Below are positions 1 through 64,000 of a stretch of DNA of 64,000 bases, in pieces (within the stretch, counting starts at the first letter, position 1; each line of letters starts with the position of its first letter). The stretch is from a phage. The stretch lies in the NCBI GenBank assembly GCA_036611895.1, contig GCA_036611895.1_4766.1; one strand, written 5' to 3'. Under the pieces are notes generated by a model. The model did not search any database. It saw nothing but the letters and a program-made list of their open reading frames with translations, and was not told the origin of the DNA. Made by a program: the position numbers and the translations under genes.

Positions 1-566
1 ATGTAGTTAATACGAATTACATCCTCGGTAATGATGTCGTTGTGAATCCAACGATACAAGCTGCCTTGCATCTTGTGTTCATCATCACGGGAACCAGCAA
101 CCCAGGAATAGGTTGAGGTAGACTTAAAGTCCTGCAACAGACCTTCTGTTACGATGTCGAACTTACCACCGATAGTCCAACCCTTAACTACCCTGGTTCC
201 ACGCTTTTCAATGTAGATTGGGATAAGGTCAGGGTTAGCATCAAAGTCTGCTTTGGTTGGGTTAATGACTACTGCATCAATTACTCGCTGAGGATAACCC
301 AGTTTTTTCAATGCAGTCTTATGACCCAGCTTCCAGGCTTTCTCGATAGAATCATGTAAGCCAGTACCCATTGATGTGGAGACGAAATCCATAACATCAA
401 TTGACTGGTCACTTAAATCTACACGATGTTTCATGACGATTTGCTTAATAGGCTTAAGCAATGTAGTAACAGACAGATACTTAGGATTGTCTACGTAATC
501 ATACTCGTCATGCAATAGCCATACAGCCAGAGCCAGTGAGACATCATGGTTGTTGGTTATTTTCAT
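1..566 (-). CDS. PD-(D/E)XK family exonuclease (RecB/Cas4-like), N-terminal part; gene runs off the window start
   Basis: Hand translation of minus strand from ATG near 564-566: MKITNNHDVSLALAVWLLHDEYDYVDNPK...GGKFDIVTEGLLQDFKST, with D...DxK nuclease motif. Absent from ORF track because truncated. Confidence 0.5.
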   Translation of the reverse strand, partial: MKITNNHDVSLALAVWLLHDEYDYVDNPKYLSVTTLLKPIKQIVMKHRVDLSDQSIDVMDFVSTSMGTGLHDSIEKAWKLGHKTALKKLGYPQRVIDAVVINPTKADFDANPDLIPIYIEKRGTRVVKGWTIGGKFDIVTEGLLQDFKSTSTYSWVAGSRDDEHKMQGSLYRWIHNDIITEDVIRINY

Positions 567-828
567 TATATGCCTTTTTCAATATACGGTTGGCATAGTG
601 CACAATCTTCTCTGAGTCGTACACCGAAGAGTTTCCAGGTTTACCATTACCCATACGGGCAGCAGCATTTCGCCACAGAGCTTTAAAGGCACAACCTTCA
701 TCGAAGGTCATGCCTAGTGCTTGAATAATATCCTCACACTCTGCTTGGTATGGCTCTTGCTCTTTCCGTTGAGGGTGCTTAACTGGTACTACATACCAGT
801 TATTCAATCCACCGGAGAGCTTAGCCAT
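544..828 (-). CDS. hypothetical protein (94 aa)
   Basis: ORF track; tightly packed between exonuclease and next gene, same strand as flanking genes. Confidence 0.4.
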   Translation of the reverse strand: MAKLSGGLNNWYVVPVKHPQRKEQEPYQAECEDIIQALGMTFDEGCAFKALWRNAAARMGNGKPGNSSVYDSEKIVHYANRILKKAYNENNQQP

Positions 829-1133
829 TATTTATCCTTAGGAATCATGTTTGCCTGGAACTCTGGTTCAGACATCAGACCCAGGTTGCTGAGAGACAGG
901 TAAATGATGTCTTTCAAGTCAACCGAGGTATCGAAACGCTGGTCCAGACTAATCTTCAGGGAATGATTGGCACGGGCCAAATCTTTATAGGTCACATAAG
1001 GTTCATCAGTGAGCAACATTGTGTTCATGGTAAGCAGGGAACCATCATCCACTTTAGGAAGTTGGAAGACTACCTGTGCTGCTACCATCCAATGATATTT
1101 TCTGACTACAGTTTCTTTAGTACTTTTGGTCAT
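828..1133 (-). CDS. hypothetical protein (101 aa)
   Basis: ORF track; 4-nt overlap with downstream DNA polymerase gene start, typical coupled arrangement. Confidence 0.45.
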   Translation of the reverse strand: MTKSTKETVVRKYHWMVAAQVVFQLPKVDDGSLLTMNTMLLTDEPYVTYKDLARANHSLKISLDQRFDTSVDLKDIIYLSLSNLGLMSEPEFQANMIPKDK

Positions 1134-3709
1134 GCGAATGCCTTTTGAATTATTTGATGAACTTCTTCTGGGGTAGCGTGATTTGGAATTTCAATCTCGT
1201 TAGCCCACGTTGGGTAAAACAAGGATAGTTCCCCACCCAAACCAACCTCTGGATGAGCAATATCAGGATGATCTTGCCAGTTAACGGCTTCAACCAAATA
1301 CTTGTTCGTGAACTGCAGGGTATCCATGTTGTCACGAATCATGAAGTACTGAGCATCATGAATATGAATACTAGGACGAATATCTAACCTGAACTCACTG
1401 GCTCTGACTTTACGCATAAACTCCGAACCAGCACGGTTATTCAGTAGACACCAGCTTTGCCCTAAAGCATTACCAGCAGTTCTGCCTTCTGCTTCTGCTT
1501 CATACGGAGTCTTACATGTCCCACGTAATACCTGAGCCAGTAAAGGAGTACGCACTCTCAATCCGAATGCGGCAGTAACATAACCAGTTTTGGCAGCTTC
1601 GTCTAGCTTAGCCTGAACCCACATGTCACTAACTACGTAGAGATCGTGATAACGTTTCTCTGTAGTCTTAGCCTTTTCTTCAGAGAAGCCACAGTTTTTC
1701 ATTAAGCCCATATACGTACCACCATAGGTAAGCAAGAAGGTTGGAGCCTTCGAGTCACTACGCAATGATTTGTACTTATGCTGAATGGAGTTAATGGATT
1801 CTACCGTATCTTCTATGTCTGGCATCTGCTCGCCAAAGTAAGCATATGCACGGAGACTATGCCCATCGTAGCCATCGGTATATACCTTAAGCTTCTGTGG
1901 GTCTTTAGTAGTCAGTGCAGAGATTCTGTCTTCCAGCGAGGCGAAATCCAAGCCGCAAAATATCCAGCCTGGAGGAGCTTCGAAGCATTTCTTAATCTTC
2001 TTGGCATATTTAGAGCCGGATGGAATTGTTTGTAGATTTGGCTCTGAAGCCGATAGCCTACCGGAGACTGTGCCTCCCAGATTGAGGTTACCGAATAGGT
2101 AGTGCCAGCCATCCGGTCCCGGTTGGGCATTCCTGAAAGCTGGTATAAAGCTAGTGATAATCTTATCCACGAGCTTATAGTCGATAAGTGCATTGAGCAG
2201 TTCCTTAACATCTTCACTCTGCGTATGGGTACGCAGTGCTTTAATAGTGTCACCGTCAGTAGCAGGTTGCTTGCTCTTAGTAAGACCAAGAACAGGTAAG
2301 CCAATATAGTCAAATAACAGCTTCTGTAACTGTGGACCAGAGTTAGGATTAAACTCGATATCACAGTCAGCAAGCGTTACCTGCTTCTTCTTCAACTTAG
2401 CATTCTTATCGTCTACCCATTCCTGACGAAGCATCAGGGTGAAATTCTTCATGAGCTTAGACTCACGAATAGTTTTCAGAGCCTGGTTCCTGTCAGTTTC
2501 CATCTCCTTAGCCACTTGGTTAACGGTATCCATATTCATGGGCATACCGGTTAACTGCATCTGGATGATGTCTTCGCAAGCTGGTTTAAAGATGTTGTTG
2601 TAAACATCTAGTTGGTCATCAGCAATGAGAGTATCCCAGTGCTTCTCATAGGTGTACCAAGTACACAAACCATCAATGAGGTTGTAACGTAACAGTTGCT
2701 CATTAGGAATAAGACGAATGTCTTTAATATCATCCTGAGCATAGTTACCAGCATACTCCTGAGCCTGATCTTTCAGACTAAGGTGATTACCAGCACAACT
2801 ATTAGTAGCCAGGTAGGTGATTAACTTAGTACAGTCCCAGTTACGTAGCATGATATCCATGCCATGCAGTAAGCCTTCCGTATCAATCAGATTATCCATG
2901 AATAACTGATAGATAAGCACATACACGTCATAGCTAATGTTGTGATACATCTGACGTTGTGTGTACTTAATGAAGAACTCACGCAGAAGATTTCGAACAA
3001 TATCGTTTCTGTTGATACGCCCATAAGGTGCTTCAGTAGCTCCAGGAATTGGCTCGTAGTCCACATTAAAGGCTATGCCTTGTGTCTTACTCCAACAGAA
3101 TGTAATTGTCCCTATACCGGCGTTATAGTGCTTTAAACCGAATGCTTCAATGTCTATAGCCAGAGGCTTATTCATCTCAAGCAGTTGGTCTAGCCAGGCT
3201 TTAATCTTCTCTGGGGTATCCGGATAGGCTTCAAACTCAATGATTCCCTGACCTGGTTCAGCATACTGTCCACGTATGTGGTTAAGTAATGCATCCATAC
3301 CCTGAGCAATCTTGGATTTTACTACAGGAGGATCATAAAAGACCTGCCTGTAGCTAGGTGCATAGATAACCTTCTGCTTACCCCATACTGAGTCACAAAC
3401 ATAGCCGAGGTTAGCCTCTGCTTTAGCTTCTTTAGTCAGTATTTTGAAGTAATCAGAATCGGTACAGATAATGTATTGAGTCTCTGCATCATCCAGTACT
3501 TGTTGCAACTCCTGCTGTATGAACTCCTTAATCTCCCTTGCAGGAGTCTTCTTCTTGCCTGGGGCAGAATGAAGTTCAATGAAGATGAAATCTTCCATAC
3601 TAAGGTCATTAGGCAGCAGGTAGGTTTTAATCATCTCCTCCCTTCGGATTTGATGACCGAGGATAGCAATAGGATACTTACCCGTATCTTGAGAGGTGAT
3701 GTAACGCAT
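1130..3709 (-). CDS. DNA polymerase, family A (Pol I/T7-like) with 3'-5' exonuclease domain
   Basis: 859 aa. Exo I motif LAIDIEAFGL; pol motif A GLDFASLEDRI, motif B RSDSKAPTFLLTYGG, motif C IHIHDAQYF. Confidence 0.9.
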   Translation of the reverse strand: MRYITSQDTGKYPIAILGHQIRREEMIKTYLLPNDLSMEDFIFIELHSAPGKKKTPAREIKEFIQQELQQVLDDAETQYIICTDSDYFKILTKEAKAEANLGYVCDSVWGKQKVIYAPSYRQVFYDPPVVKSKIAQGMDALLNHIRGQYAEPGQGIIEFEAYPDTPEKIKAWLDQLLEMNKPLAIDIEAFGLKHYNAGIGTITFCWSKTQGIAFNVDYEPIPGATEAPYGRINRNDIVRNLLREFFIKYTQRQMYHNISYDVYVLIYQLFMDNLIDTEGLLHGMDIMLRNWDCTKLITYLATNSCAGNHLSLKDQAQEYAGNYAQDDIKDIRLIPNEQLLRYNLIDGLCTWYTYEKHWDTLIADDQLDVYNNIFKPACEDIIQMQLTGMPMNMDTVNQVAKEMETDRNQALKTIRESKLMKNFTLMLRQEWVDDKNAKLKKKQVTLADCDIEFNPNSGPQLQKLLFDYIGLPVLGLTKSKQPATDGDTIKALRTHTQSEDVKELLNALIDYKLVDKIITSFIPAFRNAQPGPDGWHYLFGNLNLGGTVSGRLSASEPNLQTIPSGSKYAKKIKKCFEAPPGWIFCGLDFASLEDRISALTTKDPQKLKVYTDGYDGHSLRAYAYFGEQMPDIEDTVESINSIQHKYKSLRSDSKAPTFLLTYGGTYMGLMKNCGFSEEKAKTTEKRYHDLYVVSDMWVQAKLDEAAKTGYVTAAFGLRVRTPLLAQVLRGTCKTPYEAEAEGRTAGNALGQSWCLLNNRAGSEFMRKVRASEFRLDIRPSIHIHDAQYFMIRDNMDTLQFTNKYLVEAVNWQDHPDIAHPEVGLGGELSLFYPTWANEIEIPNHATPEEVHQIIQKAFA

Positions 3710-3718
3710 AGCTTTACC

Positions 3719-4249
3719 TTAGAAAATCAGATGGGAAGCTGCATAGTACTCAATAGAGGGAAGAATCTTCTCATACTGCTTTATTGCCATGGGATCACCA
3801 GCAAGTGTCCAGGCTGCTTCACGAGTACGGGGCAGTTCCTTGTACTTACCAGTCTGGTCTTGAGCTACCAGGCACTCAGGCAGAGCATCACGCACATCCT
3901 GATAGGACATACAACCACGAACCAGGCGATATACAGTCTGGTTCACAAGGTGTACTTCCATAATCAGACGACTGGAGGCTTTCAGATACTTGTCCATTGC
4001 AGGCCAAAGTTCTGGATTAAGTGTTAATCGTTCACCGTAGGTTGGAGGTCTCGCAGCATTAGAACGCTGATAGAACTCCCCTTGATAAAGAAATCCAGCC
4101 GATACATCAATACCATTGATACGGTCATTCTTATCAATGATACCGTTTAACACACTATCAATACGAACCAGTTCTGCTAAGAACAGGTGTTTGACTATAT
4201 CGCTGCTATTGGCAACTTGACCAATAGTCGCTGAACCAATCTGAGGCAT
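3719..4249 (-). CDS. hypothetical protein (176 aa)
   Basis: ORF track; fills gap between helicase and polymerase genes on same strand. Confidence 0.5.
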   Translation of the reverse strand: MPQIGSATIGQVANSSDIVKHLFLAELVRIDSVLNGIIDKNDRINGIDVSAGFLYQGEFYQRSNAARPPTYGERLTLNPELWPAMDKYLKASSRLIMEVHLVNQTVYRLVRGCMSYQDVRDALPECLVAQDQTGKYKELPRTREAAWTLAGDPMAIKQYEKILPSIEYYAASHLIF

Positions 4250-4259
4250 ATATCCTCCC

Positions 4260-5570
4260 TTAGAAAGTTAGACCACCATACTTACTGGCAAGATTGCCAT
4301 AGAACACTACTCGCTTACGTGCACGGGATACAGCGACGTAAAGCAGACGGGCAACCATATCAGGTTGGCGACAGCTTGAGAGGTCATCTGCATCAATAAA
4401 GATTGTGTCGTAAGTAGAGCCTTGTGATTTATGGACAGTACATGCATGAGTAGCACGCAGGTCTGGAATGGTTTCTTTAAGACGGAAGTAAGGTTCCCAG
4501 TTCTTCTCCTTACCCAACCACTTAACCAAACGGTTGAAGTATTCTGGGTCAGTAGGTACTGGAACTTCACTTACAATACCACCATAACCAAGGTCCAGAG
4601 TACTATCACGAACTTCCAGTTCCAGGTCACCTGTAACTGGAATCATGCGAGTACTGCTATCCTGGTCAATGAGTTTTACGTCTTGCTCGATAGATAGACG
4701 GTCTTCCACACCTAAGCGAACAGCAGAGTTAGATACTAGTTGTTCACCAATGGAGTACTCACCCACGTAGCCATTAGCTTCACGAATGTAGTTATTGTAA
4801 TTAATAACCTGGTCATTCGTATAAGCAACAATACGGCTATTGGTAGGTTGAGTGAAGTGACTGAGAACCAGTTTCTCCATCTCTTCCCCCTGTACCCAGT
4901 CAATAATGCCCGGAATACATTTAATAGGCAGGAAGCCTGTCTTACCTTCCACCGTATCACGTAATTGCTGGTGCAATGCTTTGAGTTCCGGTGCATCGGT
5001 ACGCATCTGTTCAGTCAGATAGTGTGTTGGGATATTCCCTGCATACACTGGAGACTTATTCTCTTTAACAGGCAGAAGCTGAGAAGCATCCCCTACGAAT
5101 ACCAGCTTACACTGGTGAGTACCTTCACGAGCATACTTAAGTAACTGACGGTCAATCATGGATGCTTCGTCTACGAAGATGATTTTGTTCTTCTTAATAT
5201 TGAATGATTTAGACGGTACGACATTAGCCTCACCAGTCTTAAAGTCATTCTTAACAATCAATCCCTGGAAGGAATGATAGGTAGATGTTGGACGTCCAGT
5301 AGCCTGAGCCAGAACTTCGGCAGCCTTGTTCGTGGTCGCAGTCATAACAACTTCGTTATACAGGGGCTTGGTTCCCATAAGGGAGCAAGTTTCCATATAT
5401 GCAGGCATTGTGTCATCAATGAGGTGCGACATCAGGAATGTCTTACCAGTACCACCTGGGCCTGAAATTCCAAATTCGGTAGCATTAGGGTCGAGCAGGA
5501 AGTCGAAGAACTCCTTCGCAACCGCTTCTTGCCCCTTGTTCAGTGGGGCTTTGGTAGGTTTGGAAAACAT
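4260..5570 (-). CDS. SF1B DNA helicase (Dda/RecD-like)
   Basis: 436 aa. Walker A GPGGTGKT; motif II IIFVDEASMI; C-terminal HKSQGSTYD helicase motif. Confidence 0.85.
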   Translation of the reverse strand: MFSKPTKAPLNKGQEAVAKEFFDFLLDPNATEFGISGPGGTGKTFLMSHLIDDTMPAYMETCSLMGTKPLYNEVVMTATTNKAAEVLAQATGRPTSTYHSFQGLIVKNDFKTGEANVVPSKSFNIKKNKIIFVDEASMIDRQLLKYAREGTHQCKLVFVGDASQLLPVKENKSPVYAGNIPTHYLTEQMRTDAPELKALHQQLRDTVEGKTGFLPIKCIPGIIDWVQGEEMEKLVLSHFTQPTNSRIVAYTNDQVINYNNYIREANGYVGEYSIGEQLVSNSAVRLGVEDRLSIEQDVKLIDQDSSTRMIPVTGDLELEVRDSTLDLGYGGIVSEVPVPTDPEYFNRLVKWLGKEKNWEPYFRLKETIPDLRATHACTVHKSQGSTYDTIFIDADDLSSCRQPDMVARLLYVAVSRARKRVVFYGNLASKYGGLTF

Positions 5571-5603
5571 TAAAATCTCCAGTAAAAAACCCTCCGTAGA
5601 GGG

Positions 5604-6059
5604 TTAGATGTAAGGGGTTAAATCTGGGGGAGTATAGTCTTTCCCTTTCATAACTTTCTTATTCTCATTGAAGACAGGTTCCCCATCTTCAAACTTAGAA
5701 TAGTTTGAGCGATTGACTTCAGCCAATGCTCCAGGGACATTCATCCCAAGGAAAGTACCGACGCCAGTTGCTGTAACAATCTGGTCTGCCAGTGAATCCA
5801 GCAGGTTGGTACTGGCGTCAATGCGATAAGCATCGTCATTACGTTTCATATGGTTTGCCAGATTTGTAATGGCATCTTGTGCACGTTGTAGCAATTCTGC
5901 ATCGTAGCTACCATTTGGATAAATGGTCTGAAGCATTTCTTCTACTTCTTCCAGATGACAACCAATCTGGGTACTAATGTTCTTACTCGTCGGATTCGGT
6001 ACGGCTTTTAGAAACCATTGCCGTGTGTTTTCCAGCGTACAAACGGATGAACTTGTCAT
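5604..6059 (-). CDS. hypothetical protein (151 aa); start may be downstream of annotated ATG
   Basis: ORF track; 5' end overlaps upstream HTH gene by about 77 nt in another frame. Acidic helical motif HLEEVEEMLQ; function not assignable. Confidence 0.4.
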   Translation of the reverse strand: MTSSSVCTLENTRQWFLKAVPNPTSKNISTQIGCHLEEVEEMLQTIYPNGSYDAELLQRAQDAITNLANHMKRNDDAYRIDASTNLLDSLADQIVTATGVGTFLGMNVPGALAEVNRSNYSKFEDGEPVFNENKKVMKGKDYTPPDLTPYI

Positions 6060-6378
6060 GCTCAGTCTCTTGGTTAAGGTGGCGATTGTTATATGCCTCC
6101 AGAATCAAGTCTCTTACATATGAGCGAATCTCATAAGCAGGACCAACTTGTTCTGACAGCCAATCAGCCACATGGGTTGGTAAAGGACGTAATACGTTTT
6201 CCATGAACGTCCGACGTGTGTCGGCTGGTTCAATGTTTAGAGAACGCAATCGCAAAGTAACTGTAGTTGGGTGAACCCCCAACGTCTTAGCGATAGTTGC
6301 GAGGGACAGACCAACAGCATTCATACGAATGATGTCTTCATCGGTTGCTTTGCGATTACTTCTGAATACTTTAGACAT
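5983..6378 (-). CDS. helix-turn-helix DNA-binding protein
   Basis: 131 aa. HTH-like segment LSLATIAKTLGVHPTTVTLRL; RBS GAGGAAA about 9 nt upstream of ATG. Confidence 0.55.
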   Translation of the reverse strand: MSKVFRSNRKATDEDIIRMNAVGLSLATIAKTLGVHPTTVTLRLRSLNIEPADTRRTFMENVLRPLPTHVADWLSEQVGPAYEIRSYVRDLILEAYNNRHLNQETEHDKFIRLYAGKHTAMVSKSRTESDE

Positions 6379-6396
6379 AGCTTATTTCCTCTTCAA

Positions 6397-6430
6397 AGAT
6401 AGCCTCACTTTATTATAAGTGAGGCTATTT
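6397..6430. promoter_or_regulatory. Near-perfect palindrome (10-12 bp arms, 6-nt centre) immediately upstream of the HTH gene RBS; candidate operator or processing hairpin
   Basis: agcctcactt-tattat-aagtgaggct read directly in sequence; arms extend with flanking a/t pairs. Confidence 0.4.
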
Positions 6431-6604
6431 GAACAGGCTAGGACTGGTTCTTATACCATTCCCCGAACTCTTTCATTGCATCTTCTAAGGACAAGCCTTC
6501 AAAGAATTGACCAAAGTGTCCGTTGTACGTCACACAAATCCTTGTAACGGTTTACTTTAGGGGTGTGATTACTTCCCGTATAACCACCTTATCAATGCTA
6601 ATCA

Positions 6605-8665
6605 TTACTTAGTAGCCTTGATCAGCTTGGTAGCTAACTTAGTTTCTTCTTCAGTCAGTCCCATTGCAGTGAATGACTTCTTAGCATGACGCTTATAGTC
6701 TTGCAGAGCATGGCCTTTCTGATAGTCAGAGTACGTCGTATCGTTAAGGATGCTACGCAGATTATCAGCGTGTTTACCAGACGGAGCTACTTTAGTGGCA
6801 GCAGCAGAACGTGTAGGTTTAACTGTCTTATCCTGCTTAACAGCTTTAGGTTTACCAATAGGTTTAGCTGTATAGGTAGCACGTACATCAGCAATCTTAG
6901 CTACTACATCACTACCTACACCGAATGCACCCCAAGGCTTTCTGGCTTTGGAACGCAGTTCTACCAGAAGGTCAGCAGCAGCTAACTTATCTTCCGGTGT
7001 TGTTGCATTAAGGAACTCTTTGACTAGTTCCTGGATTTGTTCTTTCACAGTAGGAGCCTTCTTAATAGCAGGTTTAAGGTCAGTAGCTTTCACTGGTTCA
7101 GCAGCTACAGCTTCATTCAGCGACTCTTCCATGTTCAGCGCTTCTTTGCTAGCGACTGTACGGAATTGTTCTACAGAACCAGATGTGAGATTAGTGTATT
7201 TGAGGTTAGTACCACGATGACCACCAACCATAATAAGTGTGGTAGGTGAACTATGGTTCCCAACGATGGCATCATTAAGCAGCTTCTTACCTACCTCTGT
7301 CTTAGACAGATAGATACCGCTGTTAACGTTAAGACGTTCCTCTTCCGGTAGTTCAGCAATAATATGATATGCAGATACACGCATCTTATTGGTGCTGTAC
7401 TCAGGAACAGCAAATACATCTTCAGGTGCTACTTTACCAAGGATAGTTACGTCACCACCGAAGCTACGGATATAGCTCATGGATGCTACGTGCAGACCGT
7501 TAGAACAATCCTGACGACGGTCAGGGTCTACCAGGTCTTCACGTACCTGAACTTTACAGCCTACCCATTGACGAATTCTACCTGAGTGACAGTCAACGAA
7601 TACACGTCTACCATTTTCTGCGTCTTTATACTTCAGACGCTTCAGGAACAGGATTGAACCATCATCAGCAATAGGTAGCTCAGCAGTTTCCATGAATTTC
7701 ATCAGGTCTTCTACTGAGTGCAGACGGTCTTTAATAACCGGAGCCAGACGCTCAAGGAACTTAGTAAAGCCCTTGTAGTCTTTCAGCTGGGCAGACTGAC
7801 GTAGATGACGATGCAGGTTTTCAACTCCGGGGATAACCCCATTATTGGTAACAGCAACAACCACTTCGTCTTCCTTCACTTCGGTGTGAAAGTTAGCATC
7901 ATCAGTACTGATAGCACCTAATGCAGCCAGCTTCTCAGAAGCAGCAGCCAGCTTATCCTGGTTCGTAGTTTTAGCTATTTCTACATAAGGAGATGGCGTT
8001 ACATCACGACTGGTAAATACAATGTGTACTCCTTTGATGTGCTGAGCTTGTTTAGCAAACTCACTCATTTCATCATCGGATACTGCACGAATTGCAATAG
8101 GCCATTCTCGTGCAAGGATACGATTGGTATGGTCATAACCCCAACTCAGTACGTCATTGATAAAACGAACCAGTGCAGGATGGTTATGGTCCTTATCCCA
8201 GCCAGTAACCCACATCAGGTTTTCACGTCTGTCGTAGAAACCATCAGATACAGTTACTTCTGGTTCATTAGCCTGTACAGCCAGGAAGGTATCCATAGCT
8301 TTAGATACTAACGTCTTAGTAGGATTGCCCAGCTTAATATCTGAGACGATATGTGCAGGAGGAACACCTGTACCATCCTGGAAGAACTCTTTAAGTTTAG
8401 CTTTAGCTACCTTGAAGAAACGGACGAATCCGTTGGTGTTCTTCTCTGCTTCTAGATACTCAGTACGTAATGCTACTTCTGGCGCAATGTTTACTTCTAC
8501 CAGGTCTTTGGTGGTTCCCAGACCTTTGGTTTGTGCTTCAGATACAATGCGAGCAACCCGTGGGTCGTTCTGAGGATATACAATTGTGGAGCCATCAGGC
8601 TTCCACAGTGTGAGGTTACGACTGTCAACTGCCAGTGCGATGATAGAAATCAGTTCGATTTTCAT
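6605..8665 (-). CDS. rIIB: rIIB-like protein (assigned by synteny with upstream rIIA-like gene)
   Basis: 686 aa ORF directly downstream of the GHKL-ATPase gene with 5-nt spacing. No diagnostic motif; call is synteny only. Confidence 0.45.
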   Translation of the reverse strand: MKIELISIIALAVDSRNLTLWKPDGSTIVYPQNDPRVARIVSEAQTKGLGTTKDLVEVNIAPEVALRTEYLEAEKNTNGFVRFFKVAKAKLKEFFQDGTGVPPAHIVSDIKLGNPTKTLVSKAMDTFLAVQANEPEVTVSDGFYDRRENLMWVTGWDKDHNHPALVRFINDVLSWGYDHTNRILAREWPIAIRAVSDDEMSEFAKQAQHIKGVHIVFTSRDVTPSPYVEIAKTTNQDKLAAASEKLAALGAISTDDANFHTEVKEDEVVVAVTNNGVIPGVENLHRHLRQSAQLKDYKGFTKFLERLAPVIKDRLHSVEDLMKFMETAELPIADDGSILFLKRLKYKDAENGRRVFVDCHSGRIRQWVGCKVQVREDLVDPDRRQDCSNGLHVASMSYIRSFGGDVTILGKVAPEDVFAVPEYSTNKMRVSAYHIIAELPEEERLNVNSGIYLSKTEVGKKLLNDAIVGNHSSPTTLIMVGGHRGTNLKYTNLTSGSVEQFRTVASKEALNMEESLNEAVAAEPVKATDLKPAIKKAPTVKEQIQELVKEFLNATTPEDKLAAADLLVELRSKARKPWGAFGVGSDVVAKIADVRATYTAKPIGKPKAVKQDKTVKPTRSAAATKVAPSGKHADNLRSILNDTTYSDYQKGHALQDYKRHAKKSFTAMGLTEEETKLATKLIKATK

Positions 8666-8669
8666 CAGA

Positions 8670-11237
8670 TTAGTTACCTTTCAGTTTATTTAGACGATTA
8701 CGGTAGATGGACTTAAACCCAGGAATATCCTCTGGATTATTCTTAAGGTGTTTGACCAAACTACCTAAGTCCAGCGTCTGTAGAATGTCATTCTTATTCC
8801 AGTTATAACTGAATAATCCTTTGTAACCTTTCAGTATTTCAAAGTACTTATGGTTACGGGGGTTAACCATCATTGTATACGGTTCTAGGTCATCTACTGA
8901 TTTAATACAGCCCATTTCAACAAGTTTTTCTTTGTTGTTATGTGGTCGATTTCGTAGAAAGTCATATGCCCATTCATACTCTGGTTTAAAAATCAGATTC
9001 TGTAATGGTTTGAAGGTTAGGCCCAGTATGTCTAGAATTTCCCAATACTCTCTGTCATCCAGTCCTACGTATTCCAGAATACCAATACGGTGTTCAGTAA
9101 CATATTTCTTGAAGCCTTTACTGGTAATAACTGGCATCAGCTCCATAAAGCGAACATCATCAATGTGGATAGCACCACGTCGTTTAGCCTTGTTAGCTTC
9201 GATTTGATTTCGGCAGACAACTGTCTCTGCTTTCATCTCATCGGATAACTCATACCATTTCCACATGGTTCCAATTCGAGCAGTTACTGGACTACCAGTA
9301 CCAACCTGATTAGCCAGTACATAGTACTTAGGCTGTTCTACCTCAACGAAACCATATTTCTCATGGAAGCTCGGGTCAGCAAAACCTTTGTCAATGTAAG
9401 GTTTAGAATCCCAATCACCACTTTTATTCCGTACAGAAGTAGTACCAAGAACTGCATTCAATGAAATCAGAGCATTGGTTTTACCTCCTGCTTTGGTTTT
9501 ATTGGCAGCTATTGTCTTAGCACGTTTCTCAGCAGCTATCTTAGCCTGTTCTCTACGGTAGTTAGTTGGTTTGTCCCACTCATTATATTGAGTAAGGTCA
9601 ATTACCCGATAACCCATAGCAGTGAACTTAGCTACAGCCTCTTCTGCTGCACCCTTCTTAGGACCAACGACGTGAACAAAAGCTGTACGCTCCAGATCAC
9701 CTCGGTTGTATTCAGGGAAGTATGAGAAAGAGTCTGCACAATCAGATAAACGTCGGGTAACTACAACGTTCTTGGTAGTGAATATGCCGATACCCTGATG
9801 GGAGGTATGGTACATCTTAAAGTAGTCTGTAAGTTTACCTTTCACCAAGTCTACAGAATTACCCTGGTTCATTATGTAACCAGACCACTTAATACCAGAG
9901 ATTTTTAAAGCAGCAATCTGAGGTAAGTGCAGATGGCGATATACTAATTCATGGAATGGGGAGTATGTACTTTCTTTACGAGTATCCTTAAGAGCACGCA
10001 TAGCCTTACCATACAGTTTTTTAAGACCTGCATATTCAGGACGAGCTAACAATGCTTTATTGGATAGATTACGCCAATGCTTGATGTGATGCTTACGCTG
10101 CTTAGCCCACAAACTAGAGGACATATAGCGTTGAACAATTGGGTCTGTAACAGCAAGCAAGAAAGACGGATAGGTCCAGAAGCAGGTAGAGGATTTAGAA
10201 GCATATTCTTCAACCTGCTTAATAGCATCAGGAATTTTAGCCTTAATCTCTTTCTCCATACGGTCTACTAAATCTACGCATAGAGTAGTAATACCATCAT
10301 CAGTTAACTTCTGGTTAGACAGCGTTTCCCGACTAGGAGCAATAGCTAGAGTATCCGGTGCAGCCTGAACTACTAAATTGTCAGCACCAATAATATTCAT
10401 AAAGTTGAGGATAAGACCTACAGCTTCTTCACTAGCCGGGCTGGATACTATTGGGTACATTACGTTACCGTAGCGAACGTATATGTTACTACTCCCCATA
10501 TAGCCCTGATACCATTTATCAGACATATCATATGAACCAGGTTCAAATGACATACCTAACGTATCCAGTAAAGTGTAGTCGCCTTGCTGAATACTAATAC
10601 CTGTTTCTGTTTTAACGAGTTTAGTAGTACTTAGTTCAGCCTTAATCTCTCCATTGAACACAATAGACTTGATGTAATGTACAAATGTATTTACATCATG
10701 CTTACCCAGTTGGAATTTAACTTCCAGACCAGATTCCTCAGTGGGAATACCAGTAATAATAGGAACAATACCCGGTTTACCGTCATTCTCAATTGCAGCC
10801 TTAGCTACGTTATATACAGACATCTTTCCCTGGTTCCATGAAGTAACCTGGAAGCTATCTGTATAAGCGAATGGGGATTTACATCCCAGACCAAAGCCAC
10901 CAGTAACACTACTGTTGGCCTTCTTAGTAGATGCACCATAGACACCATAAATGGAACCAATGAGTTCATCCGGGATTCCGTTACCGTAGTCACGGAAGGT
11001 AATAAAGTTGTCTTTATCAATGGTAATACGAATAGGGGTATCAGTCTTACCTGCCTCAATATGAGCATCCCAACTGTTACAGATAGTCTCACGGACTACT
11101 GCCAGAGTAGGATTGTTATACAAGGAAGTACTTAATACATGGAAGAATGCCGGGTCATCAGAGATGCCAAAGGCAATTGTTTCTTTACCACCCAGTGTCG
11201 CTGAGGTAGCTACTTCATTGGTATCTGCAACTAACAT
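8670..11237 (-). CDS. rIIA: rIIA-like protein with N-terminal GHKL (histidine kinase-like) ATPase domain
   Basis: 855 aa. N-terminal ETICNSWDAH...FRDYGNGIP...GGFGLGCKS matches GHKL ATPase N, G1 and G2 boxes. Confidence 0.65.
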   Translation of the reverse strand: MLVADTNEVATSATLGGKETIAFGISDDPAFFHVLSTSLYNNPTLAVVRETICNSWDAHIEAGKTDTPIRITIDKDNFITFRDYGNGIPDELIGSIYGVYGASTKKANSSVTGGFGLGCKSPFAYTDSFQVTSWNQGKMSVYNVAKAAIENDGKPGIVPIITGIPTEESGLEVKFQLGKHDVNTFVHYIKSIVFNGEIKAELSTTKLVKTETGISIQQGDYTLLDTLGMSFEPGSYDMSDKWYQGYMGSSNIYVRYGNVMYPIVSSPASEEAVGLILNFMNIIGADNLVVQAAPDTLAIAPSRETLSNQKLTDDGITTLCVDLVDRMEKEIKAKIPDAIKQVEEYASKSSTCFWTYPSFLLAVTDPIVQRYMSSSLWAKQRKHHIKHWRNLSNKALLARPEYAGLKKLYGKAMRALKDTRKESTYSPFHELVYRHLHLPQIAALKISGIKWSGYIMNQGNSVDLVKGKLTDYFKMYHTSHQGIGIFTTKNVVVTRRLSDCADSFSYFPEYNRGDLERTAFVHVVGPKKGAAEEAVAKFTAMGYRVIDLTQYNEWDKPTNYRREQAKIAAEKRAKTIAANKTKAGGKTNALISLNAVLGTTSVRNKSGDWDSKPYIDKGFADPSFHEKYGFVEVEQPKYYVLANQVGTGSPVTARIGTMWKWYELSDEMKAETVVCRNQIEANKAKRRGAIHIDDVRFMELMPVITSKGFKKYVTEHRIGILEYVGLDDREYWEILDILGLTFKPLQNLIFKPEYEWAYDFLRNRPHNNKEKLVEMGCIKSVDDLEPYTMMVNPRNHKYFEILKGYKGLFSYNWNKNDILQTLDLGSLVKHLKNNPEDIPGFKSIYRNRLNKLKGN

Positions 11238-11264
11238 TTATTTACTCTCCAGATTAAATGTTGC

Positions 11265-11456
11265 TTACATTAGAACTTGTTTACACTTATCAAAAATAGC
11301 TTTACGAAGTTCAGCTTCTTCCCGTGGTTCATCATTAGGATGGTGACCCAGTGGACTGTTTTGAAAAGCATTCATTAGGAATAAGACCTGATACTCGGTT
11401 AAACCATTAATCTGAATGCTATACGTTTTCTCTGAGGCGATATTTACATTAGCCAT
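11265..11456 (-). CDS. hypothetical small protein (start adjusted to internal ATG)
   Basis: ORF track 11265..11528 overlaps upstream gene; internal ATG near 11456 removes most overlap. Confidence 0.3.
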   Translation of the reverse strand: MANVNIASEKTYSIQINGLTEYQVLFLMNAFQNSPLGHHPNDEPREEAELRKAIFDKCKQVLM

Positions 11457-11778
11457 TGCGTTTACCTGCCATTGCTTGAAGGACAAATACAGCCAGATCT
11501 GCTGCTTGGTCATCACTAACTGGATCATTACCGTGCCCTAATTGAATGTGACCTTCATCATCCCATTCATCAAGCATACGCTGTACTTCGGACAAACCGG
11601 CTTGAATCATTTCCTTGCTTGGTTCTAACCATAACTTACGTTCCTCTGCCAGTGCAGCAATGCACATACATAGAGAAGCGATGTTAGCTGGACAAGCAGC
11701 AATATCACCAGTTACTGCAATCTCACTAAGTGGGACAGCTTTACCGGTTTTACTATGAATTACTTCGGGGTTAATCAT
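11449..11778 (-). CDS. hypothetical protein (start adjusted to internal ATG with ATGATTAA stop-start overlap)
   Basis: ORF track 11449..11826; internal Met begins MINPEV and overlaps stop of upstream ORF. Confidence 0.4.
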   Translation of the reverse strand: MINPEVIHSKTGKAVPLSEIAVTGDIAACPANIASLCMCIAALAEERKLWLEPSKEMIQAGLSEVQRMLDEWDDEGHIQLGHGNDPVSDDQAADLAVFVLQAMAGKRNG

Positions 11779-11983
11779 GAATTTGCTCCAGGTTATGGGC
11801 AGGAATAGGGAAGCATGGATAGTCACCGGTAGGGTCCAGTGTTACTGACACATGCAGTGTATTGGTCATTTGGGTTAACATTTGAGCAGCATTGAAATCA
11901 TCCTGGATACAGGCATATACAATGTCACCCTTCTCACCCTCACACATTACAGGTGTGTCTTTGATACGGTATTTAGCAGGCAT
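11771..11983 (-). CDS. hypothetical protein (70 aa)
   Basis: ORF track; coupled to downstream gene. Confidence 0.4.
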   Translation of the reverse strand: MPAKYRIKDTPVMCEGEKGDIVYACIQDDFNAAQMLTQMTNTLHVSVTLDPTGDYPCFPIPAHNLEQIHD

Positions 11984-11992
11984 ATTGTTTCC

Positions 11993-12247
11993 TTATTTTT
12001 TACTGATAATGGGGTTTTTGTAATTCCAGGCTCTACTAAGTTTTTCCAACTTAAATCCTGCATACCCTGCTTCTTTAGACAGGATTTCTTCCGCAGTGTC
12101 TATTGCGTTAATTTTGCATAAACGCCCATCTATACAGATATTTTTAAAACTGCCTGTGGATTCTCTGTATATTCCATTGGAATCTTTCTCCAACATAGTT
12201 GCATACCAACTTGCCATAAGTCCTCCTGGGACAGTAATTGAAACCAA
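11993..12247 (-). CDS. hypothetical protein (84 aa)
   Basis: ORF track; preceded by hairpin terminator of upstream gene. Confidence 0.4.
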   Translation of the reverse strand: MVSITVPGGLMASWYATMLEKDSNGIYRESTGSFKNICIDGRLCKINAIDTAEEILSKEAGYAGFKLEKLSRAWNYKNPIISKK

Positions 12248-12276
12248 AAAAAGACCTCCCGGAGGAGGTCTTAGGT

Positions 12277-12513
12277 TTACTTACTATTTTCTTCAATGAA
12301 GCGTCTCATACGTTCTTTTGCTTCATCATGCTCTTTAATAGCTACATAGTCTCGTGCATAGTAATATGCACACCATAAGCCAATATCACATGCAGAGAAG
12401 CGAGCCGCTACGAAGAACATCTCTTCCAGGCTCTGAGCATTGTGTAATGAAAATACAAATTCCAGAACCAGGATGATACTTACAATCATTGCTTGGATAG
12501 CTAGTTTTTTCAT
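12277..12513 (-). CDS. small membrane protein (78 aa)
   Basis: Hydrophobic segment LAIQAMIVSIILVLEFVFSL; 4-nt overlap with ThyX-like gene. Confidence 0.45.
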   Translation of the reverse strand: MKKLAIQAMIVSIILVLEFVFSLHNAQSLEEMFFVAARFSACDIGLWCAYYYARDYVAIKEHDEAKERMRRFIEENSK

Positions 12514-13454
12514 TCAGTAATAGTCTCACCTGGGATTAGCTTACGGAATTGGATAAAGTGAAGCAGGTTACCTGAGTACAGATTCCCCTCTTTATCCATG
12601 GAGGTAACACCTTGTTCCCAGGTAACTGGGTTCATATTATTCACGTACTTCTCACCAAGGTTCATAGGGGTAGCCTGATGTTCTGTTGGGGAAGCATGAA
12701 TAGGTTGGTTTTCCACTAATTTAGCAAATAAGCCAAGGTCTTCTTCGATAGTAGAAGGTCGTCCTTCAAAATTGTTATAGGAAGCACGAGCACAACGTGC
12801 AGCACTTACTTTAAGAAGTAGTCCATGCACTTCTGCATCACTTGGTTCATCGCGTGTAATTCGATTACGTTTGCAGAAATTGTAAGCCCCAACACGGTCA
12901 ATATGAGCAATGTACGGCATATGCCATTGTCCATATGGTAATGCTCTTGGTGTACTTTCTTCATGTGCCTTACGCATTGCTTGAGCCAGTTCACGAATTT
13001 CTGGTTGAGCATCTTTGTGGTCACGCAATCCATAGAAATTAGCCCAGCTTGTTGAAGTTACCACTACACGAATATGTGTGAATGGTTCCAGAATACGGTT
13101 AACAATCTGCTTATGTACTTGCCCACGACGTAGCTGTTCAGCATACACAGCAGCAGCAGATGCAGCGTTATCCCAGATAAATTTGGCATCCTCAATCTCC
13201 ATAGGAGTGAGTTCTTCCTCTGCCTGCATACCTTTCTGGTTCTTGCCCCAGTGACTTGGCATCACTGGTTCATTACGAACCTGTTCGATGAACTTAGAGG
13301 TAGGAATAGCACGACTGCTTGAAGCATTGCGGTTAAATACACGGTGGGTCATAAACTCACTGTGAATGAATCGGGGATAAACCAATTCAAAGGTTGTGAT
13401 ACGAGTTCCTGTTTCTGGATGAACGGAATCTGCAATTACTGATGCCTTAATCAT
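12510..13454 (-). CDS. ThyX-like flavin-dependent thymidylate synthase family protein (diverged signature)
   Basis: 314 aa. EFMTHRVFNRNASSSRA resembles ThyX RHR...S.RY motif but reads THR/SRA; downstream YGLRDHKDAQPEIRE resembles ThyX HAQ.EIR region. Confidence 0.5.
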   Translation of the reverse strand: MIKASVIADSVHPETGTRITTFELVYPRFIHSEFMTHRVFNRNASSSRAIPTSKFIEQVRNEPVMPSHWGKNQKGMQAEEELTPMEIEDAKFIWDNAASAAAVYAEQLRRGQVHKQIVNRILEPFTHIRVVVTSTSWANFYGLRDHKDAQPEIRELAQAMRKAHEESTPRALPYGQWHMPYIAHIDRVGAYNFCKRNRITRDEPSDAEVHGLLLKVSAARCARASYNNFEGRPSTIEEDLGLFAKLVENQPIHASPTEHQATPMNLGEKYVNNMNPVTWEQGVTSMDKEGNLYSGNLLHFIQFRKLIPGETITE

Positions 13455-13897
13455 TAGAATGACCTTAGATAGTTGGTGATACCACTTCTCGTCTCTGTGA
13501 TTCTCTTAACCTGAACATATACCAGCTTAAACTCACTACGAGGTAGTTCTTGTAATACTGCTACACCTTCAGTAAGAGCCACAGAACACGCTACAGCGGT
13601 TTCTTCTTTAAAGGAGTACAAGTCTTCATACATGAGGGCTTCATACTCTTTACGTAGCATACAGAGAGCATTTCTTGCCTTATCACTTACTTCTCGTGAA
13701 CCAGCAGACATAGCTAAGCTGTATATGATAAAGACTTGTTCAAAAACAAAGTCCAGTAATCTATCAGGATTGTTAGTCCCCATGAATAATTTTGTTATGT
13801 AGGAACGAGCTTTACGGTTGAGTTCATACTCATCCTCTATGCCTTTATTATACAGAACAGGATTTCGTTCCCTTTTTCTTAAGAATGGGATACGCAT
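13454..13897 (-). CDS. hypothetical protein (147 aa)
   Basis: ORF track; 1-nt overlaps with both neighbours. Confidence 0.5.
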   Translation of the reverse strand: MRIPFLRKRERNPVLYNKGIEDEYELNRKARSYITKLFMGTNNPDRLLDFVFEQVFIIYSLAMSAGSREVSDKARNALCMLRKEYEALMYEDLYSFKEETAVACSVALTEGVAVLQELPRSEFKLVYVQVKRITETRSGITNYLRSF

Positions 13898-14277
13898 TAG
13901 TATTTACTACCTCTTCTATACCAGGGGTAGTGATGGGTAGTACTTTTGCCTTTGAACACGTCCTTAGTACGGGGGTTCTTTTGTATTTGAGCCAGATAAA
14001 GTTGTGTGTCATCCCCACATGGATTAAGCCAGAACTTATCTATGATTCGGTCTACCTTAGATTTCAGATGAGGTTCTGGGGGAATATATGAAGGAAAAGG
14101 TCTGCTAGTAGTCCATCCTTTTTGAACAAGAACCTGCATTGTTGTGTAAAGATCTAATACATTTTCATTCTCCACTTGGTCATGGATAGTTTTACCCAAA
14201 GTGAGCATTGCAGTTTGTTCTAGCTTACTTAAGTCCAGCCCATACAAGATAGACTTACCATTTCGTCTGTTTGACAT
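13897..14277 (-). CDS. hypothetical protein (126 aa)
   Basis: ORF track. Confidence 0.5.
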   Translation of the reverse strand: MSNRRNGKSILYGLDLSKLEQTAMLTLGKTIHDQVENENVLDLYTTMQVLVQKGWTTSRPFPSYIPPEPHLKSKVDRIIDKFWLNPCGDDTQLYLAQIQKNPRTKDVFKGKSTTHHYPWYRRGSKY

Positions 14278-14394
14278 AAGAGTACCTATAATTAAAAAAG
14301 CCCACGGGTTAGGTGGGCTTGGGTTAGGAGATGGATAAGCAATGAGCTGGAAGCAACTTCCACAAGCACCACTATATAATGATGCTTAGGTTAG

Positions 14395-14673
14395 TTACTC
14401 TGCTTTACTGCCACCATTGGTTTGAACAACAGTTACATTTGTAACCTGGTTCTGACCTTTGTTGGACAGTGCCCAAATCAGTGCTACTACCCAGAATACC
14501 AGTGACCAGCCTAATACGATATTAAGCACACCAATGCCCCACTTAGAGGCATGGCCTCGTGCAAAAGCAATGATAGTAGGGATAAGGTATACAGCTAATA
14601 CAAATAACAGAACAAGGATTGCTGCTAAAGATTCCATGATGGTTCCTATGTGGGGTTGAGTTAGTTTCTTCAC
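14395..14673 (-). CDS. superinfection immunity (Imm-like) inner-membrane protein
   Basis: 92 aa, two TM helices; YLIPTIIAFARGH...NIVLGWSLVFWVVALIWAL matches the motif of the superinfection immunity protein family as I recall it. Confidence 0.55.
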   Translation of the reverse strand: MKKLTQPHIGTIMESLAAILVLLFVLAVYLIPTIIAFARGHASKWGIGVLNIVLGWSLVFWVVALIWALSNKGQNQVTNVTVVQTNGGSKAE

Positions 14674-14710
14674 AAATAGCCCAACAGTGCTGGGCTATTT
14701 AGGCAGCTAC

Positions 14711-14920
14711 TTACTCAGCATCTTTGCTTGCAGGAGCAAGGGCTTTCTTCAGGTAATTACGTACTGAACGATAGGTTTCTTTGGTATCCAAAGTACCATC
14801 ATTTACAAACGAAATACGCGCGCAATCAGACTGCGGAATCTGTTGCACTGCAATCACATTTGCAGCATTAATGGTTAAACGTACATCTGAGGTTGCATGG
14901 GTTACTTGAAATACTGACAT
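14711..14920 (-). CDS. hypothetical protein (69 aa)
   Basis: ORF track. Confidence 0.35.
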   Translation of the reverse strand: MSVFQVTHATSDVRLTINAANVIAVQQIPQSDCARISFVNDGTLDTKETYRSVRNYLKKALAPASKDAE

Positions 14921-14929
14921 GAGTTTTCC

Positions 14930-15436
14930 TTATTTGCTGCTTCTTGCAGCTACTGGTTTGTTTTCCTGGTTCTGATACTTACCATTGTAATTAGCAGGTT
15001 CTTGAACCAGATGAAATAATACTTGAGCTATCCCAGCACCAGCCGGGATATGCAATTTCTTACGACCATGATAGACCAATTCAAGGGTGAGATACCCTTT
15101 CCATCCTGGTTCTATTACGGTATTGAACACTGATAATGCACGTCTTGCCCATGTAGACTTATCGTGAACTATAGCTACGCAGGACGGGGACATGTTGAAC
15201 TTCTCAATTGCTGAAGCCAATGTGAATTTACCGAAATGGCGTGATACTTGATTTCCATCAACAACCTTCACCATTGGAATCAATCCAAATAAGCGATAGA
15301 AGGTAATATCTTGTTTGATACGAATATCATAACCAGCTTCACCCAATCCATAGCTTACACCGTGTTCAGATATCTTACGGTCTGGGACATCCAGCAACTG
15401 GGATGAACGATATAGAGAATTACCATTAACAACCAT
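14930..15436 (-). CDS. dcd: dCTP deaminase / dUTPase-fold enzyme
   Basis: 168 aa. GLGEAGYDIR, AIVHDKSTWARRALSVFNTVIEPGWKGYLTLEL and IPAGAGIAQ resemble dCTP deaminase/dUTPase motifs. Confidence 0.7.
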   Translation of the reverse strand: MVVNGNSLYRSSQLLDVPDRKISEHGVSYGLGEAGYDIRIKQDITFYRLFGLIPMVKVVDGNQVSRHFGKFTLASAIEKFNMSPSCVAIVHDKSTWARRALSVFNTVIEPGWKGYLTLELVYHGRKKLHIPAGAGIAQVLFHLVQEPANYNGKYQNQENKPVAARSSK

Positions 15437-16611
15437 TATTTCATTCCTTTAGGGATATGAACTACCTCCCCAAAAGGTACGGTAGCATTGGGATTATTCA
15501 GAACACACCAGATGATTGGAATATCAAATGGCAATTCTTCCATTGGACGAACATACATATCGGAGAATATGATTGCAGCGGTTGGCTTATTCTTAATAAT
15601 CCAATCTCGTACAGGCACAAGGCTTGTACCACCACGACCTGTAATCTTAATCTCTTCAAAAGTATCTTCTTCAGTGATGTCTATCTCTTCTTGAATAATA
15701 TCGTCGAAAGTAATTAAGGACATCTTCTTAGGGTTGAACTGGCTTTTAACGTAGGCAACCTCTGAGTTAAAACGCAGAGAGTCAGCACTACTAATAGAAC
15801 CAGATACATCCTCAAAGTAGGCTAAGTGACGTAGGCGTCCTTCATCATCTTCCAGGGAAGGTAGATAAATATCAGTGTAACGACGGTTAGGTCTGGCCCA
15901 CGTATAGTGTGTGTCATCAATGTCGGTAAAGAAGTTCATGAGAACTTCCTGCCAAGGAACCACTGGTTTAAGGAATTGGGTAATGACCTCTTCCATACGA
16001 CCAGCACCCTTACCGGGCATCTGTCCACCAGCCATCTTCTGGCTCTGCATTGCACGTACTACGTTGTTGACTACAGCACCCTGGGACTGTCCCGAAGTGG
16101 GGGATTTCATGTCGCCAGCAAGACCTGCTCCAGCACCCCCTGACGGCTTCTGCCTTTTCTGAGGGTTCTTCATCAGGTCATCGTAGATGTCTTCTTCGAC
16201 CCATCCTTTATATTGCGGGTCTTTGCAAATGCCTTCATCAATGCCAGTGAACTTGTAGCCATCTTCTTCTAACTGAAGGTTAATGAAGTGGTCACAAGCC
16301 TGGTTCCATACTTCTGGGTCACGGCTTCCACGACGGATGTCATGTAGATATGCTACATGCCATAGTTCATGCATTAATACTGTTTCTCTTGCATCTGGAC
16401 ACATCCAGATAAAGAAATCAGGATTGAAATGGAGTTCTATCCCATCAGTACATGCAGTGGGACAATCCTCACGTTTCCATGAGAATTTAAGACTACACAG
16501 TAATGAACCAAAGAACGCAGCAGACTTGCCCAGAAAGGCTTGGGCCTGAATACGGTCATACTCACGCATGAGTTGTTCATCACTAAGTGTGTGCTGAGGA
16601 AATTGGTTCAT
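15436..16611 (-). CDS. vWA-like domain protein with HExxH metallopeptidase-like motif (partner of AAA+ ATPase)
   Basis: 391 aa. HELWH motif in N-terminal half; C-terminal vWA-like segment; 8-nt from upstream AAA+ gene. Confidence 0.55.
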   Translation of the reverse strand: MNQFPQHTLSDEQLMREYDRIQAQAFLGKSAAFFGSLLCSLKFSWKREDCPTACTDGIELHFNPDFFIWMCPDARETVLMHELWHVAYLHDIRRGSRDPEVWNQACDHFINLQLEEDGYKFTGIDEGICKDPQYKGWVEEDIYDDLMKNPQKRQKPSGGAGAGLAGDMKSPTSGQSQGAVVNNVVRAMQSQKMAGGQMPGKGAGRMEEVITQFLKPVVPWQEVLMNFFTDIDDTHYTWARPNRRYTDIYLPSLEDDEGRLRHLAYFEDVSGSISSADSLRFNSEVAYVKSQFNPKKMSLITFDDIIQEEIDITEEDTFEEIKITGRGGTSLVPVRDWIIKNKPTAAIIFSDMYVRPMEELPFDIPIIWCVLNNPNATVPFGEVVHIPKGMK

Positions 16612-16618
16612 GTTGTGA

Positions 16619-17671
16619 TTATCCGTGAATGTAACGAGAGATGTTAGCAGCAGCCTTACGCCATTCAGGGGTAGCCTGAAGTTCTGGTAATGCTCTGCCT
16701 ACTGTACGGAAGTACAGAATCTTATGGGTGAACGTTTTAAAGCGTTCAATGTACTGAAGAACTTCAGCGAAATTCTCTTCAGTAGTTTTGTTAGCCAGAT
16801 GGTTAACGGTAGCCCAGCACAGGTTGTTATCTTCCGGTAATGCACAGCCCAGTGGGTCTTTGACTACCTTCTCAATCGTAATGATACGATTATATACCTG
16901 AGTAAACTGAACAAATTCTGTAGCTTTACCGGCAGTAACGTGTCCTGCATAGTAGATAGAATCTTCATCAGGCAGAGCACCTTCTGGTAGGTTCTTGAGG
17001 TCTTTATTAACAAAGTCCCAGGTACGTGGACAACAGAAAGTTTTGTTCTTATGTGCTGGGTCGAAGTCATGCAGGTAACCAGGGTTAGCATGTAAGAATG
17101 CAACCAGACGTTCATCCCATTGTTGGGGAATCATTACATCTTCAACAAAGATGTCGAAGTTAAGTTCCATCTCAAAGTGAACCACACGAGACTGCATTGC
17201 AGTACCCAGAGGATTAACAATGGCACGGTCAGTAGCTTTGTTACCAGCACAGACAATCATCACATTAGGATGAAGTTTTTTCTGACCAGTCATACGGTCT
17301 AGAATTAGTTTGTATGCAGCAGCTACCACTTCTTTCTTAGCTGAGTTGAACTCATCAAGGAACAGGAGCCAGCCATTATAACCTTCGGGTACTTCGTCTC
17401 CCTCAATGGGAAATAAGTCAGCGAATGGTATAAACTCTGCACGGTCACCATTACGGAATGGCAAACCAGACAGGTCTTCCGGGGCAGAAGTAGACAGACG
17501 ATGGTCTATCAGTTTCATACCAAATTCTTCTGCAATAGAACGAATGATTGCAGATTTACCCATGCCTGGTGATGAAGTTAGGAATGGTACGTTACCTGCT
17601 TTCAAAGCACGGATAATAAAGTTACGAGCTTGACGTGAATTACATACGGTCAAGGAGTCAATGCTTGCCAT
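16619..17671 (-). CDS. AAA+ ATPase (MoxR-like)
   Basis: 350 aa. Walker A SPGMGKS, Walker B LLFLDEFN. Confidence 0.8.
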   Translation of the reverse strand: MASIDSLTVCNSRQARNFIIRALKAGNVPFLTSSPGMGKSAIIRSIAEEFGMKLIDHRLSTSAPEDLSGLPFRNGDRAEFIPFADLFPIEGDEVPEGYNGWLLFLDEFNSAKKEVVAAAYKLILDRMTGQKKLHPNVMIVCAGNKATDRAIVNPLGTAMQSRVVHFEMELNFDIFVEDVMIPQQWDERLVAFLHANPGYLHDFDPAHKNKTFCCPRTWDFVNKDLKNLPEGALPDEDSIYYAGHVTAGKATEFVQFTQVYNRIITIEKVVKDPLGCALPEDNNLCWATVNHLANKTTEENFAEVLQYIERFKTFTHKILYFRTVGRALPELQATPEWRKAAANISRYIHG

Positions 17672-17705
17672 TTACTTACTCTCCTAAAGCTAATGGAATT
17701 ACTAA

Positions 17706-18032
17706 TTAAGATTTAATACATGGGTATGCTGTATCAATCGCCAACAGAACCATGTCTGATGGCACTTTTATTGCATTAACCTTTCGGTCATACAGAATAA
17801 TAGTGGCTACCTTGTCAAAGACATTTCCTAACTTCAAATGCTCTGGTACGCAGTTTTTTCCTGCTTCTACGCCCATAGTAACCATGCCCATGAAATAACC
17901 CTGGTTCACAAAGTTTGCATTATTGGCTTTGTAGTCGGCAGCAGCATCCAACAAGGTTTCACGGCTAGATGCTTGGGCATTGAATGACAGAACAGATAAA
18001 GCTACTACAGCAACAGCAATTAAAGTTTTCAT
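17706..18032 (-). CDS. secreted (signal-peptide) protein
   Basis: 108 aa. N-terminus MKTLIAVAVVALSVLSFNAQA has n/h/c signal-peptide organisation with AQA-S cleavage-like site. Confidence 0.5.
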   Translation of the reverse strand: MKTLIAVAVVALSVLSFNAQASSRETLLDAAADYKANNANFVNQGYFMGMVTMGVEAGKNCVPEHLKLGNVFDKVATIILYDRKVNAIKVPSDMVLLAIDTAYPCIKS

Positions 18033-18218
18033 TTAGTTACCTTTTAATTGGTTTAGTTGAAGTACACCGATAGGGGTTAATGACCACCCAAGACCAGCAT
18101 TGAACTGTACTAAGCCCAGCTTCTTAAGAGACTGTGCGGTTTTGTTATTACGGTTGCTGGTGGCAGAACCACCTTGAACCATACGAAGGAATATTGCTTG
18201 GGACTGGGTTAATTTCAC
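18033..18218 (-). CDS. hypothetical protein (61 aa)
   Basis: ORF track; abuts neighbours. Confidence 0.35.
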   Translation of the reverse strand: MKLTQSQAIFLRMVQGGSATSNRNNKTAQSLKKLGLVQFNAGLGWSLTPIGVLQLNQLKGN

Positions 18219-18475
18219 TCATCTTCTCCTTCATCTGGGAGTGGTGATAAATCTACACCTAAATGCTCAAAGCGTTTTTCTAAGACAGCAATCCTCTTTT
18301 GATAAAATGACAGCAGTTCAGGAAGTATTCTTGTACGAGCTTGTGGTCCTAAATCCGTACCATTGAATGATACTTTCACCATATGTGGTGACTTCTTCAA
18401 ACTAGCTAATTGCTGTCGGTTGTCGTTGTATTCTTCATACAGTTTTTCAACCAAACGTAGATTATGAATATTCAT
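18215..18475 (-). CDS. hypothetical protein (86 aa)
   Basis: ORF track; 4-nt overlaps both sides. Confidence 0.4.
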   Translation of the reverse strand: MNIHNLRLVEKLYEEYNDNRQQLASLKKSPHMVKVSFNGTDLGPQARTRILPELLSFYQKRIAVLEKRFEHLGVDLSPLPDEGEDE

Positions 18476-18660
18476 TTCTTCTCCGGTACGAACTGCATTA
18501 CACAGTTTTGATTACGAGGGATATTAAGTTCACATTCATGTTTGAGGGTTTGTGTTACAGAGTTTGGAGTAGAACCAAAGTAGGTATTAGATATAGCTAC
18601 AAATCCTGCACCTATTAAACCACCTAGCAAGAATGAGAAGAATGCAATCTCTTTATACAT
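18472..18660 (-). CDS. small membrane protein (start adjusted to internal ATG with GGAG RBS)
   Basis: ORF track 18472..18693; internal Met MYKEIAFFSFLLGGLIGAGFVAI preceded by GGAGCCAGGAA. Confidence 0.4.
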   Translation of the reverse strand: MYKEIAFFSFLLGGLIGAGFVAISNTYFGSTPNSVTQTLKHECELNIPRNQNCVMQFVPEKK

Positions 18661-18721
18661 TTCCTGGCTCCAGATGTAGAAAACCCCAGTCAATGCTGGG
18701 GTTTATCTATCAGTTTATACT

Positions 18722-18982
18722 TTATAGACCGTGTGGTCGGCATAGACTACCTGAACCAAAGGAACGATGTCCAAGTCGGCCCAGGATTAGGTTGCTTACT
18801 TCAGCAGCAGCACGACTGAATGCTTTAAAGTCAAAGACTACGATACCAAAGAGTGGGGCTGCGATAGCAGCTACCATGATTGGCGTCAGGTCAACCAGTG
18901 ACATACCCAAGATTAAGTGAGCAGCGTAGGCAATAATACCCATTCCAACACCACAACCATATCCAATAGCAATTTTACGCAT
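18722..18982 (-). CDS. small membrane protein (86 aa, two hydrophobic segments)
   Basis: GMGIIAYAAHLILGM and IMVAAIAAPLFGIVVF hydrophobic stretches. Confidence 0.45.
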   Translation of the reverse strand: MRKIAIGYGCGVGMGIIAYAAHLILGMSLVDLTPIMVAAIAAPLFGIVVFDFKAFSRAAAEVSNLILGRLGHRSFGSGSLCRPHGL

Positions 18983-19049
18983 AGTTACCTTCTTAGTTAG
19001 TAGATTGATACATATTCATATAACAGACAAACAATAGTCAAAAAAAGAC

Positions 19050-19078
19050 CTCCCTTCAATAGGGAGGTCAAGCTTGGG
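19050..19078 (-). terminator. intrinsic terminator after decoration-protein gene
   Basis: gacctccc-ttcaata-gggaggtc hairpin preceded on plus strand by a7 (U-run after hairpin on minus strand). Confidence 0.5.
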
Positions 19079-19119
19079 AGTTTTATTTCAGGGTTTATAA
19101 CCCCAAACAAAGGATACCC

Positions 19120-19953
19120 TTATTCTGCAACAGTAACAGGGATGGTTACATCGACAGTACCATTGGTAACTACTACAGAAGTAGCATCACCAGCAGCAAC
19201 TGGTTTAACCGTCAGTACGTTACCAGCAATGGTAGCTGTAGCACGACCGGATTCTGGAGCAGTCTTGATAGACAAAGTACCGACAGATGAGCCAACAGGC
19301 ATAGCAACAATCGTTACGTTCTTACCATCAGTAGTATCAGCAGCAACAGACAGAGCCAGTGAAGCTGGAGTAGCTACCAATGAGCTTGCTTCGTAGTAGC
19401 CTACAGCCAGCAGCGACTCATCTTCTACAGTGGTTCCATTAGCATCGGTAACAATCACTTTGTAAGTACCAGCAGAAGCAGCTGTTACGCCATTAAGAGA
19501 CAATGTTGCAGTAGCAGCGGATTCATTCTCACCTGAATCAATATCAGCGAATGCTGCACCAGCAGTATTAGTTTTGAATTGCCATTTATAAGTAAATGGT
19601 GCTTTACCACCTGCTACATCAACATGCCAGTTAATATCCTCACCTTCGATAGCAGAGACTACACGAGGCAGTTTGGTAGCAATAGTCAGTCGTGGAGTAG
19701 CCTTCATCTCAATAGAGATAGCCTGCATATCCACGATGTTGTTAGGCCAGAAGCCTTCTTCAGCAGGGTTTTTGGCAGAGCGTTTATACAGCAGATCACG
19801 AACACCATGAAAGATAACTAAGCTATCTGGATAAGTGGCATCTGGATGTACAAAGGTTCCTACTTCTACGGAACCACCTGGGATAGAGCCATTGGCATCC
19901 AGTACAGTTGCAACATTAGTGGTTTTGTTAAAACCTACTTTTAAAGTTGGCAT
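19120..19953 (-). CDS. capsid decoration protein-like, Ig-like (Big-type) domains
   Basis: Start moved to internal ATG with AGGAAA RBS (MPTLKVGF...). Ig-like repeats (TYKVIVTDANGTT, VTNGTVDVTIPVTV); position just downstream of RNAP II genes matches N4 gp17 synteny as recalled. Confidence 0.55.
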   Translation of the reverse strand: MPTLKVGFNKTTNVATVLDANGSIPGGSVEVGTFVHPDATYPDSLVIFHGVRDLLYKRSAKNPAEEGFWPNNIVDMQAISIEMKATPRLTIATKLPRVVSAIEGEDINWHVDVAGGKAPFTYKWQFKTNTAGAAFADIDSGENESAATATLSLNGVTAASAGTYKVIVTDANGTTVEDESLLAVGYYEASSLVATPASLALSVAADTTDGKNVTIVAMPVGSSVGTLSIKTAPESGRATATIAGNVLTVKPVAAGDATSVVVTNGTVDVTIPVTVAE

Positions 19954-20027
19954 ATCAATTTCCTCATAAGTAAATAGCAGAGTTAGTATACATGACAGAT
20001 AAAAAAATAAACCCTCCGTTAAGAGGG

Positions 20028-20210
20028 TTAGTTGTTTACACAGTAGATAGCAAAAGCTATCCATCCTGCTATTACAAAGCAGCCTAGTGAGTATGCTCCA
20101 TAGTAGTAATAAGCAAACTTAGACTTGTGGGCATGGACTATCGTAGACAGAACCAGTACAGATAAAACTATCAGTATTAGCTGAAAGATTACTTCAAAAG
20201 GGATTAGCAT
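20028..20210 (-). CDS. small membrane protein (start adjusted to internal ATG with GGAGGT RBS)
   Basis: ORF track 20028..20243; MLIPFEVIFQLILIVLSVLVL hydrophobic helix. Confidence 0.4.
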   Translation of the reverse strand: MLIPFEVIFQLILIVLSVLVLSTIVHAHKSKFAYYYYGAYSLGCFVIAGWIAFAIYCVNN

Positions 20211-20235
20211 AGTTGTTACCTCCAAGCAAAAAATA

Positions 20236-20262
20236 TGCCTCACTCCCGAAGGAATGAGGCTA
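20236..20262 (-). terminator. intrinsic terminator-like hairpin after RNAP II large-subunit gene
   Basis: gcctca...tgaggc stem preceded on plus strand by caaaaaat. Confidence 0.4.
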
Positions 20263-20267
20263 GTTTA

Positions 20268-21485
20268 TTAACTTAATGCATAGTCTGTTTCAAGAATGTC
20301 CTGCCAGAGGCTGTCATCCAGCTTACCAGCAGAGAACTCTTGTCCCAGTACCTGAGACAGGATGAAGCCTAGCAGGTCACTCTTAGCAATGTCAGACAGA
20401 ATCTGATTGTACTGACGACGTAGGTCATTACCGTAGTTAGGATGGCAACGGAAGCAGTCATGTACAGTCATTACAGGGAATGGTTTCTTAGGCATAGTGT
20501 CAATCATATCTGCTACTACCTGATGGTCTACATAAGCAATAGTGCATGGGTCAAGATAATCCAGGATTGATACGGATAGGAAGCCAGATTTCTCATAATG
20601 GCTCCACAGCTCCTGTACTTTCTCCAGATTGCCTGCAATCTCCCCATATTCTGATGGACCATCCTCACAGAGTTCTCGCACAGCTTCCACTAAGTCACGG
20701 TCGAAGTTACAACGACGCAGCATCTCACGCACCACCATCCCATCAATAGAGTGGGTGATGTTAGCAGAGAGCATACGAGTCTTCTCTTCTGTGCCCTGAA
20801 CCATACGAGTGATGTCGAATGGCTTACCTAAGAAGTTAACAGTCTGTACTTCAGGAATCATGACCTTAATGACAGCGTGGAAGTTGTCAGGCAGTACCCA
20901 TACGTAACGGTTGGCATCTGGATTACCACATTGCAGTAAGAACTTGTTAAGTGCCCAAGGACCACTAGCAACAGTTTCCATTACATTCTCAAAAGTCTTG
21001 AGACGAATACCTTCACCGAATACTTCTTTAGGCTTGGCTTCTGAGCCGTAGAATGCAGTCATAACTGCCTGCTTAGTGTCACTACGTTTAATACGAGATG
21101 CTTCACCAAGGATGTCCAGCATCTTGTGATAGATAACTGTATAGGCATCACGACGTAATGGCTTACCATTCTCTCCCATGTAGTTAACTACGTTACACAG
21201 TTCAGCAGCAGAACGGTCACCAGTCAGGCAAGCCAGTAACTGCAATCCGGATGATGTAGCATCCAGGGCTACGGCATAACCAATAGGCTTACCTGCTTTC
21301 ATATCTTTCCATGCATTTATACCTGCAAAGAACAGAGCAGAATCTTCAGCTTCATCTACCAGATTAAGCAGGTTAGCTTCGTTCTCATCGAACCAGGAGA
21401 TACGCTCATCCCATGTCTTTTTATCTAAGCCATAGTTATTAGCAATATCTACTTTCAGGTATTCACGAGCGGTTAACAGTTGCAT
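20268..21485 (-). CDS. phage RNA polymerase II, catalytic (C-terminal-type) subunit, T7-like single-subunit RNAP fold
   Basis: 405 aa. ALDATSSGLQ resembles T7 motif A (DGSCSGIQ); RSDTKQAVMTAFYGS resembles motif B with K-to-Y spacing of 8; MTVHDCF resembles motif C. RBS AAGGAA upstream. Confidence 0.85.
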   Translation of the reverse strand: MQLLTAREYLKVDIANNYGLDKKTWDERISWFDENEANLLNLVDEAEDSALFFAGINAWKDMKAGKPIGYAVALDATSSGLQLLACLTGDRSAAELCNVVNYMGENGKPLRRDAYTVIYHKMLDILGEASRIKRSDTKQAVMTAFYGSEAKPKEVFGEGIRLKTFENVMETVASGPWALNKFLLQCGNPDANRYVWVLPDNFHAVIKVMIPEVQTVNFLGKPFDITRMVQGTEEKTRMLSANITHSIDGMVVREMLRRCNFDRDLVEAVRELCEDGPSEYGEIAGNLEKVQELWSHYEKSGFLSVSILDYLDPCTIAYVDHQVVADMIDTMPKKPFPVMTVHDCFRCHPNYGNDLRRQYNQILSDIAKSDLLGFILSQVLGQEFSAGKLDDSLWQDILETDYALS

Positions 21486-21539
21486 TTTATGTTCCTTTTG
21501 CTTCTTGGCTCTCCACTATGGAGAGCCTGCTTATTGGAT

Positions 21540-21656
21540 TTATTTACGTTTACGTTTACGTTTGGCCTCTGCCTCACGTTTGAGAGCTTCGTTAATACGC
21601 TTTAACACTAGTTCTCTGTGAGCATAGAAGTCAGCTACTGCACGATGATTAATCAT
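21540..21656 (-). CDS. candidate 38-aa highly basic micro-protein (C-terminal KRKRKRK)
   Basis: Hand translation MINHRAVADFYAHRELVLKRINEALKREAEAKRKRKRK; ATG overlaps stop of upstream RNAP II small-subunit gene (ATGATTAA). Below ORF-track size cutoff. Confidence 0.3.
   Translation of the reverse strand: MINHRAVADFYAHRELVLKRINEALKREAEAKRKRKRK
21543..21563. repeat. (ACGTTT)3 perfect tandem hexamer repeat
   Basis: tttacgtttacgtttacgttt read directly; encodes the KRKRKR tail of the micro-ORF on the minus strand. Confidence 0.8.
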
Positions 21657-22467
21657 TGTTTACTAGCTCCTTATCAGCGAACTCCAGTACAGCTTTGTTG
21701 TAGCTGGTTCCCTGATAGTTGATGTGGTAGCCGCAGGCATATGTACGCCCACGTTTGTCATACTTGTGAGCCAGTGAGAAGTTATTACCTTCTTTGGTTA
21801 CTAACTCCATTACTTCCTTAGCTGTACGGCTGTACTTCTCAAAGGCTTTAACACGTTTCTCATAGTCCTGACGGGTTTCACCCTCTTTGGGTTTATCCAT
21901 GTTAGGACGAGAGTCTTTTACATAGTTAGCAACGTCCCAGTTAATACAGAGACGTTGGTTATTCATACGGTTGATGTGGTCAAGACAGACATCCATCTCA
22001 TGATGGTTCTTCTTGAGGATGATGCTACCTCTGCTTTCATAGTAACCAGTATCACGATTACACAGAACAGGCTTAGGAGCACTTACGATAGGCAATGGAT
22101 ACTGGAATGCTTCCAGTTCCATCTGAACATCTTCACTAATCTCATAGATAACACCGAACTTGTCGATGGTAGGGTCATAGTTGAAGCAGTCATTCTCTGC
22201 CATCTTATATAGGCAGTCAGCGATGTACTGAGCATCATCTGAGTGACTCATGAGAGAGCCAATCATAGTTTGGATGTCAGCACGTTTATGTAAGGCAATC
22301 TGCACCATTGCATCAATGAGCAGCTTATAATCAATTTCTAAATAGGCAGCGAATGCCTTAAAGTCAATTTCTTCGGAGTCCTCGAATTCCTTCCTCATGC
22401 GAGGGAGTAATTGATTCTTGTTGAAAAGGATTTCAAGTCGCTTCTGATGTTCAATAGATGAGTACAT
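21649..22467 (-). CDS. phage RNA polymerase II, N-terminal-type subunit
   Basis: 272 aa. KYDKRGRTYACGYHINYQG resembles the T7 RNAP DxRGR region; directly upstream of the catalytic subunit. Confidence 0.7.
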   Translation of the reverse strand: MYSSIEHQKRLEILFNKNQLLPRMRKEFEDSEEIDFKAFAAYLEIDYKLLIDAMVQIALHKRADIQTMIGSLMSHSDDAQYIADCLYKMAENDCFNYDPTIDKFGVIYEISEDVQMELEAFQYPLPIVSAPKPVLCNRDTGYYESRGSIILKKNHHEMDVCLDHINRMNNQRLCINWDVANYVKDSRPNMDKPKEGETRQDYEKRVKAFEKYSRTAKEVMELVTKEGNNFSLAHKYDKRGRTYACGYHINYQGTSYNKAVLEFADKELVNND

Positions 22468-22494
22468 CGCTTATTCTCCTAAATATGATTAATA

Positions 22495-22520
22495 ACCAAA
22501 AGCTGCGGAGCAGCTATTAC
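22495..22520 (-). promoter_or_regulatory. vRNAP-type hairpin promoter candidate (P-d), 45 nt upstream of RNAP II gene
   Basis: agctgc-gga-gcagct: 6-bp stem, GGA loop, same architecture as the three hairpins at 26.98-28.16 kb; preceded by aaccaaa. Confidence 0.45.
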
Positions 22521-22781
22521 CTAACGCTTAGTCCAAAAGGTAATACGAATACTGTTTTCATTACCGATGTAGTCGATGCGTACATGCAGACCATTACCAT
22601 TAAACTCATTACTTTTCTTCTGATAAGGCCAGACTAGGCTAGTCATAGGTATTTTGATGAAACCAGATATGTGGCCTAGCTTAGTACGACTCTTTAATTC
22701 ATTTTGTAATGCACAATAGATGTCGTGCCGTGTGAGTGCTCTGGCTCTGACTTGAGCAGACCATAATTCTTCATATGTCAT
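22521..22781 (-). CDS. hypothetical protein (86 aa)
   Basis: ORF track. Confidence 0.4.
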   Translation of the reverse strand: MTYEELWSAQVRARALTRHDIYCALQNELKSRTKLGHISGFIKIPMTSLVWPYQKKSNEFNGNGLHVRIDYIGNENSIRITFWTKR

Positions 22782-23161
22782 GAGAAGGTTCCCCAGTAGA
22801 TATAATCATCTCCCAGAATGGGCTTCCAGGCTTCGTCAAACATGACATTGCCAGTAGCATTGGCAAACATAGGAGCGATTTCTTCATCCTTATAGCCAGC
22901 TAATCCACAACCAATACGTGTTACTTTAAAGTCCCACTCTGGATGTGCTGCTGCATACAGGATAAATGCTTCAACGAATGTTTTAATGTCTTCTAAGGAC
23001 ATAGTCTTTATTGACTGGTCTTTGGTTGGAATTGCATAGCTGCAACCATAATGGCCTACGCCCATACCCCAACGAGCACCATGCTTTTTATATGCAACTT
23101 TCGCTGCACCAGCACCGTGACGACCTGCTAAATTACTTCCGAATACAAAGACTTCTTTCAC
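22778..23161 (-). CDS. hypothetical protein with glycine-rich nucleotide-binding-like N-terminus
   Basis: 127 aa. VFVFGSNLAGRHGAGAAKVA and IGCGLAGY motifs; family not assignable by eye. Confidence 0.45.
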   Translation of the reverse strand: MKEVFVFGSNLAGRHGAGAAKVAYKKHGARWGMGVGHYGCSYAIPTKDQSIKTMSLEDIKTFVEAFILYAAAHPEWDFKVTRIGCGLAGYKDEEIAPMFANATGNVMFDEAWKPILGDDYIYWGTFS

Positions 23162-23340
23162 ACTAACCCCCTTACTTCTTTATAGAATTTAACAGCGTCT
23201 TCCTGAGTTTCAGGCTTAACTTCATAAACATAGTCAAGAGCTTGTTCGTGGTCTTTCTGTTCCTTCTTGGTTCTACAATGACCACATTTACCATCCCATT
23301 GGGATACATGGCCTTTACCACATTTGCATTGTTTATTCAT
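23158..23340 (-). CDS. zinc-ribbon small protein (start adjusted)
   Basis: CKCGKGH...CGHC four-Cys motif; ATG overlaps stop of upstream gene. Confidence 0.4.
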   Translation of the reverse strand: MNKQCKCGKGHVSQWDGKCGHCRTKKEQKDHEQALDYVYEVKPETQEDAVKFYKEVRGLV

Positions 23341-23713
23341 TAGGATTCTCCACAAAATAGTTATATATAGCCTTTACTAGCTTCTCTTTAATAACCTCAC
23401 CATGACAAGGTTTTGGATAACAGAAGCACTGTAAGGCCAATCCTTTCTCGTCAATGGCTTTATTACCAAGACGATTAAGTTCATCCAGTACAACTGGATT
23501 CTTTCTCATGATTTGTTCATTAAGCCATACTCGATACTTGGCTATAACCTGTTCTCTCGAACCGTCTTTACCAATGACAAATGGATTGCCTAATGGTGAG
23601 CCACGCCCAATATACTCACCGGATTTACTGTGATGTTTATTAACAATAGTAATTGATCGTGCAGTTACACCCATTAGAGTATCTGTGTTATTACCTATTG
23701 AAATAGTCTTCAT
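23333..23713 (-). CDS. hypothetical protein (126 aa) with GNPF and CxC...CHG motifs
   Basis: RGSPLGNPF ... CFCYPKPCHG; resembles a DUF-type family common in phages, identity not verifiable here. Confidence 0.45.
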   Translation of the reverse strand: MKTISIGNNTDTLMGVTARSITIVNKHHSKSGEYIGRGSPLGNPFVIGKDGSREQVIAKYRVWLNEQIMRKNPVVLDELNRLGNKAIDEKGLALQCFCYPKPCHGEVIKEKLVKAIYNYFVENPNE

Positions 23714-24024
23714 GGTTTAAGTACCTGGAATGGGAACACAGGACGTTTACTACGCCACTGGTTCATAGCTAATTCACTGGTTTCAGAACCATCATGTAAG
23801 TCATAGATAAATGAGATTACATAGTCTGGTTCTTCCGGGAAGTTCTCTGTAGAGAATGGTAGCCCAGATTCCTTAAGGATAGGAACCAGTGGTGATTCAG
23901 CATTACAATAGAGGGTAAACTCTTCATTAAATGCCTGGCTTGTCTGAGATACATAATCAATATTACGCATCATCTTATCTACATCAGTAAATGTAGAATC
24001 ATGAACTACTAGAATAGTTTTCAT
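23710..24024 (-). CDS. hypothetical protein (104 aa)
   Basis: ORF track; 4-nt overlaps with neighbours. Confidence 0.45.
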   Translation of the reverse strand: MKTILVVHDSTFTDVDKMMRNIDYVSQTSQAFNEEFTLYCNAESPLVPILKESGLPFSTENFPEEPDYVISFIYDLHDGSETSELAMNQWRSKRPVFPFQVLKP

Positions 24025-24275
24025 ACCTTTCTTAATGTCCCATAGATGTTATTATCGACAATATTCAAATCACAAAAACCAATCTCTTCTTGTCTCCCAG
24101 AGGATACCCAGATATTGTTTTCTGTTAGCTTAGGCTTTTTAGAGAATCCTATTAGTGAGGTATTAGCACTCTTATATTGACGAGGTAGTAATGCTATATA
24201 CTTAACCCAGTGAGGCACTTGAATAGTATGCTTCATATATTCCACAGTCTTGCCTGTAGGATATGTAATAATCAT
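24021..24275 (-). CDS. hypothetical protein (84 aa)
   Basis: ORF track. Confidence 0.4.
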   Translation of the reverse strand: MIITYPTGKTVEYMKHTIQVPHWVKYIALLPRQYKSANTSLIGFSKKPKLTENNIWVSSGRQEEIGFCDLNIVDNNIYGTLRKV

Positions 24276-24632
24276 TTAGTACCTTACAACATATACGGGT
24301 TTATTAAGCCTATTCATGATATCAATCATGTGCTTGGTTCCTTTGGAATTACCATCCCAGAAGCACACAGCAGCATCTGCAAATTCACCCATTTCTTTAT
24401 TCCTACGGAATCCAGCAGATTTGCCATAGGTATCCCATTCAGCAGGGAATACATGTATCTGCATATTTGCAGATTTCCATAGATGGAAAGCTAATATATC
24501 TGCTCCACGAGCCATACCACATACCAATTCTGGGCATTCCGGTATATTCCCTGAATTTACTAACTTCTGTAATTCCTCAATCATACGATTGGTATTTACG
24601 AAGTCTCTCCCACCAGCTACAATCAGTCTCAT
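24276..24632 (-). CDS. SLOG/DprA-LOG-like Rossmann-fold protein
   Basis: 118 aa. RLIVAGGRDF ... GMARGADILAFHLW ... VCFWDGNSKGT resemble the Smf/DprA-LOG (SLOG) superfamily signature. Confidence 0.45.
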   Translation of the reverse strand: MRLIVAGGRDFVNTNRMIEELQKLVNSGNIPECPELVCGMARGADILAFHLWKSANMQIHVFPAEWDTYGKSAGFRRNKEMGEFADAAVCFWDGNSKGTKHMIDIMNRLNKPVYVVRY

Positions 24633-24850
24633 TTCTGATACCCCTGTATATAGTTAATACGGCGAATACGTTGAGTAGATGCCTTAACAGCTATCTGTTG
24701 ATTCTCTTCTTTATGCTGATTATTCAGGATCTTATCCCATTCCTTCTGGTTCCGTTGTTTCTGTAGAATACGACTACACTTCTTATGATTAGCAACTCCT
24801 CTTCCTTTATTGCAAATCGGGCAAATACCATAATTAGTGCTGAACAACAT
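24629..24850 (-). CDS. zinc-ribbon small protein
   Basis: CPICNK ... HKKC motif. Confidence 0.4.
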   Translation of the reverse strand: MLFSTNYGICPICNKGRGVANHKKCSRILQKQRNQKEWDKILNNQHKEENQQIAVKASTQRIRRINYIQGYQK

Positions 24851-24862
24851 TTTGTTTATTCC

Positions 24863-25096
24863 TTAGTAAGTATATTCAAGAGAGGTTTTACCATCTGTAT
24901 GACATACAGATACTTTACTATCTATGAAGTACATCTTGTTATTAATACGTACTTCATCAATAGAGAAATTGCTAAAAGGTTTAGAGTACACCTTACGAAC
25001 AATAGTTCTGTTAGTACCCTTTAGTTTAATTCGGGCATAACCTTTTCGGTCAACGAATATCTCATTACCTACAATTACATCACTGAGGTTGTTCAC
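24863..25096 (-). CDS. hypothetical protein (77 aa)
   Basis: ORF track. Confidence 0.4.
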   Translation of the reverse strand: MNNLSDVIVGNEIFVDRKGYARIKLKGTNRTIVRKVYSKPFSNFSIDEVRINNKMYFIDSKVSVCHTDGKTSLEYTY

Positions 25097-25397
25097 TTAG
25101 TGCCTCCAGTAGTATTTTACGAATAACATTTACATCAGATTCAGTACCAATTAAACCAACAGGTTTACCTGTACTATCTGTTACAAAGGATGCAATCCTT
25201 TCCATCTCTGCTGTAATTAACTTGTCACCACTAATAAGACGATTACGAAGGTAAGCTTCATAAGCTACCTCTACATCTTCTACCGTGGTTCTTTCATTAC
25301 GAGTGAATGGATTACTTAATGGGAAAGGTAAGTGGATACGTATATTCCGGTCAGCTATCTTAGCTGAATGGGGAAGTATACAAACAATTTCATTCAA
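25080..25397 (-). CDS. hypothetical protein (105 aa)
   Basis: ORF track. Confidence 0.4.
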   Translation of the reverse strand: MNEIVCILPHSAKIADRNIRIHLPFPLSNPFTRNERTTVEDVEVAYEAYLRNRLISGDKLITAEMERIASFVTDSTGKPVGLIGTESDVNVIRKILLEALSEQPQ

Positions 25398-25647
25398 GGT
25401 TATTTCTCCTATTTAAATACATATCTAACTATTCAAGAATAAAAAATAGAAGCCCTCCTAATGGAGGACTCCCAGTTCTACTAATGCACCATAGGTTAAT
25501 AGTGCAAACATGGTTATTGAGATAAGCCAGTTCATTTGAACGCATCCGGGTGATTGAAGGTAACAATCTTACGTACTGGTTCAGATGTCTTTTTCTTAGC
25601 AGCCAGACGCTCTTTCATCTTCTGTACGTCTTCTTTGGTTCCCATGA

Positions 25648-25830
25648 TTAATGACTTACGCATGATTTAGTACTCCACATAAAGTTAAAAGGTTTACTGT
25701 TACGTACAATTCTTACAACCATTTGATAGCCATTGAGTTGTACAACACCATAGTGTCGTTTCTGTACACCAGTGTGATACCTACGAAAGATACACTCTTC
25801 AATGGCATCTTCTATGTTAGTGAATATCAC
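25648..25830 (-). CDS. hypothetical protein (60 aa)
   Basis: ORF track. Confidence 0.35.
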   Translation of the reverse strand: MIFTNIEDAIEECIFRRYHTGVQKRHYGVVQLNGYQMVVRIVRNSKPFNFMWSTKSCVSH

Positions 25831-26045
25831 TGGTTCCTCTTTGCAAACTCTTCGGCTTCCTTAGCCCAGAGTTGCTTACGATCTTCTTTAGCTACGATGG
25901 AAGCAAACAGGCATTTAACGAATACAACTGGTAACTTACAAATAAGTACCAGCTTAGTAATTACCCACTTGGCTCCATTGAGAATGTAACCACGTAGGTG
26001 ATAAAGCACATAACAGAGTATTACAAACGCAATGAAGTCCAACAT
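25827..26045 (-). CDS. small membrane protein (72 aa)
   Basis: MLDFIAFVILCYVLYHL hydrophobic N-terminus. Confidence 0.4.
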   Translation of the reverse strand: MLDFIAFVILCYVLYHLRGYILNGAKWVITKLVLICKLPVVFVKCLFASIVAKEDRKQLWAKEAEEFAKRNQ

Positions 26046-26047
26046 AG

Positions 26048-26347
26048 TTAGTCCTTACAGTTAATGAATTGAGAATGTAATTCACCATTACAGATATTCA
26101 TACCATCTTCATAGTATGGCTCACCTAGTTCTTCATAGTAGGCTTTGTCATCAGGATGTGGTCTAACCACCAGGTCAAATGCAGGTAATTGACTGCCACC
26201 ATCAATCACGTTGAGTAAGCTGAATATAGCTCCCTCAATACGTTCAGTAGTATCTCCTCCATCTGGAGTATTTGCCCAGTAATGTACAATTTCTTTAGCA
26301 TTAAGTAGGAATTTATTCCTTACTTCTTCCTCAGTAAGTGCTCTCAT
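26048..26347 (-). CDS. acidic early protein (99 aa)
   Basis: ORF track; Asp/Glu-rich composition (DKAYYEELGEPYYEDG). Confidence 0.45.
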   Translation of the reverse strand: MRALTEEEVRNKFLLNAKEIVHYWANTPDGGDTTERIEGAIFSLLNVIDGGSQLPAFDLVVRPHPDDKAYYEELGEPYYEDGMNICNGELHSQFINCKD

Positions 26348-26444
26348 TTAGTACATATCCTCTTCTAATATAAATCTATATCTATCTGGTTACTGTTTCA
26401 GTACCCTTCGTCTAAAGATACTCAAAAAGTAGAAATAGCTTATC

Positions 26445-26475
26445 GTCTAGTTAAAAATAAAAGACTCCCCGAAGG
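26445..26475 (-). terminator. intrinsic terminator after first early gene of promoter P-c
   Basis: gactccc-cgaa-gggagtc hairpin preceded on plus strand by aaaaataaaa. Confidence 0.45.
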
Positions 26476-26490
26476 GAGTCTATTGGTTGA

Positions 26491-26871
26491 TTAGAAAGTC
26501 AGTTTACGAGCATATTTATTCTCGTCTGCTGGGATGTCAGCAGCCTCTGCTTTCACACGACGAAGTTGAACTTGCAGGTTAATGATACCTTCTTCACCTG
26601 GTTCCAGGTTCTGAGCATATGCGATTAACTGTTCCAGCAAGTCGTTCTGTGCACAACGCATAGCACGGAAGTCAGCATTGCTGCTATTGGTAGGCAGCGG
26701 TTCCTGAGTATCCAGTGGAATACCAGTAGGCAGTGAGATGAATTTCTCATCATCAGAGCCTTCATTAGCCACATAACCAATGTTCAGCCAGAACTGAGCT
26801 TTTGGTTTGTCAGTTTTAGCAGTAGAAGCAGTATCGTTAGACTGACCGAAAGTGAATTTTTGAATAGACAT
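26491..26871 (-). CDS. early protein (126 aa; start at internal ATG with GGAGAG RBS)
   Basis: ORF track 26491..26964; annotated first ATG lies only about 19 nt from promoter hairpin centre with no RBS, internal Met (MSIQKFTF) has one. Confidence 0.5.
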
Positions 26872-26969
26872 TTTGTACTCTCCAGATTTATGTGATTTAC
26901 GGGTGAACTCGTCGGTGAGAACACCCAAACAAAAGGATAAAAGTTCAATGATTAGTGGATGCATTTACA

Positions 26970-27000
26970 TCATCCATAAGACGCGGAGCGTCTTGGTTTT
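26970..27000 (-). promoter_or_regulatory. vRNAP-type hairpin early promoter (P-c)
   Basis: tccataa-gacgc-gga-gcgtc-ttggtttt: 5-7 bp stem with GGA loop; conserved flanks shared with P-b. Confidence 0.6.
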
Positions 27001-27003
27001 GGC

Positions 27004-27273
27004 TTACCAATACATAGCTGCTGTGCCTTCTTCGGCAAAGAACTCATCTAAGCTGTTTTGATTTTCTTTACGGAACTGACGACGCAGCTTACGGATTTGT
27101 TTCTTGGTAGGTTTAGCAGGGAAACTGTAGTCAACAACCAGAGGCATTCTGGTTTCTTCACATACTTCAGAGAACCATAACTGCCACTCTGCTGCAGCAG
27201 GGATGTGTTGCTGCTTACCAAAAACCGGTTGCTTAGTACCACCAACATAGAACAGGTCAGTATTAAATTGCAT
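27004..27273 (-). CDS. early protein (89 aa)
   Basis: ORF track; RBS CAGGAG upstream; about 44 nt downstream of P-b hairpin. Confidence 0.5.
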   Translation of the reverse strand: MQFNTDLFYVGGTKQPVFGKQQHIPAAAEWQLWFSEVCEETRMPLVVDYSFPAKPTKKQIRKLRRQFRKENQNSLDEFFAEEGTAAMYW

Positions 27274-27299
27274 GAGTAAACTCCTGAATTAAAATGATA

Positions 27300-27325
27300 T
27301 CCAATAGAAGCGGAGCTTCTTGGTT
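27300..27325 (-). promoter_or_regulatory. vRNAP-type hairpin early promoter (P-b)
   Basis: tccaata-gaagc-gga-gcttc-ttggtttt; matches the N4 early promoter hairpin as I recall it (GAAGCGGAGCTTC). Confidence 0.6.
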
Positions 27326-27326
27326 T

Positions 27327-27698
27327 TTAAGGAATGTAGGACAACCAGGTTAATAGTTCTGCTTTAGCTTTCTGATACTTACTGTCTACAGTTTCATCTG
27401 AGATATCTATGTCTGATTCTCCGTAATGATGGATGTCAGACTGATATTGCTCTTGCTGGCGAATGGCTTCCTCGAATCTATTTAATGCTTCAATAGGTTC
27501 TTGTTTTTGCCATACCCATAAAGCACCTGCAAGAGGTAGATTGTCATCTTTGTACCAACGTGGTCCTATTCCAGATACACACTTTAATTTACTATCTTCA
27601 GTAAGAATGAATCTTCCTGGTGAGTGAAATTTTCCTACTAGTTCTGTTCCTACAGGAACATCTTTAGTTAATGATTTTACGCAAATGTACTTAGCCAT
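27327..27698 (-). CDS. early protein (123 aa)
   Basis: ORF track. Confidence 0.5.
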   Translation of the reverse strand: MAKYICVKSLTKDVPVGTELVGKFHSPGRFILTEDSKLKCVSGIGPRWYKDDNLPLAGALWVWQKQEPIEALNRFEEAIRQQEQYQSDIHHYGESDIDISDETVDSKYQKAKAELLTWLSYIP

Positions 27699-27785
27699 TA
27701 TCTATCTCCAAAGTAGATAGTTATCTACTTTTGACTATCTATCTAATGTTCAAAACAGGAGACTCCGAAGAGTCTCCTTGATGAC

Positions 27786-28109
27786 TTAGTCTTTAGTCAG
27801 GATGTCAATTACTTTGGAATATTCTGCGTTATAGATCCGAGCGTTCTCTGAATCCTTGCAGAATTCCTCGATACTTTTCTTACGCAGAGTCTCAGTCATA
27901 GCTGTTTCCTCTGCCAGTTTATTAACAAAGGTATGCATTTCTAATTTAGTACGAATGGCTTGTTTCTCTGCCATAGTACTAACATATGAATTAAGCATAC
28001 CTACTGCTTTAGTTGCTGTGCTGAATGTATCTGCAACAGTAGTAGCAGCTGAGTTAACAGTACCAAGTAAAGTTCCTGCGGTCATACGTACAGTAGCTTG
28101 AGTAGTCAT
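27786..28109 (-). CDS. early protein (107 aa), first gene downstream of P-a
   Basis: ORF track; about 49 nt downstream of P-a hairpin centre. Confidence 0.5.
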   Translation of the reverse strand: MTTQATVRMTAGTLLGTVNSAATTVADTFSTATKAVGMLNSYVSTMAEKQAIRTKLEMHTFVNKLAEETAMTETLRKKSIEEFCKDSENARIYNAEYSKVIDILTKD

Positions 28110-28145
28110 GATGATAGCTCCAATAGTTGATGATAGGACGACATG

Positions 28146-28168
28146 TCCATAACATGCGGAGCATGTGT
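28146..28168 (-). promoter_or_regulatory. vRNAP-type hairpin early promoter (P-a)
   Basis: tccataa-catgc-gga-gcatg: same stem/GGA-loop architecture and tccataa flank. Confidence 0.55.
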
Positions 28169-28343
28169 AACGTGTAAGGTGGGGTAGGGTAGTGGCTACA
28201 CCGTCAACATACCGGGGGGGCTAGTTGAGTGTAAGGGTGTAGCCCCAGCCACACCACTATGGCTGTACATAGCTATCACAATTTTGACATGCAAAAATAT
28301 TATAGGCACTATCTCTATAAGCAGATAACTTTGAGGTACTAAC

Positions 28344-28472
28344 ATGAAAGATGGATGGGGTAACTACAATCCTACAGACCCTGAGAACTGGCTTCACTTT
28401 ATTGCATGGGCTTGCGCTGTAGGATTCATAAGTATTGTGCTCTTATCACTGGTTCTATCTTATCTGTAAATA
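28344..28472 (+). CDS. candidate 42-aa single-pass membrane micro-protein on the opposite strand
   Basis: MKDGWGNYNPTDPENWLHFIAWACAVGFISIVLLSLVLSYL; GAGGT 6 nt upstream of ATG; TTGACA hexamer about 55 nt upstream; hairpin follows stop. Confidence 0.3.
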
Positions 28473-28473
28473 C

Positions 28474-28497
28474 TATGGGGGATAGCTATTTATCCCC
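28474..28497. terminator. hairpin (possible bidirectional terminator) between micro-ORF and paralog array
   Basis: ggggata-gctatt-tatcccc stem-loop read in sequence. Confidence 0.35.
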
Positions 28498-28667
28498 TAT
28501 TCATCATAGCGTTTAATACCTAAAACCTTGTATAGCTTACCCTTTACAAGCAATGGTCCACCTACTTCTACGAAAGCTAGGCTGTGTACTATCACTGGTT
28601 CAAGTAAGCCTTTTACTGTTATATACCACATATTAATCCTTATAAGCAGTTAAATAGGAGGAAGTGG

Positions 28668-29072
28668 TTAGTAGCTATCTGTGATACCAAAGGACATATG
28701 ATAACCACCTGTGTTTACATCCCAGGGTTGCGACAAATTAATATCCCAAGGAAGTGTCTTTCCAGATTCAAGTATTCTTATAGACCTGAAGGAGTTACCC
28801 TCTTTTATCATACTGGTTTTTACTGTTACCGGTAGGAAGATATGGAAGTAATCCCCTTCTGGTGCAAGGTAAGTATCTCCTTCATTGAGGGTAACTATCT
28901 TTGCTTTGCTGTTAGTGAGAAGTCTATGCCCCTGTGCAAAATCTGCTAACTCTCCTGGTTCCATTATTAGTGTAGAACTCCCATAGGTCATAATATGGAT
29001 GATTGCTTTTTCTGGTTCAGAGGAATAGTGCAGTAAATCTGTACCATTCATCCCTAAGAGTTTAACGTTCAT
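28668..29072 (-). CDS. paralog-array protein P6 (134 aa)
   Basis: Core STLIMEPGELADFAQGHRLLTNSKAKIVTLNEGDTY aligns with the other five paralogs. Confidence 0.55.
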   Translation of the reverse strand: MNVKLLGMNGTDLLHYSSEPEKAIIHIMTYGSSTLIMEPGELADFAQGHRLLTNSKAKIVTLNEGDTYLAPEGDYFHIFLPVTVKTSMIKEGNSFRSIRILESGKTLPWDINLSQPWDVNTGGYHMSFGITDSY

Positions 29073-29075
29073 ACT

Positions 29076-29360
29076 TCAGTACCTTTCCTTATAGATGGGG
29101 GTGCTATCATCGAATGATAGGATGTACTTGTCTGTATTAAGATGCCAAGGACTAAAGCTACCCTGCCAGGACATAGGTGTTTCTGGTTCAAGTAGATGTA
29201 CTACCGAATTCTTATTGTATAGGAAGAGTAATCCTTGTATCTCATGTAGAGACTGTTCATCTGGAACCAAGATAAGTACATCAGCATTCAGGTCAGCTAT
29301 TTCTTTATGGTGGATGTAATTTTCCCCATTAGGCTCTGGATAAATTTTACTGATAACCAT
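29076..29360 (-). CDS. paralog-array protein P5 (94 aa)
   Basis: Core DVLILVPDEQSLHEIQGLLFLYNKNSVVHLLEPETP. Confidence 0.6.
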   Translation of the reverse strand: MVISKIYPEPNGENYIHHKEIADLNADVLILVPDEQSLHEIQGLLFLYNKNSVVHLLEPETPMSWQGSFSPWHLNTDKYILSFDDSTPIYKERY

Positions 29361-29680
29361 TAGAGACTCTCGTCGCTAGATAAATATGAGGTAGAAGGGT
29401 AGAGGGTAATAAGTCTACCGGTAAGGGTAGTAACTACCGTAGGTTCAGCAGTTGATAAGATATATACTCGTGCAAACTCAGATATCTCAACTGATGTATC
29501 TATCTTAGTGAATGTAATGGGTATGCCTAACATTAGACATGTACCTATGAACTCATCTGCTTCTTCATTTGGTTCATATAGGATAGTAGTTCCATCCATC
29601 TTACCATTTAAACAATCTTGTTTAGTTACTTTGCTGCGATAGCAACTTGTACTTAGAGCAACTAATGAGTAGAAGTGCAT
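29360..29680 (-). CDS. paralog-array protein P4 (106 aa, most diverged)
   Basis: Core TTILYEPNEEADEFIGTCLMLGIPITFTKIDTSVEI. Confidence 0.5.
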   Translation of the reverse strand: MHFYSLVALSTSCYRSKVTKQDCLNGKMDGTTILYEPNEEADEFIGTCLMLGIPITFTKIDTSVEISEFARVYILSTAEPTVVTTLTGRLITLYPSTSYLSSDESL

Positions 29681-29683
29681 GGC

Positions 29684-29998
29684 TTACTTCCTTACATAGT
29701 AATAATGGTATTCCTCATTCTCATGACTACTATCCCATTGGTAATCATCAGATACCAACATGAAAGGCAGGGCGTCATATGCACTGCTATCGGCATAGAC
29801 GGAAGGAGGAATGATACATACAACCTTACGATCATTACCTGCTAAGAATAGTTGACCTCTTACTTCATGGTAGTCCTCTAGAGTAGGAACCAGGATTACA
29901 TGCTGAGGATTGCTATCTATCACTTCTTCTAAAGTGAAGTCTGTTGTGTACAAGGATTCCCCTTTAATAAAACTGGGGGCGGTCAGTATGAATTTCAT
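29684..29998 (-). CDS. paralog-array protein P3 (start at internal ATG with AAGGAAGGAAAA RBS)
   Basis: Core HVILVPTLEDYHEVRGQLFLAGNDRKVVCIIPPSVY; ORF track 29684..30073. Confidence 0.6.
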   Translation of the reverse strand: MKFILTAPSFIKGESLYTTDFTLEEVIDSNPQHVILVPTLEDYHEVRGQLFLAGNDRKVVCIIPPSVYADSSAYDALPFMLVSDDYQWDSSHENEEYHYYYVRK

Positions 29999-30359
29999 GA
30001 TGGATTTTCCTTCCTTTAGGAATAGGTCTGAAGTAAACGGAAAGTGTTTTATTAAAGAGGTTATGTTCAACAATCATTTCCCAGCCTGGTACTTTATAGA
30101 ACCTGACTCCTGGGAAGAATGTTTCGAAGTCTGCATACTCAGTAAGGTCATACACAACTGGTTCAGTAAGTATACGCGTATTGATTTGCAGATTACTTAA
30201 GAAAAATGAACCAACTATCTCGTGGGATTCTTCGCAGTCTGGTAGGAAGACTATTTGTTTGGATAGGAACTTACTAACTATCTCTGGTTCCCCTAGGTAG
30301 TATGGTTCCTGCTTACGTAGTACACCAGTAATATCAATATCAAAAGCGTAGATGCTCAT
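29964..30359 (-). CDS. paralog-array protein P2 (131 aa)
   Basis: Core QIVFLPDCEESHEIVGSFFLSNLQINTRILTEPVVY; strong RBS CAGGAGG upstream. Confidence 0.6.
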   Translation of the reverse strand: MSIYAFDIDITGVLRKQEPYYLGEPEIVSKFLSKQIVFLPDCEESHEIVGSFFLSNLQINTRILTEPVVYDLTEYADFETFFPGVRFYKVPGWEMIVEHNLFNKTLSVYFRPIPKGRKIHHEIHTDRPQFY

Positions 30360-30374
30360 ATTTGCATACCTCCT

Positions 30375-30410
30375 GAAAAAGAAATGGGGTAGAGCCTCTC
30401 GACTCTACCC
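30375..30410 (-). terminator. intrinsic terminator inside the paralog array, just upstream of P2 RBS
   Basis: ggggtagag-cctctcga-ctctacccc (9-bp stem) preceded on plus strand by aaaaagaaa. Confidence 0.5.
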
Positions 30411-30559
30411 CTTACCGTTTTCTATCACGGGTCAGTTCATCACCCTAGATACATGTGTATCGTTAGCCTACTAGGTAGGAAAGGAGCCGGGCAACCCTGA
30501 CTGTAGAAGTTATTAACTCTTTACGAGTACCGCCACTGTCTACTAGGCGGCATGACTAA

Positions 30560-30850
30560 TCACATCGTCACCGTCATCCGAACACTGTCTTTGCTTCGCC
30601 TGACGGAGACACTATGAGGTAATTTTGTGAAGAACACAAGAGCTGATGGCCCCTTTTCTAAAGAGTAAGTTTCTCTTGGTTCTAAGATTTTAATGCCCGG
30701 ACGATTCTCTAAAAGCATCATCCCAGCTAATTCATGGTAGGTATCTTCATTATGGGTAATAATGATATCACCTGAAAGAAAACCAGCCTTAGTGTGGTCT
30801 AGCTCCCTGTATTCATCTTTAGAGCCTGAGACTTTCATATAGATTCTCAA
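30560..30850 (-). CDS. paralog-array protein P1 (96 aa; TTG or internal ATG start)
   Basis: Core DIIITHNEDTYHELAGMMLLENRPGIKILEPRETY; first codon is TTG with AAGGAG upstream, in-frame ATG 4 codons later. Confidence 0.55.
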   Translation of the reverse strand: MRIYMKVSGSKDEYRELDHTKAGFLSGDIIITHNEDTYHELAGMMLLENRPGIKILEPRETYSLEKGPSALVFFTKLPHSVSVRRSKDSVRMTVTM

Positions 30851-31021
30851 AGGTTACTCCTTTTGGGAATAGGGTCATCGGAACAATACATACTATTTAG
30901 TATCATGAACTTTTTCTATATCATGACTAAAGTGTAACTGTATGGTATCGTTTCTTCAAGGGGTATCTCACCCCAAGAAAAGAATCTTCTTTAATAGACA
31001 TAACTTTGTAGCGAGATAAGT

Positions 31022-31711
31022 ATGAGTGAACTAACTAAGCAGCAGATTATTAATGCCTTACCTGCTAACTTCAAAAACAGTGTTACCCAGGAGTTGGTAG
31101 ACACGATTAACAACATAACCCAAGACCAACTGGTTGCTGAGTCCTTTCGTGAAAACTTTATCTCCTACTCTGGTGTAATGAAGGAAGGTAAGTTTAAGAC
31201 ACAGGACTACATGAATGCAGTTCAGTATGTGACTTACAAACATATGGGCTACTCAAATAAGGAAGCCTACTTTAAGACGTTCCCTAATCGACAAGCAGAA
31301 CTTGTTGCACGAGGAACCAGTGAGAAAGATATTAGTGCTTATGTATCTGCCTACCACAGGGGTAAGTTAGTTAACCTCATCATGGAACAAAGTTTGGTTC
31401 CAGTGTGGATTGTGAACCAAGACAATTATCAGAAGGCTATCAACGTTCAGGTTGAACTGATGACTACAGCAGCAAGTGAGAAGGTAAGATGTGATGCAGC
31501 TAACTCTATCCTTACTCACTTAGCTAAACCAAAAGATCAGGTAACAAATATCAATCTGGACTTAAGAGAGAACTCCGGATTAACTGACCTCAAGGCAACA
31601 CTTGCTGCATTAGCTGAACAGCAGATTAATGCAATCAATAGTGGTGTACCTACCAAAGAGGTTGCTGGTTCTAAACTAGTACGTGCAGATGAGGACATTA
31701 CAGATGTCTGA
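31022..31711 (+). CDS. putative terminase small subunit / DNA-packaging protein
   Basis: 229 aa immediately upstream of and overlapping large terminase gene; position only. Confidence 0.35.
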   Translation: MSELTKQQIINALPANFKNSVTQELVDTINNITQDQLVAESFRENFISYSGVMKEGKFKTQDYMNAVQYVTYKHMGYSNKEAYFKTFPNRQAELVARGTSEKDISAYVSAYHRGKLVNLIMEQSLVPVWIVNQDNYQKAINVQVELMTTAASEKVRCDAANSILTHLAKPKDQVTNINLDLRENSGLTDLKATLAALAEQQINAINSGVPTKEVAGSKLVRADEDITDV

Positions 31712-33293
31712 GTTAATTAAACAGGAACTGGATGAGTGGCTAGACCAGGTGGATTACTCCCACCTTAATTCTTCTAACTACGTTCCTAGTCAGTTTGCTC
31801 TTACCTTTGCCAACTTTATTAAGTTGGTTAATGGCAAAGAGGGTGAGTCCAACAAAACACCTCCAGTTCACTTGAAGATGCTGGATAAGATGATTAGTCC
31901 TAACCAGTATGTAGTTAACCTGTGCTTCCGTGGTGCAGGTAAGACTGCTGTGTTCATGGAATACTTTACTTTATTCCTGGCAGTGTTTGGTCACTTACCA
32001 AGCCTGGGTAAAGTAGAAGGAATGATTTACGTATCAGACTCAATGGATAACGGTGCTAAGTCTGCACGTAAGAACATTGAGTTTCGCTACAAGAATAGTG
32101 AGTTCCTTCAGCAATGGATACCTGAAGCTACCTTTACGGATAACCTATTAGAGTTTCGTAATGTAGAAGGGCATCGACTTGGTGTTAAGTTGTTTGGTGC
32201 TAAGACAGGTCTTCGTGGTACGAAGATATATGGTAAACGTCCAACACTTTGTGTACTGGATGACTTGATTAGTGATGGTGATGCTAACTCCAAGACTAGC
32301 ATGGAAGCTATTAAGGATACCGTCTATAAAGGTGTGAACCATGCACTTGACCCAACCCGTCGTAAAGTAATCTTCAATGGTACTCCCTTTAATAAGGAAG
32401 ATATTATCATTGAAGCTGTTGAGTCTGGTGCATGGGATGTCAACGTATGGCCTGTATGTGAGAAGTTCCCCTGTAGTAGGGAAGAATTTCAGGGTGCATG
32501 GGATGATCGTTTCTCTTACGATTACATTAAAGCCCAATATGACATGGCAGTTAAGACTGGTAAGTTGGCTGGCTTCTATCAGGAACTTATGCTCCGTATT
32601 AGCTCCGAAGATGAGAGACTGGTTCAGGATAGTGAAATAAGGTGGTATAGCAGACAACAACTGTTAAGGATGAAGTCCTGCTACAACTATTATATTACAA
32701 CCGACTTTGCTACTTCGGAGAAACAGACCAGTGACTACAGTGTCATATCAGTTTGGGCTTATAGTTCTAATGGAGATTGGTTCTGGGTTGATGGTGTGGC
32801 TAATCGTCAGCTTATGGATAAAAACTTTGATGACCTGTTCCGTCTGGTTCAAGAATACCAACCCCAAAATGTTGGAGTCGAAATCACAGGACAGCAGGGT
32901 GGATTCATCTCACTCCTTCAGAAAGAAATGATTAACCGTAATGTCTTCTTTAACTTTGCATCCTCTGAGGGTGGTAAGCCAGGCATACGTCCTGTAACCT
33001 CTAAGCTGTCACGCTTTAACCTGGTAGTTCCATGGTTCAAAGCTGGTAAGATGTACTTCCCAGAAGAGTTGAGAGATTCAACTATTATGGGTCTGTTCAT
33101 GGGTCAGATTAAACTAGCTACCATTAATGGAATCAAAGGTAAGGATGACTGTATTGATACTATCTCTATGCTGGGTTATCTCAATCCTTGGAAACCACAA
33201 GCAGGTATGACTATGGTGGATAACAAGGGCGACCCAATGTGGGATGATGAAGAAGAAGATAGTGTTAACCCATTACGTTCGTACATTGTGTGA
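31683..33293 (+). CDS. terminase large subunit
   Basis: 536 aa. Walker A CFRGAGKTAV, Walker B TLCVLDDLISD, C-terminal nuclease-like DFATSEKQTSDYSVISVWA. Confidence 0.85.
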   Translation: MQMRTLQMSELIKQELDEWLDQVDYSHLNSSNYVPSQFALTFANFIKLVNGKEGESNKTPPVHLKMLDKMISPNQYVVNLCFRGAGKTAVFMEYFTLFLAVFGHLPSLGKVEGMIYVSDSMDNGAKSARKNIEFRYKNSEFLQQWIPEATFTDNLLEFRNVEGHRLGVKLFGAKTGLRGTKIYGKRPTLCVLDDLISDGDANSKTSMEAIKDTVYKGVNHALDPTRRKVIFNGTPFNKEDIIIEAVESGAWDVNVWPVCEKFPCSREEFQGAWDDRFSYDYIKAQYDMAVKTGKLAGFYQELMLRISSEDERLVQDSEIRWYSRQQLLRMKSCYNYYITTDFATSEKQTSDYSVISVWAYSSNGDWFWVDGVANRQLMDKNFDDLFRLVQEYQPQNVGVEITGQQGGFISLLQKEMINRNVFFNFASSEGGKPGIRPVTSKLSRFNLVVPWFKAGKMYFPEELRDSTIMGLFMGQIKLATINGIKGKDDCIDTISMLGYLNPWKPQAGMTMVDNKGDPMWDDEEEDSVNPLRSYIV

Positions 33294-33299
33294 GGAACC

Positions 33300-34010
33300 A
33301 TGCAAAAATTATCGGAAGTATATCGAGGCTTGGCACTAAGTACCTTAAAAGGTACTGGTGCAGTCACTGATGACAGATTAGATATTGAACCAGATAGTAA
33401 GCCTGAAATATTGGCTGCTATTAATGAAGGACTGGTACGACTGCATAGTCGTTTCCCTCTTAGAACTAATAGCTGCATTGTAGAGATGAAGGAAGGTCGG
33501 ACTGATTATCCTCTACAATCTAAGTATGCTTACTCCAGATTTACTAAGTCTACGCTTGAGATTCAATATCCATATATCATGGATGGGTTCATGAAACCTT
33601 TCCAAGATGATGTTATTAAAATCTTAAATGTGTTTGATAACTCAGGGAATCGCCGTAGACTGAACGATGATTCAGACCCTCATGCAATTTTCACCCCTCG
33701 GCCTGATACTATTCAGTGTATGCGTCCTCGACACTTCGAGGCACTTAACGTAACTTATCAAGCTAAGCACCCAGTACTTACGGGTGATGAAGAACAGGAA
33801 GTTGATTTAGCTGATACGCTAATGACGGCACTTCATAACTGGGTGGGTTATCGTTACCACACTGGTTTGAATACTCCGGAAGCTAATGCTAAGGCAGCAG
33901 AGTATCTGCAAACATACGAAAGCATCTGTGGTGAGGTTGTTGATTACGACCTGGCTAATGGAAGTATTTCAATTACCGAAACTAAATTTGAACAACGAGG
34001 ATGGCGATGA
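33300..34010 (+). CDS. virion-associated protein (236 aa)
   Basis: ORF track; between terminase and tailspike genes. Confidence 0.4.
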   Translation: MQKLSEVYRGLALSTLKGTGAVTDDRLDIEPDSKPEILAAINEGLVRLHSRFPLRTNSCIVEMKEGRTDYPLQSKYAYSRFTKSTLEIQYPYIMDGFMKPFQDDVIKILNVFDNSGNRRRLNDDSDPHAIFTPRPDTIQCMRPRHFEALNVTYQAKHPVLTGDEEQEVDLADTLMTALHNWVGYRYHTGLNTPEANAKAAEYLQTYESICGEVVDYDLANGSISITETKFEQRGWR

Positions 34011-36694
34011 ACGCACACAACCCTTTTGATGCAAAACAGGATTGGACTAATCCTTACTGCCAGAATAGTTCCAATGACCCAATGGTGGATGCACTACTTG
34101 GTAATGCTTACCATGTGGTTCGTACTGTGTACTGCAACCTGGGTAATCTTAAACTCCTGTATGATTTCCTGAACCAGTATGGAATGGTACTTGGTGTACA
34201 GTCTGAGGCAGAACTTAAGGCTCTAACCACTGATGCTAAATATGCACGTATCTATGGCTTCTCTCGTGCAGGTGATCGTCAGGTTACTGACTACCTGTAT
34301 GTGGAAGGCGACCGTACCGGTATTATTCCAGATGACCCAGAAGCAACTGGTTCGTGGATTACTGTTGCTACTACTGGTTCCAATGGGGGTGGTACTTCCT
34401 CCAGTGAGGGTGCTTATATCCCTTGGGTATACAGCAATGGTTCTGCTACTGGTGGGGAAACTTCCATTAACGTACCGGATGGGACAGTAGGTGTACCCTT
34501 TATTATTGTTAATGGTGATATGCAGTATGTAGGGCGAGGTTTTGAGTTTAACGCAGATAACCTTTCCGTAACTCTGGCTCAGCCTTTGGAAGAAGGTGAT
34601 GAAGTAGTATTCCTTCTGACTGGAGTTCCTGCTGTACCGGACAATCCCAATGTTAATGACTGGGTTCAGATTAACTGGTTATACAACAATGGTGCTGCTG
34701 TAGGTGGTGAGCAGGTTATTGCTGTTCCTTATACCTTCCAGTCTATTCCAGCCGTGTATAAGAATGGGCTTCGTTTGTATAAAGGTTTAGCTTCTGAATC
34801 TTATACTGCTGACCCAGATAACCAACGTATTCTTCTTACTGAACCACTGGCAACCAATGACCGATTAATTGTACAGATTGGTGGTGAAGCACAGGTACTG
34901 GAAACATCAGACCATACTCTTCAGGAAGTTGCTCGTGCTACTAACGTTAAGGATAGTGAGGTAATTCTTAGCACTGACACAACTCAATTCCTAAATGGTA
35001 AGAAGATTGTTTACTCTGTTAGTGAGCAGAAGTCCTATAGATTACCTACATTACCTACTAACGTATTTATTTCTTCCGTTAATGGTAACCAACTAACATA
35101 CAATCCTGGTGGGATTGTTGTTGACCTGCTCCCTGCACCTAATGATGTAATTCCAGTGGAGAATGAGTTGCAGGCATATAAAACGGCTATGGTTACTGAT
35201 GGAGGAACATTAGTAAATTCTGGCTTATCTGGTGTTTCTTCTGCAATTAAGCGAACCATTGATAGCCATTTTAAAGACTACTATAACGTTAAAGATTTTG
35301 GTGCTGTTGGAGACGGTGTAACTGATGATACTGAGGCTATTCAATTAGCGGTATCATTCCTTGGAGATTTAACTACTAAAACTATGTTTAGTAGACCATC
35401 TGTACTGTTTTTCCCTGAGGGTGATTACTTAACCAGTAAGCCCATTATCTTGTGGGATGGTGTTACTTTACGTGGGGCATCTCAATCTTCTACAAGGATT
35501 CAGATGACTTCTTCTACTAATACTACGGAAGTCACTACTAATTCCCCTGTTAGGAATCTTCCACGTAATGTTAACTGTATTCTTGCGGTGTTCTCTTCTG
35601 GAACAGGTTACCCATATAGAACTACTATCTCTGATATTCAATTGTATGGTATAGCCGGTACAGCTGGAGTAACTACAGGCAAAGTAGCCTATGCAATCTA
35701 TGCACCGGAAGCAGCATTTCTAACCGTGGAAAGGGTACGCACTTGGTATACAAACTATGGCATTATGTCATATAACCTGTGGATGAGTACTTTTCGAGAC
35801 TTAGATTTACGCGAACATGCTGAGTGGAGCTTCTTACTATCTAACGATAGTACTGGTAGAGGAGGTTCTACATCTATTTCCCTAGAACGGGTATATGGTC
35901 ATACGAGTGAAGGTGGAATTAAACTATATGGGGCCAATTATTCTACATTGTCTTCCTGTGGAGTAGATGCAGCAGGTTCGTCTAATCCCTCCGCAGCGGA
36001 TGCGGCATCTAAAGCCCCATATGTATTTGAAAGTTGCCAGGGTCTTGTAGCCAATTCTTTAGGCGCAGAATCTATTTATACAAGTCGTTGTATCATTGTT
36101 ATTGGCGGGCATGTAACCCTTAATGAGCCTGATTTATACGCTTGGCGTGGTGATGTCACTGGGCGGCGTATGTATGGAGTACATGTAACGGTAAATGGCA
36201 ACCTAGTACTTAATGGTGGTAGGTTATATGGAATTCAGTTCAGAGCAACTGATGCTACCGAATGCTTTGCAGTAGTACAGTCGGATGGTGTTAATGGGTC
36301 TGTTCAATGCAATGGGTCATTAATTTCTGATGCTTCTGTTGACTCTGAAGGTACAGCGATTGGTAATATTTTCTTTGGTTCCCGTACTTATAGAGGCAGG
36401 ACTATTCAGCAAGAAGCAGGGATATCTAGATACCAGACTAATACCTTAACCCTTATTGCAAGTGTTACTACTGGTGATTTATTCTCATCTGGCTTAGATA
36501 CTACAAGGTATACTGTAATAGATGCTGTAGCTCAAATTCATAGTAATTCCCCTACACTAGACCAGGCAAAGCTAAAAGTGCAGGTTATGAATGTCAGTGC
36601 AAATAGTGCTAGAATTTGGATTATTAATCCAGATGGTACTGCTAACTTCACTGCCCAAACCTTACGTGTAACATTCACATATAGAGTAAATTAA
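34001..36694 (+). CDS. tailspike with pectate-lyase-superfamily beta-helix (candidate polysaccharide depolymerase)
   Basis: 897 aa. YNVKDFGAVGDGVTDDTEAIQLAV is a pectate-lyase-type beta-helix N-cap signature common in phage depolymerase tailspikes. Confidence 0.7.
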   Translation: MAMNAHNPFDAKQDWTNPYCQNSSNDPMVDALLGNAYHVVRTVYCNLGNLKLLYDFLNQYGMVLGVQSEAELKALTTDAKYARIYGFSRAGDRQVTDYLYVEGDRTGIIPDDPEATGSWITVATTGSNGGGTSSSEGAYIPWVYSNGSATGGETSINVPDGTVGVPFIIVNGDMQYVGRGFEFNADNLSVTLAQPLEEGDEVVFLLTGVPAVPDNPNVNDWVQINWLYNNGAAVGGEQVIAVPYTFQSIPAVYKNGLRLYKGLASESYTADPDNQRILLTEPLATNDRLIVQIGGEAQVLETSDHTLQEVARATNVKDSEVILSTDTTQFLNGKKIVYSVSEQKSYRLPTLPTNVFISSVNGNQLTYNPGGIVVDLLPAPNDVIPVENELQAYKTAMVTDGGTLVNSGLSGVSSAIKRTIDSHFKDYYNVKDFGAVGDGVTDDTEAIQLAVSFLGDLTTKTMFSRPSVLFFPEGDYLTSKPIILWDGVTLRGASQSSTRIQMTSSTNTTEVTTNSPVRNLPRNVNCILAVFSSGTGYPYRTTISDIQLYGIAGTAGVTTGKVAYAIYAPEAAFLTVERVRTWYTNYGIMSYNLWMSTFRDLDLREHAEWSFLLSNDSTGRGGSTSISLERVYGHTSEGGIKLYGANYSTLSSCGVDAAGSSNPSAADAASKAPYVFESCQGLVANSLGAESIYTSRCIIVIGGHVTLNEPDLYAWRGDVTGRRMYGVHVTVNGNLVLNGGRLYGIQFRATDATECFAVVQSDGVNGSVQCNGSLISDASVDSEGTAIGNIFFGSRTYRGRTIQQEAGISRYQTNTLTLIASVTTGDLFSSGLDTTRYTVIDAVAQIHSNSPTLDQAKLKVQVMNVSANSARIWIINPDGTANFTAQTLRVTFTYRVN

Positions 36695-36700
36695 ACTTTA

Positions 36701-36726
36701 CCCCCCTCTTCGGAGGGGGTTTTACT
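36701..36726 (+). terminator. intrinsic terminator after tailspike 1
   Basis: cccccctc-ttcg-gagggggg hairpin followed by tttt. Confidence 0.6.
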
Positions 36727-36746
36727 AGAAAAACAAAGAGGTCGTT

Positions 36747-38804
36747 ATGAACGAGTTATTCTCACAAGGTGGTAAAGGCTCTACTGGTATTCTTACCAAT
36801 AAACAAGCCATTGCTCGTAAGTTCGGTGTTAAGCATAATGAAGTAGTCTACTTTGCTGTAGGTGTAGACTTGGGTGGTTATAAAGTCATCTATGACAAGT
36901 CTACTCAGCGTGCTTATTCTTTACCTGCACTACCGGTAGGAACCACTGCTGTAAGTCTCAATGTACATGCAGTTCTGGTTCATTCAGCAGGTACAGTTGA
37001 TTTGGGTGAACTGGCTGCTACACGTAGGGAGTTCGTAAACCTATCCGACTCGTTTGCTACCGGTTTAATCGTGAATACTAGAAATGAATTACTATTCCAT
37101 AATGGTATAGGTTACACCTACTTAGGCACTCTACCTGTAACAATTACCGCAGGAATTAATCCAGTTGGCAACCCCGATTGGAAACCTCAGACAGACCCGA
37201 ATTTTGGGCGGGATGAAGTTAATGATGACATTCGTGCTTACGTTAGAGACGGCGATCCCATCGCCCCAGACTATACTCAAGCATTAAAGCGAGCTATAGC
37301 AAGTGGTCGTGGTCGTGTTTACATTAATGTACCTGTTGAGATTAAAGAGGATTTGACAATCCCACGTCTTTTCCGGGTAGATGTAGATAAAAACGGGTAT
37401 ATATACTCAACGACAAATAAAGTTCGTATTGAGGGTTTTATTAACTCAATAGGTGGTGGTGATCCGTATCGCAACTATATCAAACAATACGGGGTCAATT
37501 CCTCTACCGTCCCGGGCGTGTACATGGCTAACGTAGTGGTCAATATCCCGGAAGACTTCCCTACGATGCAGGCCGCTATAGATGCCGTACCGGATAACTA
37601 CTGGCAGTTTATTACCTTGCAGATATCTGATGGAATCTACGACGAAGATTTGGTTATTCGTAATAAGAAGGGTTGCTGCCCTACGTTCCCACCAGCTTCT
37701 GGTCAGCAGGCAATTCTGGTTATCACTAGTAAGTCTAAAGACAGGTCTAAAGTGAGCTTCCGCTCAGCTCAGGTATTTTCTTGCGGTGGTACTCCATTCT
37801 CTCCTAATCTGGAGAACCTTAACTTCACTAACCGTACGCACAGTGATGAGGATTGTTCTGTAGAATTCTACGGCTGCACTAGTGGAGCAGTTAATAAGTG
37901 CAGCTTTAATGGTGTAGGCGTAGACAAGTGCATCGAAGCATACAACAGCATAATTATCGTAGAAGCGTGCCACTTCGGGGATAATATCAACGATAAAGGA
38001 ATGGTAGTTAAGCATGGCGGTACTATCTTGTCTGCCTCTACTCAGATTGGTGGTATACTGCAACCTATTACTGGAACCTTAAAGTCCTGGGTAGCAGTAG
38101 GTATTGGTGGCACTATCATAGCTAACGACCTCAGTTCTTGTATTGGCAAGGTAGCACAGTCTCGCGTAGATGGCGTGCAGTCAGGGGTAATAGTTGAAAC
38201 CGTAAGTAAGAGCATTAACGGAGTAACTAACTTCTTCAGACTAGCTACCACTCGCCACCATACGCAATTCCAGGATTATGACAAGTTCACTAATACTGTA
38301 ACTGGTTCGGGTTCCAGTCTTAATTACTACCCTGAAGGGGGGTTAGTGGTTAATGCGGGTACTGCCGGAGGTACTGCCCTGCTTCGCTATAAAAGAGAAC
38401 GTCGCCTAGTTCGTCAGCATGAAACCTCTAACTATTTAGGCTTTGCTGTAGCCTGCACAGTCCCCAGTGGAGTGACCGCACTTAACTGTCATTTAGTATG
38501 TGGCTCAGTGGAAAGTGGCAACTACTTCGGTATCCGTTATATCAATAATGTCGCTCATGGCGTCATCTGCCGGGGAGGAGTAGAAACTACTACTCCATTA
38601 GCTTATAGCACTGAAACTATATGTACATGGACGTGTAAGTATTTAGGTAAGGGTGATGGTCAAGTATTGTTTATGTATGATGATGTATATGCTGGGCATA
38701 TTAATGGCATTAAGCTTGCTTCTTACGATGGCACGTATTTCGAAGCTAACGTAACCAACGCTCGCACGCAACTGTACGAACTTGAGTTCGTAAGCAGTAT
38801 GTAA
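36747..38804 (+). CDS. second tailspike/tail fibre protein with beta-helix-like repeats
   Basis: 685 aa. Gly/Asn/Val-rich repeats with periodic Cys (GCTSGAVNKCSFNGVGVDKC), Thr/Ser-rich segments. Confidence 0.55.
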   Translation: MNELFSQGGKGSTGILTNKQAIARKFGVKHNEVVYFAVGVDLGGYKVIYDKSTQRAYSLPALPVGTTAVSLNVHAVLVHSAGTVDLGELAATRREFVNLSDSFATGLIVNTRNELLFHNGIGYTYLGTLPVTITAGINPVGNPDWKPQTDPNFGRDEVNDDIRAYVRDGDPIAPDYTQALKRAIASGRGRVYINVPVEIKEDLTIPRLFRVDVDKNGYIYSTTNKVRIEGFINSIGGGDPYRNYIKQYGVNSSTVPGVYMANVVVNIPEDFPTMQAAIDAVPDNYWQFITLQISDGIYDEDLVIRNKKGCCPTFPPASGQQAILVITSKSKDRSKVSFRSAQVFSCGGTPFSPNLENLNFTNRTHSDEDCSVEFYGCTSGAVNKCSFNGVGVDKCIEAYNSIIIVEACHFGDNINDKGMVVKHGGTILSASTQIGGILQPITGTLKSWVAVGIGGTIIANDLSSCIGKVAQSRVDGVQSGVIVETVSKSINGVTNFFRLATTRHHTQFQDYDKFTNTVTGSGSSLNYYPEGGLVVNAGTAGGTALLRYKRERRLVRQHETSNYLGFAVACTVPSGVTALNCHLVCGSVESGNYFGIRYINNVAHGVICRGGVETTTPLAYSTETICTWTCKYLGKGDGQVLFMYDDVYAGHINGIKLASYDGTYFEANVTNARTQLYELEFVSSM

Positions 38805-38813
38805 ATAAAACTA

Positions 38814-38840
38814 AGCCCCCTTAACTGGGGGCTTTTCTTA
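38814..38840 (+). terminator. intrinsic terminator after tailspike 2
   Basis: agccccc-ttaact-gggggct followed by tttctt. Confidence 0.6.
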
Positions 38841-39053
38841 TATAGAGTCTACTGTTTGCATTACCCTAATGGATACTGATGTTAAGATTATTACTTGCCC
38901 AGATATATTAAACATACCCAACTGAATACCATCCACCATGAGTTGATACCAGATACTACGTCTGGATGTATTTCATCATACTAAGTATTATCTAAGAGTC
39001 ATCTTATGATATGACCCTATTGGGGATTCTAACTACACAACTACGGTAATATT

Positions 39054-39383
39054 ATGAATGAATCGGGTGAACTACTCCTAGTCAGACTGGAGGAACGATT
39101 GAAGACTCTGTTTGAGAACCAGACAAGGGAAAGGCAGGACCGTGAGAAACTGGAGGAAACTCTGGTAGAACTACGGGATTCAATCAATGACATAGGCAAT
39201 AGGCTGAAAAATGTGGAGGATAGCTTAGCTAAGAATGAACCTACTATTGAAGAGTTCATTACCATTAAGCATAAAGTTGTTGGTGCTGGGATTTTCGGTA
39301 AGTGGGTATGGGCTGGGGCAGGTGCAATTATTGGTGTATTGGCTGCTGCAAGACGGGAGATTTTCACATGGTTCGCAGGCTAA
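39054..39383 (+). CDS. coiled-coil protein with C-terminal transmembrane segment (lysis-module membrane protein)
   Basis: 109 aa. C-terminal VVGAGIFGKWVWAGAGAIIGVLAAA hydrophobic helix. Confidence 0.4.
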   Translation: MNESGELLLVRLEERLKTLFENQTRERQDREKLEETLVELRDSINDIGNRLKNVEDSLAKNEPTIEEFITIKHKVVGAGIFGKWVWAGAGAIIGVLAAARREIFTWFAG

Positions 39384-39628
39384 AGAGAAAGATTGAGTTA
39401 GTACCCAATTGGAAAAGGTGCTGGAAGTGGGCATCTATTCAGATTAGTACATTTGGATTAATTATGTTTTCTGCCATAGATATCATTCAACCAATGTTGA
39501 CAGGACTACCCCGTCATATCCTGGAAGATATTCCCCATGGTTCCAATATTGCAATCGCACTGTTTGCCTTAAACATTGTAGGCAGATTAATACGATTCCG
39601 ACCAAAGGAAAATTCACATGAAAGCTAA
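39368..39628 (+). CDS. holin candidate (start at internal ATG)
   Basis: ORF track 39302..39628; from MVRRLKRK two hydrophobic helices (WASIQISTFGLIMFSAIDII, IAIALFALNIVG); sits before the endolysin. Confidence 0.4.
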   Translation: MVRRLKRKIELVPNWKRCWKWASIQISTFGLIMFSAIDIIQPMLTGLPRHILEDIPHGSNIAIALFALNIVGRLIRFRPKENSHES

Positions 39629-40253
39629 ACAGAAACTTGCTGCGAAAGGAGGTGCAGTGGGAGGAGTTGTCGCTGCTATCCTGGGGGCAGTGTTCTATAT
39701 GGAAGGGGGATATGTAAACAATCCTCGTGACCCAGGTGGGGAAACTAATCATGGAATTACCCAATCTGTAGCTAAATCTCATAAAGAAGTCCTGGCTACT
39801 GAGTATGGTTGGGATGGTTCTATGAAAGGTTTATCAAAAGAGATGGCTGCTGAGATATACATTGATGACTATGTACTTAAGCCTAACTTCGTAGCCTTCG
39901 CTGATATATCTCCTGCTGTAACACACAAGCTGGTAGATGCTGGTGTTAACACTGGTGTAACCCGTCCTGCTAAGTGGTTGCAGTTATCTCTTAATGAAAT
40001 GTCCCGTAATGGCAAAGACTACCCTAAAATACAGGTTGATGGTAAAGTCGGTACAAGTACTGTTAATGCATATAAAGCATTACAGAAAAAACGAGGCAAA
40101 GTTGCAGCATGTCAGGTAATGATTAAGTTACTTGACGCCAAACAACTGAACCACTACACCTCATTAAACATGCCAGACTTTACGTATGGTTGGGTAGCTA
40201 ACCGAATAGGCAATGTGCCACTGGAGGCATGTAATGAAGATGCTAATCTCTAA
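39618..40253 (+). CDS. SAR endolysin, glycoside hydrolase family 108 N-acetylmuramidase-like
   Basis: 211 aa. Gly/Ala-rich N-terminal signal-anchor (GGAVGGVVAAILGAVFY) followed by EGGYVNNPRDPGGETNHGIT GH108 signature. Confidence 0.7.
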   Translation: MKAKQKLAAKGGAVGGVVAAILGAVFYMEGGYVNNPRDPGGETNHGITQSVAKSHKEVLATEYGWDGSMKGLSKEMAAEIYIDDYVLKPNFVAFADISPAVTHKLVDAGVNTGVTRPAKWLQLSLNEMSRNGKDYPKIQVDGKVGTSTVNAYKALQKKRGKVAACQVMIKLLDAKQLNHYTSLNMPDFTYGWVANRIGNVPLEACNEDANL

Positions 40254-40740
40254 AGGTTGGCCTTATCTTCTGGTGGTGGTCCTTGGGGCCACCATTTACT
40301 TTTGGGGTAATTCCAATGGGCAGTCTACTGTTCAAAAGAAATGGGATGCTCAAAAGGTTGAAGACCAAAAGGCAACACAAAAATTACAGGACAAATACAA
40401 TGCTCTCCAAAGAAACCATAGTTATGAAGTCGGGTTACTCACTTCCCGGTTGCAGACGGCTGAGAGTAATTACGCAAGCGAGCTTGCTCGCGTTAGCAGT
40501 GATTACGACAGCCGGATGCAACAGTCTGAAAGACGAGCATCGGTATATAAACGTCAAGCCGAAGCCGGAGCCTTTGAGTGCAGAAGTCTTGCAAGCCATG
40601 CAGCCAGACTCGACAACAGTCTTGAAGAAGGCAGACGTTTGGTTGAAGAACTCCGGGCAACTGTTAGACTCCGTGACAGCCAACTAATTGAGTTGGGTAA
40701 ACAGATTCAGGCTGACCGTAAACTTTTTGAACAGGAATAA
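40234..40740 (+). CDS. i-spanin (Rz-like)
   Basis: Start at ATG with GGAGG RBS ([23 protein letters not shown]): N-terminal TM helix then long coiled-coil periplasmic domain. Confidence 0.55.
40400..40687 (+). CDS. o-spanin (Rz1-like lipoprotein) embedded in +1 frame of i-spanin gene
   Basis: From ORF track 40283..40687; signal peptide with lipobox-like ITTAG-C, Pro-rich mature part (KPKPEP). Confidence 0.5.
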   Translation: MLSKETIVMKSGYSLPGCRRLRVITQASLLALAVITTAGCNSLKDEHRYINVKPKPEPLSAEVLQAMQPDSTTVLKKADVWLKNSGQLLDSVTAN

Positions 40741-40742
40741 CT

Positions 40743-43013
40743 ATGGAACACCAAGACACTTTTAAGCCTTTACCAGACCCGGCTCAATCAGAGAAGTTAA
40801 CGGACTGGAAGAAGGAACCAAGTATCCAATTACTGAAAGGTGATTTGGAATCAGCTAAACCTGCTCACGATGCAATCATGGCACAGATTCGTGAGTGGAA
40901 TGACCTGATGGAAGTTAAGGGTAAGGCTAAACCCCCAAAGGTTAAAGGACGATCCCAAGTCCAACCTAGACTGGTTCGCCGTCAGGCAGAGTGGCGTTAT
41001 GCTCCATTGTCTGAACCATTCCTCTCATCCAATAAACTTTTCAAGGTAACCCCTGTAACTTTTGAAGATGAGTTAGCTGCACGTCAGAATGAATTAGTTC
41101 TTAACTACCAATTCCGTACTCAGCTTAATAAAGTAAAACTGGTAGATGATTATGTTCACAGTATCGTAGATGACGGTACTGGTATTGCTCGCATTGGTTG
41201 GGAACGTAAGACTGTTAAGATTAAAACAGAAACTCCAGTCTTCCAGTTGTATCCGATTGAGAACCAAGAACAAGCAGATATTCTTCAGCAGGCTTTACAG
41301 CTTCAGGCAGAAAATCCTCGTGAGTATGATGAAACAATGCCCGAAGATATTAAGGAAGCTGTTAACTACTTCAATGAAACTGGAGAAGCTACCTATGCAA
41401 TCCAGACTGGTGTTACTGAGGTAGAGGTAGAGAAAGCACTGGTTAACAGACCGACTGTTGAAATGCTTAACCCCAATAACGTAGTTATTGACCCAAGCTG
41501 TAATGGGGACTTGGACAAAGCTTTGTATGCAGTTATCTCGTTTGAGACATGCAAAGCAGACCTCATGAAGAACAAGGACCGTTACCACAATCTGGATAAG
41601 ATTGACTGGGAAAGTTCTAGTCCTATGACTGACCCAGACCATGAAAGTAAAACTCCTAGTGACTTTCAGTTTAAAGATGCACTACGTAAGAAAGTAGTTG
41701 CTTATGAATACTGGGGATTCTACGACATCAATGATGATGGTTCGCTGGAACCAATTGTTGCTACCTGGATTGGTTCTACTCTTATCCGTATGGAGAAGAA
41801 CCCATTCCCGGATGGTAAGTTACCGTTGGTAGTTGTTCCTTACATGCCACGTAAACGTGAACTCTATGGTGAAGCTGATGCTGAATTGTTAGGTGATAAT
41901 CAAGCAATTCTTGGTGCAACTATGCGTGGGATGATTGACCTGTTGGGTCGAAGTGCAAATGGACAACGTGGTTATCCTAAAGGGATGTTAGATACCCTTA
42001 ACCGTCGTCGTTATGATGATGGACAAGACTATGAATACAACCCAATGCAGGGTAACCCTAGTCAGGCCATTATGGAACATAAGTTCCCTGAGTTACCTCA
42101 GTCGGCAATAGTAATGACTCAGATGCAGAACCAGGAAGCAGAAGCACTAACAGGTGTTAAAGCATTCTCTGGTGGCGTAACTGGTGAAGCTTACGGTGAT
42201 GTTGCTGCTGGTATTCGTGGTGTACTCGATGCAGCATCCAAACGTGAGATGGCAATCCTTCGTCGATTAGCTAAGGGTATGGCAGACATTGGTACTAAGA
42301 TTTGTGCAATGAATGCTGTGTTCTTATCTGAGAAGGAAGTGGTACGTATTACTAATGAGCAGTATGTAGAAATTAACCGTGAAGACCTTAAAGGTAACTT
42401 CGATATTGAAGTTGATATTAATACTGCTGAGATTGATAACCAGAAATCTCAAGACCTGAGCTTCATGGTTCAAACGTTAGGTAATACAGTGGACCAGACT
42501 ATTACGTTATCTCTTGTAGCTAAGATTGCAGAACTTAAACGTATGCCTGACCTTGCTCATGAGTTACGTACCTGGCGACCACAACCAGACCCTATGGAAG
42601 AACAGCTTAAGCAATTGGCAATTCAGAAAGCACAGCTTGAGAATGAAGAGTTGAAAAGTAAGATTGCACTCAATAATGCTAAAGCGAAAGAAGCTATTTC
42701 TAGTGGTGACCTTAAAGACCTGGATTATCTGGAACAGGAATCTGGTACTAAACATGCTCGTGATATGGAGAAACAAAAAGCACAATCTCAAGGAAACCAG
42801 AACCTTCAGATAACTAAGGCGTTGACAACACCTACTAAAGAAGGTGAAACTACCCCCAACATATCTGCTGCTGTCGGATATAACGCTTTGACTAACGGGA
42901 ACTCTTTACAGGAACGTGACTTAGCTGCACAGCAAGACCCGACTTATTCACTTAGTTCCCAGTATTATGACCCTAGCCAAGACCCAGCATCGGCTCTTGG
43001 TATGAACTTATAA
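40743..43013 (+). CDS. portal protein
   Basis: 756 aa; size and position upstream of scaffold and major capsid genes, matching N4-like late-region synteny as recalled. No motif-level confirmation. Confidence 0.6.
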
Positions 43014-43026
43014 GGCAGACCTTCAC

Positions 43027-43371
43027 ATGAGTAAAGAATCAACAATCGCAGGACTGGAACATCGACTGGAAGCTGCTAAAGGTGCAGTTGCACATGCAGA
43101 AGATGTACGTAAACTTCTGGAGAATCCACTGTTCCGTAAAGTAATCCTTCGCCAATTCTGTGTGGAAGATTGTGCACGTTACGTACAAGAGTCTGGTGAT
43201 CCACTGCTTGAATCGAATAACCGTGCAGATGCACTGAACATGGCTCAAGCTGCTGGTCACTTACGTCGTTGGCTCGACCTCGCTATTCGTATGGGTGAAA
43301 ATGAAGCTGACGTTATTCTTCAGGTAGAAGAAGAACTCGACGCAGTTCGTGCTGAACCTGAAGACGAATAA
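43027..43371 (+). CDS. hypothetical protein (114 aa)
   Basis: ORF track. Confidence 0.5.
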   Translation: MSKESTIAGLEHRLEAAKGAVAHAEDVRKLLENPLFRKVILRQFCVEDCARYVQESGDPLLESNNRADALNMAQAAGHLRRWLDLAIRMGENEADVILQVEEELDAVRAEPEDE

Positions 43372-43390
43372 TTAACCGGAGATATTTCCT

Positions 43391-44611
43391 ATGACTACGG
43401 AAGCTGCAACCACAGCTTCCGACATTCTCGCAATGTCGGATGATGAGATTCTGAATATGGAAGCCCCAGCAATTATTGCTGAGGAAGATACTTCCACTCA
43501 GAACAACCCAGAAACCAACGGCGTACAGACTCCTGATGAAGAAGTTGACCCCTCTGCTGTTGAAGACCTACCAACCGAAGAAACCTCCCCTGAAACTGAG
43601 CCAGTTGAAGATGATTCAGCAAATTCTTTAACTTCTGATAAAGTTGATGATAAAGTTGTTGACACAGAAGTTGATAGTAACGGTGAGCCGATTACTAAAG
43701 CTGAACCTTCTACTACTGAACCAGGCCAGGAACAGAAAGAAGAAGGCAAACAGTCTGAAGGTCTGCCTGCTGACTTCAACTATAAGGAAGGTTATGAAAA
43801 GTTGATGGCTCCTTTTAAAGCTAACGGCAAAATGATTACTCCCCGTTCTCCGGAGGAGGCCATTAGCCTGATGCAGATGGGTGCTAACTATACTCGTAAG
43901 ATGCAAGAACTTCAGCCGTACCGTAAGGTAATGCTGATGTTACAGAACAACGGTTTAATGGATGAGGAAAAACTTTCTTTCCTGATTGACCTGGATAAAA
44001 AGAATCCTGAAGCCATTAAAAAGTTGTTGAAAGACTCTGGTACAGATCCTCTGGACTTTAATCCAGAGGAGGAAATTAACTACCAGGGTGGCAAACACCG
44101 TGTTACAGACACCGAAGCAGATTTTGCAACCGAAATTGACGACTTAAAGTCTACTCAAGAAGGACAAGCTACATTAGGTGTTATTAGTTCGACATGGGAT
44201 GCTGCCAGTAAAGATGCTCTTTATCAGAATCGTGGCTTACTCCACACCATTCACGAACAGCGTGAGAATGGTATTTATGACACCATTGCTAATGAAGTGA
44301 ATCGTCTTCAGGTGTTAGGTCAGATTCCGGTAGGTACTCCGTTTATTCAGGCTTATAACTACGTTGGTAACCTCCTTGCACAACAGGGAGCATTTAACCA
44401 AGTAGCTAAGCCTGAACCGGTACAAGCAGTTAAACCAGCAGTTCAGCCGGTAGTGCGTGTAGCACAACCTAAGCAGACTCTGGCTAACAGTGAGCAAGCT
44501 AAAGCAGCTTCCCTTAATCGGGCTGCTACACGTAAAGCAACACCTATTGTGAACCCACTCGCTATGAGTGATGAAGATTTCGCTAAACTCCCAGTACCGG
44601 GTAGTCTTTAA
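43391..44611 (+). CDS. putative scaffolding protein
   Basis: 406 aa; highly acidic low-complexity N-terminus, helical C-terminal half; directly upstream of capsid gene. Confidence 0.45.
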   Translation: MTTEAATTASDILAMSDDEILNMEAPAIIAEEDTSTQNNPETNGVQTPDEEVDPSAVEDLPTEETSPETEPVEDDSANSLTSDKVDDKVVDTEVDSNGEPITKAEPSTTEPGQEQKEEGKQSEGLPADFNYKEGYEKLMAPFKANGKMITPRSPEEAISLMQMGANYTRKMQELQPYRKVMLMLQNNGLMDEEKLSFLIDLDKKNPEAIKKLLKDSGTDPLDFNPEEEINYQGGKHRVTDTEADFATEIDDLKSTQEGQATLGVISSTWDAASKDALYQNRGLLHTIHEQRENGIYDTIANEVNRLQVLGQIPVGTPFIQAYNYVGNLLAQQGAFNQVAKPEPVQAVKPAVQPVVRVAQPKQTLANSEQAKAASLNRAATRKATPIVNPLAMSDEDFAKLPVPGSL

Positions 44612-44627
44612 ACAGGAATGAGATGAT

Positions 44628-45830
44628 ATGTTAAACTATAACGCTCCAATTGACGGTCAGAAATCTAGCATTGATGGTGCTGGTTCCGACCAGATGAATA
44701 CCTATTACTGGCTGAAGAAGGCTATTATTCAGTCCCGTAAAGACCAATATTTTATGCCTCTGGCTAACACCGTTAACATGCCGAAGAACTACGGTAAGAC
44801 TGTTAAGGTGTATGAGTACGTTCCTCTGCTCGACGACAAGAACATTAACGACCAGGGTATTGATGCCAATGGTGCTACCATTGTTAATGGTAACCTGTAC
44901 GGTTCTTCCAAAGACGTTGGTAACATCACTTCTAAACTGCCTCTGCTGTCAGAGAATGGTGGTCGTGTTAACCGTGTAGGCTTTACCCGTCTGGCTCGTG
45001 AAGGTTCCATTCATAAGTTCGGCTTCTTCTATGAATTTACCCAAGAGTCTCTGGACTTTGATTCTGATGACCAACTGAAAGAACACCTGTCTCGTGAACT
45101 GATGAACGGTGCTGTACAGTTGACTGAAGCTGTTCTTCAGAAAGACCTGCTGGCTGCTGCTGGTACTGTATTGTATGCAGGTGCTGCTGTCTCTGATGCT
45201 ACCATCACTGGTGAAGGTTCTACCCCGTCTGTAGTTTCTTATAAGAACCTGATGCGTCTTGACCAGATTCTTACTGAGAACCGTACCCCGACTCAGACTA
45301 CTATCATCACTGGCTCTAAGCTGACAGATACTAAAGTACTTGGTGGTACTCGTGTAATGTACGTTGGTTCTGAACTGGTTCCAGAACTGAAAGCGATGAA
45401 AGACCTGTTTGGTAATAAAGCATTCATCGAAGTTCAGCACTATGCTGATGCTGGTACTCTGATGAATGGTGAAATCGGTTGTATTGATAAGTTCCGTATC
45501 ATCCAGGTTCCAGAGATGCTGCATTGGGCAGGTGCTGGTGCTCAGGTTACTACTAACCCGGGTTACCGTACCTCTATGGTATCTGGTCAGGAGCACTACG
45601 ACGTATTCCCGATGCTGGTAGTTGGTGATGACTCCTTCTCTACCATTGGCTTCCAGACTGATGGTAAGTCTGTTAAGTTCACCATCATGACTAAGATGCC
45701 TGGTAAAGAAACTGCTGACCGTAATGACCCGTATGGTGAAACTGGCTTCAGTTCTATCAAGTGGTACTATGGTATCCTGGTTAAACGCCCAGAACGTCTG
45801 GCTCTGATTAAGACTGTTGCTCCTCTGTAA
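44628..45830 (+). CDS. major capsid protein
   Basis: 400 aa; size and synteny match N4 major capsid protein as recalled; followed by strong terminator. Confidence 0.65.
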
Positions 45831-45846
45831 TAGTCCGAAATAAAAC

Positions 45847-45872
45847 AAGGGGGACATTAGTCCCCCTCTTAA
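45847..45872 (+). terminator. intrinsic terminator after capsid gene
   Basis: gggggac-atta-gtccccc hairpin followed by tctt. Confidence 0.55.
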
Positions 45873-45897
45873 TAAAACTAAATGAACCACAGGAAAT

Positions 45898-46536
45898 ATG
45901 AACATGAGCATTAACGATAAACCGACCACTGACGTAGAAGTGAACGTACAGGGCAACGAAGATACCGTTAACGATATTGCAATGCCTAGCGAACTTGAAG
46001 TTCTTAAGCAACGTGCAACGTTGATGAATATCAAGTTCTCTAACAACATTTCCGTTGAAAAGCTTCGTGAGAAGATTGAAGCTGCACAAGTAAAAGATGA
46101 ACCAGTAGTAGAAGCTTCTGTTAACCCACTTGGTGCTAATCAAGAAGCTGGCGTTAAGAAGATGACCCTGGGTCAGAAGATTCGTGCAGAACAGACTCGA
46201 CTGATTCGTGTACGCATCCAGAACCTCGATCCTAAGAAGAAAGACCTGCCTGGTGAGATTATCACCGTAGCTAACGAATATATGGGTACTGTACGTAAGT
46301 TTGTTCCGTTCGGTGAAGTGACCGATAATGGCTATCATATTCCGTATTGTATCTACGAGTTCCTTAAAGAACGCAAGTTCATCAACATTACGACTCGTAA
46401 AGGTAAGAATGGCTTACCGGACATCCGTGCAACAGAAGCACGTGAGTTCTCTATTGAAGTACTGCCTCCGTTGACTGAAGCAGAATTAGCTCAACTGGCT
46501 CAAGCACAGATTGCTGCTGGTAGCCTTAACGATTAA
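45898..46536 (+). CDS. virion-associated protein (212 aa)
   Basis: ORF track; late-region position. Confidence 0.45.
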   Translation: MNMSINDKPTTDVEVNVQGNEDTVNDIAMPSELEVLKQRATLMNIKFSNNISVEKLREKIEAAQVKDEPVVEASVNPLGANQEAGVKKMTLGQKIRAEQTRLIRVRIQNLDPKKKDLPGEIITVANEYMGTVRKFVPFGEVTDNGYHIPYCIYEFLKERKFINITTRKGKNGLPDIRATEAREFSIEVLPPLTEAELAQLAQAQIAAGSLND

Positions 46537-46606
46537 CGTATAAGCTACAGTTCAACACGGCTCACTGGGGTAACTCCGTGGGCCGTTTCTTTTTGAACCA
46601 AGAGGA

Positions 46607-47449
46607 ATGATTATGTCTTGTTCTGCTGAGGTAGAAGCTAACCGACTCCTAGAAGAGTTAACTAAGGGTGATGACTTTACCCTTCCTGATATTGATATGT
46701 CCGGTCCTGAATGGGATATACCTGGTGGAGATGATTCCCCAATCTTTGGGGCCATTACTAAAGTAACAAATGAATCTCTTACTACTCGTGAAGTAGGTGG
46801 TAGTGGTACGTTTGATGCATTAATGGAATCCGCACACAATCACCTTAAAGCTGAGTTTAAGGCTAACCGTATTACAGGTGGTGAATATACCAAAGCATAT
46901 ATTGCTATGATGGAATCATGCATGAGTAATGCTGTTCAGTTCTTACTTGGTCGTGACCAGGCATACTGGGCTGCTGCATTGGCACAGATTCAGGCAGTTA
47001 CTGCTCGTGTTACATTGGCTACTTCTAAAGCTCAGTATGTACTGGCTAAGATACAAGCATTGTCTACTAAGGGTGAATACGCTCTTACTAAGATGAAGAT
47101 TGCTACTGAGTCTGAAACATACTGTGCTGCATTATTTAATGTACAAAAAATTCTTCCTGCACAGGAGCGTTTGATACAGGAACAATATGAAGTACAACGT
47201 GCACAGACTCAGGAAATGCGCTCTGATGCATTACCTATTCTTGGTTCTATTGGTAAACAGAAAGAGTTGTATTCTCAGCAGATTACTTCGTATCAACGAG
47301 ATGCAGAAGTTAAAGCAGCTAAGCTGTTTACTGATGCATGGATTACTCAGAAGACTATTGATGAAGGCTTGAATCCACCTAATGGCTTTACTAACGCAAG
47401 TATTGATACCATTCTAACCAAGCTGAAGTCTAACAACGGGCTGAACTAA
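46607..47449 (+). CDS. virion-associated protein (280 aa)
   Basis: ORF track; late-region position. Confidence 0.45.
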
Positions 47450-47450
47450 T

Positions 47451-50105
47451 ATGGGCTTATTCAGTGGGAAGACCAAAGTATACGTAGCATCCTCTGTCTA
47501 TAACATGGCAGGGGATATTCACAAACGTCCTAACTATATGAAGACTGTAGTCATTGGTAACATTATTTCCAATACAGGATTCACTATGGCAGACACTATC
47601 TCTGATAGTTATCTGAATGGACCCGGTATTCGTATGCGACTGTTCTCCAGCTGGAGTAAGAACCACTATGATTCAGAAGTTGGTATGGCTGGTTCTTCAT
47701 TAGGTGTACTGGCTAAGATTGACCCTACTGTAATAGAGGGTCAAATTACACCTCCTGCTGGGGAGTCTGTTTATGTTCAGGCAGCAGAGATTGGCTTTGC
47801 TGATTTTGAGCAATGGTGTGACCAGTACCTTTATGAGAATGCTCCAAGTCGAATCATGGAACGATTCGACGTAGACATTGATGAGGATACCAATGAAATT
47901 ACTATGACCTCCCTGGATGGAGGTTCTACTATTAAATTCACACCTACCAACTTTGAACCAGGTGCTTTGTATCTCTATGCTGATTACACGTCCTATAAGT
48001 CCCCTACTACTAATCCACCTGTAGTAGGACCGACTACTGTCTATGATGATGAGGATGACTTACCCTCTACTTTGTTATGGACTACCATCTCAAGTGATAC
48101 TACGGCCAATTCAACTAACCTTACCAAAACTATACATACTCATTCTGTTTACTCTGATGGCAGACCTGATGAAGACAGTACTGTCATTGAACCAAGCATA
48201 GATAATTGGAACTCTTACGTTAAGGTTTATCGTAGAGGATTCACTGAGAAACCTGATGATGTGACTGTAGTTGTATCTGACAGGGTAATGACCCATAGAA
48301 AGTTCGGTGAGATTCAGTCCAGTACTGCTGTAACTACCAATGTAGTAGATATTGGTGGGGGTGTTACTCGCACAGACACAATCACTACAACCACAGAGAC
48401 ACTGGTTCGTAAGTACTCATCTCAGACTACTCGTACTGACACAGAGATGACTGCTGTTGGTACACCTAAGATGCTTATCTATAAACAGAACTCTGGTAAT
48501 GTTGCACTGGATTCTCTGTTTGAGACTGAGGCTACTGATAACCGATTCTACCCGTTCATTCCAATCAGGAATGATAAACGATGGGTAGAAAATGACCCAA
48601 TCTACCCACACTGTAAGAAAGCTCTTTATAAAGCTACTGGTGGAAAAATTGATAAAGTAGTCACGGAGCTTAAGAAGAATGATGACATAGGTGATATTCA
48701 GTACATTTATGGCACATTTGGTGTATCTCTTAATACCCCAGAAGATGCTGCTAAGGAATACATCTACCGTTTCTTTCAGATGGCTACTGAAGCATTCCCA
48801 CCTGACCCAACCTACCCGACTTTGGAAGCAGTAATTGCAGGTTATCAGGCAGCTAATGATGCAGTTGATGCATATGTAGAATGGTGGAACAGGACTGAAG
48901 GGCATACTATTGGAACTCCTCCACCACTGCCAGAATACCCTGTAATACCTAAACGAGAGTTTAGAGTGCATAGTAATAAGCATTATAAATACGACATGAC
49001 CATTGGTTGGAACTATGTGTCTGAAACTACACATTCAGGGCAAGCATGGGCTGGGGCTAAGCAGGGACAACTACGAGCCAGATATGCAGGAGATATAACC
49101 CTTACTCGCAAGAACATAAGGACAGCTTCTAACTCCGGTTCTGCTAAGAAACTTGAGGTAACATATACATTCTATTCAATGCAGGAGTATGAGTTACTTT
49201 GGCAGGATGGTAATAACACTTACCGTAAACTCAGAGTATTGGGCCTAAACCACAATAACAGGGTATATAAGAATAAGTCAGTGCACATTGATGTTGCTGA
49301 AGCAATGGGTGATGCAGAAGAAAGTGGATTCATTATTCCACTGCACACTAACATTTACCGTTCAATGTCACTGGTTCGAAGTACTCAGCTATCTACTGCC
49401 TGTTCCTACTTAGTGATGAACTCATATAAGAAGGTTAAGCAGAAATGGTATCAGACCGGGGCATTTAAGATTGTTGTTGTAGTGGTTGCTGTGGTTATTT
49501 CTGTATTTACAGCCGGTGCTGGTGGTGCAGGCATACTTGGTGCATATGGTGCAGTTGGTGCTTCACTTGGTTTTGTTGGATTAGCTGCTGTGATAGTTGG
49601 TGCTGTAGCAAATGCTATTGCTGGAATGATTCTGGTATCCATTATCACTAAAGTATCCACATCACTGTTCGGTGATAAATTGGGCTTTATTATTGCAGCT
49701 ATTGCCTCAATGGTAGCTATGAATGTTGGTACTGCCCTGTCTACCGGTACATCTCTGTCCACTCTGGCAAGTGAAATGATGAATGCCCAAAACATCATGC
49801 AGCTTACCAGTTCAGTAGGTAATGGTATTAGCCAGTATATTAATGCATCTACGGCTGCTACTATTCAGAAAGCAGAGAAAGTAATGCAGCAGTACAATAC
49901 TGATATGATGGCAATCAATAAGCAGTATGAAGAAATGTTTGGTACTGCTGGACAGGGTGTAATTGACCCTATGCAATTCGTGTCAATGGAGTCACTGGAT
50001 TCATTCTTATCACGTACTCTTATGACTGGTTCAGATATAGCCGACATGTCTTTAGACATGATAGGTAACTACTCTGACATGACCCTTAATACTGACCTAG
50101 TTTAA
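47451..50105 (+). CDS. internal virion/ejection protein with C-terminal multi-helix hydrophobic domain
   Basis: 884 aa. C-terminal 250 aa dominated by Gly/Ala/Val-rich hydrophobic stretches (FKIVVVVVAVVISVFTAGAGGAGILGAYGAVGASLGFVGLAAVIVGAV). Confidence 0.5.
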   Translation: MGLFSGKTKVYVASSVYNMAGDIHKRPNYMKTVVIGNIISNTGFTMADTISDSYLNGPGIRMRLFSSWSKNHYDSEVGMAGSSLGVLAKIDPTVIEGQITPPAGESVYVQAAEIGFADFEQWCDQYLYENAPSRIMERFDVDIDEDTNEITMTSLDGGSTIKFTPTNFEPGALYLYADYTSYKSPTTNPPVVGPTTVYDDEDDLPSTLLWTTISSDTTANSTNLTKTIHTHSVYSDGRPDEDSTVIEPSIDNWNSYVKVYRRGFTEKPDDVTVVVSDRVMTHRKFGEIQSSTAVTTNVVDIGGGVTRTDTITTTTETLVRKYSSQTTRTDTEMTAVGTPKMLIYKQNSGNVALDSLFETEATDNRFYPFIPIRNDKRWVENDPIYPHCKKALYKATGGKIDKVVTELKKNDDIGDIQYIYGTFGVSLNTPEDAAKEYIYRFFQMATEAFPPDPTYPTLEAVIAGYQAANDAVDAYVEWWNRTEGHTIGTPPPLPEYPVIPKREFRVHSNKHYKYDMTIGWNYVSETTHSGQAWAGAKQGQLRARYAGDITLTRKNIRTASNSGSAKKLEVTYTFYSMQEYELLWQDGNNTYRKLRVLGLNHNNRVYKNKSVHIDVAEAMGDAEESGFIIPLHTNIYRSMSLVRSTQLSTACSYLVMNSYKKVKQKWYQTGAFKIVVVVVAVVISVFTAGAGGAGILGAYGAVGASLGFVGLAAVIVGAVANAIAGMILVSIITKVSTSLFGDKLGFIIAAIASMVAMNVGTALSTGTSLSTLASEMMNAQNIMQLTSSVGNGISQYINASTAATIQKAEKVMQQYNTDMMAINKQYEEMFGTAGQGVIDPMQFVSMESLDSFLSRTLMTGSDIADMSLDMIGNYSDMTLNTDLV

Positions 50106-50118
50106 CAGGAGAATCCCT

Positions 50119-50562
50119 ATGGATTTGTCATTCTTAACAGGCAACCAAACCCCACAGCCAGCTGCTATGTCTTGGATGTCTAATAACAATCAGAACTTTA
50201 ATACCCCGGCTATGAACTATAACCCTGGTGCTGCTATCGGTATGGGTACAAATTTGGGGGCAACTTCCCCTACTTCTTTCATGTCGGGTTCAGCTAATCA
50301 GTTGGGCCTGAATGTACCCACCTTCCAGTTAGGACTGGGTGCACTTGGTTCATTAGCTAATATCTATAGTGGTTTCCAGGCCAATAAGTTAGCCAAAGAC
50401 CAGTTGAACTTTACTAAGAGTGTTACTAACACTAACCTGAATAACCAGATTAAGTCTTATAACACTGCACTGGAAGACCGTGCTCGTAGCCGTGCTGTTG
50501 CAGAAAACCGTGACCAGTCTTCAGCTGATGCTTACATTGCAGCTAATAAATTAACCCGTTAA
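50119..50562 (+). CDS. virion protein, low-complexity (147 aa)
   Basis: ORF track; Asn/Gly/Ser-rich. Confidence 0.45.
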   Translation: MDLSFLTGNQTPQPAAMSWMSNNNQNFNTPAMNYNPGAAIGMGTNLGATSPTSFMSGSANQLGLNVPTFQLGLGALGSLANIYSGFQANKLAKDQLNFTKSVTNTNLNNQIKSYNTALEDRARSRAVAENRDQSSADAYIAANKLTR

Positions 50563-50574
50563 TAGGAAACCATC

Positions 50575-52521
50575 ATGGCTCAAATTACATGGCGTAATGT
50601 TGATGCACCTAACTTCTCTGGAGTTGGTGACAGCATTCGCACATTTGGTAGCATGATTGGTAACGCCACCTCCGGCTTAAGTGATGCACTGGGTAATTTC
50701 CAGAACGCTGCCAAGCAGGAGGCTGGCAATGCCGTCATGATGAATGCTATGCAGTATCAAGACCCTACTGAGTATCGTAATGCTTTGGCATCCGGTGCAT
50801 TGTTCCAGGGGGTTGACCCTTCACTCGTAAACCAACATACCCTGCAGAATCTGGATGAGCGAGCAGGTACTCTGTTGACCCAACAAGGTCAGCAGGGAAT
50901 TAATGACTACAATGTTTATCGTTTTGGTCGTTTACAGGATAATGACTCTGCATTAGATAATGCATCTCCAGCTATTCGTTTACTGTCTGAGGCTTATCAG
51001 TCTGGCGACCAGAATCGTATTAATGCAGCATTGAGTCAGACTCGTGATGCACTGTCTGCACTTCCTGCTGACCAACAACTGGATATGCTGAGCCGTCTTC
51101 AAGGTCAGGGTGGTCAGGCTATTAACCAAGCACAGAACCGCTTTGATTTGGGTGTGGCTCAACGCAATGATGCGGATTCACAAGCTGCATCCGGTATATT
51201 GACGGACATTTTCCGCAGTGCTTCTACACCTATGGATGCTCTTACACTGGCAGAGTCTGCTATGAAGAATGCTTCTCCTGGTGTACGTGCTGCAATCATG
51301 CGAGGTGTGAACCAGAGGTTCCCGGGTACTTATGCTGCATCCCCTTCTGGCTCTTCTCCAGGAACTGCTGGTACTCGTTCTGGTTCCCCTTACGATGCAA
51401 CCTATACCTTTGCAGCTACTGATAAGCCTATTACTGAGATGACCCTTGGTGAGGTTACTAACCATCAGCAAACTATGATTAATAACCCATCACAAGGTCA
51501 TTCTCCTGTAGGTGCATTCCAGATTAATAAAGCTACCCTGGAAGACTATGCTCCTAAGGTGCTTGGTTCAAATTGGCGTAATCAGCAAATGACTCCTGAA
51601 GTGCAGGACAAAATAGCTGAAGCAATCTTCAATGACCGTAAGAATGGTAACCTTTCTAAGACTTGGGCTGCATTGCCTGACCTTGGTGTGGGTGGTTATA
51701 AGGACATGCCTTGGAGTGAAGCACGTCAGTTAATTGCACAGGCAGAGGTAGGTGCATCTCTTGAGCAGTTACAGACCCAACAAGTAGTTTCAAACATGGC
51801 AGGCAATACAGTTGCTGCACGTCAGTCTGAAGATAATACTGGAACCATTACTGCTAACTATGCTCGTGCATTACGTGATAACTCTACCATTGGTGAAGTA
51901 GCAGACCGTCTTCTTAAGGATGCTTTTAAAGGTTCTGAGAAAGGATGGATGATAGCTCGACTGAATGATGTTATGCAGGAATCCGGACAGTCTCCTGCTG
52001 TAGCTGCTGAGATTCTTAAGCAGTCTACTACCAACGTACCGGAAGGTATGATTAGTCGAGCACTCGATGCACTTAACCCATTTATCTCCAATGAAGGTGG
52101 TGGTGGTATTCGCATTGATGATACCGTTGCCAGAGAACTGGCACGTTCAGTACGTCGTGGGGAAGGTATTGAAGCTACTGCTCGTGATAGTGTTCTTACT
52201 CAGGTGCAAGGTAATATTGCAAATGCCCAGAACCAGGTAACGCAAGCAGAAGCCTTACTTGCTGATACTCGCCGTCGTGTAGCTGCTGGACAAAGTGGGC
52301 TTGCTGCTACTATTCCTGCTCGTGAGGCTGAGTTAGTAAGAGCACGGGCTGCACTGGATGCTGCTGTCAATACTGTGGTAGCTAACCAAGGAAACCTGGT
52401 TCCACAGAACTTCCGTTCTAATGCTTCAGTAGAACGTGAGCGTAGTCGTGAAGATGAAGAACGAGCTAGACGTTATCGAAAATTAGCAGAGGGTTTACCT
52501 CCCTATATGCAACCTCGATAA
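50575..52521 (+). CDS. internal virion protein, possible lytic-transglycosylase-like segment
   Basis: 648 aa. NNPSQGHSPVGAFQINKATL loosely resembles the SLT-domain S..GA.GLMQ motif; weak. Confidence 0.45.
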   Translation: MAQITWRNVDAPNFSGVGDSIRTFGSMIGNATSGLSDALGNFQNAAKQEAGNAVMMNAMQYQDPTEYRNALASGALFQGVDPSLVNQHTLQNLDERAGTLLTQQGQQGINDYNVYRFGRLQDNDSALDNASPAIRLLSEAYQSGDQNRINAALSQTRDALSALPADQQLDMLSRLQGQGGQAINQAQNRFDLGVAQRNDADSQAASGILTDIFRSASTPMDALTLAESAMKNASPGVRAAIMRGVNQRFPGTYAASPSGSSPGTAGTRSGSPYDATYTFAATDKPITEMTLGEVTNHQQTMINNPSQGHSPVGAFQINKATLEDYAPKVLGSNWRNQQMTPEVQDKIAEAIFNDRKNGNLSKTWAALPDLGVGGYKDMPWSEARQLIAQAEVGASLEQLQTQQVVSNMAGNTVAARQSEDNTGTITANYARALRDNSTIGEVADRLLKDAFKGSEKGWMIARLNDVMQESGQSPAVAAEILKQSTTNVPEGMISRALDALNPFISNEGGGGIRIDDTVARELARSVRRGEGIEATARDSVLTQVQGNIANAQNQVTQAEALLADTRRRVAAGQSGLAATIPAREAELVRARAALDAAVNTVVANQGNLVPQNFRSNASVERERSREDEERARRYRKLAEGLPPYMQPR

Positions 52522-52538
52522 AATCTTACATACTAATA

Positions 52539-52562
52539 AAGCCCCATCCGGGGCTTTTCTCT
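52539..52562 (+). terminator. intrinsic terminator before vRNAP gene
   Basis: aagcccc-atcc-ggggctt hairpin followed by ttctctt. Confidence 0.55.
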
Positions 52563-52606
52563 TACATTCACTTACTGTACAGTGAATCTTCTTATACGAT
52601 ATAAGT

Positions 52607-55600
52607 TTGAACAGGAATCATGCTATGTCAACATTTGACCGTCTGGCAGGTTTCGCAGACAGCATCACTACTGCTAAGCAAGTCGATGTCTCTACTGCAA
52701 CCTCTCGGAAACAAGCTGAACAAGGGCAAAGCCCTTTCCAATTAACTCCTCAGAATGCCTACCAATTACAGGCAGGACGTGCCGGTGACTTAGGTGCTGG
52801 TGCATTTGAACCAGGTTCTATTCAGGCAGATTTTACTAATGCCTCCCCCCTTGAAATCGTAAACAAGTATGGCAATGAGCAAGGAATGGACATTCTCAAT
52901 GCTCGTGTCAATGCAGCTAATTCTGTTCGTCGTGATTTAACTAAGAGTCGTACTTATGGTGAAGCACTTGGTGATACCCTTTCTGGTGTTGGTCTTGGTG
53001 TTGCTAATACCCTTGGGGGCATTGCTGCTCTTGGCACAGGTTTGGTCAATGATAATGCCGGGGCAACCATTGCTTCCAGTCTTGACTGGTTGAATAAAGG
53101 TGTACACAACCTACAGTCTGATGCACTGAATGCTCGCCGTAATGTAGTACAGAACCAGAACGTAATATCTGCACAGGAAAATGAGAAACAGTATAAGCAG
53201 GATATTGCTGAAGGAGAAAGTGAACTCGTTGCTTCCTTGTCTCGCATTGGTCGTGATGCTTACGATTCTGTCGCTAACACTTTGTCTAATGGCATGGCTG
53301 CTACAGATGGTCTGGCTGAGGGTGTTGGTTCACTGTTTACTGGTGGTCCACTTATCCGTGGTGTATCTGCACTAGGTAAGGTAATGGTAGGTGGTGATAA
53401 AGCTGTTAAGGGCATTACCTTAGCTGCTGAATTAGGTTCACGTCCTGCACGAATTGCACAGTCTGCTGGTCGTGTTGCTGCACCTGCTATAGCAATTGGT
53501 GGTATGGAAGCTGGTGGTGCATACCAACAGACTGCTAATGAAATTATGGAAATGCCATTCAGTGAACTGGCTGCTAAATCTCCTGTATACCAACAGCATA
53601 TTAAAGACGGTTTATCTACTGAAGAAGCACGACGTCAGACTGCATCTGAAACAGGTATCACTGCTGCTGGTTTAACTGCTCCAGTTGCTGCTCTTACTGC
53701 TCCACTGGTATCCAAGTTTGAACTTAATCCACTTAAGGTAGGTTCACTGGCTGGTGCTGGTTCTAACATGCTGCGAGAGACTGTAGAAGAAGGTATTCAG
53801 TCTGGTACAAGTCAGTTTGCACAGAACAAGGCAATCCAAGGTAATGTTGATGCATCTCGTGACATCCTCAAAGGTGTAGGCGAACAAACTGGTCTTGGTG
53901 CATTGTATGGCTTTGGTTCTGCTGGAGTTGCTCAAGCTCCTGGTGCAACTGTTAAGGCTGCTGGTGCTGCCGTTGGTCCTGCTGTACGTACTACCCTGGC
54001 TGGTGCTTCTCTGGCTGGTAAGGCATTAGCAAAAGTAGCTTCTCCTATTACTAACATCCTGGTTCAACGTGGGGAAGAAGTTGCTAAGCGTAATGAACAA
54101 GCATCCCCTGTATCTGATGCTACGGTTAACGCTGCTGCACAGGAAGCTACTGCTCAGGCAGAACAAGCACAAGCAACTGTACAGGAAGCAGTAGATGCAA
54201 TGGATATTTCTCCAGAAGAGAAAGCTGCTGCTACTCAGTATGCTGCTGACTTAACTCAGGTAATGAAGTTTGATCCAGTAGAACTGGAACAAGCTAGTCC
54301 AGTAGTCCGTGAAGCTGTTTCTGGTTCCACTAACCGTGTTGAAGCTATTCAGAAGATGGCTGACCTGGTTAATACTGCTGAAGACCCTAACGTTCAAATG
54401 GAAGCTGCAATCCAGATGTATGACAACATTATGTCTATGGATAGCTTCATTAACCGTGATCCAGGTGCATTAGCTAATCTGGAACAGGGTTCTCCTGCTG
54501 CTAATATTGTTGATCAGTTCTCCGGTCTGATGGCTAATGTACAGAATACACCGAAGGTACTCCGTGCATTCCGTGCCATTCATTCCATGATTCAGGAACA
54601 GGCAGAAGCAGGTAAACTGAAAGCTACTGAAGAAGCTAACCAAGCCCAAGCAAACAACATTGCTATGGCTGCTGATATGTCTCCAGAAGTGCTGGACGCA
54701 GATTCAGTGAACATGGTTCTGAAACATGCAAGTGAAGGTAAGATTACATTGGGGAATCGTCAGCGTGCTGCCCTGCAATCTGCTGCTGCTCTATTGCAAG
54801 GAGCACGGGAATTTGACGCTAAAGCAGAAGAACTAGGCTTACGTCCTCAAGACATTGTTAGTAAACAGATTAAAACCGACGAATCTCGTTCTAATGAAGG
54901 TCAGTACTCTGCGTTGCAACATGCTAAACGCATTCGTTCTGCGTACAACTCTGGTAACTTCGATTTGGCTTCCGCTTATCTCGACGACTTTATGAAGTTC
55001 GCCCAGCACATGCAGAATAAGGTCGGAGCGTTGAATGAGCATCTGATTTCTGGGAATGCGGATAAGAATAAGTCTGTCCATTATCAGGCTCTTACTCCCT
55101 CGCGTGAATGGGTACGTAGTCGTACTGGCCTCGGTGTCAATCCGTATGATACCAAGTCTGTTAAGTTTGCCCAACAAGTAGGACTGGAAGCCAAGACCGT
55201 AGCTGATATTGCTAACGCACTTGCTACGGCTTACCCGGAGCTTAATGTTTCTCATGTGAAAGTTACCCCATTGGATTCACGTCTGGACAAGCCTGCTGCC
55301 CAGGTAGTTAAAGAGTTCCGTCAGGGCAATCTTGATGCTGCTCAATCCCAACAGACCAATGAACCAGTGAATCAGGTTGATGAAACTCCTGTTACAAAAC
55401 AGGAACCAGTTACCCCTACTGTACAGACTAAACCCTCTGTTAGTGAAGCTGTTAAAACAGAACCCACTATTAAAGAGTCTAAACCACAGGCTGTAAAAGA
55501 ACCTGAGAATCAGTCTGAATCTTCTATCCCAGCTGGGCCTGAAATGAAGACTGCTGAGTTCACCGGTAAACAGCAAGCCTCATATATGCAGTTAGGTCAG

Positions 55601-58600
55601 TACTTTGCTTACAACGGTAAAGACTTTATTGCTATTGGCAAAGATATAGAAGGCACTCGTGCTGTTCCTGTTACTGGTGGTAAGACTATTGTTATTCCAG
55701 GAGAAACTACTGTTACAGGTAAAAGTGACGTACTGACTTCCTTTAAGTATGGGGAAACAAATGTACCTTACGTTATGACTCCAGAAGGTCGAATCTTTAG
55801 TCTACGTAGTACTCGTGAGGTATGGGCTACCCCATCTCAGGCTCGTACAGATTTCCTTAACTATGTTCGGAATACATTCCCTCAACCGGAATCTGCTCCG
55901 GTTAATGTAGAGGAAACAAAGTCTGAATCCGAAAAGCCAAATGATACTACCCTTACTAATGAGGATACCATCGAGCAGTCTACTGAATCTGAAAGGGATG
56001 CTTATGTAAAAGAGAATACTATTTCTCAAGAAACTCTTAATAAGTATGGTGACCGTAGGGAGAGTCCATGGCTCTTTGCTGATGGTACTGTTGTTGGTTC
56101 CAATGGTGACCATATCAGTCTGTCCGATGTATTTGGTCATGATGGGTATCGTGACATGTCTCTGGATACTGGTGCTGTGCGTTCTACCTTCTACAAGGCC
56201 AAGTCTGGCCATCCTGAGGATGTGGACTTCGTGTCGCTGCAGCTGTTTGATAATCAGAAGCTGACTGCTGAACAATTCAATACCGTTCAATCTTTCGTTG
56301 AAGCCAATAATGCACATATTCTGGTTGGTGTAGATACATCTGGGCTTAATACCAATAACGTTGAGGAAGATGAAGTATCACTGGCTCAACTGAAAGCAGA
56401 CCATACCGTGGGCGGTGAACCTCTATCTCAAATGGAAACAGTGTTCCCTGTCTATAACAACGAAAAGACACCGAACCAGTTCCTTAAAGCATTTTCTCTA
56501 CCAGAAGAACCTAAGTCTCGTACCATTGGTTCTGAATCTCCTTTAACTGATGTTAAGAAAGCACTGTCTTCTGCTGCTCGTTTTGAAGCATTCACTCAAA
56601 AAGAAAATAACGCTCTCACAAGTGATGTGATTAAGCGTTATCAGGACTTGTTTGATTTTGGTGAAACTCTGAAGACTACTCTGTCTGACCGTCTGGCTAA
56701 GTTCCTTGCTAATAAGAATGTTGGTAAACGTTTTGCAGAGGGTACTGAGGCTAACCGTTGGGTAGGTGGCAAACTGCTTAATATCGTAGAGAAAGACGGT
56801 GACACCTTTAAGTTCAATGACCAGTTGTTGGAGACTGCTGTACTTGCTGGTCTGCAATGGCGACTGACTGCTACACAGAATGCTGCCATTAAAGACATGA
56901 AAGACGTAGCTGCTATTACTGGTGTAGAAGCATCTCTGCTACCAGAAGGCATTTTGGCTGACTTCGAAAATGCTCAGACATTGGTTGAAGCTACTAACTC
57001 ACTGGCTCAAAAGATTGAATCCTATTGGGGTTTAAATCGTAATCCTAATGCACCACTGGGTTATACCAAGGGTATCCCAATGGCAATGGCTACAGAGATT
57101 CTGTCTTCTCTCATTGAAATGGGTGAAGTTAAAGAGTCCATGCTGGATGTATCTGAGATTGACCCAGAATCTAACAAGACTGTTGGTCTGTATACCATTG
57201 AGAAGTTAGACGATAACGATGCCATTAATAAATTCCCTACTGCTATTGAAGAAGCTGTTCTCGTAGAACCAGTAGAGAAACTGTACCTGGGTGATGATAT
57301 TCCTTCCGTGGCTCAAACTCAGTTACGTAATCCGGCTGTTAAGAATACCCCAGAACAGAAAGCTGCTCTTAAAGCAGAACAGGCTACTGAGTTTCGTGTA
57401 CATATGCCGATGGTTAACTTCTATGAAGCAATGGGTCGTGACAACATTCTGGAATTGATGGGTGCTGGTGCTCTTAATCCTGAGCTACTGAATGTGAATA
57501 CTGCTAAATCTCTGGAAGGTAAAAACCTGTCCGTGTCCATGGCATATGATTCCTTGTTTGGTGTAATCAATCAGATTAAGGAACAGGAGAATGGGCTGGA
57601 TACACCTATTCACTATGGTTACAACATGACCCGTGTAGGTCGTATGCAGATGCTTGGTAAGAACAATCCACAGTCCAGTAAGCTGGTACGTGAAGCAATT
57701 CTACCAACCTTCTCTACCATCGACTTGAGTAATGAAAACAGCCAAACGTTCTCTGACTTCCAGTTAGGTCTGGCTCAGGCATTGGGCATCAAAGTTCATA
57801 AAATGTCTCGCGAAGTTATGTCAGATGAACTGACTAAAGCTCTGGAAGGTAAACTGAAACCTGCCGTCGATATGATGGTTGAGTTTGATAAGTCTGGGCA
57901 CTTACCTACTAATGCAGTGGATATTCTGAAGACTTCCTTGGGGAATGATAAATCATTCGTAGCTCTTATGGCTCTTATGGAATATGCCCGTTACCTGAAT
58001 AGTGATGACCGTGCTAACTTTAATACCCCACTGTACGTTGAAGCTGATGGTGTAACCAACGGACCAATCAACGCAATGGTACTGATGACGGGTGGTAAGT
58101 TCACTTCAGACTGGATTAAGAATACTGCTAAGGGTGGTTTGTTCTTCGGTAAAGCTGGTAAGACCATGAATGAGCATCATTCGCATGAGGACAGCGTTGA
58201 CCTGTATGAAGCATCCACTAATAGTCTGCAACAGGCACTGAATGAATTGCGTAATACTTATCGTAACAACGTTCCTGTTACGAACCAGATGAAGCATCTT
58301 CAGAAGTTAATGGACCTGTTCATTAAAGACTTCAATCTTAATGAAGATGGTACTCTGGACCTGAAACGTGGTATCGCTAAAAACCCACTGACTATTACCA
58401 TCTATGGTTCTGGTGCTCGTGGTATTGCAGGCAAGATGGTTAGTGCAATTACTGATACCATCTACGAACGCTTCAGCGACGTTCTGCAAGCCCGTGCTGC
58501 TGACCCTAGCATTTCTCCAGCTATGGCTATGTTTGGTAAAGAGGCTGCATCTGAAGCTGATGCTCAGGCTATGCTGGATACCTTCCTTACTTCTATGGAA

Positions 58601-61600
58601 GCATTAACTGGTAATGTTCCAGTTATGCGTAAAGGTGAACTGTCTATTCAACAAGTAGAGGGTGCTCTGTCTGGTAAGTTAGACCCCCAGAAGTTTACCG
58701 TATCTGGCAATGCTCTGAAGAACCTGCAAGAGAATATGCTTCACCTGTTCGTTGAACCAATGCGTACTGGTATCCGAAATACTGTTGGTGAAGGGTTGAT
58801 GCACTCTACTGAGAACTTACAGAAGGCTACCCAGATTCAATCACTGGTATTGCAGGATATGTTCCAACAAGCTGTACAGGCTAAGCTGGCAGAAAAAGAA
58901 AAAGACCCAACATGGAAGAAAGGTGATTTCTTAACACAGAAAGAACTGAATGAAATCCAGAATAGCTTAGCTCCGCTGGCTCCAATGATTGAGACTGGTT
59001 CTCAAACATTCTACATTGCTGGTAGTGAGAATACTGATGTTGCTAACCAAGTACTGGCTACCAACTTAGATGACCGTATGCGTGTGCCAATGAGCATCTA
59101 TGCTCCTTCACAGGCAGGTGTTGCAGGTATTCCATTTATGACCATCGGTACTGGTGATGGCATGATGATGCAGACTCTTTCTACTATGAAAGGTGCTCCG
59201 AAGAATACCCTGAAAATCTTTGATGGTATGAACATTGGCATTAATGACATCTCTTATGCAAGCCGTAAAGCTAATGAGGCTGTATATACTTCCTGGCAGG
59301 GTAATCCTATTAAGAATGTATATGACTCCTTTGCTAAGTTCATGAAGAACGTAGACTTCAGCAAACTGTCTGATGAAACCAAACAGGCTATCGCTAAGTC
59401 TGCTCTGGAGTATGACCAACGTGAAGGTGCTACTGATGACCTGTTACGCGTTGGTGCTGAACAGATTGAACGTAATCTGCGTAACATTGCTTTGGGTGTA
59501 GATATTCGTCACAAGGTAATGGACCAGGTACAGGTCACTGTTGACCAGATGGCTGCTGTAGGTGCTCCTTATGTGAACAACGGTAAAATCTCTCTGGAAG
59601 GTTTAACTGTAGACCAGCAAGTAGCTAAGCTGAATGAACTGTTTGATGCTGAATTAAATAAGCGTCGTGATGCAGTACGTGCTGCTAAAGCAGAGTCAAC
59701 GAAGGTAGAACCAGTGAAAGAAGTGCCAGTGGTTGAAGTGCCTGCTATGGAGAAGGTTGGTCGTGTACTGAAGTCTGGTGTACGCCTGCTGTCTAATACT
59801 GCCATTACTAAGCTGGCTAAAGAGATGTCTCCTGAACAACAAGCAGTATTGAAAGAAATACAGAAATCCCTTGCTGCTAAAGACTACAAGGTTGTTTACG
59901 GTACACCTTCTCAACTGGATGCCTACGCTATTGAGAAGAATATTACTCGCCCAGCACCAGAAGATATTGAAGCTGCTGAAGCAGGCAATGCATACGGTTG
60001 GACTAACTTTGAAGATAAGACCATCTACTTAGTTACCCCTTCCTTAGAGACTCTGGTTCATGAATTGGTACATGCTTCTACTTTTGAATCTGTACTGGCT
60101 CACTATGAGGGTACTCCTAACGAAGCAGTCCAGAATATTGAAGACCTGATGAACCAGTTCCGTGCTCTGGATGTTAAGGACGAATCTCCGGCAGTACGTG
60201 AAGCATATGCTGATGCACTCAATACCATTAATGGTCACTTGTCTAACGGCTTTATTGAACCAGCAATGGCTAAAGCTGCTGCACTGAATGAGTACATGGC
60301 CTGGGGTTTAACCAACCGTGAATTGATTGGCAAGCAGAAGAAAACCACTGCACTTAAAACTATGGTTCAGGCTGTATATGAAGCAATCAAACGTCTGGTA
60401 TTCGGACGTAAGAAAGCTCCGGCTAATGCAGATGATATGTTCTCTGGCTTACTGTTTAACTCTGCTGTAGTAATGCGTGGACAAGCTCCTACTGCTGCTG
60501 TAGCCAAAGACACTACCTTGTTCCATAACAAAGCATACGGTGACAATACTCGTCTGGAAGAGCTAGGGAAAACCTTCGATAAGCTGATTACTGACTACAT
60601 TGGTTCAGAACCAGTACAACAAGTAATTCGTAAAGGTAAGTTCTCTGATGCAGTAGTGAATGCAACTAAAGTAACTCGCGATGTTCAGGCTCATGGCTTC
60701 ACCATGAATATGCAGGAACAGCGTCTCTTTACTAACATTGTTGCTGCACTAGCTACCGAGGCTACTATTAACCCAGCTGCCATGGCTCGTGCACAGGAAT
60801 ACTACACGCATGTTACTAAGAACCTGACTGTTGAAGCGTTCATGGCTGACTCTGATAGTACTAACCCTGCTGACCGTTACTATGCACAGCAGAAGTTCGA
60901 TACCATTATGGGTGCTAACAACATTGAGTTTGATGCACAGGGTCGTTCTTCCTTACTGCCTACCTTTGTTGGTCTGGCAATGGTAAGTGAAGAGGTACGT
61001 AAGGTACTGGCTGATATTCCTGTTATGAAAGCAGATAAGAAATCAGGCAATACTGTTGATGCAATGCTGACTAACATCGGTACTGCTGCAATGGCTAGTC
61101 TGAATGCTCGTGTAGCAGGTGATACTAAAGCTACTAACGTACAGGAAGGTATGGATGCACTGGCTCAGACAATCATGCAGACCAGCCTTAATGCAGAGTC
61201 TTTCTATGATTCCGTTGCTACTCCTACCGGTAATGCTATTGACCGTGCTAACCAGTATCTGGTGGATTCTATTGATGCACTGTCTACTCGTACTTTGGAA
61301 GGTGCTCGTGAAGTTGCAGCTAATACCAAGAACCCACTGGTTAAAGGTGCTGCTCATGCTGCACAACTGATAGCTGCTATTGCTACAGAGAAGAATGGTT
61401 CAATCGTAGCTGAAGGTGTTATGGCTGCAATGAACCAGGGTAAAGTATGGCAACCTTTTCATGACCTGGTTAATGACATAATCGGTCGTACTAAGAGCAA
61501 TGCTTCCGTATATGATTTGATTAAAGCAGTACGTGCACAGGTACAAGCAGACCGTCAACAGTTCCGTGAACATTTGCCTACCACTATCGCATCTAAGTTC

Positions 61601-63862
61601 AGCCGTAAGCTGACTAATGATGAGTGGAAAGTAATGCATATCGGTATGGGTAAAACTGACTTAGCTGTTCTGCGTGACACTATGTCTCTGGCTGAAATTC
61701 GTGACCTGCTAACTGACCAAAAAATTGTTGACCGTGAGGTTAATAAACTGGAAGCAGATTTGCAAAAACAAGCAGGACGTAACTGGCCTCTAATTAGCCG
61801 TAAATCTAAGCAACTGGCTCAGTACATGATTAATGGTACAGTCGGGAATAACCTGCTGCGTAATGCTACTGCAATTTCTCGTTTACTGGGTGAACGTAAG
61901 ACTACGCGTTCTGTTGTAGATGTAGCTCAGCTGGATAAGCTGATTACTCTGTATGCACTGGAAGCAATGAATAAGACTGACCGTGAGATGTTATCTTCGC
62001 TGGCTCAGACAGAAATTGAAGGCATGGATTTTGCTACTTCTTACCTAGTTGGTCAGCGTAAGGATGAAATGGCTAAAGCTAAGTCTGATTCTCGTGCAAC
62101 CCTGAACCAGTACAAAGGGTATATTCCTGGTGAAACTAAACAGGGTGTTAACCTGATTGTTGCTGAAGATAATCAGTTTGCTGATTTGATTGAGAAGTCT
62201 TATGTACGACTGGGTACATATCAGGGTAGCTCTGCTAATCGAGGTCCAGCACGTAGTTACTACTTTGCACCAGTGCAGGCACAGGCTCCATTCTCACAGG
62301 GTATCCTACAGAACGTTCGCAATACTGCTGGTGGTGTAGACCTTGGCACAGGCTTTACGATGGGAACCATGGTAGCTGGTCGTATTACTGACAAGCCTTC
62401 CGTAGACCGTATCACTAAAGCACTGGCTCGTGGTGAACGTGGTAATGAGCCACTACTGCCTGTATATGATGCCAATGGTAATGTGGTTGCTTACGAGCAA
62501 TCCATTGACCCTAACATGCTGAAGCATATTGAAGGTGAGAATCATCTTGCTCGTGCAATTGGTGTATGGCGTGGTCGTCAGGTAGAAGAAGCTAAGGCCC
62601 AGCGTTTCAACGATATGCTGATTGAGAACCTGCATAGCATGTATGAAAACGACATTAAGATGTCTGCATCTAATAAGTCCCAGTACGTTAACCTTCTTGG
62701 TTCTAAACTGGACCCAGTGACTGCTGATGCTCTTAAGCTGATGAACAGTGAAACACGTCAGAAAGCAGAAAGTCTGTTTGGACCAGGTGAACTGTGGGTA
62801 CGTCGTGACATGCTGAATGATGCTTTAGGCTATCGTGCAGCTTCTGTTGGTGATGCCTGGTCTGGTAATTCTCGTTGGTCCCCAGAAACACTGGATACCT
62901 TCAAGAAAGCTATGCTGGGTGTATTCGGCAACCGTGCCTATAAGTACGTAATGGGTGGTGAGAATCTGGTTCAGAACTTAGTTAAAGAAGCTAAGACTCT
63001 GATTGTAGTTAAGTCAGTAGTTGTACCTGCTGTTAACTTCCTGGCTAACCTTTACCAGATGGTTGCTCGTGGTGTGCCTGTTAAGAACATTGCTAAGAGT
63101 ATTCCACAGAAAACTGCTGAGATTAATCAGTATCTGAAATCTCGTCTGCGTCAGGTAGATGCAGAAGCAGAGTTACGTGCAGCTACTAACCCGAACCAGA
63201 TTCGTAAGTTGAAAGCTGAGATTCAGTCCATCACGGATAGTCATAAGCGTTTGAGTATCTGGCCTCTGTTGGAAGCTGGTGAGTTCTCTTCAATTGCAGA
63301 TGCTGGTATTGGGCGAGATGACATTCTGATTACTGAAGGTAAACTTCACGAATACATGGAAAAGCTGGCTGATAAGTTGCCTAAGTCTGTACGTAACGCA
63401 GGTCGTTATGCACTAATCACTAAGGATACTGCTCTCTTCCAGGGTATCCAGAAGACGGTTGAGTACTCTGACTTTATCGCTAAAGCAATCATCTATGATG
63501 AACTGACTAAGCGTAAAGGTAAGACTCGTGAAGAAGCACTTGGACGCGTAACGGAAGAGTTCATTAACTATGACCGTCTGCCAGGTCGCTTCCGTGGGTA
63601 TATGGAAAGTGTTGGCTTAATGTGGTTCTACAACTTTAAAATTCGTTCTGCAAAAGTTGCAGTATCCATGATTCGTAATAACCCAGTACATGCTGCTATG
63701 GCTATGCTGGCTCCAACTCCAACTATGTTTGGTAATGTTGGTCTGCCTATTCAGGACAATATCTTTAGCATTGCTGCACAAGGCAATCTCGGTTACTCCT
63801 TCGGTTTCGGTCAAGGCTTACGTGCCCATAACCTGAACCCTTGGCTCAACCTTACTAACTAA
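52607..63862 (+). CDS. virion-encapsidated giant RNA polymerase (N4 vRNAP-like), 3751 aa
   Basis: Single ORF. VEADGVTNG (Asp near aa 1813), IAKNPLTITIYGSG (Lys 1925, Tyr 1933) and IFDGMNIG (Asp near aa 2206) reproduce the D-K-Y-D spacing (111, 8, 282) that I recall for N4 mini-vRNAP D559/K670/Y678/D951. Likely true start is second in-frame ATG at about 52625 (AGGAA RBS). Confidence 0.9.
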   Translation: MNRNHAMSTFDRLAGFADSITTAKQVDVSTATSRKQAEQGQSPFQLTPQNAYQLQAGRAGDLGAGAFEPGSIQADFTNASPLEIVNKYGNEQGMDILNARVNAANSVRRDLTKSRTYGEALGDTLSGVGLGVANTLGGIAALGTGLVNDNAGATIASSLDWLNKGVHNLQSDALNARRNVVQNQNVISAQENEKQYKQDIAEGESELVASLSRIGRDAYDSVANTLSNGMAATDGLAEGVGSLFTGGPLIRGVSALGKVMVGGDKAVKGITLAAELGSRPARIAQSAGRVAAPAIAIGGMEAGGAYQQTANEIMEMPFSELAAKSPVYQQHIKDGLSTEEARRQTASETGITAAGLTAPVAALTAPLVSKFELNPLKVGSLAGAGSNMLRETVEEGIQSGTSQFAQNKAIQGNVDASRDILKGVGEQTGLGALYGFGSAGVAQAPGATVKAAGAAVGPAVRTTLAGASLAGKALAKVASPITNILVQRGEEVAKRNEQASPVSDATVNAAAQEATAQAEQAQATVQEAVDAMDISPEEKAAATQYAADLTQVMKFDPVELEQASPVVREAVSGSTNRVEAIQKMADLVNTAEDPNVQMEAAIQMYDNIMSMDSFINRDPGALANLEQGSPAANIVDQFSGLMANVQNTPKVLRAFRAIHSMIQEQAEAGKLKATEEANQAQANNIAMAADMSPEVLDADSVNMVLKHASEGKITLGNRQRAALQSAAALLQGAREFDAKAEELGLRPQDIVSKQIKTDESRSNEGQYSALQHAKRIRSAYNSGNFDLASAYLDDFMKFAQHMQNKVGALNEHLISGNADKNKSVHYQALTPSREWVRSRTGLGVNPYDTKSVKFAQQVGLEAKTVADIANALATAYPELNVSHVKVTPLDSRLDKPAAQVVKEFRQGNLDAAQSQQTNEPVNQVDETPVTKQEPVTPTVQTKPSVSEAVKTEPTIKESKPQAVKEPENQSESSIPAGPEMKTAEFTGKQQASYMQLGQYFAYNGKDFIAIGKDIEGTRAVPVTGGKTIVIPGETTVTGKSDVLTSFKYGETNVPYVMTPEGRIFSLRSTREVWATPSQARTDFLNYVRNTFPQPESAPVNVEETKSESEKPNDTTLTNEDTIEQSTESERDAYVKENTISQETLNKYGDRRESPWLFADGTVVGSNGDHISLSDVFGHDGYRDMSLDTGAVRSTFYKAKSGHPEDVDFVSLQLFDNQKLTAEQFNTVQSFVEANNAHILVGVDTSGLNTNNVEEDEVSLAQLKADHTVGGEPLSQMETVFPVYNNEKTPNQFLKAFSLPEEPKSRTIGSESPLTDVKKALSSAARFEAFTQKENNALTSDVIKRYQDLFDFGETLKTTLSDRLAKFLANKNVGKRFAEGTEANRWVGGKLLNIVEKDGDTFKFNDQLLETAVLAGLQWRLTATQNAAIKDMKDVAAITGVEASLLPEGILADFENAQTLVEATNSLAQKIESYWGLNRNPNAPLGYTKGIPMAMATEILSSLIEMGEVKESMLDVSEIDPESNKTVGLYTIEKLDDNDAINKFPTAIEEAVLVEPVEKLYLGDDIPSVAQTQLRNPAVKNTPEQKAALKAEQATEFRVHMPMVNFYEAMGRDNILELMGAGALNPELLNVNTAKSLEGKNLSVSMAYDSLFGVINQIKEQENGLDTPIHYGYNMTRVGRMQMLGKNNPQSSKLVREAILPTFSTIDLSNENSQTFSDFQLGLAQALGIKVHKMSREVMSDELTKALEGKLKPAVDMMVEFDKSGHLPTNAVDILKTSLGNDKSFVALMALMEYARYLNSDDRANFNTPLYVEADGVTNGPINAMVLMTGGKFTSDWIKNTAKGGLFFGKAGKTMNEHHSHEDSVDLYEASTNSLQQALNELRNTYRNNVPVTNQMKHLQKLMDLFIKDFNLNEDGTLDLKRGIAKNPLTITIYGSGARGIAGKMVSAITDTIYERFSDVLQARAADPSISPAMAMFGKEAASEADAQAMLDTFLTSMEALTGNVPVMRKGELSIQQVEGALSGKLDPQKFTVSGNALKNLQENMLHLFVEPMRTGIRNTVGEGLMHSTENLQKATQIQSLVLQDMFQQAVQAKLAEKEKDPTWKKGDFLTQKELNEIQNSLAPLAPMIETGSQTFYIAGSENTDVANQVLATNLDDRMRVPMSIYAPSQAGVAGIPFMTIGTGDGMMMQTLSTMKGAPKNTLKIFDGMNIGINDISYASRKANEAVYTSWQGNPIKNVYDSFAKFMKNVDFSKLSDETKQAIAKSALEYDQREGATDDLLRVGAEQIERNLRNIALGVDIRHKVMDQVQVTVDQMAAVGAPYVNNGKISLEGLTVDQQVAKLNELFDAELNKRRDAVRAAKAESTKVEPVKEVPVVEVPAMEKVGRVLKSGVRLLSNTAITKLAKEMSPEQQAVLKEIQKSLAAKDYKVVYGTPSQLDAYAIEKNITRPAPEDIEAAEAGNAYGWTNFEDKTIYLVTPSLETLVHELVHASTFESVLAHYEGTPNEAVQNIEDLMNQFRALDVKDESPAVREAYADALNTINGHLSNGFIEPAMAKAAALNEYMAWGLTNRELIGKQKKTTALKTMVQAVYEAIKRLVFGRKKAPANADDMFSGLLFNSAVVMRGQAPTAAVAKDTTLFHNKAYGDNTRLEELGKTFDKLITDYIGSEPVQQVIRKGKFSDAVVNATKVTRDVQAHGFTMNMQEQRLFTNIVAALATEATINPAAMARAQEYYTHVTKNLTVEAFMADSDSTNPADRYYAQQKFDTIMGANNIEFDAQGRSSLLPTFVGLAMVSEEVRKVLADIPVMKADKKSGNTVDAMLTNIGTAAMASLNARVAGDTKATNVQEGMDALAQTIMQTSLNAESFYDSVATPTGNAIDRANQYLVDSIDALSTRTLEGAREVAANTKNPLVKGAAHAAQLIAAIATEKNGSIVAEGVMAAMNQGKVWQPFHDLVNDIIGRTKSNASVYDLIKAVRAQVQADRQQFREHLPTTIASKFSRKLTNDEWKVMHIGMGKTDLAVLRDTMSLAEIRDLLTDQKIVDREVNKLEADLQKQAGRNWPLISRKSKQLAQYMINGTVGNNLLRNATAISRLLGERKTTRSVVDVAQLDKLITLYALEAMNKTDREMLSSLAQTEIEGMDFATSYLVGQRKDEMAKAKSDSRATLNQYKGYIPGETKQGVNLIVAEDNQFADLIEKSYVRLGTYQGSSANRGPARSYYFAPVQAQAPFSQGILQNVRNTAGGVDLGTGFTMGTMVAGRITDKPSVDRITKALARGERGNEPLLPVYDANGNVVAYEQSIDPNMLKHIEGENHLARAIGVWRGRQVEEAKAQRFNDMLIENLHSMYENDIKMSASNKSQYVNLLGSKLDPVTADALKLMNSETRQKAESLFGPGELWVRRDMLNDALGYRAASVGDAWSGNSRWSPETLDTFKKAMLGVFGNRAYKYVMGGENLVQNLVKEAKTLIVVKSVVVPAVNFLANLYQMVARGVPVKNIAKSIPQKTAEINQYLKSRLRQVDAEAELRAATNPNQIRKLKAEIQSITDSHKRLSIWPLLEAGEFSSIADAGIGRDDILITEGKLHEYMEKLADKLPKSVRNAGRYALITKDTALFQGIQKTVEYSDFIAKAIIYDELTKRKGKTREEALGRVTEEFINYDRLPGRFRGYMESVGLMWFYNFKIRSAKVAVSMIRNNPVHAAMAMLAPTPTMFGNVGLPIQDNIFSIAAQGNLGYSFGFGQGLRAHNLNPWLNLTN

Positions 63863-63867
63863 ATGAA

Positions 63868-63900
63868 AAAGCCCCTCATTAGAGGGGCTTGTTTTTTATT
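63868..63900 (+). terminator. strong intrinsic terminator after vRNAP gene
   Basis: agcccctc-atta-gaggggct followed by tgttttttatt. Confidence 0.75.
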
Positions 63901-64000
63901 GGCTTTTTAAGCCTTACTACTTTGTCGGGTAGTTCAGTACCTTTCGGTAAAAACTACCTTACACCTTTGAATCAGATTGTACAACCACCACCATCACAGG

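Follow-up and report, generated by a model that had tools for sequence, protein, structure and literature searches.

An optional micro-protein gene and a constant stem-loop leader between the RNA polymerase II subunit genes of a Gamaleyavirus coliphage

The DNA discussed here, a window of 64,000 nucleotides, belongs to a Gamaleyavirus (G7C/N4-like) coliphage, and all genes at the locus of interest lie on its minus strand (Table 1). The product of gp15, the small subunit of RNA polymerase II (RNAPII), is 94-99% identical to the annotated RNAP1 or subunit B of Gamaleyavirus phages. Its gene ends with a TAA at 21651-21649 and is followed by a spacer of 163 bp (21486-21648) and then by gp16, the gene of the large subunit. 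Residues 202-272 of gp15 align to residues 261-332 of the single-chain T7-like RNA polymerase (RNAP) of S-TIP37 and residues 6-267 of gp16 to its residues 333-628, directly after the gp15 match, the junction between the two subunits being seamless with respect to the single-chain enzyme (332|333). Upstream of gp15 lies a hairpin of the kind used as promoter by the N4 virion RNAP (vRNAP), which has counterparts in N4, in Jura and in most of the Gamaleyaviruses, the loop being invariant and the stems covarying (AGCAGC/GCTGCT, GGGTGC/GCACC), and which is likely to be the promoter of an operon consisting of gp15, the micro-ORF of the spacer and gp16. It is one of four genuine vRNAP promoters in the window, the others being at 28141-28168, 27296-27320 and 26972-26995, and all four carry GCGGAGC. 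The operon is closed by a canonical intrinsic terminator, and terminators are annotated at the equivalent spot in PhAPEC7 and Jura. The positions originally predicted for the micro-ORF, a hexamer repeat, a hairpin and the 163-bp spacer were all confirmed in the sequence.

Table 1. Features of the gp15-gp16 region, in window coordinates.
Feature	Position	Strand	Remarks
N4-type virion-RNAP promoter hairpin	22501..22515	+	template strand AGCTGC-GGA-GCAGCT; upstream of gp15
gp15, RNA polymerase II small subunit	21649..22467	-	272 aa; translation
Portable linker	21654..21675	-	GATAAGGAGCTAGTAAACAATG; last gp15 codons, supplying SD (AAGGAG) and ATG of the next cassette
Micro-protein gene	21540..21656	-	38 aa, MINHRAVADFYAHRELVLKRINEALKREAEAKRKRKRK; ends KRKRKRK
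Hexamer microsatellite (AAACGT)3+AAA	21543..21563	-	in frame, coding KRKRKRK; TRF score 42, 100% matches
Constant gp16 leader	21486..21539	-	about 54 nt: ATCCAATAAGCA - hairpin - AAGAAGC - AAAAGGAAC (SD) - ATAAA
Stem-loop in gp16 leader	21507..21527	-	GGCUCUCCA-UAG-UGGAGAGCC; 9-bp perfect stem, 3-nt loop
Motif adjoining the hairpin on its 3' side	21500..21507	-	CAAGAAGC; just 5' of gp16 SD
gp16, RNA polymerase II large subunit	20268..21485	-	405 aa; translation; matches 490 phage records
Canonical intrinsic terminator	20237..20260	-	10-bp stem then T-run; directly after gp16

Taken singly, the micro-ORF, the repeat and the hairpin are each unremarkable when compared with chance. A shuffled window would contain on average 0.42 stems of 9 bp with a 3-nt loop and the real one contains one, small tandem arrays number 18 in the window, with the TTTACG array as the best perfect one of period 6, and ORFs of at least 30 aa are common (89 in 9 kb). 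These features stand above chance because they are kept in relatives, few of which were obtained from scans of IMG/VR and more from a metagenome scan.

The ATG of the micro-ORF (21656-21654) overlaps the stop codon of gp15 as ATGATTAA, and a Shine-Dalgarno (SD) sequence, AAGGAG, is situated inside gp15 at 21672-21667, 10 nt 5' of this ATG, that is, the pair shows both characteristics of a translationally coupled overlap, a start codon lying over a stop codon and an SD in the upstream gene. Because of this overlap and of the SD embedded in the last gp15 codons, the micro-ORF is most likely translated by coupling to gp15. In genomes in which the slot between the two subunit genes is empty, AAGGAG is destroyed by synonymous codons (GATAAAGAATTAG in EC1-UPM and GAAAAAGAAG in N4), and its loss through synonymous changes suggests that the SD of the micro-ORF is under selection. 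Over the first 31 codons of the micro-ORF the dN/dS ratio is 0.03-0.25, with synonymous change near saturation. Proteins of this family of 35-41 aa form 24 clusters on N4-like contigs, and at the 50% level there are 15 clusters, with proteins of 31-138 aa. They have the invariant core F-x2-HR-x2-V-x3-I followed by a basic tail, which is kept in relatives only 34-50% identical, and all length changes across relatives are in frame. AlphaFold2 predicts a single helix at residues 4-37 (pLDDT 92) with a basic tail. Searches of Pfam, PHROG and PDB sequences gave no match to the micro-protein, nor was homology detectable to anything of known function. The tblastn matches of one variant (L070) to Rhizobium and Streptomyces phages had E values of 2 or more and are treated as chance.

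The family almost always adjoins the RNAPII subunit genes, even in lineages that are about 50% identical, although the order of the genes is variable. Among lineages whose gp15 is 39-55% identical, the order is gp15, micro-protein gene, gp16 in L119; in L120 a 104-aa ORF follows gp15 and the micro-protein gene comes next, overlapping the start of gp16; in L122 and L012 an HNH gene and a duplicated gp15 end stand between gp15 and the micro-protein gene; in L123 the micro-protein gene precedes gp15; and in P0036 it precedes an RNA_pol gene. The micro-ORF is absent from N4, EC1-UPM and many close relatives, and therefore any role of its product with RNAPII is non-essential. To judge from its sequence evolution, then, the 38-codon ORF is a genuine gene, optional and under purifying selection. 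The start-stop overlap, the dN/dS values, the clusters and the helix prediction all speak for the original prediction of a basic peptide coupled to gp15; the absence of the spacer from close relatives, which had been named as an observation that would speak against the proposal as a whole, applies to the micro-ORF and does not apply to the hairpin. Two other derivations of the micro-ORF were considered and rejected: as a linker relic of an ancestral single-chain RNAP (gp15 and gp16 align back to back at 332|333, and there is no similarity) and as a fragment of one of the endonucleases found in the slot, to which it has no similarity.

The repeat reads on the plus strand as TTTACG in 3.5 perfect copies (21543-21563). 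Two copies are present in CU10EC, L042, L046 and several clusters, and three in the source genome, P0006 and L115, and the adjacent AK and EA dipeptide units of the micro-protein also differ in number. Slippage at the repeat, which had been suggested as one possibility, is supported by a copy number of two or three among relatives, but no sign of programmed frameshifting was seen: the unit is 6 nt, all variants are in frame and there is no X XXY YYZ site, as would be looked for in a programmed frameshift or a phase-variable gene. Slippage by such units leaves the reading frame intact and changes only the length of the basic tail. The hairpin begins 12 nt past the stop codon of the micro-ORF; in a programmed frameshift a structure would be looked for 5-9 nt after a slippery heptamer.

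While the micro-ORF comes and goes, the leader of gp16 is constant. More than 40 Gamaleyavirus records share it at 95-100% identity, with any upstream content, and it is present also in EC1-UPM, of which the slot is empty, and in a variant form in N4. A covariance model found exactly one leader element per genome, always 5' of gp16; two lineages (L013/L036 and L047/L048) are without an intact element. The hairpin, which reads ggctctcca-cta-tggagagcc on the plus strand and has G-C pairs at six of nine positions, is stable as RNA, with a centroid energy of -16.7 kcal/mol and z = -3.2 against shuffles. At position 21512 most relatives have G for A, which changes the pair to U·G in the sense strand and to C·A in the antisense strand; in form A and in JZBo1, U·G wobbles are confined to the sense strand. 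In other genomes the position of the hairpin is taken by different stems (GAGCC/GGCUC, GGGC/GCCC and AGCC/GGCU), which makes four kinds of stem in one place. In a model-fitted alignment holding about four independent stem types, the covariation score was 0.376 as against 0.242 in shuffles, none of 500 of which reached 0.376; two of the five modelled stem pairs change on both sides, form B being offset by one column. The G·U wobbles and the variety of stems at this position are indicative of an RNA structure of the sense strand, and the hairpin as originally predicted is thus supported as a conserved element that appears to behave in this way.

The SD of gp16 is unpaired in the predicted fold. 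When the hairpin was deleted in silico, the energy for opening the ribosome-binding site rose in 16 of 21 natural contexts (mean 3.09 to 3.84 kcal/mol), but this insulation effect was small and inconsistent, and reversing a single arm of the hairpin failed to reproduce it. Forms B-D and the N4 form of the hairpin have low stability, at -4 to -7 kcal/mol, and do not stand out from the background of coding regions. A hairpin before gp16 was rejected as a general feature of the Schitoviridae, the mean best energy over 60 loci being -8.3 kcal/mol compared with -8.8 kcal/mol in coding controls, and as a repeated mobile element, the hairpin being single-copy in the window and in every relative. A scan with Rfam gave only a hammerhead match at chance level, which lay within gp15 and scored 15.7 bits where the gathering score is 52. 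In the form AAGA[AC]GC, the motif that lies here between the hairpin and the SD occurs no more than 45 nt 5' of the gp16 start codon in 8 of the 45 distant lineages, where 0.79 would be expected (P about 2e-6). The 9-mer CCAAGAAGC that flanks the hairpin is also the upstream arm, on the sense strand, of the vRNAP promoter hairpin at 27296-27320, and the promoter at 26972-26995 has the variant CCAAGACGC.

About 40 loci of the Enquatrovirinae show the slot either vacant or occupied by the micro-ORF, by an unrelated ORF of 53 aa or 80 aa, by combinations of these, or by an endonuclease gene. The endonucleases are of at least four types (two types of HNH, an endonuclease VII-like enzyme and a 193-aa endonuclease), and various endonucleases at one site with co-converted or duplicated flanks are what is seen at a hot-spot of homing endonucleases. 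In the source genome the slot holds only the 38-aa ORF, in which no nuclease motif was found. Furthermore, endonucleases split gp16 itself in L050, L051, Moonfish and JWDelta. The last codons of gp15 form a linker of about 20 nt which recurs as non-coding DNA between stacked cassettes (from the 53-aa to the 80-aa ORF in L010 and from the 53-aa ORF to the micro-ORF in L042) and also as a duplicated 3' fragment of gp15 after inserted HNH genes (L012, L122), and the C-terminal codons of gp15 vary with the cassette. HNH endonucleases between the RNAP subunit genes have been described in G7C and EE36P1, together with zero to eight spacer genes between RNAP1 and RNAP2 and an endonuclease inside RNAP2 (Amgarten et al. 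2017, BMC Genomics 18:346; PMC5418858), and it was proposed there that endonuclease insertion split an ancestral single-chain RNAP. The present data agree with that paper in the several types of slot endonuclease, the split gp16 and the seamless gp15|gp16 junction, and what that paper does not describe is the micro-protein family of 35-41 aa with its linkage to RNAPII, the SD linker, the duplicated gp15 ends and the leader hairpin.

The spacer is therefore not the single device of three parts that had been envisaged, for the micro-ORF is an optional cassette and the hairpin belongs to a constant leader that accompanies every type of cassette. Our preferred reading, to which we give a probability of about 0.6, is that two independent things stand side by side, an optional cassette with a gene for a small helical protein and a constant 5' leader of gp16 with an RNA stem-loop. 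The micro-protein, although dispensable, would most likely act on RNAPII or on its nucleic-acid template, as suggested by the association with RNAPII genes across the Schitoviridae and by the basic tail, while (AAACGT)3 would be a slippage-prone microsatellite setting only the length of that tail. The stem-loop would form in the sense mRNA between the upstream stop codon and the block made up of CAAGAAGC, SD and ATG, and would act after transcription as an intercistronic stabiliser or a processing barrier; it may also be a fixed structural buffer, with translation initiation of gp16 the same under any upstream cassette. The cassettes themselves would be swapped by recombination at the short shared junctions. 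What the sequences show is the anatomy of the locus, its conservation and the selection on it, whereas the molecular roles of peptide and hairpin are inferred; the originally suggested binding of nucleic acid by the peptide and control of subunit stoichiometry by the hairpin are conjectural.

A quite different reading of the cassette is that the micro-ORF is a non-functional leftover, a decayed endonuclease fragment or a chance ORF, with the repeat as neutral junk. It is short, has no known domain, is missing in many close relatives and lies in a region of endonuclease traffic, and its first residues MI(N/K) are partly set by the C-terminal codons of gp15; but strong purifying selection with synonymous sites near saturation, a core that is invariant in distant relatives with only in-frame changes of length, a place beside the RNAPII genes kept in lineages diverged by about 50%, and the lack of likeness to slot endonucleases or to any single-chain RNAP linker leave it hardly credible. 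The opposite view, that the protein with its DFYxHR-helix is an unrecognised and widely distributed accessory factor of the heterodimeric RNAPII and that the hairpin-CAAGAMGC leader is a deeply conserved operator tuning the synthesis of the large subunit, is, as a combined claim, unlikely; if true, the micro-protein could serve as a third mini-subunit, or as a cofactor that binds the template, encoded with the subunits and made in step with them. The operator can also be considered by itself, the hairpin and CAAGAAGC being bound by a phage protein, RNAPII or the micro-protein, that regulates gp16 synthesis. The model would be gp43 of phage T4, which uses a hairpin beside the SD to repress the mRNA that encodes it, and the layout here, a hairpin, a conserved single-stranded motif and an SD directly 5' of a polymerase gene, is similar, with the motif kept far past alignable sequence. 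However, the leader element occurs with or without the micro-ORF, and recognition of the stem by sequence is disfavoured because the hairpin sequence differs completely between forms, so such an operator seems rather improbable.

Transcriptional roles for the hairpin have also to be weighed. An attenuator or terminator lowering gp16 relative to gp15 and so setting subunit stoichiometry would suit a stem that is GC-rich and stable (-16.7 kcal/mol), and it gains from the true intrinsic terminators with T-runs at the equivalent position in LUZ7, L061, L085 and L099 and from the frequency of leaky terminators in LUZ7 (PMC9163698). Against the usual marks of an intrinsic terminator, the GC-rich stem-loop is present, but a 3' U-rich tract on the transcribed strand is not: the sense strand continues after the stem as AAGAAGCAAAAGG, and the antisense strand has only the marginal T-rich tail TGCTTATTGG, whereas all other terminator-like sites of the early region have T-runs. 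The forms of N4, KP8 and Mimir124 have stems of merely 4-5 bp, and a 1:1 heterodimer offers no evident reason to make less gp16; we regard attenuation as unlikely. A hairpin-type promoter for vRNAP or RNAPII, formed by the hairpin with CAAGAAGC and giving a separate gp16 transcript, is suggested by the use of hairpin promoters by N4-like polymerases and by the middle promoters of LUZ7, in which a GC-rich hairpin, its stem 6 bp or longer and its loop 3-4 nt, is combined with a G start some 15 nt downstream (PMC9163698); at the present site there are G residues 13 and 16 nt downstream from the centre of the loop, CCAAGAAGC equals the upstream arm of the genuine promoter at 27296-27320, which has the same orientation, and AAGA[AC]GC is kept before gp16 in distant lineages. 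The vRNAP, however, requires A or G at -11, G at both -10 and -8, and a heptamer rich in GC whose centre is -11 (PMC4496689); the loop of the present hairpin reads CTA on the template (plus) strand, and GCGGAGC, the heptamer of this phage, is missing. The stem is of 9 bp, where a vRNAP promoter would have 5-7 bp and a 4-nt spacer, and with the loop centre at -11 it would extend over -1 to -9; a start-like ATCC occurs on the other strand at a distance of 19 nt from the centre of the loop, while a +1C at 11 nt would be required; in most relatives the stem of the template has a C·A mismatch while the U·G of the RNA sense is tolerated; the distance from loop centre to motif is 13, 10 or 9 nt depending on the form, although the stem base always abuts the motif; and the RNAPII promoters of N4 are AT-rich over -7 to +2. 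A promoter at this hairpin is accordingly very improbable.

Compared with systems already described, the locus, with its optional gene and constant leader side by side, is a modest refinement and not a new kind of system, because both elements are in a hot-spot of gene insertion that has been described before. Should both elements prove to be without a phenotype, the locus would be no more than a well-described example of a hot-spot of phage plasticity. N4-like phages are a model for transcription by three successive polymerases, and the cofactors of the heterodimeric RNAPII are lineage-dependent, gp1 and gp2 in N4 and Drc in LUZ7, and incompletely known (PMC4496689, PMC7145618). The micro-protein, which stays beside the RNAPII genes where almost all else turns over, is a candidate for a further cofactor, and the leader stem-loop with the CAAGAMGC motif is a defined candidate cis element for control of large-subunit expression. 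In addition, the SD linker and the duplicated gp15 ends supply mechanistic detail for the published proposal of an endonuclease traffic that shaped, and perhaps created, the split polymerase.

In T4, the free-standing homing endonuclease gene mobE lies between nrdA and nrdB, and in Aeh1 nrdA is split. The latter example is cited in PMC5418858. The likeness consists in endonuclease genes between or in essential genes with co-converted flanks, as in the slot relatives, but the slot of the source genome holds a small non-nuclease ORF and no endonuclease. The leader hairpin, like the vRNAP promoters of N4, is short, has a loop of 3 nt and lies in an N4-like early region, and it shares the 9-mer with the genuine promoter at 27296-27320, but it differs in the unmatched loop and stem determinants, in geometry and in mismatches that favour RNA over template DNA. 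REP hairpins of malE-malF and intergenic hairpins of phages stabilise or insulate segments of polycistronic mRNA. Like these, the leader stem-loop is stable and without a U-tract, follows the stop codon of one gene and precedes the ribosome-binding site of another, and appears conserved in structure, but it is single-copy and not repeated. Finally, the promoter-early stem-loop (PeSL) cassettes in the hyperplastic regions of T4-type phages, consisting of a sigma-70 promoter and a stem-loop, have in common with the slot the shuffling of small ORFan cassettes from genome to genome at junctions made of short, conserved regulatory sequences. Unlike for PeSL, we know of no circular intermediates for the cassettes between gp15 and gp16, and the junction of the slot is made of an SD-containing coding end and a leader, not of a sigma-70 promoter with a stem-loop.

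The window derives from a G7C-like Gamaleyavirus of the family Schitoviridae, related to coliphage N4, and 61 phage records match a 2.3-kb stretch around the finding at 90-96% identity. The minus strand carries all genes of the region, including those for the small (gp15) and large (gp16) subunits of RNAPII. Between these two genes the original prediction had described a spacer of 163 bp with three features, all of which were found as described: a 38-codon micro-ORF whose ATG shares bases with the gp15 stop (ATGATTAA), a coding-strand repeat (AAACGT)3 encoding KRKRKRK, and a hairpin formed by a perfect 9-bp stem and a 3-nt loop. In addition, an AAGGAG Shine-Dalgarno (SD) sequence inside gp15 precedes the micro-ORF ATG by 10 nt. 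Each feature by itself is within chance expectation: shuffles yield 0.42 comparable hairpins per window, the window contains 18 small tandem arrays, and ORFs of this size are common throughout the region. Therefore the case rests on the comparison of relatives, by which the proposed interpretation is partly supported.

Features of the gp15/gp16 region in the window and in related loci (L numbers denote homologous loci of relatives)
Feature	Position or genome	Strand	Remarks
gp15 (RNAP1), ORF	21649..22467	minus	RNAPII small subunit, 272 aa
micro-ORF	21540..21656	minus	
gp16 leader	21486..21539	minus	54 nt before gp16 ATG; ATCCAATAAGCA-hairpin-AAGAAGC-AAAAGGAAC-ATAAA
Hairpin	21507-21527		
CAAGA(A/C)GC motif	21500-21507		
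gp16 (RNAP2), ORF	20268..21485	minus	RNAPII large subunit, 405 aa
Terminator	20260-20237		right after gp16
vRNAP promoter hairpins	28141-28168, 27296-27320, 26972-26995, 22501-22515	plus = template	GCGGAGC heptamer, GGA loop
Stem GAGCC-NNNN-GGCUC	Mimir124, L012, L014, L038, KP8		variable loop, same place and flanks
Stem GGGC-NNNN-GCCC	L039, L045		same place and flanks
Stem GGGC/GCUC	JZBo1		another sense-strand G·U, same place and flanks
Stem AGCC/GGCU	N4		4 bp, same place and flanks
Motif in relatives	L052, L054, L066, L069, L071, L094, L027		just upstream of gp16 SD
Duplicated gp15 3' end	L012 2282-2344; L122 ~1683-1722		HNH/micro-ORF junction; two very distant lineages
Empty slot	N4 and BEU14 (47 nt), EC1-UPM (56 nt)		
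Slot: micro-ORF alone	window, CU10EC, L014, L046, L115		
Slot: micro-ORF + 80-aa ORF	E20, L037		
Slot: 53-aa ORF	St11Ph5, PhAPEC7, ECBP1, others		phrog_15352, unrelated to micro-ORF
Slot: 53-aa ORF + 80-aa ORF	IME11		
Slot: 53-aa ORF + micro-ORF	L042		
Slot: endonuclease gene			at least four kinds: two HNH types, endonuclease VII-like, 193-aa type
gp15, micro-ORF, gp16	L119		
gp15, 104 aa, micro-ORF	L120		micro-ORF overlaps gp16 start
gp15, HNH, duplicated gp15 end, micro-ORF	L122		
micro-ORF, gp15	L123		
micro-ORF, RNA_pol	NCBI assembly		
gp15, micro-ORF variant	L070		annotated 60 aa, directly after gp15

Across about 40 Enquatrovirinae loci, the sequence in the gp15/gp16 slot is swapped wholesale, and both flanks keep 90-99% identity; in more distant Schitoviridae the slot holds one to six other small ORFs. 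These data agree with those of Amgarten et al. 2017 (PMC5418858), who reported the variability of the slot and proposed a homing endonuclease as the agent that divided an ancestral single-chain RNAP. The process proposed there for the original split is seen in gp16 itself, which is interrupted by endonuclease genes in L050 (271-2292), L051, L049, Moonfish and JWDelta; the two resulting ORFs have about 15 residues in common (query residues 1-156, endonuclease, 142-405), a duplicated overlap. The gp16 of Shigella phage pSb-1 (L007/L015) is also annotated as two overlapping ORFs (1-310 and 250-405), likely by a frameshift or sequencing error and not by insertion. On a single-chain cyanophage RNAP, the alignments of gp15 (residues 202-272) and gp16 (residues 6-267) meet without a gap at 332|333, which rules out an RNAP linker as the origin of the micro-ORF. 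The setting, a spacer made variable by homing endonucleases, is known, and nothing here is categorically new; the additions, which are of modest interest and easy to test, comprise a conserved family of micro-proteins whose genes are linked to those of RNAPII, a portable SD linker with duplicated gp15 ends where cassettes join, and a constant gp16 leader with a stem-loop and a motif.

The micro-ORF is, as judged from codon substitution, a real gene: pairwise dN/dS over codons 1-31 is 0.03-0.25, and synonymous sites have diverged by as much as about 0.8-0.97. When 5.8 billion proteins were searched with a profile, 24 clusters of 35-41 aa emerged, whose contigs, where long, are about 70 kb and N4-like. 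In 1.8 billion cluster representatives, searched exhaustively by HMM, the family comprised 15 clusters at the 50% level, which extend it to 31 to 66 aa and to one 138-aa protein that has the motif C-terminally. A core, F-x2-H-R-x2-V-x3-I, is invariant and typically reads (D/N)FY(A/D)HR(K/E)LVL(K/E)RI; a basic tail, variable in sequence, always comes after it. AlphaFold2 predicts a single continuous helix over residues 4-37 (mean pLDDT 92). Searches of Pfam, PHROG and PDB gave no match, and elsewhere the protein is annotated as "hypothetical protein" at most.

The micro-ORF adjoins RNAPII genes even where gp15 is only 39-55% identical; on the short contigs L117 and L118 no RNAP gene lies within reach. 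The association is strong but not necessarily universal. Since the linkage persists amid turnover of almost all neighbours, it is the best clue to function, and the micro-protein would be non-essential and tied to RNAPII or to the RNAPII template.

Repeat-driven slippage had been suggested for the hexamer array, and unit number does vary among relatives, the tails consisting of two-codon units in different copy number, (KR)2/(KR)3, (AK)1/(AK)2 or (EA)2/(EA)3, with every length variant in frame. L115 shares (AAACGT)3 on another N-terminal background. The repeat is best read as ordinary replication slippage, tolerated in a compositionally constrained basic tail; programmed frameshifting is unlikely, because the unit is 6 nt, there is no slippery site and the hairpin lies 12 nt past the stop.

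The final ~20 nt of gp15, GATAAGGAGCTAGTAAAYRATG, probably constitute a portable ribosome-binding linker, non-coding copies of which separate one cassette from the next in the stacks of L010 and L042. Empty-slot genomes destroy AAGGAG by synonymous codons (EC1-UPM GATAAAGAATTAG; N4 GAAAAAGAAG), and endonuclease-bearing genomes have another gp15 C-terminus (…VED) with the SD positioned for their own TAATG start. From this comparison the ATG-stop overlap is a property of the linker, and the SD in gp15 appears to be kept only if the downstream gene requires one. Where an HNH gene separates gp15 from the micro-ORF, a duplicated gp15 3' end (residues ~252-272) precedes the micro-ORF, which looks like the footprint of an endonuclease insertion that brought its own copy. 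In E20 (L005 1620-1675) and L037, a truncated leader with the form-B hairpin type (ATCCAAATGCGAGCCAAGAGGAC…) follows the micro-ORF and the 80-aa ORF is inserted into it; in E20-type genomes a complete form-A leader comes after the 80-aa ORF, then gp16. This suggests that the micro-ORF may first have travelled with a form-B hairpin and that the window arrangement is a recombinant.

The hairpin evidently belongs to the gp16 leader and not to the micro-ORF: whichever cassette is present, more than 40 Gamaleyavirus records share the leader at 95-100% identity, as do EC1-UPM with its empty slot and the Enquatrovirus Jura. A covariance model of the element finds a single copy per genome, always preceding gp16. 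The stem is perfect in the window and ShWW44; position 21512 is A in the window and G in most relatives, so that the sense strand has U·G and the antisense strand C·A. In the alignment to the covariance model both partners differ at two pairs, with a covariation score above 500/500 shuffles and all slid controls, the independent forms being few and the alignment fitted to the model. The gp16 SD is single-stranded in the RNA fold prediction. At 60 Schitoviridae loci the hairpins preceding gp16 were no stronger than coding controls, so the feature is not family-wide. Real terminators occupy the pre-gp16 position in LUZ7 and a few other Schitoviridae; that of LUZ7 (L026 ~1225-1260), between ORF21 and RNAP2, is strong and canonical, with a 12-bp stem, TTCG loop and T-run, so that the RNAP2 gene of LUZ7-type phages comes after a real terminator.

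As to the role of the hairpin in the gp16 leader, a canonical terminator was rejected, as no U-tract follows it on the sense strand, whereas all other terminator-like sites of the early region, the one after gp16 included, possess such a tract. An N4-type virion RNA polymerase (vRNAP) promoter was rejected as well, the determinants -11A/G, -10G and -8G (PMC4496689) being missing; the vRNAP promoters in the window have the layout (A)TCCA(A)TA…stem-GGA-stem. N4, Jura and most Gamaleyaviruses retain the one at 22501-22515, directly upstream of gp15; its stems covary and its loop does not change, and for this reason gp15-cassette-gp16 probably has its own early promoter. In window 14000-30000, sigma-70-like promoter matches are strongly depleted (9 vs 41.9 ± 6.6 in shuffles) and terminator-like sites enriched (29 vs 9.7), which fits an early/middle region unread by host RNA polymerase.

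Most likely, and favoured here, is a post-transcriptional role. A polycistronic early mRNA would run from the promoter before gp15 through gp15, cassette and gp16 to the terminator, and in it the hairpin would act as an intercistronic barrier or stabiliser and as a fixed buffer leaving the gp16 initiation region unchanged whatever cassette is inserted upstream. The in-silico support is weak: once the hairpin was deleted, more energy was needed to open the RBS in 16 of the 21 natural contexts (3.84 against 3.09 kcal/mol), and reversal of one arm gave no consistent change. Less likely rivals to this post-transcriptional role are an attenuator, a hairpin promoter resembling the LUZ7 middle promoters, and a translational operator to which a protein binds.

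The motif CAAGA(A/C)GC abuts the 3' side of all hairpin forms. Of 45 distant lineages with otherwise unalignable leaders, 8 have it in the last 45 nt before the gp16 ATG (expected 0.79, P ~2e-6, some loci being interrelated); gp16 is only 40-55% identical in the relatives listed for the motif in the table. In the vRNAP promoter at 27296-27320 the upstream arm, too, consists of the 9-mer CCAAGAAGC, oriented as here, and that at 26972-26995 has a variant, CCAAGACGC. Furthermore, a small minus-strand hairpin at 14909-14946, GCTGC-AAGAA-GCAGC, has AAGAAGC within it and precedes an SD and ATG, an architecture loosely like that of the gp16 leader.

Follow-up and report, generated by a model that had tools for sequence, protein, structure and literature searches.

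Organization of the early region

The DNA analyzed here (the window, a stretch of 64,000 nt) is from a G7C-like (Gamaleyavirus) relative of coliphage N4. Homology with N4 nucleotide 1 starts at approximately position 28256 of the window. No tRNA genes were found in the window. The following genes and terminator-like hairpins were located:

52625..63862, plus strand: virion RNA polymerase (vRNAP) gene, 67% identity to N4 gp50; predicted reader of the four hairpins described below
27786..28109, minus strand: gp1 homolog, 107 aa, 66% identity to N4 gp1
27752..27777, minus strand: terminator-like hairpin 3' of the gp1 homolog, GGAGACTC-TTCG-GAGTCTCC followed by TGTTTT
27327..27698, minus strand: accessory ORF, 123 aa, no N4 homolog within the first 12 kb of the N4 genome
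27004..27273, minus strand: accessory ORF, Pfam DUF7279, 89 aa, served by the additional predicted promoter 27301..27320
26491..26964, minus strand: gp2 homolog, 157 aa, 67% identity to N4 gp2 (the RNAPII cofactor)
26462..26481, minus strand: strong intrinsic-terminator-like hairpin directly 3' of the gp2 homolog
21649..22467, minus strand: RNAPII small subunit, 272 aa, 65% identity to N4 gp15
20268..21485, minus strand: RNAPII large subunit, 405 aa, 67% identity to N4 gp16, PF00940 match
20237..20260, minus strand: terminator-like hairpin directly 3' of the gp16 homolog

The hairpins behind the gp2 and gp16 homologs were obtained from a terminator scan; the one at 27752..27777 is absent from the scan list and was read by eye from the sequence. 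Hairpin 20237..20260 would close a predicted early unit begun at 22497. An octamer, AAAGTAGA, and its palindrome were noted after the gp1 terminator and tried as a possible middle-promoter element; the enrichment was just weak (8 vs 3.3 expected).

Four hairpins had been reported in this region in a preliminary description, and all of them are indeed perfect, with a GGA loop on the plus strand:

22501-22515, loop on the plus strand: AGCTGC-gga-GCAGCT, 6 bp
26978-26994, loop on the plus strand: AAGACGC-gga-GCGTCTT, 7 bp
27306-27320, loop on the plus strand: AGAAGC-gga-GCTTCT, 6 bp
28152-28166, loop on the plus strand: ACATGC-gga-GCATGT, 6 bp

On the plus (template) strand a longer motif is common to the four sites, consisting of CC, 4 nt, a 5-bp stem ending in GC, the GGA loop and the complementary arm. 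Searching with the full-motif pattern (CC-N4-N3GC-GRA-GCN3' with complementary arms) revealed four occurrences in the window, compared to 0.006 expected from composition, all on the plus strand and within 5.7 kb. This analytic estimate was complemented by 200 mononucleotide shuffles, which contained the full motif one time in total. The heptamer GCGGAGC alone is mildly enriched (5 vs 2.1 expected). Its fifth copy (58970, minus strand) was rejected, as the stem there has 3 bp only and lies inside the vRNAP ORF.

When the template-strand hairpins were folded as single-stranded DNA, three of the four performed better than shuffled sequences (z -2.9 to -3.4); the 28.15-kb site folds less well against its shuffles (z -1.4). 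The predicted minimum-energy or centroid DNA fold is the hairpin at every site. The 5' flank tccataa, attributed earlier to three clustered sites, is exact in two of them, while site 27306 reads tccaata; the 3' flank ttggtttt was correctly assigned to two sites. A spacing of 44-50 nt to the gene starts was not confirmed: measured from loop center to ATG, the distances are 50, 40, 22 and 41 nt for sites 28152, 27306, 26978 and 22501, respectively.

Promoter determinants and the cognate polymerase

Promoters of the N4 vRNAP are defined by -11G, -10G, -8G, +1C, a C:G closing pair and a purine at -1 (PMC4496689). All published determinants of N4 P1-P3 are present at the four sites. The template-strand stems are perfect over 6, 7, 6 and 6 bp and carry 3-nt loops, as expected for a 5-7 bp stem with a 3-nt loop. 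The required heptamer, centered at -11, has a G-R-A loop closed by C:G (-10G, -11 purine, -12A, -9C:-13G; PMC4496689), and GCGGAGC occurs at each site. Likewise, -8G is found in every 5' arm (GCTGC, GACGC, GAAGC, CATGC), positions +1/+2 are CC and -1 is A on the template strand throughout, and +1C sits 11 nt from the loop center. When 41 unique promoters predicted in 18 genomes were compared on the RNA-like strand, all 41 carried G at +2 and 40 carried it at +1; both positions lie outside the search pattern. The sites are located approximately 0.1, 0.9, 1.3 and 5.7 kb from the N4-nucleotide-1 homology point, thus at the left end (the first-injected ~10% of the genome), and all are oriented with the early genes, aiming at the gp1, gp2 and gp15 homologs.

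The vRNAP of the window (52625-63862) keeps the promoter-reading residues K114, R119, W129, D901 and R904 (mini-vRNAP numbering). K267 of the beta-intercalating hairpin is replaced by N, which was counted against the promoter explanation. Taken together, the determinants, the gp1/gp2/gp15/gp16 context, compensatory changes in the stems (see below) and the polymerase residues back the initial claim of vRNAP-type promoters, and we consider it highly probable that the RNA polymerase packaged in the virion of this G7C-like N4 relative uses the four hairpins as early promoters. No published paper with mapped transcription starts for any Gamaleyavirus was found; hairpin extrusion, start sites and promoter activity are what we infer by homology.

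The hairpin upstream of the RNAPII genes

The RNAPII-proximal hairpin had been put forward as a regulatory input beyond the three promoters of N4. A scan of the complete N4 genome revealed exactly three hairpins of this type (90-102, 557-573 and 4546-4562), preceding gp1, gp2 and gp15. The last one lies 41 nt before gp15, and its stem, AGCTGC-gga-GCAGCT, is identical to that of the 22.5-kb site, so the proposal is not supported. As N4 possesses just these three hairpins, the RNAPII-proximal hairpin is very probably the ortholog of N4 P3 and not an extra element. N4 P3 itself very probably corresponds to hairpin 4546-4562, an assignment made by elimination in the genome scan and from secondary statements in the literature, according to which N4 vRNAP transcribes gp1, gp2, gp15 and gp16, and P1-P3 are confined to the leftmost 10% or ~8 kb of the genome. 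In one 2026 paper the count changes from three promoters in the introduction to four (P1-P4) in the discussion. The hairpin that N4 does not have is 27306-27320, before the accessory DUF7279 ORF.

The gp15-proximal hairpin is present in 20/20 relatives with at least 65% gp15 identity (Enquatrovirinae loci). In its stem, both bases have changed in a compensatory manner at two pairs (7 cells); base pairing is retained in 93.9% of cells, the core pairs do not vary, and none of 500 shuffles reached the covariation score. No GC-YYY-GC-core hairpin adjoins the gp15-type gene in distant Schitoviridae (gp15 identity ≤55%), and the conservation claim is therefore restricted to Enquatrovirinae; a few of these distant phages have such a hairpin 0.8-3 kb upstream. 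Hairpin 27306-27320, in turn, is missing from N4 and many Gamaleyaviruses. Hence, the check on conservation suggested earlier turned out well for the 22.5-kb hairpin, which is among the most conserved sites, but the variable site sits within the cluster of three. In the 17 relatives with a fully covered early region, the number of promoters per genome is 3 to 4.

In view of the same-stem hairpin in N4, which has only two others genome-wide, of the presence of the hairpin in every relative at or above 65% gp15 identity, and of 27306-27320 being the site that N4 lacks instead, it is extremely unlikely that the RNAPII-proximal hairpin represents a fourth promoter peculiar to this lineage, even though recent papers still speak of three promoters and the window does hold four hairpins. 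Its position would also allow a different function. Hairpin 22501-22515 begins 6 nt past the stop codon of an 86-aa ORF, its RNA-like strand reads AGCUGCUCCGCAGCU and then UUUGGUUAUU, and it was also caught by the crude terminator scan; it could thus be a rho-independent terminator of the upstream operon, or a dual terminator/promoter, and not primarily a promoter. We regard this as very unlikely. The T-rich tail is not conserved, several relatives that retain the gp15-proximal hairpin having no T-tract (relatives read GCAGCTTAAGGAAG, GCACCTTAAGGAAC and GCTGCTTGTGGTAA), whereas the loop, the GC closing pairs and the GG at fixed spacing, none of which a terminator needs, are invariant. Moreover, 22501-22515 has a short stem of low stability (about -5.4 kcal/mol as DNA), whereas real terminators nearby have 8-12 pairs; the combination of a stable GC-rich stem and a conserved U-tract that marks intrinsic terminators is not found here. 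The three other sites share the motif, and on the minus strand none of them has five T within the next eight bases.

A further alternative takes LUZ7 as its model, where ONT-cappable-seq identified middle promoters with GC-rich hairpins resembling the early ones (PMC9163698): the 22.5-kb hairpin might be read by RNAPII, leading to autoregulatory middle transcription. However, this phage is a close relative of N4, whose middle promoters are described as AT-rich in the N4 review, and N4 RNAPII uses two consensus motifs and starts at T according to the LUZ7 paper (PMC9163698). The 22.5-kb site matches the gp1 and gp2 sites in every determinant, leaving a next to negligible probability for reading by RNAPII.

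Predicted early transcription and comparison with known systems

For promoter function of the four hairpins, the steps of entry, extrusion and initiation can be carried over from N4. The left genome end would enter the cell first, and host gyrase would supercoil the entered DNA, such that inverted repeats extrude as small hairpins. A sheared G:A pair would stabilize the GCGGAGC mini-hairpin core of the template-strand hairpin, which E. coli SSB would not disrupt. Initiation by vRNAP at promoters of this class would withstand rifampicin, require gyrase and SSB in the cell, and require a single-stranded template in vitro. The injected vRNAP would then read -11G, -10G, -8G and +1C and initiate with GTP 11 nt from the loop center, with predicted starts at the minus-strand G of 28148, 27302, 26975 and 22497:

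28147..28166, minus strand: predicted vRNAP early promoter, putative N4 P1 ortholog; hairpin ACATGC-GGA-GCATGT on the plus strand, leftward transcription; predicted start G at 28148 (minus strand), 39-nt leader to the gp1 homolog; ~97 nt from the start of N4-nucleotide-1 homology, as is N4 P1
27301..27320, minus strand: additional predicted vRNAP-type promoter, AGAAGC-GGA-GCTTCT, without counterpart at this position in N4; predicted start 27302, 29-nt leader to the 89-aa DUF7279 ORF
26974..26994, minus strand: predicted vRNAP early promoter, positional ortholog of N4 P2, AAGACGC-GGA-GCGTCTT; predicted start 26975, 11-nt leader to the gp2 homolog
22496..22515, minus strand: predicted vRNAP early promoter before the RNAPII genes, AGCTGC-GGA-GCAGCT, very probably the ortholog of N4 hairpin 4546-4562; predicted start 22497, 30-nt leader with an AGGAG ribosome-binding site

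Three of these would be orthologs of N4 P1 (gp1), P2 (gp2) and P3 (gp15-gp16), each driving a short unit up to a terminator-like hairpin, and the three units would jointly yield the four proteins said to be required for middle transcription (gp1, gp2, gp15, gp16). With a vRNAP promoter directly before the RNAPII genes, this machinery would thus be wired to the vRNAP promoter by promoter. Promoter 27306-27320 would be an added copy that places the accessory DUF7279 ORF under immediate-early control.

The class of hairpin promoters is already known and the RNAPII-proximal site is an ordinary member, present in N4 itself. The gain is mostly one of annotation: four confidently predicted early promoters with their predicted starts, plus a set of three or four short early units. 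A plausible misconception is also set right, as N4 and its close relatives already have a vRNAP promoter directly before the RNAPII genes. The sole mildly new point is comparative, namely that closely related phages differ in their number of vRNAP promoters, as additional copies come with, or precede, accessory ORFs. The extra promoter 27306-27320 recurs in near-identical form in other Gamaleyaviruses ahead of different ORFs, and the same 40-nt segment precedes other genes in SP5M, U1G and Moonfish. In several relatives, unrelated small ORFs or a homing endonuclease are inserted directly behind the P3-type promoter. It is conceivable, albeit rather doubtful, that hairpin promoters double as recombination joints of a swappable immediate-early slot, into which accessory genes are captured as promoter-plus-ORF cassettes. 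If so, accessory genes, possibly with counter-defence functions, would be expressed by the injected polymerase ahead of all enzymes of the host or made by the phage, and the supply of about four vRNAP molecules in each virion might set an upper limit to the number of promoters.

Papers on N4-like phages of roseobacters, Vibrio, Achromobacter and Pectobacterium contained no promoter coordinates useful for comparison. In LUZ7, nine early starts were mapped by ONT-cappable-seq (PMC9163698). As predicted here, the injected LUZ7 vRNAP reads hairpin promoters with a 3-nt loop, starts at G and has more than three promoters per genome; however, initiation takes place 13-14 nt from the hairpin center, stems have at least 4 bp and the core sequence is another one. 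A scan of the entire region upstream of the LUZ7 RNAPII gene for GC-YYY-GC-core hairpins with stems of 5 bp or more found none. The promoter core GCGGAGC is an instance of the extraordinarily stable DNA mini-hairpin motif d(GCGAAGC)/d(GCGNAGC), and a sheared G:A pair between -10G and -12A is described for the N4 promoter loop (PMC4496689). In contrast to the promoters, this mini-hairpin is a physico-chemical motif, which here lies inside a longer stem with polymerase-specific contacts.

Parallels are also found in Klebsiella phage KP8, for which four hairpin promoters, P1-P4, were predicted, one of them before the gp15 homolog (Morozova et al. 2019, PMC6950046); the predicted positions are matched by locus L024 in our comparison of relatives. 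As in the phage studied here, the four are predictions only and have a GC-TCC-GC core followed by GG; in both phages one precedes a gp1-like ORF, two fall between gp1 and gp2, and the remaining one lies before the gp15 homolog. KP8 differs by an ORF of ~80 aa between P4 and the polymerase gene and by its stems (GCAGC/GCTGC). With N4 P1-P3 the sites share the template-strand hairpin with a 5-7 bp stem and 3-nt GRA loop, the GCGRAGC heptamer centered at -11, -8G, +1C, the purine at -1, and the location before gp1, gp2 and gp15 within the first-entering ~8% of the genome. A fourth copy, absent from N4, precedes an accessory ORF in the interval from the gp1 to the gp2 homolog; the P1 loop of this phage is GGA and not GAA as in N4, the stems differ by compensated changes, and the sites are predicted from sequence.

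Hairpins of the virion polymerase promoter type

The region at 22.3-28.3 kb is 88-95% identical to G7C-like N4 relatives (genus Gamaleyavirus) across ~60-78% of its length, phage nithesis being the best match. The genes of the hairpin region are encoded on the minus strand. ORFs were assigned to N4 genes by tblastn against N4 (identities 66-76%), and the subunits of RNAPII, the second phage polymerase, also by PHROG and Pfam searches.

Hairpins and genes of the window
28152-28166, plus strand, hairpin
27306-27320, plus strand, hairpin
26978-26994, plus strand, hairpin
22501-22515, plus strand, hairpin
27786-28109, minus strand, gp1 homolog
26491-26964, minus strand, gp2 homolog
22778-23161, minus strand, gp14 homolog
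21649-22467, minus strand, gp15 homolog (RNAPII subunit)
20268-21485, minus strand, gp16 homolog (RNAPII subunit)
52625-63862, plus strand, virion RNA polymerase (vRNAP) gene, 67% identical to N4 gp50

A perfect-stem scan around the GGA loop recovered all four hairpins of the preliminary description where it had placed them (stems of 6, 7, 6 and 6 bp, in order of increasing coordinate). The 64 kb contain just two further hairpins with a GGA loop and a stem of 5 bp or more, and both lack the GC closing pairs. Common to the four sites is a plus-strand motif made up of CC and four A/T bases, a 5-bp arm with GC at its end, the GGA loop and the complementary arm. This full motif occurs four times in the window, on a single strand and within 5.7 kb, where 0.006 would be expected from base composition; 200 shuffles gave one match in total. 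The bare heptamer GCGGAGC is weakly enriched only. In single-stranded DNA folding the hairpin was the predicted structure at all four sites. A tccataa flank, described as common to the three clustered hairpins, is exact at two of them and inexact at the third, and the proposed spacing of 44-50 nt to the gene starts did not hold, the distance from loop centre to ATG being 50, 40, 22 and 41 nt from 28152-28166 to 22501-22515.

Promoters of vRNAP are conserved from -17 to +1 and carry a GC-rich heptamer centred at -11 between inverted repeats. Extrusion and stability require a C:G closing pair together with the loop 5'G and 3'A; -11A/G, -10G, -8G and +1C are specifically recognised; the duplex/single-strand junction lies between -5 and -4, four bases serve as a ruler, and -1 is a purine (PMC4496689). 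With the loop centre numbered -11, each of the four window sites has -12A, -11G, -10G, -9C and -8G, together with A, a purine, at -1 and CC at +1/+2, which places the predicted starts at the minus-strand G of 28148, 27302, 26975 and 22497. The vRNAP of the window keeps the promoter-contacting residues of the N4 structures (K114, R119, W129, D901, R904) and also K849, K850, K437 and R440; the sole difference among the residues checked is K267 to N. Assignment of the four hairpins, as predicted promoters, to the vRNAP class is hence well supported, in agreement with the preliminary description. K267 (mini-vRNAP numbering) belongs to the beta-intercalating hairpin, in which the neighbouring K268 is conserved, as are all base-reading residues.

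Homology to N4 nucleotide 1 begins at window ~28245-28256, the point at which SP5M and St11Ph5, as linear records, start too. The physical left genome end therefore lies inside the window, so that the assembly is either permuted or joined through the terminal repeat.

Counterparts in N4

The complete N4 genome (NC_008720), scanned for the same kind of hairpin, contains exactly three.

Hairpins of the vRNAP-promoter kind in N4
90-102, GTTGC-gaa-GCAAC, before gp1
557-573, AAGAAGC-gga-GCTTCTT, before gp2
4546-4562, AAGCTGC-gga-GCAGCTT, 41 nt before gp15

The single further heptamer of N4 has a 3-bp stem and falls inside a late gene. It has been stated that gp1, gp2, gp15 and gp16 of N4 are transcribed by vRNAP. 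By elimination, the gp15-proximal hairpin, located at 6.5% of the N4 genome, is the early promoter P3. Since 22501-22515 and N4 4546-4562 agree in stem sequence and in placement relative to gp15, the window site is orthologous to a known N4 promoter and not an addition to the N4 set. The preliminary description had held it to be an extra input to RNAPII beyond the promoters of N4; this claim to novelty is unsupported because N4 itself carries the promoter.

By position, 28152-28166 corresponds to N4 P1, lying ~97 nt from where homology to N4 nucleotide 1 begins. The site at 26978-26994 corresponds to N4 P2, as judged from its place before the gp2 homolog and the same ~10-nt leader. Unlike these, 27306-27320 has no N4 counterpart; it precedes an 89-aa DUF7279 ORF, and a search of the initial 12 kb of N4 gave no counterpart of this ORF.

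The predicted gp2 mRNA leader (26964-26975, minus strand) comprises 11 nt, GGAUGAUGUAA, followed by AUG, and a two-codon mini-ORF (AUG AUG UAA) within it abuts the start codon. The N4 gp2 leader (576-588) reads GGAUGAAGUAAUG. The arrangement points to initiation of translation that is near-leaderless or coupled. Between gp15 and gp16, N4 has a 47-nt gap only, whereas the window has a small ORF of ~38 codons (21541-21655) overlapping the gp15 stop codon and, 3' of it and just before gp16, a 9-bp hairpin without T-run, GGCTCTCCA-TAG-TGGAGAGCC (21507-21527).

Conservation upstream of gp15 and early terminator-like hairpins

Conservation was analysed at 20 loci with a gp15 homolog at least 65% identical to that of the window, covering Gamaleyaviruses, N4-type phages and KP8-type Klebsiella phages. 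The preliminary description had proposed a search for the 22.5-kb hairpin in relatives, and a hairpin with a GC-TCC-GC core was found upstream of gp15 at 20/20 loci, at 31-44 nt, or at 249-534 nt where an extra ORF is inserted between. The stem occurs in compensated variants (GCTGC/GCAGC, GGTGC/GCACC, GCAGC/GCTGC), with double changes at two pairs (7 cells) and 93.9% of cells paired; its covariation score was matched by 0/500 shuffles. Loop, closing pairs, -8G and GG at +1/+2 are invariant. The 18 genomes compared yielded 41 unique predicted promoters; 40 of these have G at +1 and every one has G at +2, both positions lying outside the search pattern. In more distant Schitoviridae (gp15 at most 55% identical) no such hairpin adjoins the gene, and conservation is therefore claimed for the subfamily Enquatrovirinae.

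The 22.5-kb hairpin might instead be a terminator. A T-rich tail on its RNA-like strand would fit, but is not kept among the relatives retaining the hairpin; and although the hairpin begins 6 nt after a stop codon and is included in the terminator scan, its stem is weak and its invariant features are requirements of vRNAP, not of a terminator. Genuine terminator-like hairpins, with stems of 8-12 pairs and T-runs, are found after the gp1, gp2 and gp16 homologs.

Terminator-like hairpins of the early region
27777-27752, terminator-like hairpin after the gp1 homolog, read directly from the sequence
26481-26462, terminator-like hairpin after the gp2 homolog
25474-25447, terminator between the left hairpin cluster and the RNAPII genes
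20260-20237, terminator-like hairpin after the gp16 homolog

Because the terminators at 26481-26462 and 25474-25447 separate the RNAPII genes from the left cluster, these genes need their own vRNAP promoter. The terminators are consistent with short early units: gp1; DUF7279 ORF and gp2; gp2; gp15, small ORF and gp16.

At 19000-29000, terminator-like hairpins are enriched (25 versus 5.6) and sigma-70-like promoter matches strongly depleted (5 versus 27.9 +/- 5.2 in shuffles). A perfect palindrome, AAAGTAGATA-AC-TATCTACTTT (27710-27731), lies between the gp1 terminator and a 123-aa ORF. The window has 8 copies of the octamer AAAGTAGA (3.3 expected), one of them after the gp2 terminator (26426-26433). 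Palindrome and octamer may be operator or middle-promoter elements.

Accessory ORFs and known early promoters

The novelty is modest and comparative only: promoter number is 3 or 4 among the 17 relatives with a fully covered early region, and the copies that vary go with accessory ORFs. SP5M, U1G and Moonfish share the 40-nt segment with the extra promoter (27292-27331) at 97-100% identity, but with different genes downstream (sites compared: SP5M 893-907, nithesis 2447-2463). The complete cassette of promoter and DUF7279 ORF was found in Jgk1 only (79% identity), and in nithesis the 5' flank of the 27306-27320-type site is joined to the gp2 promoter stem. The promoters thus look like points at which accessory-gene cassettes are joined by recombination.

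Seven of the relatives examined carry an ORF between the gp15-proximal (P3-type) hairpin and gp15.

Inserted ORFs (locus of relative, position)
L005, 6723-6977
L093 (SP5M), 5721-5975
L009, 6748-6978
L010, 6745-6981
L024, 5992-6237
L011, 6719-6910
L016, 6501-6977

Five encode ~80-aa proteins that, judged by eye, appear mutually related; of the others, one encodes 63 aa and one a 158-aa protein resembling an HNH/AP2 homing endonuclease. Predicted leaders measure ~10 nt in 5/7 and ~30-36 nt in L011 and L016.

None of the deposited Gamaleyavirus records examined annotates hairpin promoters, that of SP5M having terminators only. Both the type of element and its arrangement are already known. In a 2026 J Bacteriol paper, the introduction speaks of three early promoters, the discussion of "four early promoters (P1-P4)". 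Hairpin early promoters of LUZ7 have been mapped experimentally, with nine early starts (PMC9163698). For KP8, putative promoters were placed at 89-110 (P1), 962-983 (P2), 1225-1246 (P3) and 5965-5984 (P4), P3 and P4 before gp2-like and gp15-like genes (PMC6950046), and our scan reproduced these positions at locus L024.

Follow-up and report, generated by a model that had tools for sequence, protein, structure and literature searches.

Stand-alone phage macrodomains of the AdfM type (T4 Tk.4 and PhiKZ gp104) shield phages from DarTG2 (10.1101/2025.11.20.689424; PMC13309987). Sets of viral SLOG, Macro, NADAR and DUF4326 proteins have been predicted to serve as early-expressed processors of ADP-ribose (ADPr) (PMC9503650, Iyer, Burroughs, Anantharaman and Aravind, Viruses 2022; PMC7824862, Viruses 2021), and both of these papers offer predictions only. 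Also described is ORF83 of phage DruSM1, a SLOG/LOG-like protein with an anti-AVAST type III phenotype that comes from a knock-out screen in a preprint. For gp9, gp11, gp12, gp13 and gp14 of phage N4 (Enquatrovirus N4, NC_008720), we found no published function in the literature. Here we describe homologues of these five proteins in a 64,000-nucleotide stretch of phage DNA (contig GCA_036611895.1_4766.1; the window), which is the genome of a Gamaleyavirus (an N4-like, G7C-type coliphage).

Layout of the early region

The block at 22521–26347 is the early host-takeover gene region of this genome. It lies between homologues of N4 gp2 and gp15 and is syntenic with N4 gp6–gp14. The flanking genes and regulatory elements are as follows.

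28146..28162, minus strand: early (vRNAP-type) promoter hairpin 1, upstream of the N4 gp1 homologue; exact GCTCCGCNNNTWWTGGA, template-strand stem with GGA loop
27786..28109, minus strand: N4 gp1 homologue, 107 aa; 66% identity to N4 gp1 (tblastn); phrog_5020
27300..27316, minus strand: early promoter hairpin 2; exact GCTCCGCNNNTWWTGGA, fold z-score -3.6
26973..26989, minus strand: early promoter hairpin 3; exact GCTCCGCNNNTWWTGGA, fold z-score -3.4
26491..26964, minus strand: N4 gp2 homologue, longest ORF 157 aa; 67% identity to N4 gp2; phrog_4099, with the match beginning at residue 32
26462..26481, minus strand: intrinsic-terminator-like hairpin past the gp2 homologue; 8-bp stem with a trailing T run
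25447..25474, minus strand: terminator-like hairpin in the 134-nt gap dividing the block; 12-bp stem, then TTTTTT
22495..22511, minus strand: fourth promoter-like hairpin, directly upstream of the RNA polymerase gene; one mismatch, 6-bp stem, GGA loop, z-score -2.8
21649..22467, minus strand: N4 gp15 homologue (phage middle RNA polymerase subunit), the downstream edge of the block; phrog_2166 E 4e-116, 65% identity to N4 gp15

A previous sequence-only reading had placed the block downstream of early promoters, and three exact minus-strand copies of the promoter motif do lie upstream of it, where 0.03 would be expected by chance. In all three, the template strand forms a 6–7 bp stem with a GGA loop. 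Both terminator-like hairpins separate these promoters from most of the block. The same reading counted sixteen short genes chained by 4-nt ATGA overlaps; the block is indeed dense, but we found 14 well-supported minus-strand ORFs, encoding 43–127 aa and each preceded by a Shine-Dalgarno-like purine run. ATGA overlaps occur at four junctions and GTGA at two, whereas the remaining junctions have overlaps of 8/23, 16 and 17 nt, some gaps of 0–12 nt and the single 134-nt gap. Across the corresponding stretch of the relative ShWW44, 16 CDS are annotated.

26048..26347, minus strand: 99-aa ORF, first in the block; weak phrog_29367 match only
25827..26045, minus strand: 72-aa ORF; phrog_13158, also in 24-32N and ShWW44
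25648..25830, minus strand: 60-aa ORF, GTG start; phrog_5407, GTGA overlap with the gene before
25532..25663, minus strand: N4 gp6 homologue, 43 aa; 64% identity to N4 gp6
25080..25397, minus strand: N4 gp9 homologue, 105 aa, degenerate DUF4326-like; phrog_464 E 7e-17, 73% identity to N4 gp9
24863..25096, minus strand: 77-aa ORF; phrog_10124, relative in ShWW44 only (48% identity)
24629..24850, minus strand: CxxC...HxxC zinc-knuckle-like protein, 73 aa, G7C gp9.1 homologue; phrog_6887, 85% identity to G7C gp9.1
24276..24632, minus strand: SLOG protein, YAcAr family, 118 aa; Pfam PF10686, phrog_289
24021..24275, minus strand: 84-aa ORF, G7C gp9.2 homologue; phrog_1972
23710..24024, minus strand: N4 gp11 homologue, 104 aa; 81% identity to N4 gp11
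23333..23713, minus strand: DUF4326 protein, 126 aa, N4 gp12 homologue; DUF4326 E 5e-23
23158..23355, minus strand: four-Cys zinc ribbon, N4 gp13 homologue; CxC...CxxC, 61% identity to N4 gp13
22778..23161, minus strand: minimal macrodomain, 127 aa, N4 gp14 homologue, TARG1/DarG-like class
22521..22781, minus strand: 86-aa ORF, last in the block; phrog_14487, ATGA overlap with the macrodomain gene

Protein families encoded in the block

The gp14-like macrodomain is the best-supported part of the proposed toolkit. The three ORFs singled out earlier for their motifs (24276–24632, 22778–23161 and 23333–23713, all on the minus strand) have exactly the positions given, and the strings FGSNLAGRHGAGAA, GNPF and CHG are present in the motif-bearing ORFs. 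The FGSN protein at 22778–23161, however, is a TARG1/DarG-type macrodomain, not the Gly-rich Rossmann-like protein it was taken for. It combines the TARG1/DarG-antitoxin fold with a Thr-Lys/Gly-rich-loop active-site signature; binding of ADP-ribose and its removal from a macromolecule are therefore the most likely activities. The sequence does not match the Pfam Macro model, its alignment to TARG1 is statistically weak (E 0.22), and an invariant Ala occupies the position of TARG1 Asp125. The gene is kept across the Schitoviridae, and gp12–gp13–gp14 are kept together from N4 to G7C-like phages, a pattern of conservation that would fit a core function better than a patchily distributed anti-defence gene.

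The SLOG call for 24276–24632 holds: the protein scores 31.6 bits against the YAcAr model (cut-off 28.2; E 1.4e-7) and conserves GGRD, GxAxGxD, R77-N78 and T99. Its gene, an accessory insertion separating the homologues of gp9.1 and gp9.2, is found in ShWW44 and 24-32N but missing from N4 and G7C. The protein noted earlier for GNPF and CHG belongs to DUF4326, an identity that can now be added to its motifs. The gp9 homologue scores 16.6 bits against the Pfam DUF4326 model, under the cut-off; aligned to the family, it retains PLxNPF and has lost all three Cys and the His of CxCx4CH.

Two four-Cys ribbons had been proposed. The gp13 homologue has four Cys, whereas the protein at 24629–24850 has three Cys and one His. 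The true start of the gp13 homologue is probably the internal ATG at 23340, which is preceded by GGAG and gives a product of 60 aa. Among the other small proteins, the 99-aa ORF has no homologue in N4, G7C, 24-32N or ShWW44, the gp9.2 homologue has no significant PDB sequence match (top E 0.26, prothrombin fragments), and a PDB sequence search with the gp11 homologue returned no match. Searches of Pfam, PHROG, PADLOC, NCBIfam and PDB gave no assignable function for the remaining small block proteins, and PADLOC and NCBIfam gave no functional match for the block.

A predicted ADP-ribose toolkit

Several of these families are joined in single polypeptides elsewhere. Fusion partners among 26 long DUF4326 proteins include YAcAr SLOG (6), DprA-like SLOG (2), NADAR (2), YpsA (1) and Macro (1). 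Of 150 representative DUF4326 proteins, 7 have a gp13-type ribbon fused N-terminally; this fusion also occurs in locus L039. Around gp14-like macrodomains (80 viral loci; within 8 kb, same strand), DUF4326 is present in 21 and SLOG in 10, against a genome-wide background of 3.2% and 2.5% of phage records, respectively; NADAR–DUF4326, DUF4326–DprA-like and ribbon–DUF4326 fusions occur within such loci. On a separate N4-like metagenomic contig, YAcAr, DUF4326, Gp2 and the macrodomain lie in a single early cluster. Related N4-like phages supply much of this co-occurrence signal.

We put at about even the chance that the early region holds a loosely linked toolkit of four or five genes for NAD-derived ADP-ribose, comprising the gp9-like degenerate DUF4326, SLOG, gp12-like DUF4326, gp13-like zinc ribbon and gp14-like macrodomain proteins. 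Their production would begin as infection starts. In this scheme the macrodomain would strip ADP-ribose from a macromolecule, as T4 and PhiKZ AdfM do from ssDNA. DUF4326 probably works on that substrate or a derivative of it, at a phosphate or ribose moiety, and the zinc ribbon is its putative adaptor to nucleic acid or to a partner. For the accessory SLOG protein, binding or cleavage of a nucleotide derived from ADP-ribose is probable. The evidence points to chemistry that either reverses ADP-ribosylation or processes derivatives of ADP-ribose, and the set probably counters host NAD/ADP-ribose-based immunity. A counter-defence role, as previously suggested, is plausible, but the evidence indicates NAD+/ADP-ribose chemistry rather than cyclic-oligonucleotide signalling generally.

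An unlikely alternative to counter-defence is that the genes serve housekeeping nucleotide or RNA metabolism, together supplying phage DNA synthesis by salvage of host nucleotides or of products of NAD breakdown. On this view the macrodomain, like Poa1p, would dispose of ADP-ribose-1''-phosphate or O-acetyl-ADPr; DUF4326 would serve as a small phosphatase and SLOG as a nucleotide phosphoribohydrolase resembling LOG. The conserved Thr-Lys dyad, however, is a hallmark of the deconjugating TARG1/DarG class. With E values up to 0.1 allowed, the Pfam LOG model (Lysine_decarbox) does not match the SLOG protein, whose gene is accessory rather than core. The genes also sit in the early region for host takeover; dCTP deaminase and thymidylate synthase are encoded elsewhere in the genome.

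We are more doubtful that SLOG and/or the macrodomain bind or degrade gcADPR, His-ADPR (Thoeris) or other nucleotide messengers, along the lines of the sequence-only reading. N4-like phage Ab09 keeps a gp14-like gene (H66), yet deletion of its gp59–61 confers sensitivity to Thoeris I, Thoeris II and CBASS II-A, which argues against gp14 as a sufficient anti-signalling factor; Lit1 likewise carries a gp14-like gene but is sensitive to Thoeris II. The known anti-signalling hotspot of N4-like phages is another locus, the primase–vRNAP interval. PADLOC gives no similarity to ThsA, and we see no sign here of activity on cyclic oligonucleotides.

It is improbable that these are unrelated small early genes, adjacent because N4-like accessory genes collect here. 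In 54 of the 80 loci none of the other domains accompanies the macrodomain, so the parts need not act together; two genes with no assignable function intervene between the SLOG gene and DUF4326, and the origin of the co-occurrence signal favours the same view. Mere co-location cannot, however, account for independent fusions of DUF4326 to SLOG, NADAR, Macro and ribbon domains. Least probable is an eraser that limits or reverses modification of host or phage targets by the phage's own ADP-ribosyltransferase (ART): an ‘N4-like / N4-ART’ family is listed among the commonest viral ARTs, often head-packaged (PMC9503650), and writer–eraser pairs are frequent in ADPr biology, but no ART was found in the window (the Pfam scan covered ten unassigned ORFs, and the N4-ART family may have no Pfam model) or is listed in related annotated genomes.

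Comparison with known systems

The counterparts of N4 gp9, gp11, gp12, gp13 and gp14 share order, strand and position immediately upstream of gp15 with N4, at identities of 61–85%, and hairpin promoters lie upstream in both. The window differs in having the SLOG gene and several small ORFs in addition, and lacks counterparts of gp3–5, 7, 8 and 10. ORF83 resembles the SLOG protein as a stand-alone phage SLOG (annotated ‘DprA-like’) whose homologues are fused to DUF4326; its R89-N90...T112 pattern parallels R77-N78...T99, a comparison made by description only.

The gp14-like protein is only 17–23% identical to the DarG macrodomain and human TARG1 (OARD1). It differs from TARG1 in the replacement of Asp125, and from DarG in lacking a DarT-binding C-terminal domain and an adjacent DarT. 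With AdfM it shares small size, stand-alone organization and the DarG/TARG1 structural class; its PDB relatives BT1257, Poa1p, TaqDarG, TARG1 and MtbDarG are also those of T4 AdfM, and it has a Lys equivalent to DarG K80 (compare PhiKZ AdfM K78). It is ~25–30 residues shorter than AdfM and has no significant sequence similarity to T4 AdfM (hhalign probability 1%). The viral SLOG/Macro/NADAR/DUF4326 networks (PMC9503650, PMC7824862) have families, predicted early deployment and fusion partners in common with the window, the last recovered independently here, whereas in the window each domain has a small gene to itself, and a degenerate DUF4326 paralogue and a zinc ribbon of its own come in addition. 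The gene set is of a kind already described in phages, with AdfM-type anti-DarT macrodomains and these networks as its closest counterparts.

Genome setting, layout and predicted promoters of the early block

The window is a genome of the Gamaleyavirus group (G7C-like, N4-like, Schitoviridae). Its early region is N4-like: tblastn and the annotated N4, G7C and ShWW44 records show synteny with N4 gp1, gp2 and onward to gp15/gp16 at the left genome end. The deposited linear genomes of relatives begin at ~28,250–28,600 of the window and run leftwards on the minus strand. Because these starts fall inside it, the window crosses the genome ends, which suggests a circularly assembled or concatemeric contig. 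A terminal repeat is annotated in the first 1160 bp of the G7C genome, and the GC skew of the window switches sign near 28 kb. The early block (22521–26347, minus strand) is matched by 78 phage records, the best at 86–93% identity and 71–86% coverage in 5–8 pieces, so the region is mosaic; the late region matches relatives at ~94%.

Window ORFs with N4 counterparts, assigned by tblastn
27786–28109, gp1 homologue
26491–26964, gp2 homologue
25532–25663, minus strand, gp6 homologue
25080–25397, minus strand, gp9 homologue
23710–24024, minus strand, gp11 homologue
23333–23713, minus strand, gp12 homologue
23158–23355, minus strand, gp13 homologue
22778–23161, minus strand, gp14 homologue
21649–22467, gp15 homologue

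The sequence-only reading had described sixteen genes chained by ATGA overlaps. The tight minus-strand run is present, with 14 ORFs of 43–127 aa, each with a purine-rich Shine–Dalgarno-like run 5′ of its start; in ShWW44, a close relative, the equivalent stretch is annotated with 16 CDS. Four junctions are indeed ATGA, and the remainder are two GTGA junctions, longer overlaps (16, 17 and 23 nt) and gaps (0, 2 and 12 nt, and a single 134-nt gap). Starting the ribbon gene at an internal ATG would shrink the 23-nt overlap to 8 nt (ATGAATAA). The coordinates that this reading gave for three motif-bearing ORFs (22778–23161, 23333–23713 and 24276–24632) are exact. Its two four-Cys ribbons reduce to one, with CxC...CxxC at 23158–23355; the product of 24629–24850 contains CxxC...HxxC only. 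At the head of the block, the 99-aa acidic ORF at 26048–26347 (minus strand) lacks counterparts in N4, G7C, 24-32N and ShWW44, and its PHROG match is only weak; it was probably gained recently as an accessory gene. The gp11-like and gp9.2-like (G7C nomenclature) proteins gave nothing significant in PDB sequence searches with single proteins or profiles, and the region contains no tRNA genes. Outside the block, a 391-aa protein (15436–16611, minus strand) combines a DUF2201_N putative metallopeptidase domain with a VWA-like DUF2201 domain and adjoins a 350-aa ATPase-like ORF, the pair corresponding to N4 gp24/gp25; its ‘HNH endonuclease’ label in one RefSeq relative is unsupported by domain matches.

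The placement of the block downstream of early promoters agrees with three exact minus-strand copies of GCTCCGCNNNTWWTGGA upstream of it, at 28146, 27300 and 26973 (0.03 expected). On the template strand each copy folds into a 6–7 bp stem with a GGA loop. The N4 virion RNA polymerase (vRNAP) promoters are DNA hairpins with a 5–7 bp stem and a 3-nt purine-rich loop, and we take the GCTCCGCNNNTWWTGGA hairpins, which agree with them, to be predicted promoters of this type. Three further hairpins bear on expression.

Further hairpins near the block
22495–22511, minus strand, fourth promoter-like hairpin, one mismatch (GCTCCGCAGCTTTTGGT), 6-bp stem, GGA loop
26481–26462, coding strand, intrinsic-terminator-like hairpin after the gp2 homologue
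25474–25447, coding strand, intrinsic-terminator-like hairpin within the 134-nt gap

The first lies in a 53-nt gap immediately upstream of the homologue of gp15, an RNA polymerase subunit, and was also scored as terminator-like in the terminator scan. Both terminator-like hairpins stand between the three promoter copies and most of the block. Genes beyond them could be transcribed early by terminator read-through or by the middle polymerase; the sequence fits either.

The gp14-like macrodomain

The product of 22778–23161 had been read as a Gly-rich Rossmann-like protein. Fold and active-site alignment place it instead among macrodomains of the TARG1/DarG-like class, and the predicted model has the three-layer α/β/α macro fold. 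Pfam returned no Macro (PF01661) match at E up to 0.1, and a match to 5-FTHF_cyc-lig is spurious; the only NCBIfam match is ‘A1S_2505 family phage non-structural protein’ (E 3e-48), a name whose mentions found in the literature are Acinetobacter locus tags, with nothing on function. Homologues are very numerous and conserved: N4-like phages that infect many different hosts share ~60% identity in this protein. Several records name it ‘N4 gp14-like’; ‘ADP-ribosylglycohydrolase’ and ‘Macro domain Poa1p family’ appear in a few.

The top match in a profile search of PDB sequences is TARG1, at a weak E of 0.22. In this weak but gapless HMMER alignment, IPT46-K47 lies on LIT-K84 of TARG1 (T46-K47 on T83-K84) and R-I-G-C-G-L-A88 on R-I-G-C-G-L-D125. 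Lys47 thus occupies the position of TARG1 Lys84 and DarG Lys80, preceded by Thr. Thr46 is invariant and Lys47 is kept in at least 90% of 46 gp14 homologues; Asn10, Gly84 and Gly86 are likewise invariant. The Gly-rich loop (R82-I-G84-C-G86-L-A-G89, with G84, C85 and G86 invariant) is the counterpart of the DarG diphosphate-binding loop G117-x-G119-N-G121 and of RIGCGLD in TARG1. In Thermus aquaticus DarG (PMC5179494), residues N22, T79, K80 and G117/G119/G121 contact ADP-ribose, and the mutations that do most damage are K80A and N22A. A difference lies at Asp125 of TARG1, which resolves the lysyl-ADP-ribose intermediate, whereas the aligned gp14-like position is an invariant Ala88; the invariant Asp109 or the near-invariant Asp48 might substitute for it. 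The gp14-like protein thus shares the TARG1/DarG fold and keeps most of that class's active-site signature, with Ala at the Asp125 position, the residue equivalences being those of sequence alignment and fold match.

This gp14 allele is 75% identical to that of N4; against the alleles of G7C, ShWW44 and 24-32N, in other respects the window's closest relatives, identity is only 48–49%. Two divergent allele classes therefore circulate, and Gamaleyaviruses seem to exchange them.

DUF4326, the zinc ribbon and the SLOG gene

The GNPF/CHG protein noticed at 23333–23713 is a member of DUF4326 (PF14216; E 5e-23, 81.9 bits against a cut-off of 25) and contains the motifs GRGSPLGNPF and LxCxCxPxxCHG. 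The motifs conserved across the family are YIGRGSPLGNPF and LxCxCxPxxCHG(D/E)VI. The family is large, with 5,945 clusters at E <= 1e-3 in an exhaustive search and members in 1,620 of 50,697 phage records (3.2%), and gave no significant PDB match by sequence, by profile or by Foldseek of the predicted model. It has been proposed to belong to the rhodanese/Cys-phosphatase superfamily, in which a strand leads into a catalytic Cys loop (C-X5-R) followed by a helix. A second copy is the gp9 homologue, which falls in the same PHROG and scores 16.6 bits with Pfam, under the cut-off. It retains PLxNPF, but the three Cys and the His of the second motif are all gone; this loss makes it a probable non-catalytic paralogue. 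T4 nrdA.1-type ORFs annotated as ‘NrdA-like ribonucleotide reductase’ (in T4 at 6923–7390 of locus L002, and in T-even phages generally) are DUF4326 domains and not reductases. That label on homologues of block proteins, together with ‘antirepressor’ and ‘RNA polymerase 1 subunit A’, reflects name propagation with no supporting domain evidence.

The four-Cys ribbon gene (gp13-like) lies immediately downstream of the DUF4326 gene (gp12-like). A ribbon of the gp13 type is fused to the DUF4326 N-terminus in 7 of 150 representative proteins and also in viral locus L039. These fusions tie gp12 and gp13 functionally; in the literature on these domain sets we found no mention of the link.

The claim of a SLOG/DprA-LOG-like protein at 24276–24632 holds for SLOG. 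The 118-aa product matches Pfam YAcAr (PF10686) at 31.6 bits, against a gathering cut-off of 28.2. Neither the LOG (Lysine_decarbox) model nor DNA_processg_A matches it at E up to 0.1, and in place of the PGGxGTxxE motif of LOG/DprA its loop reads G39-M-A-R-G43-A-D45; the LOG and DprA parts of the claim are not borne out. Conserved elements are GGRD, GxAxGxD, R77-N78 and S96-x-G-T99, with the N-terminal strand-loop residues G7-G8-R9-D10 invariant. Given no LOG/DprA model match, the labels ‘DprA’ and ‘GTP-binding domain’ on homologues are again propagated names. The gene is missing in N4 and G7C, found in ShWW44 and 24-32N (tblastn), and inserted precisely between homologues of G7C gp9.1 and gp9.2: it is an accessory insertion. 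It has relatives in 1,286 phage records (2.5%), sometimes fused to helicases; single and profile searches gave no significant PDB sequence match. In a knock-out screen one described SLOG protein, ORF83 of phage DruSM1, scored as a factor against AVAST III; homologues of ORF83 occur fused to DUF4326, and we liken the window protein to ORF83 by description.

Fusions and gene neighbourhoods connect these families. Among 26 long DUF4326 proteins, additional domains are YAcAr (6), YpsA (1), DprA-like SLOG (2), NADAR (2) and Macro (1). In 80 IMG/VR loci encoding a gp14-like macrodomain, counted within 8 kb on the same strand and irrespective of relatedness, DUF4326 is present in 21, SLOG in 10 and the ribbon in 7, set against 3.2% (DUF4326) and 2.5% (SLOG) of phage records genome-wide; fusions there include NADAR–DUF4326 and DUF4326–DprA-like. 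A distant N4-like contig carries YAcAr, DUF4326, Gp2 and the macrodomain in a single early cluster. The tightest SLOG–macrodomain pairing seen is in the small IMG/VR contigs L050 (50–1017) and L051 (2738–3705), where a YAcAr SLOG ORF abuts and overlaps the gp14-like macrodomain ORF. Since the macrodomain stands alone in 54 of the 80 loci, with relatedness uncorrected, the four families are linked but are not obligate partners.

Proposed function and comparison with known macrodomains

Our preferred reading, to which we give about even weight, is that the block encodes a toolkit, made early, for erasing and processing ADP-ribose. The macrodomain would take ADP-ribose off a macromolecule, for which the best precedent is ssDNA modified by DarT-type toxins; DUF4326 and the ribbon would work on the phosphate or ribose remnant, or a related substrate, and the accessory SLOG protein would bind or cleave an ADP-ribose-derived nucleotide. 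The sequence-only reading had proposed counter-defence against nucleotide-signalling immunity. ADP-ribose-based counter-defence is plausible, and a general anti-signalling role is argued against by two phages that are sensitive despite a gp14-like gene: Ab09 (a Pseudomonas N4-like phage), which Thoeris I, Thoeris II and CBASS II-A can restrict once gp59–61 are deleted, and Lit1, sensitive to Thoeris II. Nor is the block the published N4-like anti-signalling hotspot, which spans the stretch between primase and vRNAP and includes SSB and the RuvC-like Bes1 (~28–37 kb in relatives' coordinates) and appears to fall outside the 64-kb window. PADLOC found no defence-system similarity in the block proteins.

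Housekeeping nucleotide or RNA-repair metabolism is the strongest competitor and in our view unlikely; the Poa1p similarity of the macrodomain, the identity of DUF4326 with T4 NrdA.1, sited among nrd/td genes, and the core-like conservation of gp12–14 speak for it. Within the toolkit reading, a narrower version that we consider distinctly doubtful makes gp12, gp13 and gp14 one conserved N4-like machine repairing ADP-ribosylated nucleic acid. The macrodomain would remove ADP-ribose, and DUF4326, as a ribbon-targeted Cys/His-dependent enzyme of a hitherto uncharacterised kind, the residual phospho-ribosyl or phosphate adduct, a repair that would be needed as N4 transcription and replication expose ssDNA (e.g. 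promoter hairpins) to DarT-type toxins. That the block genes share no function at all is improbable, given the fusions. Least probable, by a little, is an eraser for the phage's own ADP-ribosyltransferase: an ‘N4-ART’ family is reported in the literature, but a Pfam scan of ten unassigned window ORFs found no ADP-ribosyltransferase.

Earlier papers describe these domain families, the fusions among them and how phages deploy them early (PMC9503650; PMC7824862), and neutralization of DarT2 by phage macrodomains is experimentally established. New here are the placement of N4 gp14 and its very large family in the TARG1/DarG structural class with residue-level support, the recognition of gp9 as a degenerate DUF4326, the fusion link between the gp13 ribbon and DUF4326, and the status of the SLOG gene as an insertion. 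We found no published function for early genes gp9–gp14 of N4, a classic model phage, for which a DarG/TARG1-type gp14 offers a cheaply testable hypothesis on ADP-ribosyltransferase defence. Fusions of the gp12 and gp13 types to SLOG, NADAR and Macro domains carry this hypothesis to gp12 and gp13; if true, it would give the first biochemical handle on DUF4326. Even then it would add to a theme already described, that of phage-borne ADP-ribose erasers, without opening a new one, and would not surprise a specialist.

Compared with the DarG antitoxin, which has a C-terminal DarT-binding domain and a neighbouring darT, the gp14-like protein has neither: it is a single 127-aa domain among phage early genes. 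The closer comparison is with AdfM. T4 Tk.4 and PhiKZ gp104 (AdfM) are DarG2-like macrodomains that strip DarT2-made ADP-ribose from ssDNA and shield phages on DarTG2 hosts (10.1101/2025.11.20.689424; PMC13309987). Tk.4 matches Pfam Macro (PF01661), and its PDB relatives by sequence (BT1257, Poa1p, TaqDarG, TARG1 and MtbDarG) are the same set that the gp14-like model matches by structure. Matches of gp14 in jumbo phages are to Wroclawvirus, not to PhiKZ-like chimalliviruses, and provide no link to AdfM. Direct profile comparison of Tk.4 with the gp14-like protein gives an hhalign probability of 1%, with the RIGxG loop alone aligned. This sets the gp14 family apart as a shorter lineage of its own within the structural class of AdfM; by analogy, the family may act as AdfM does.
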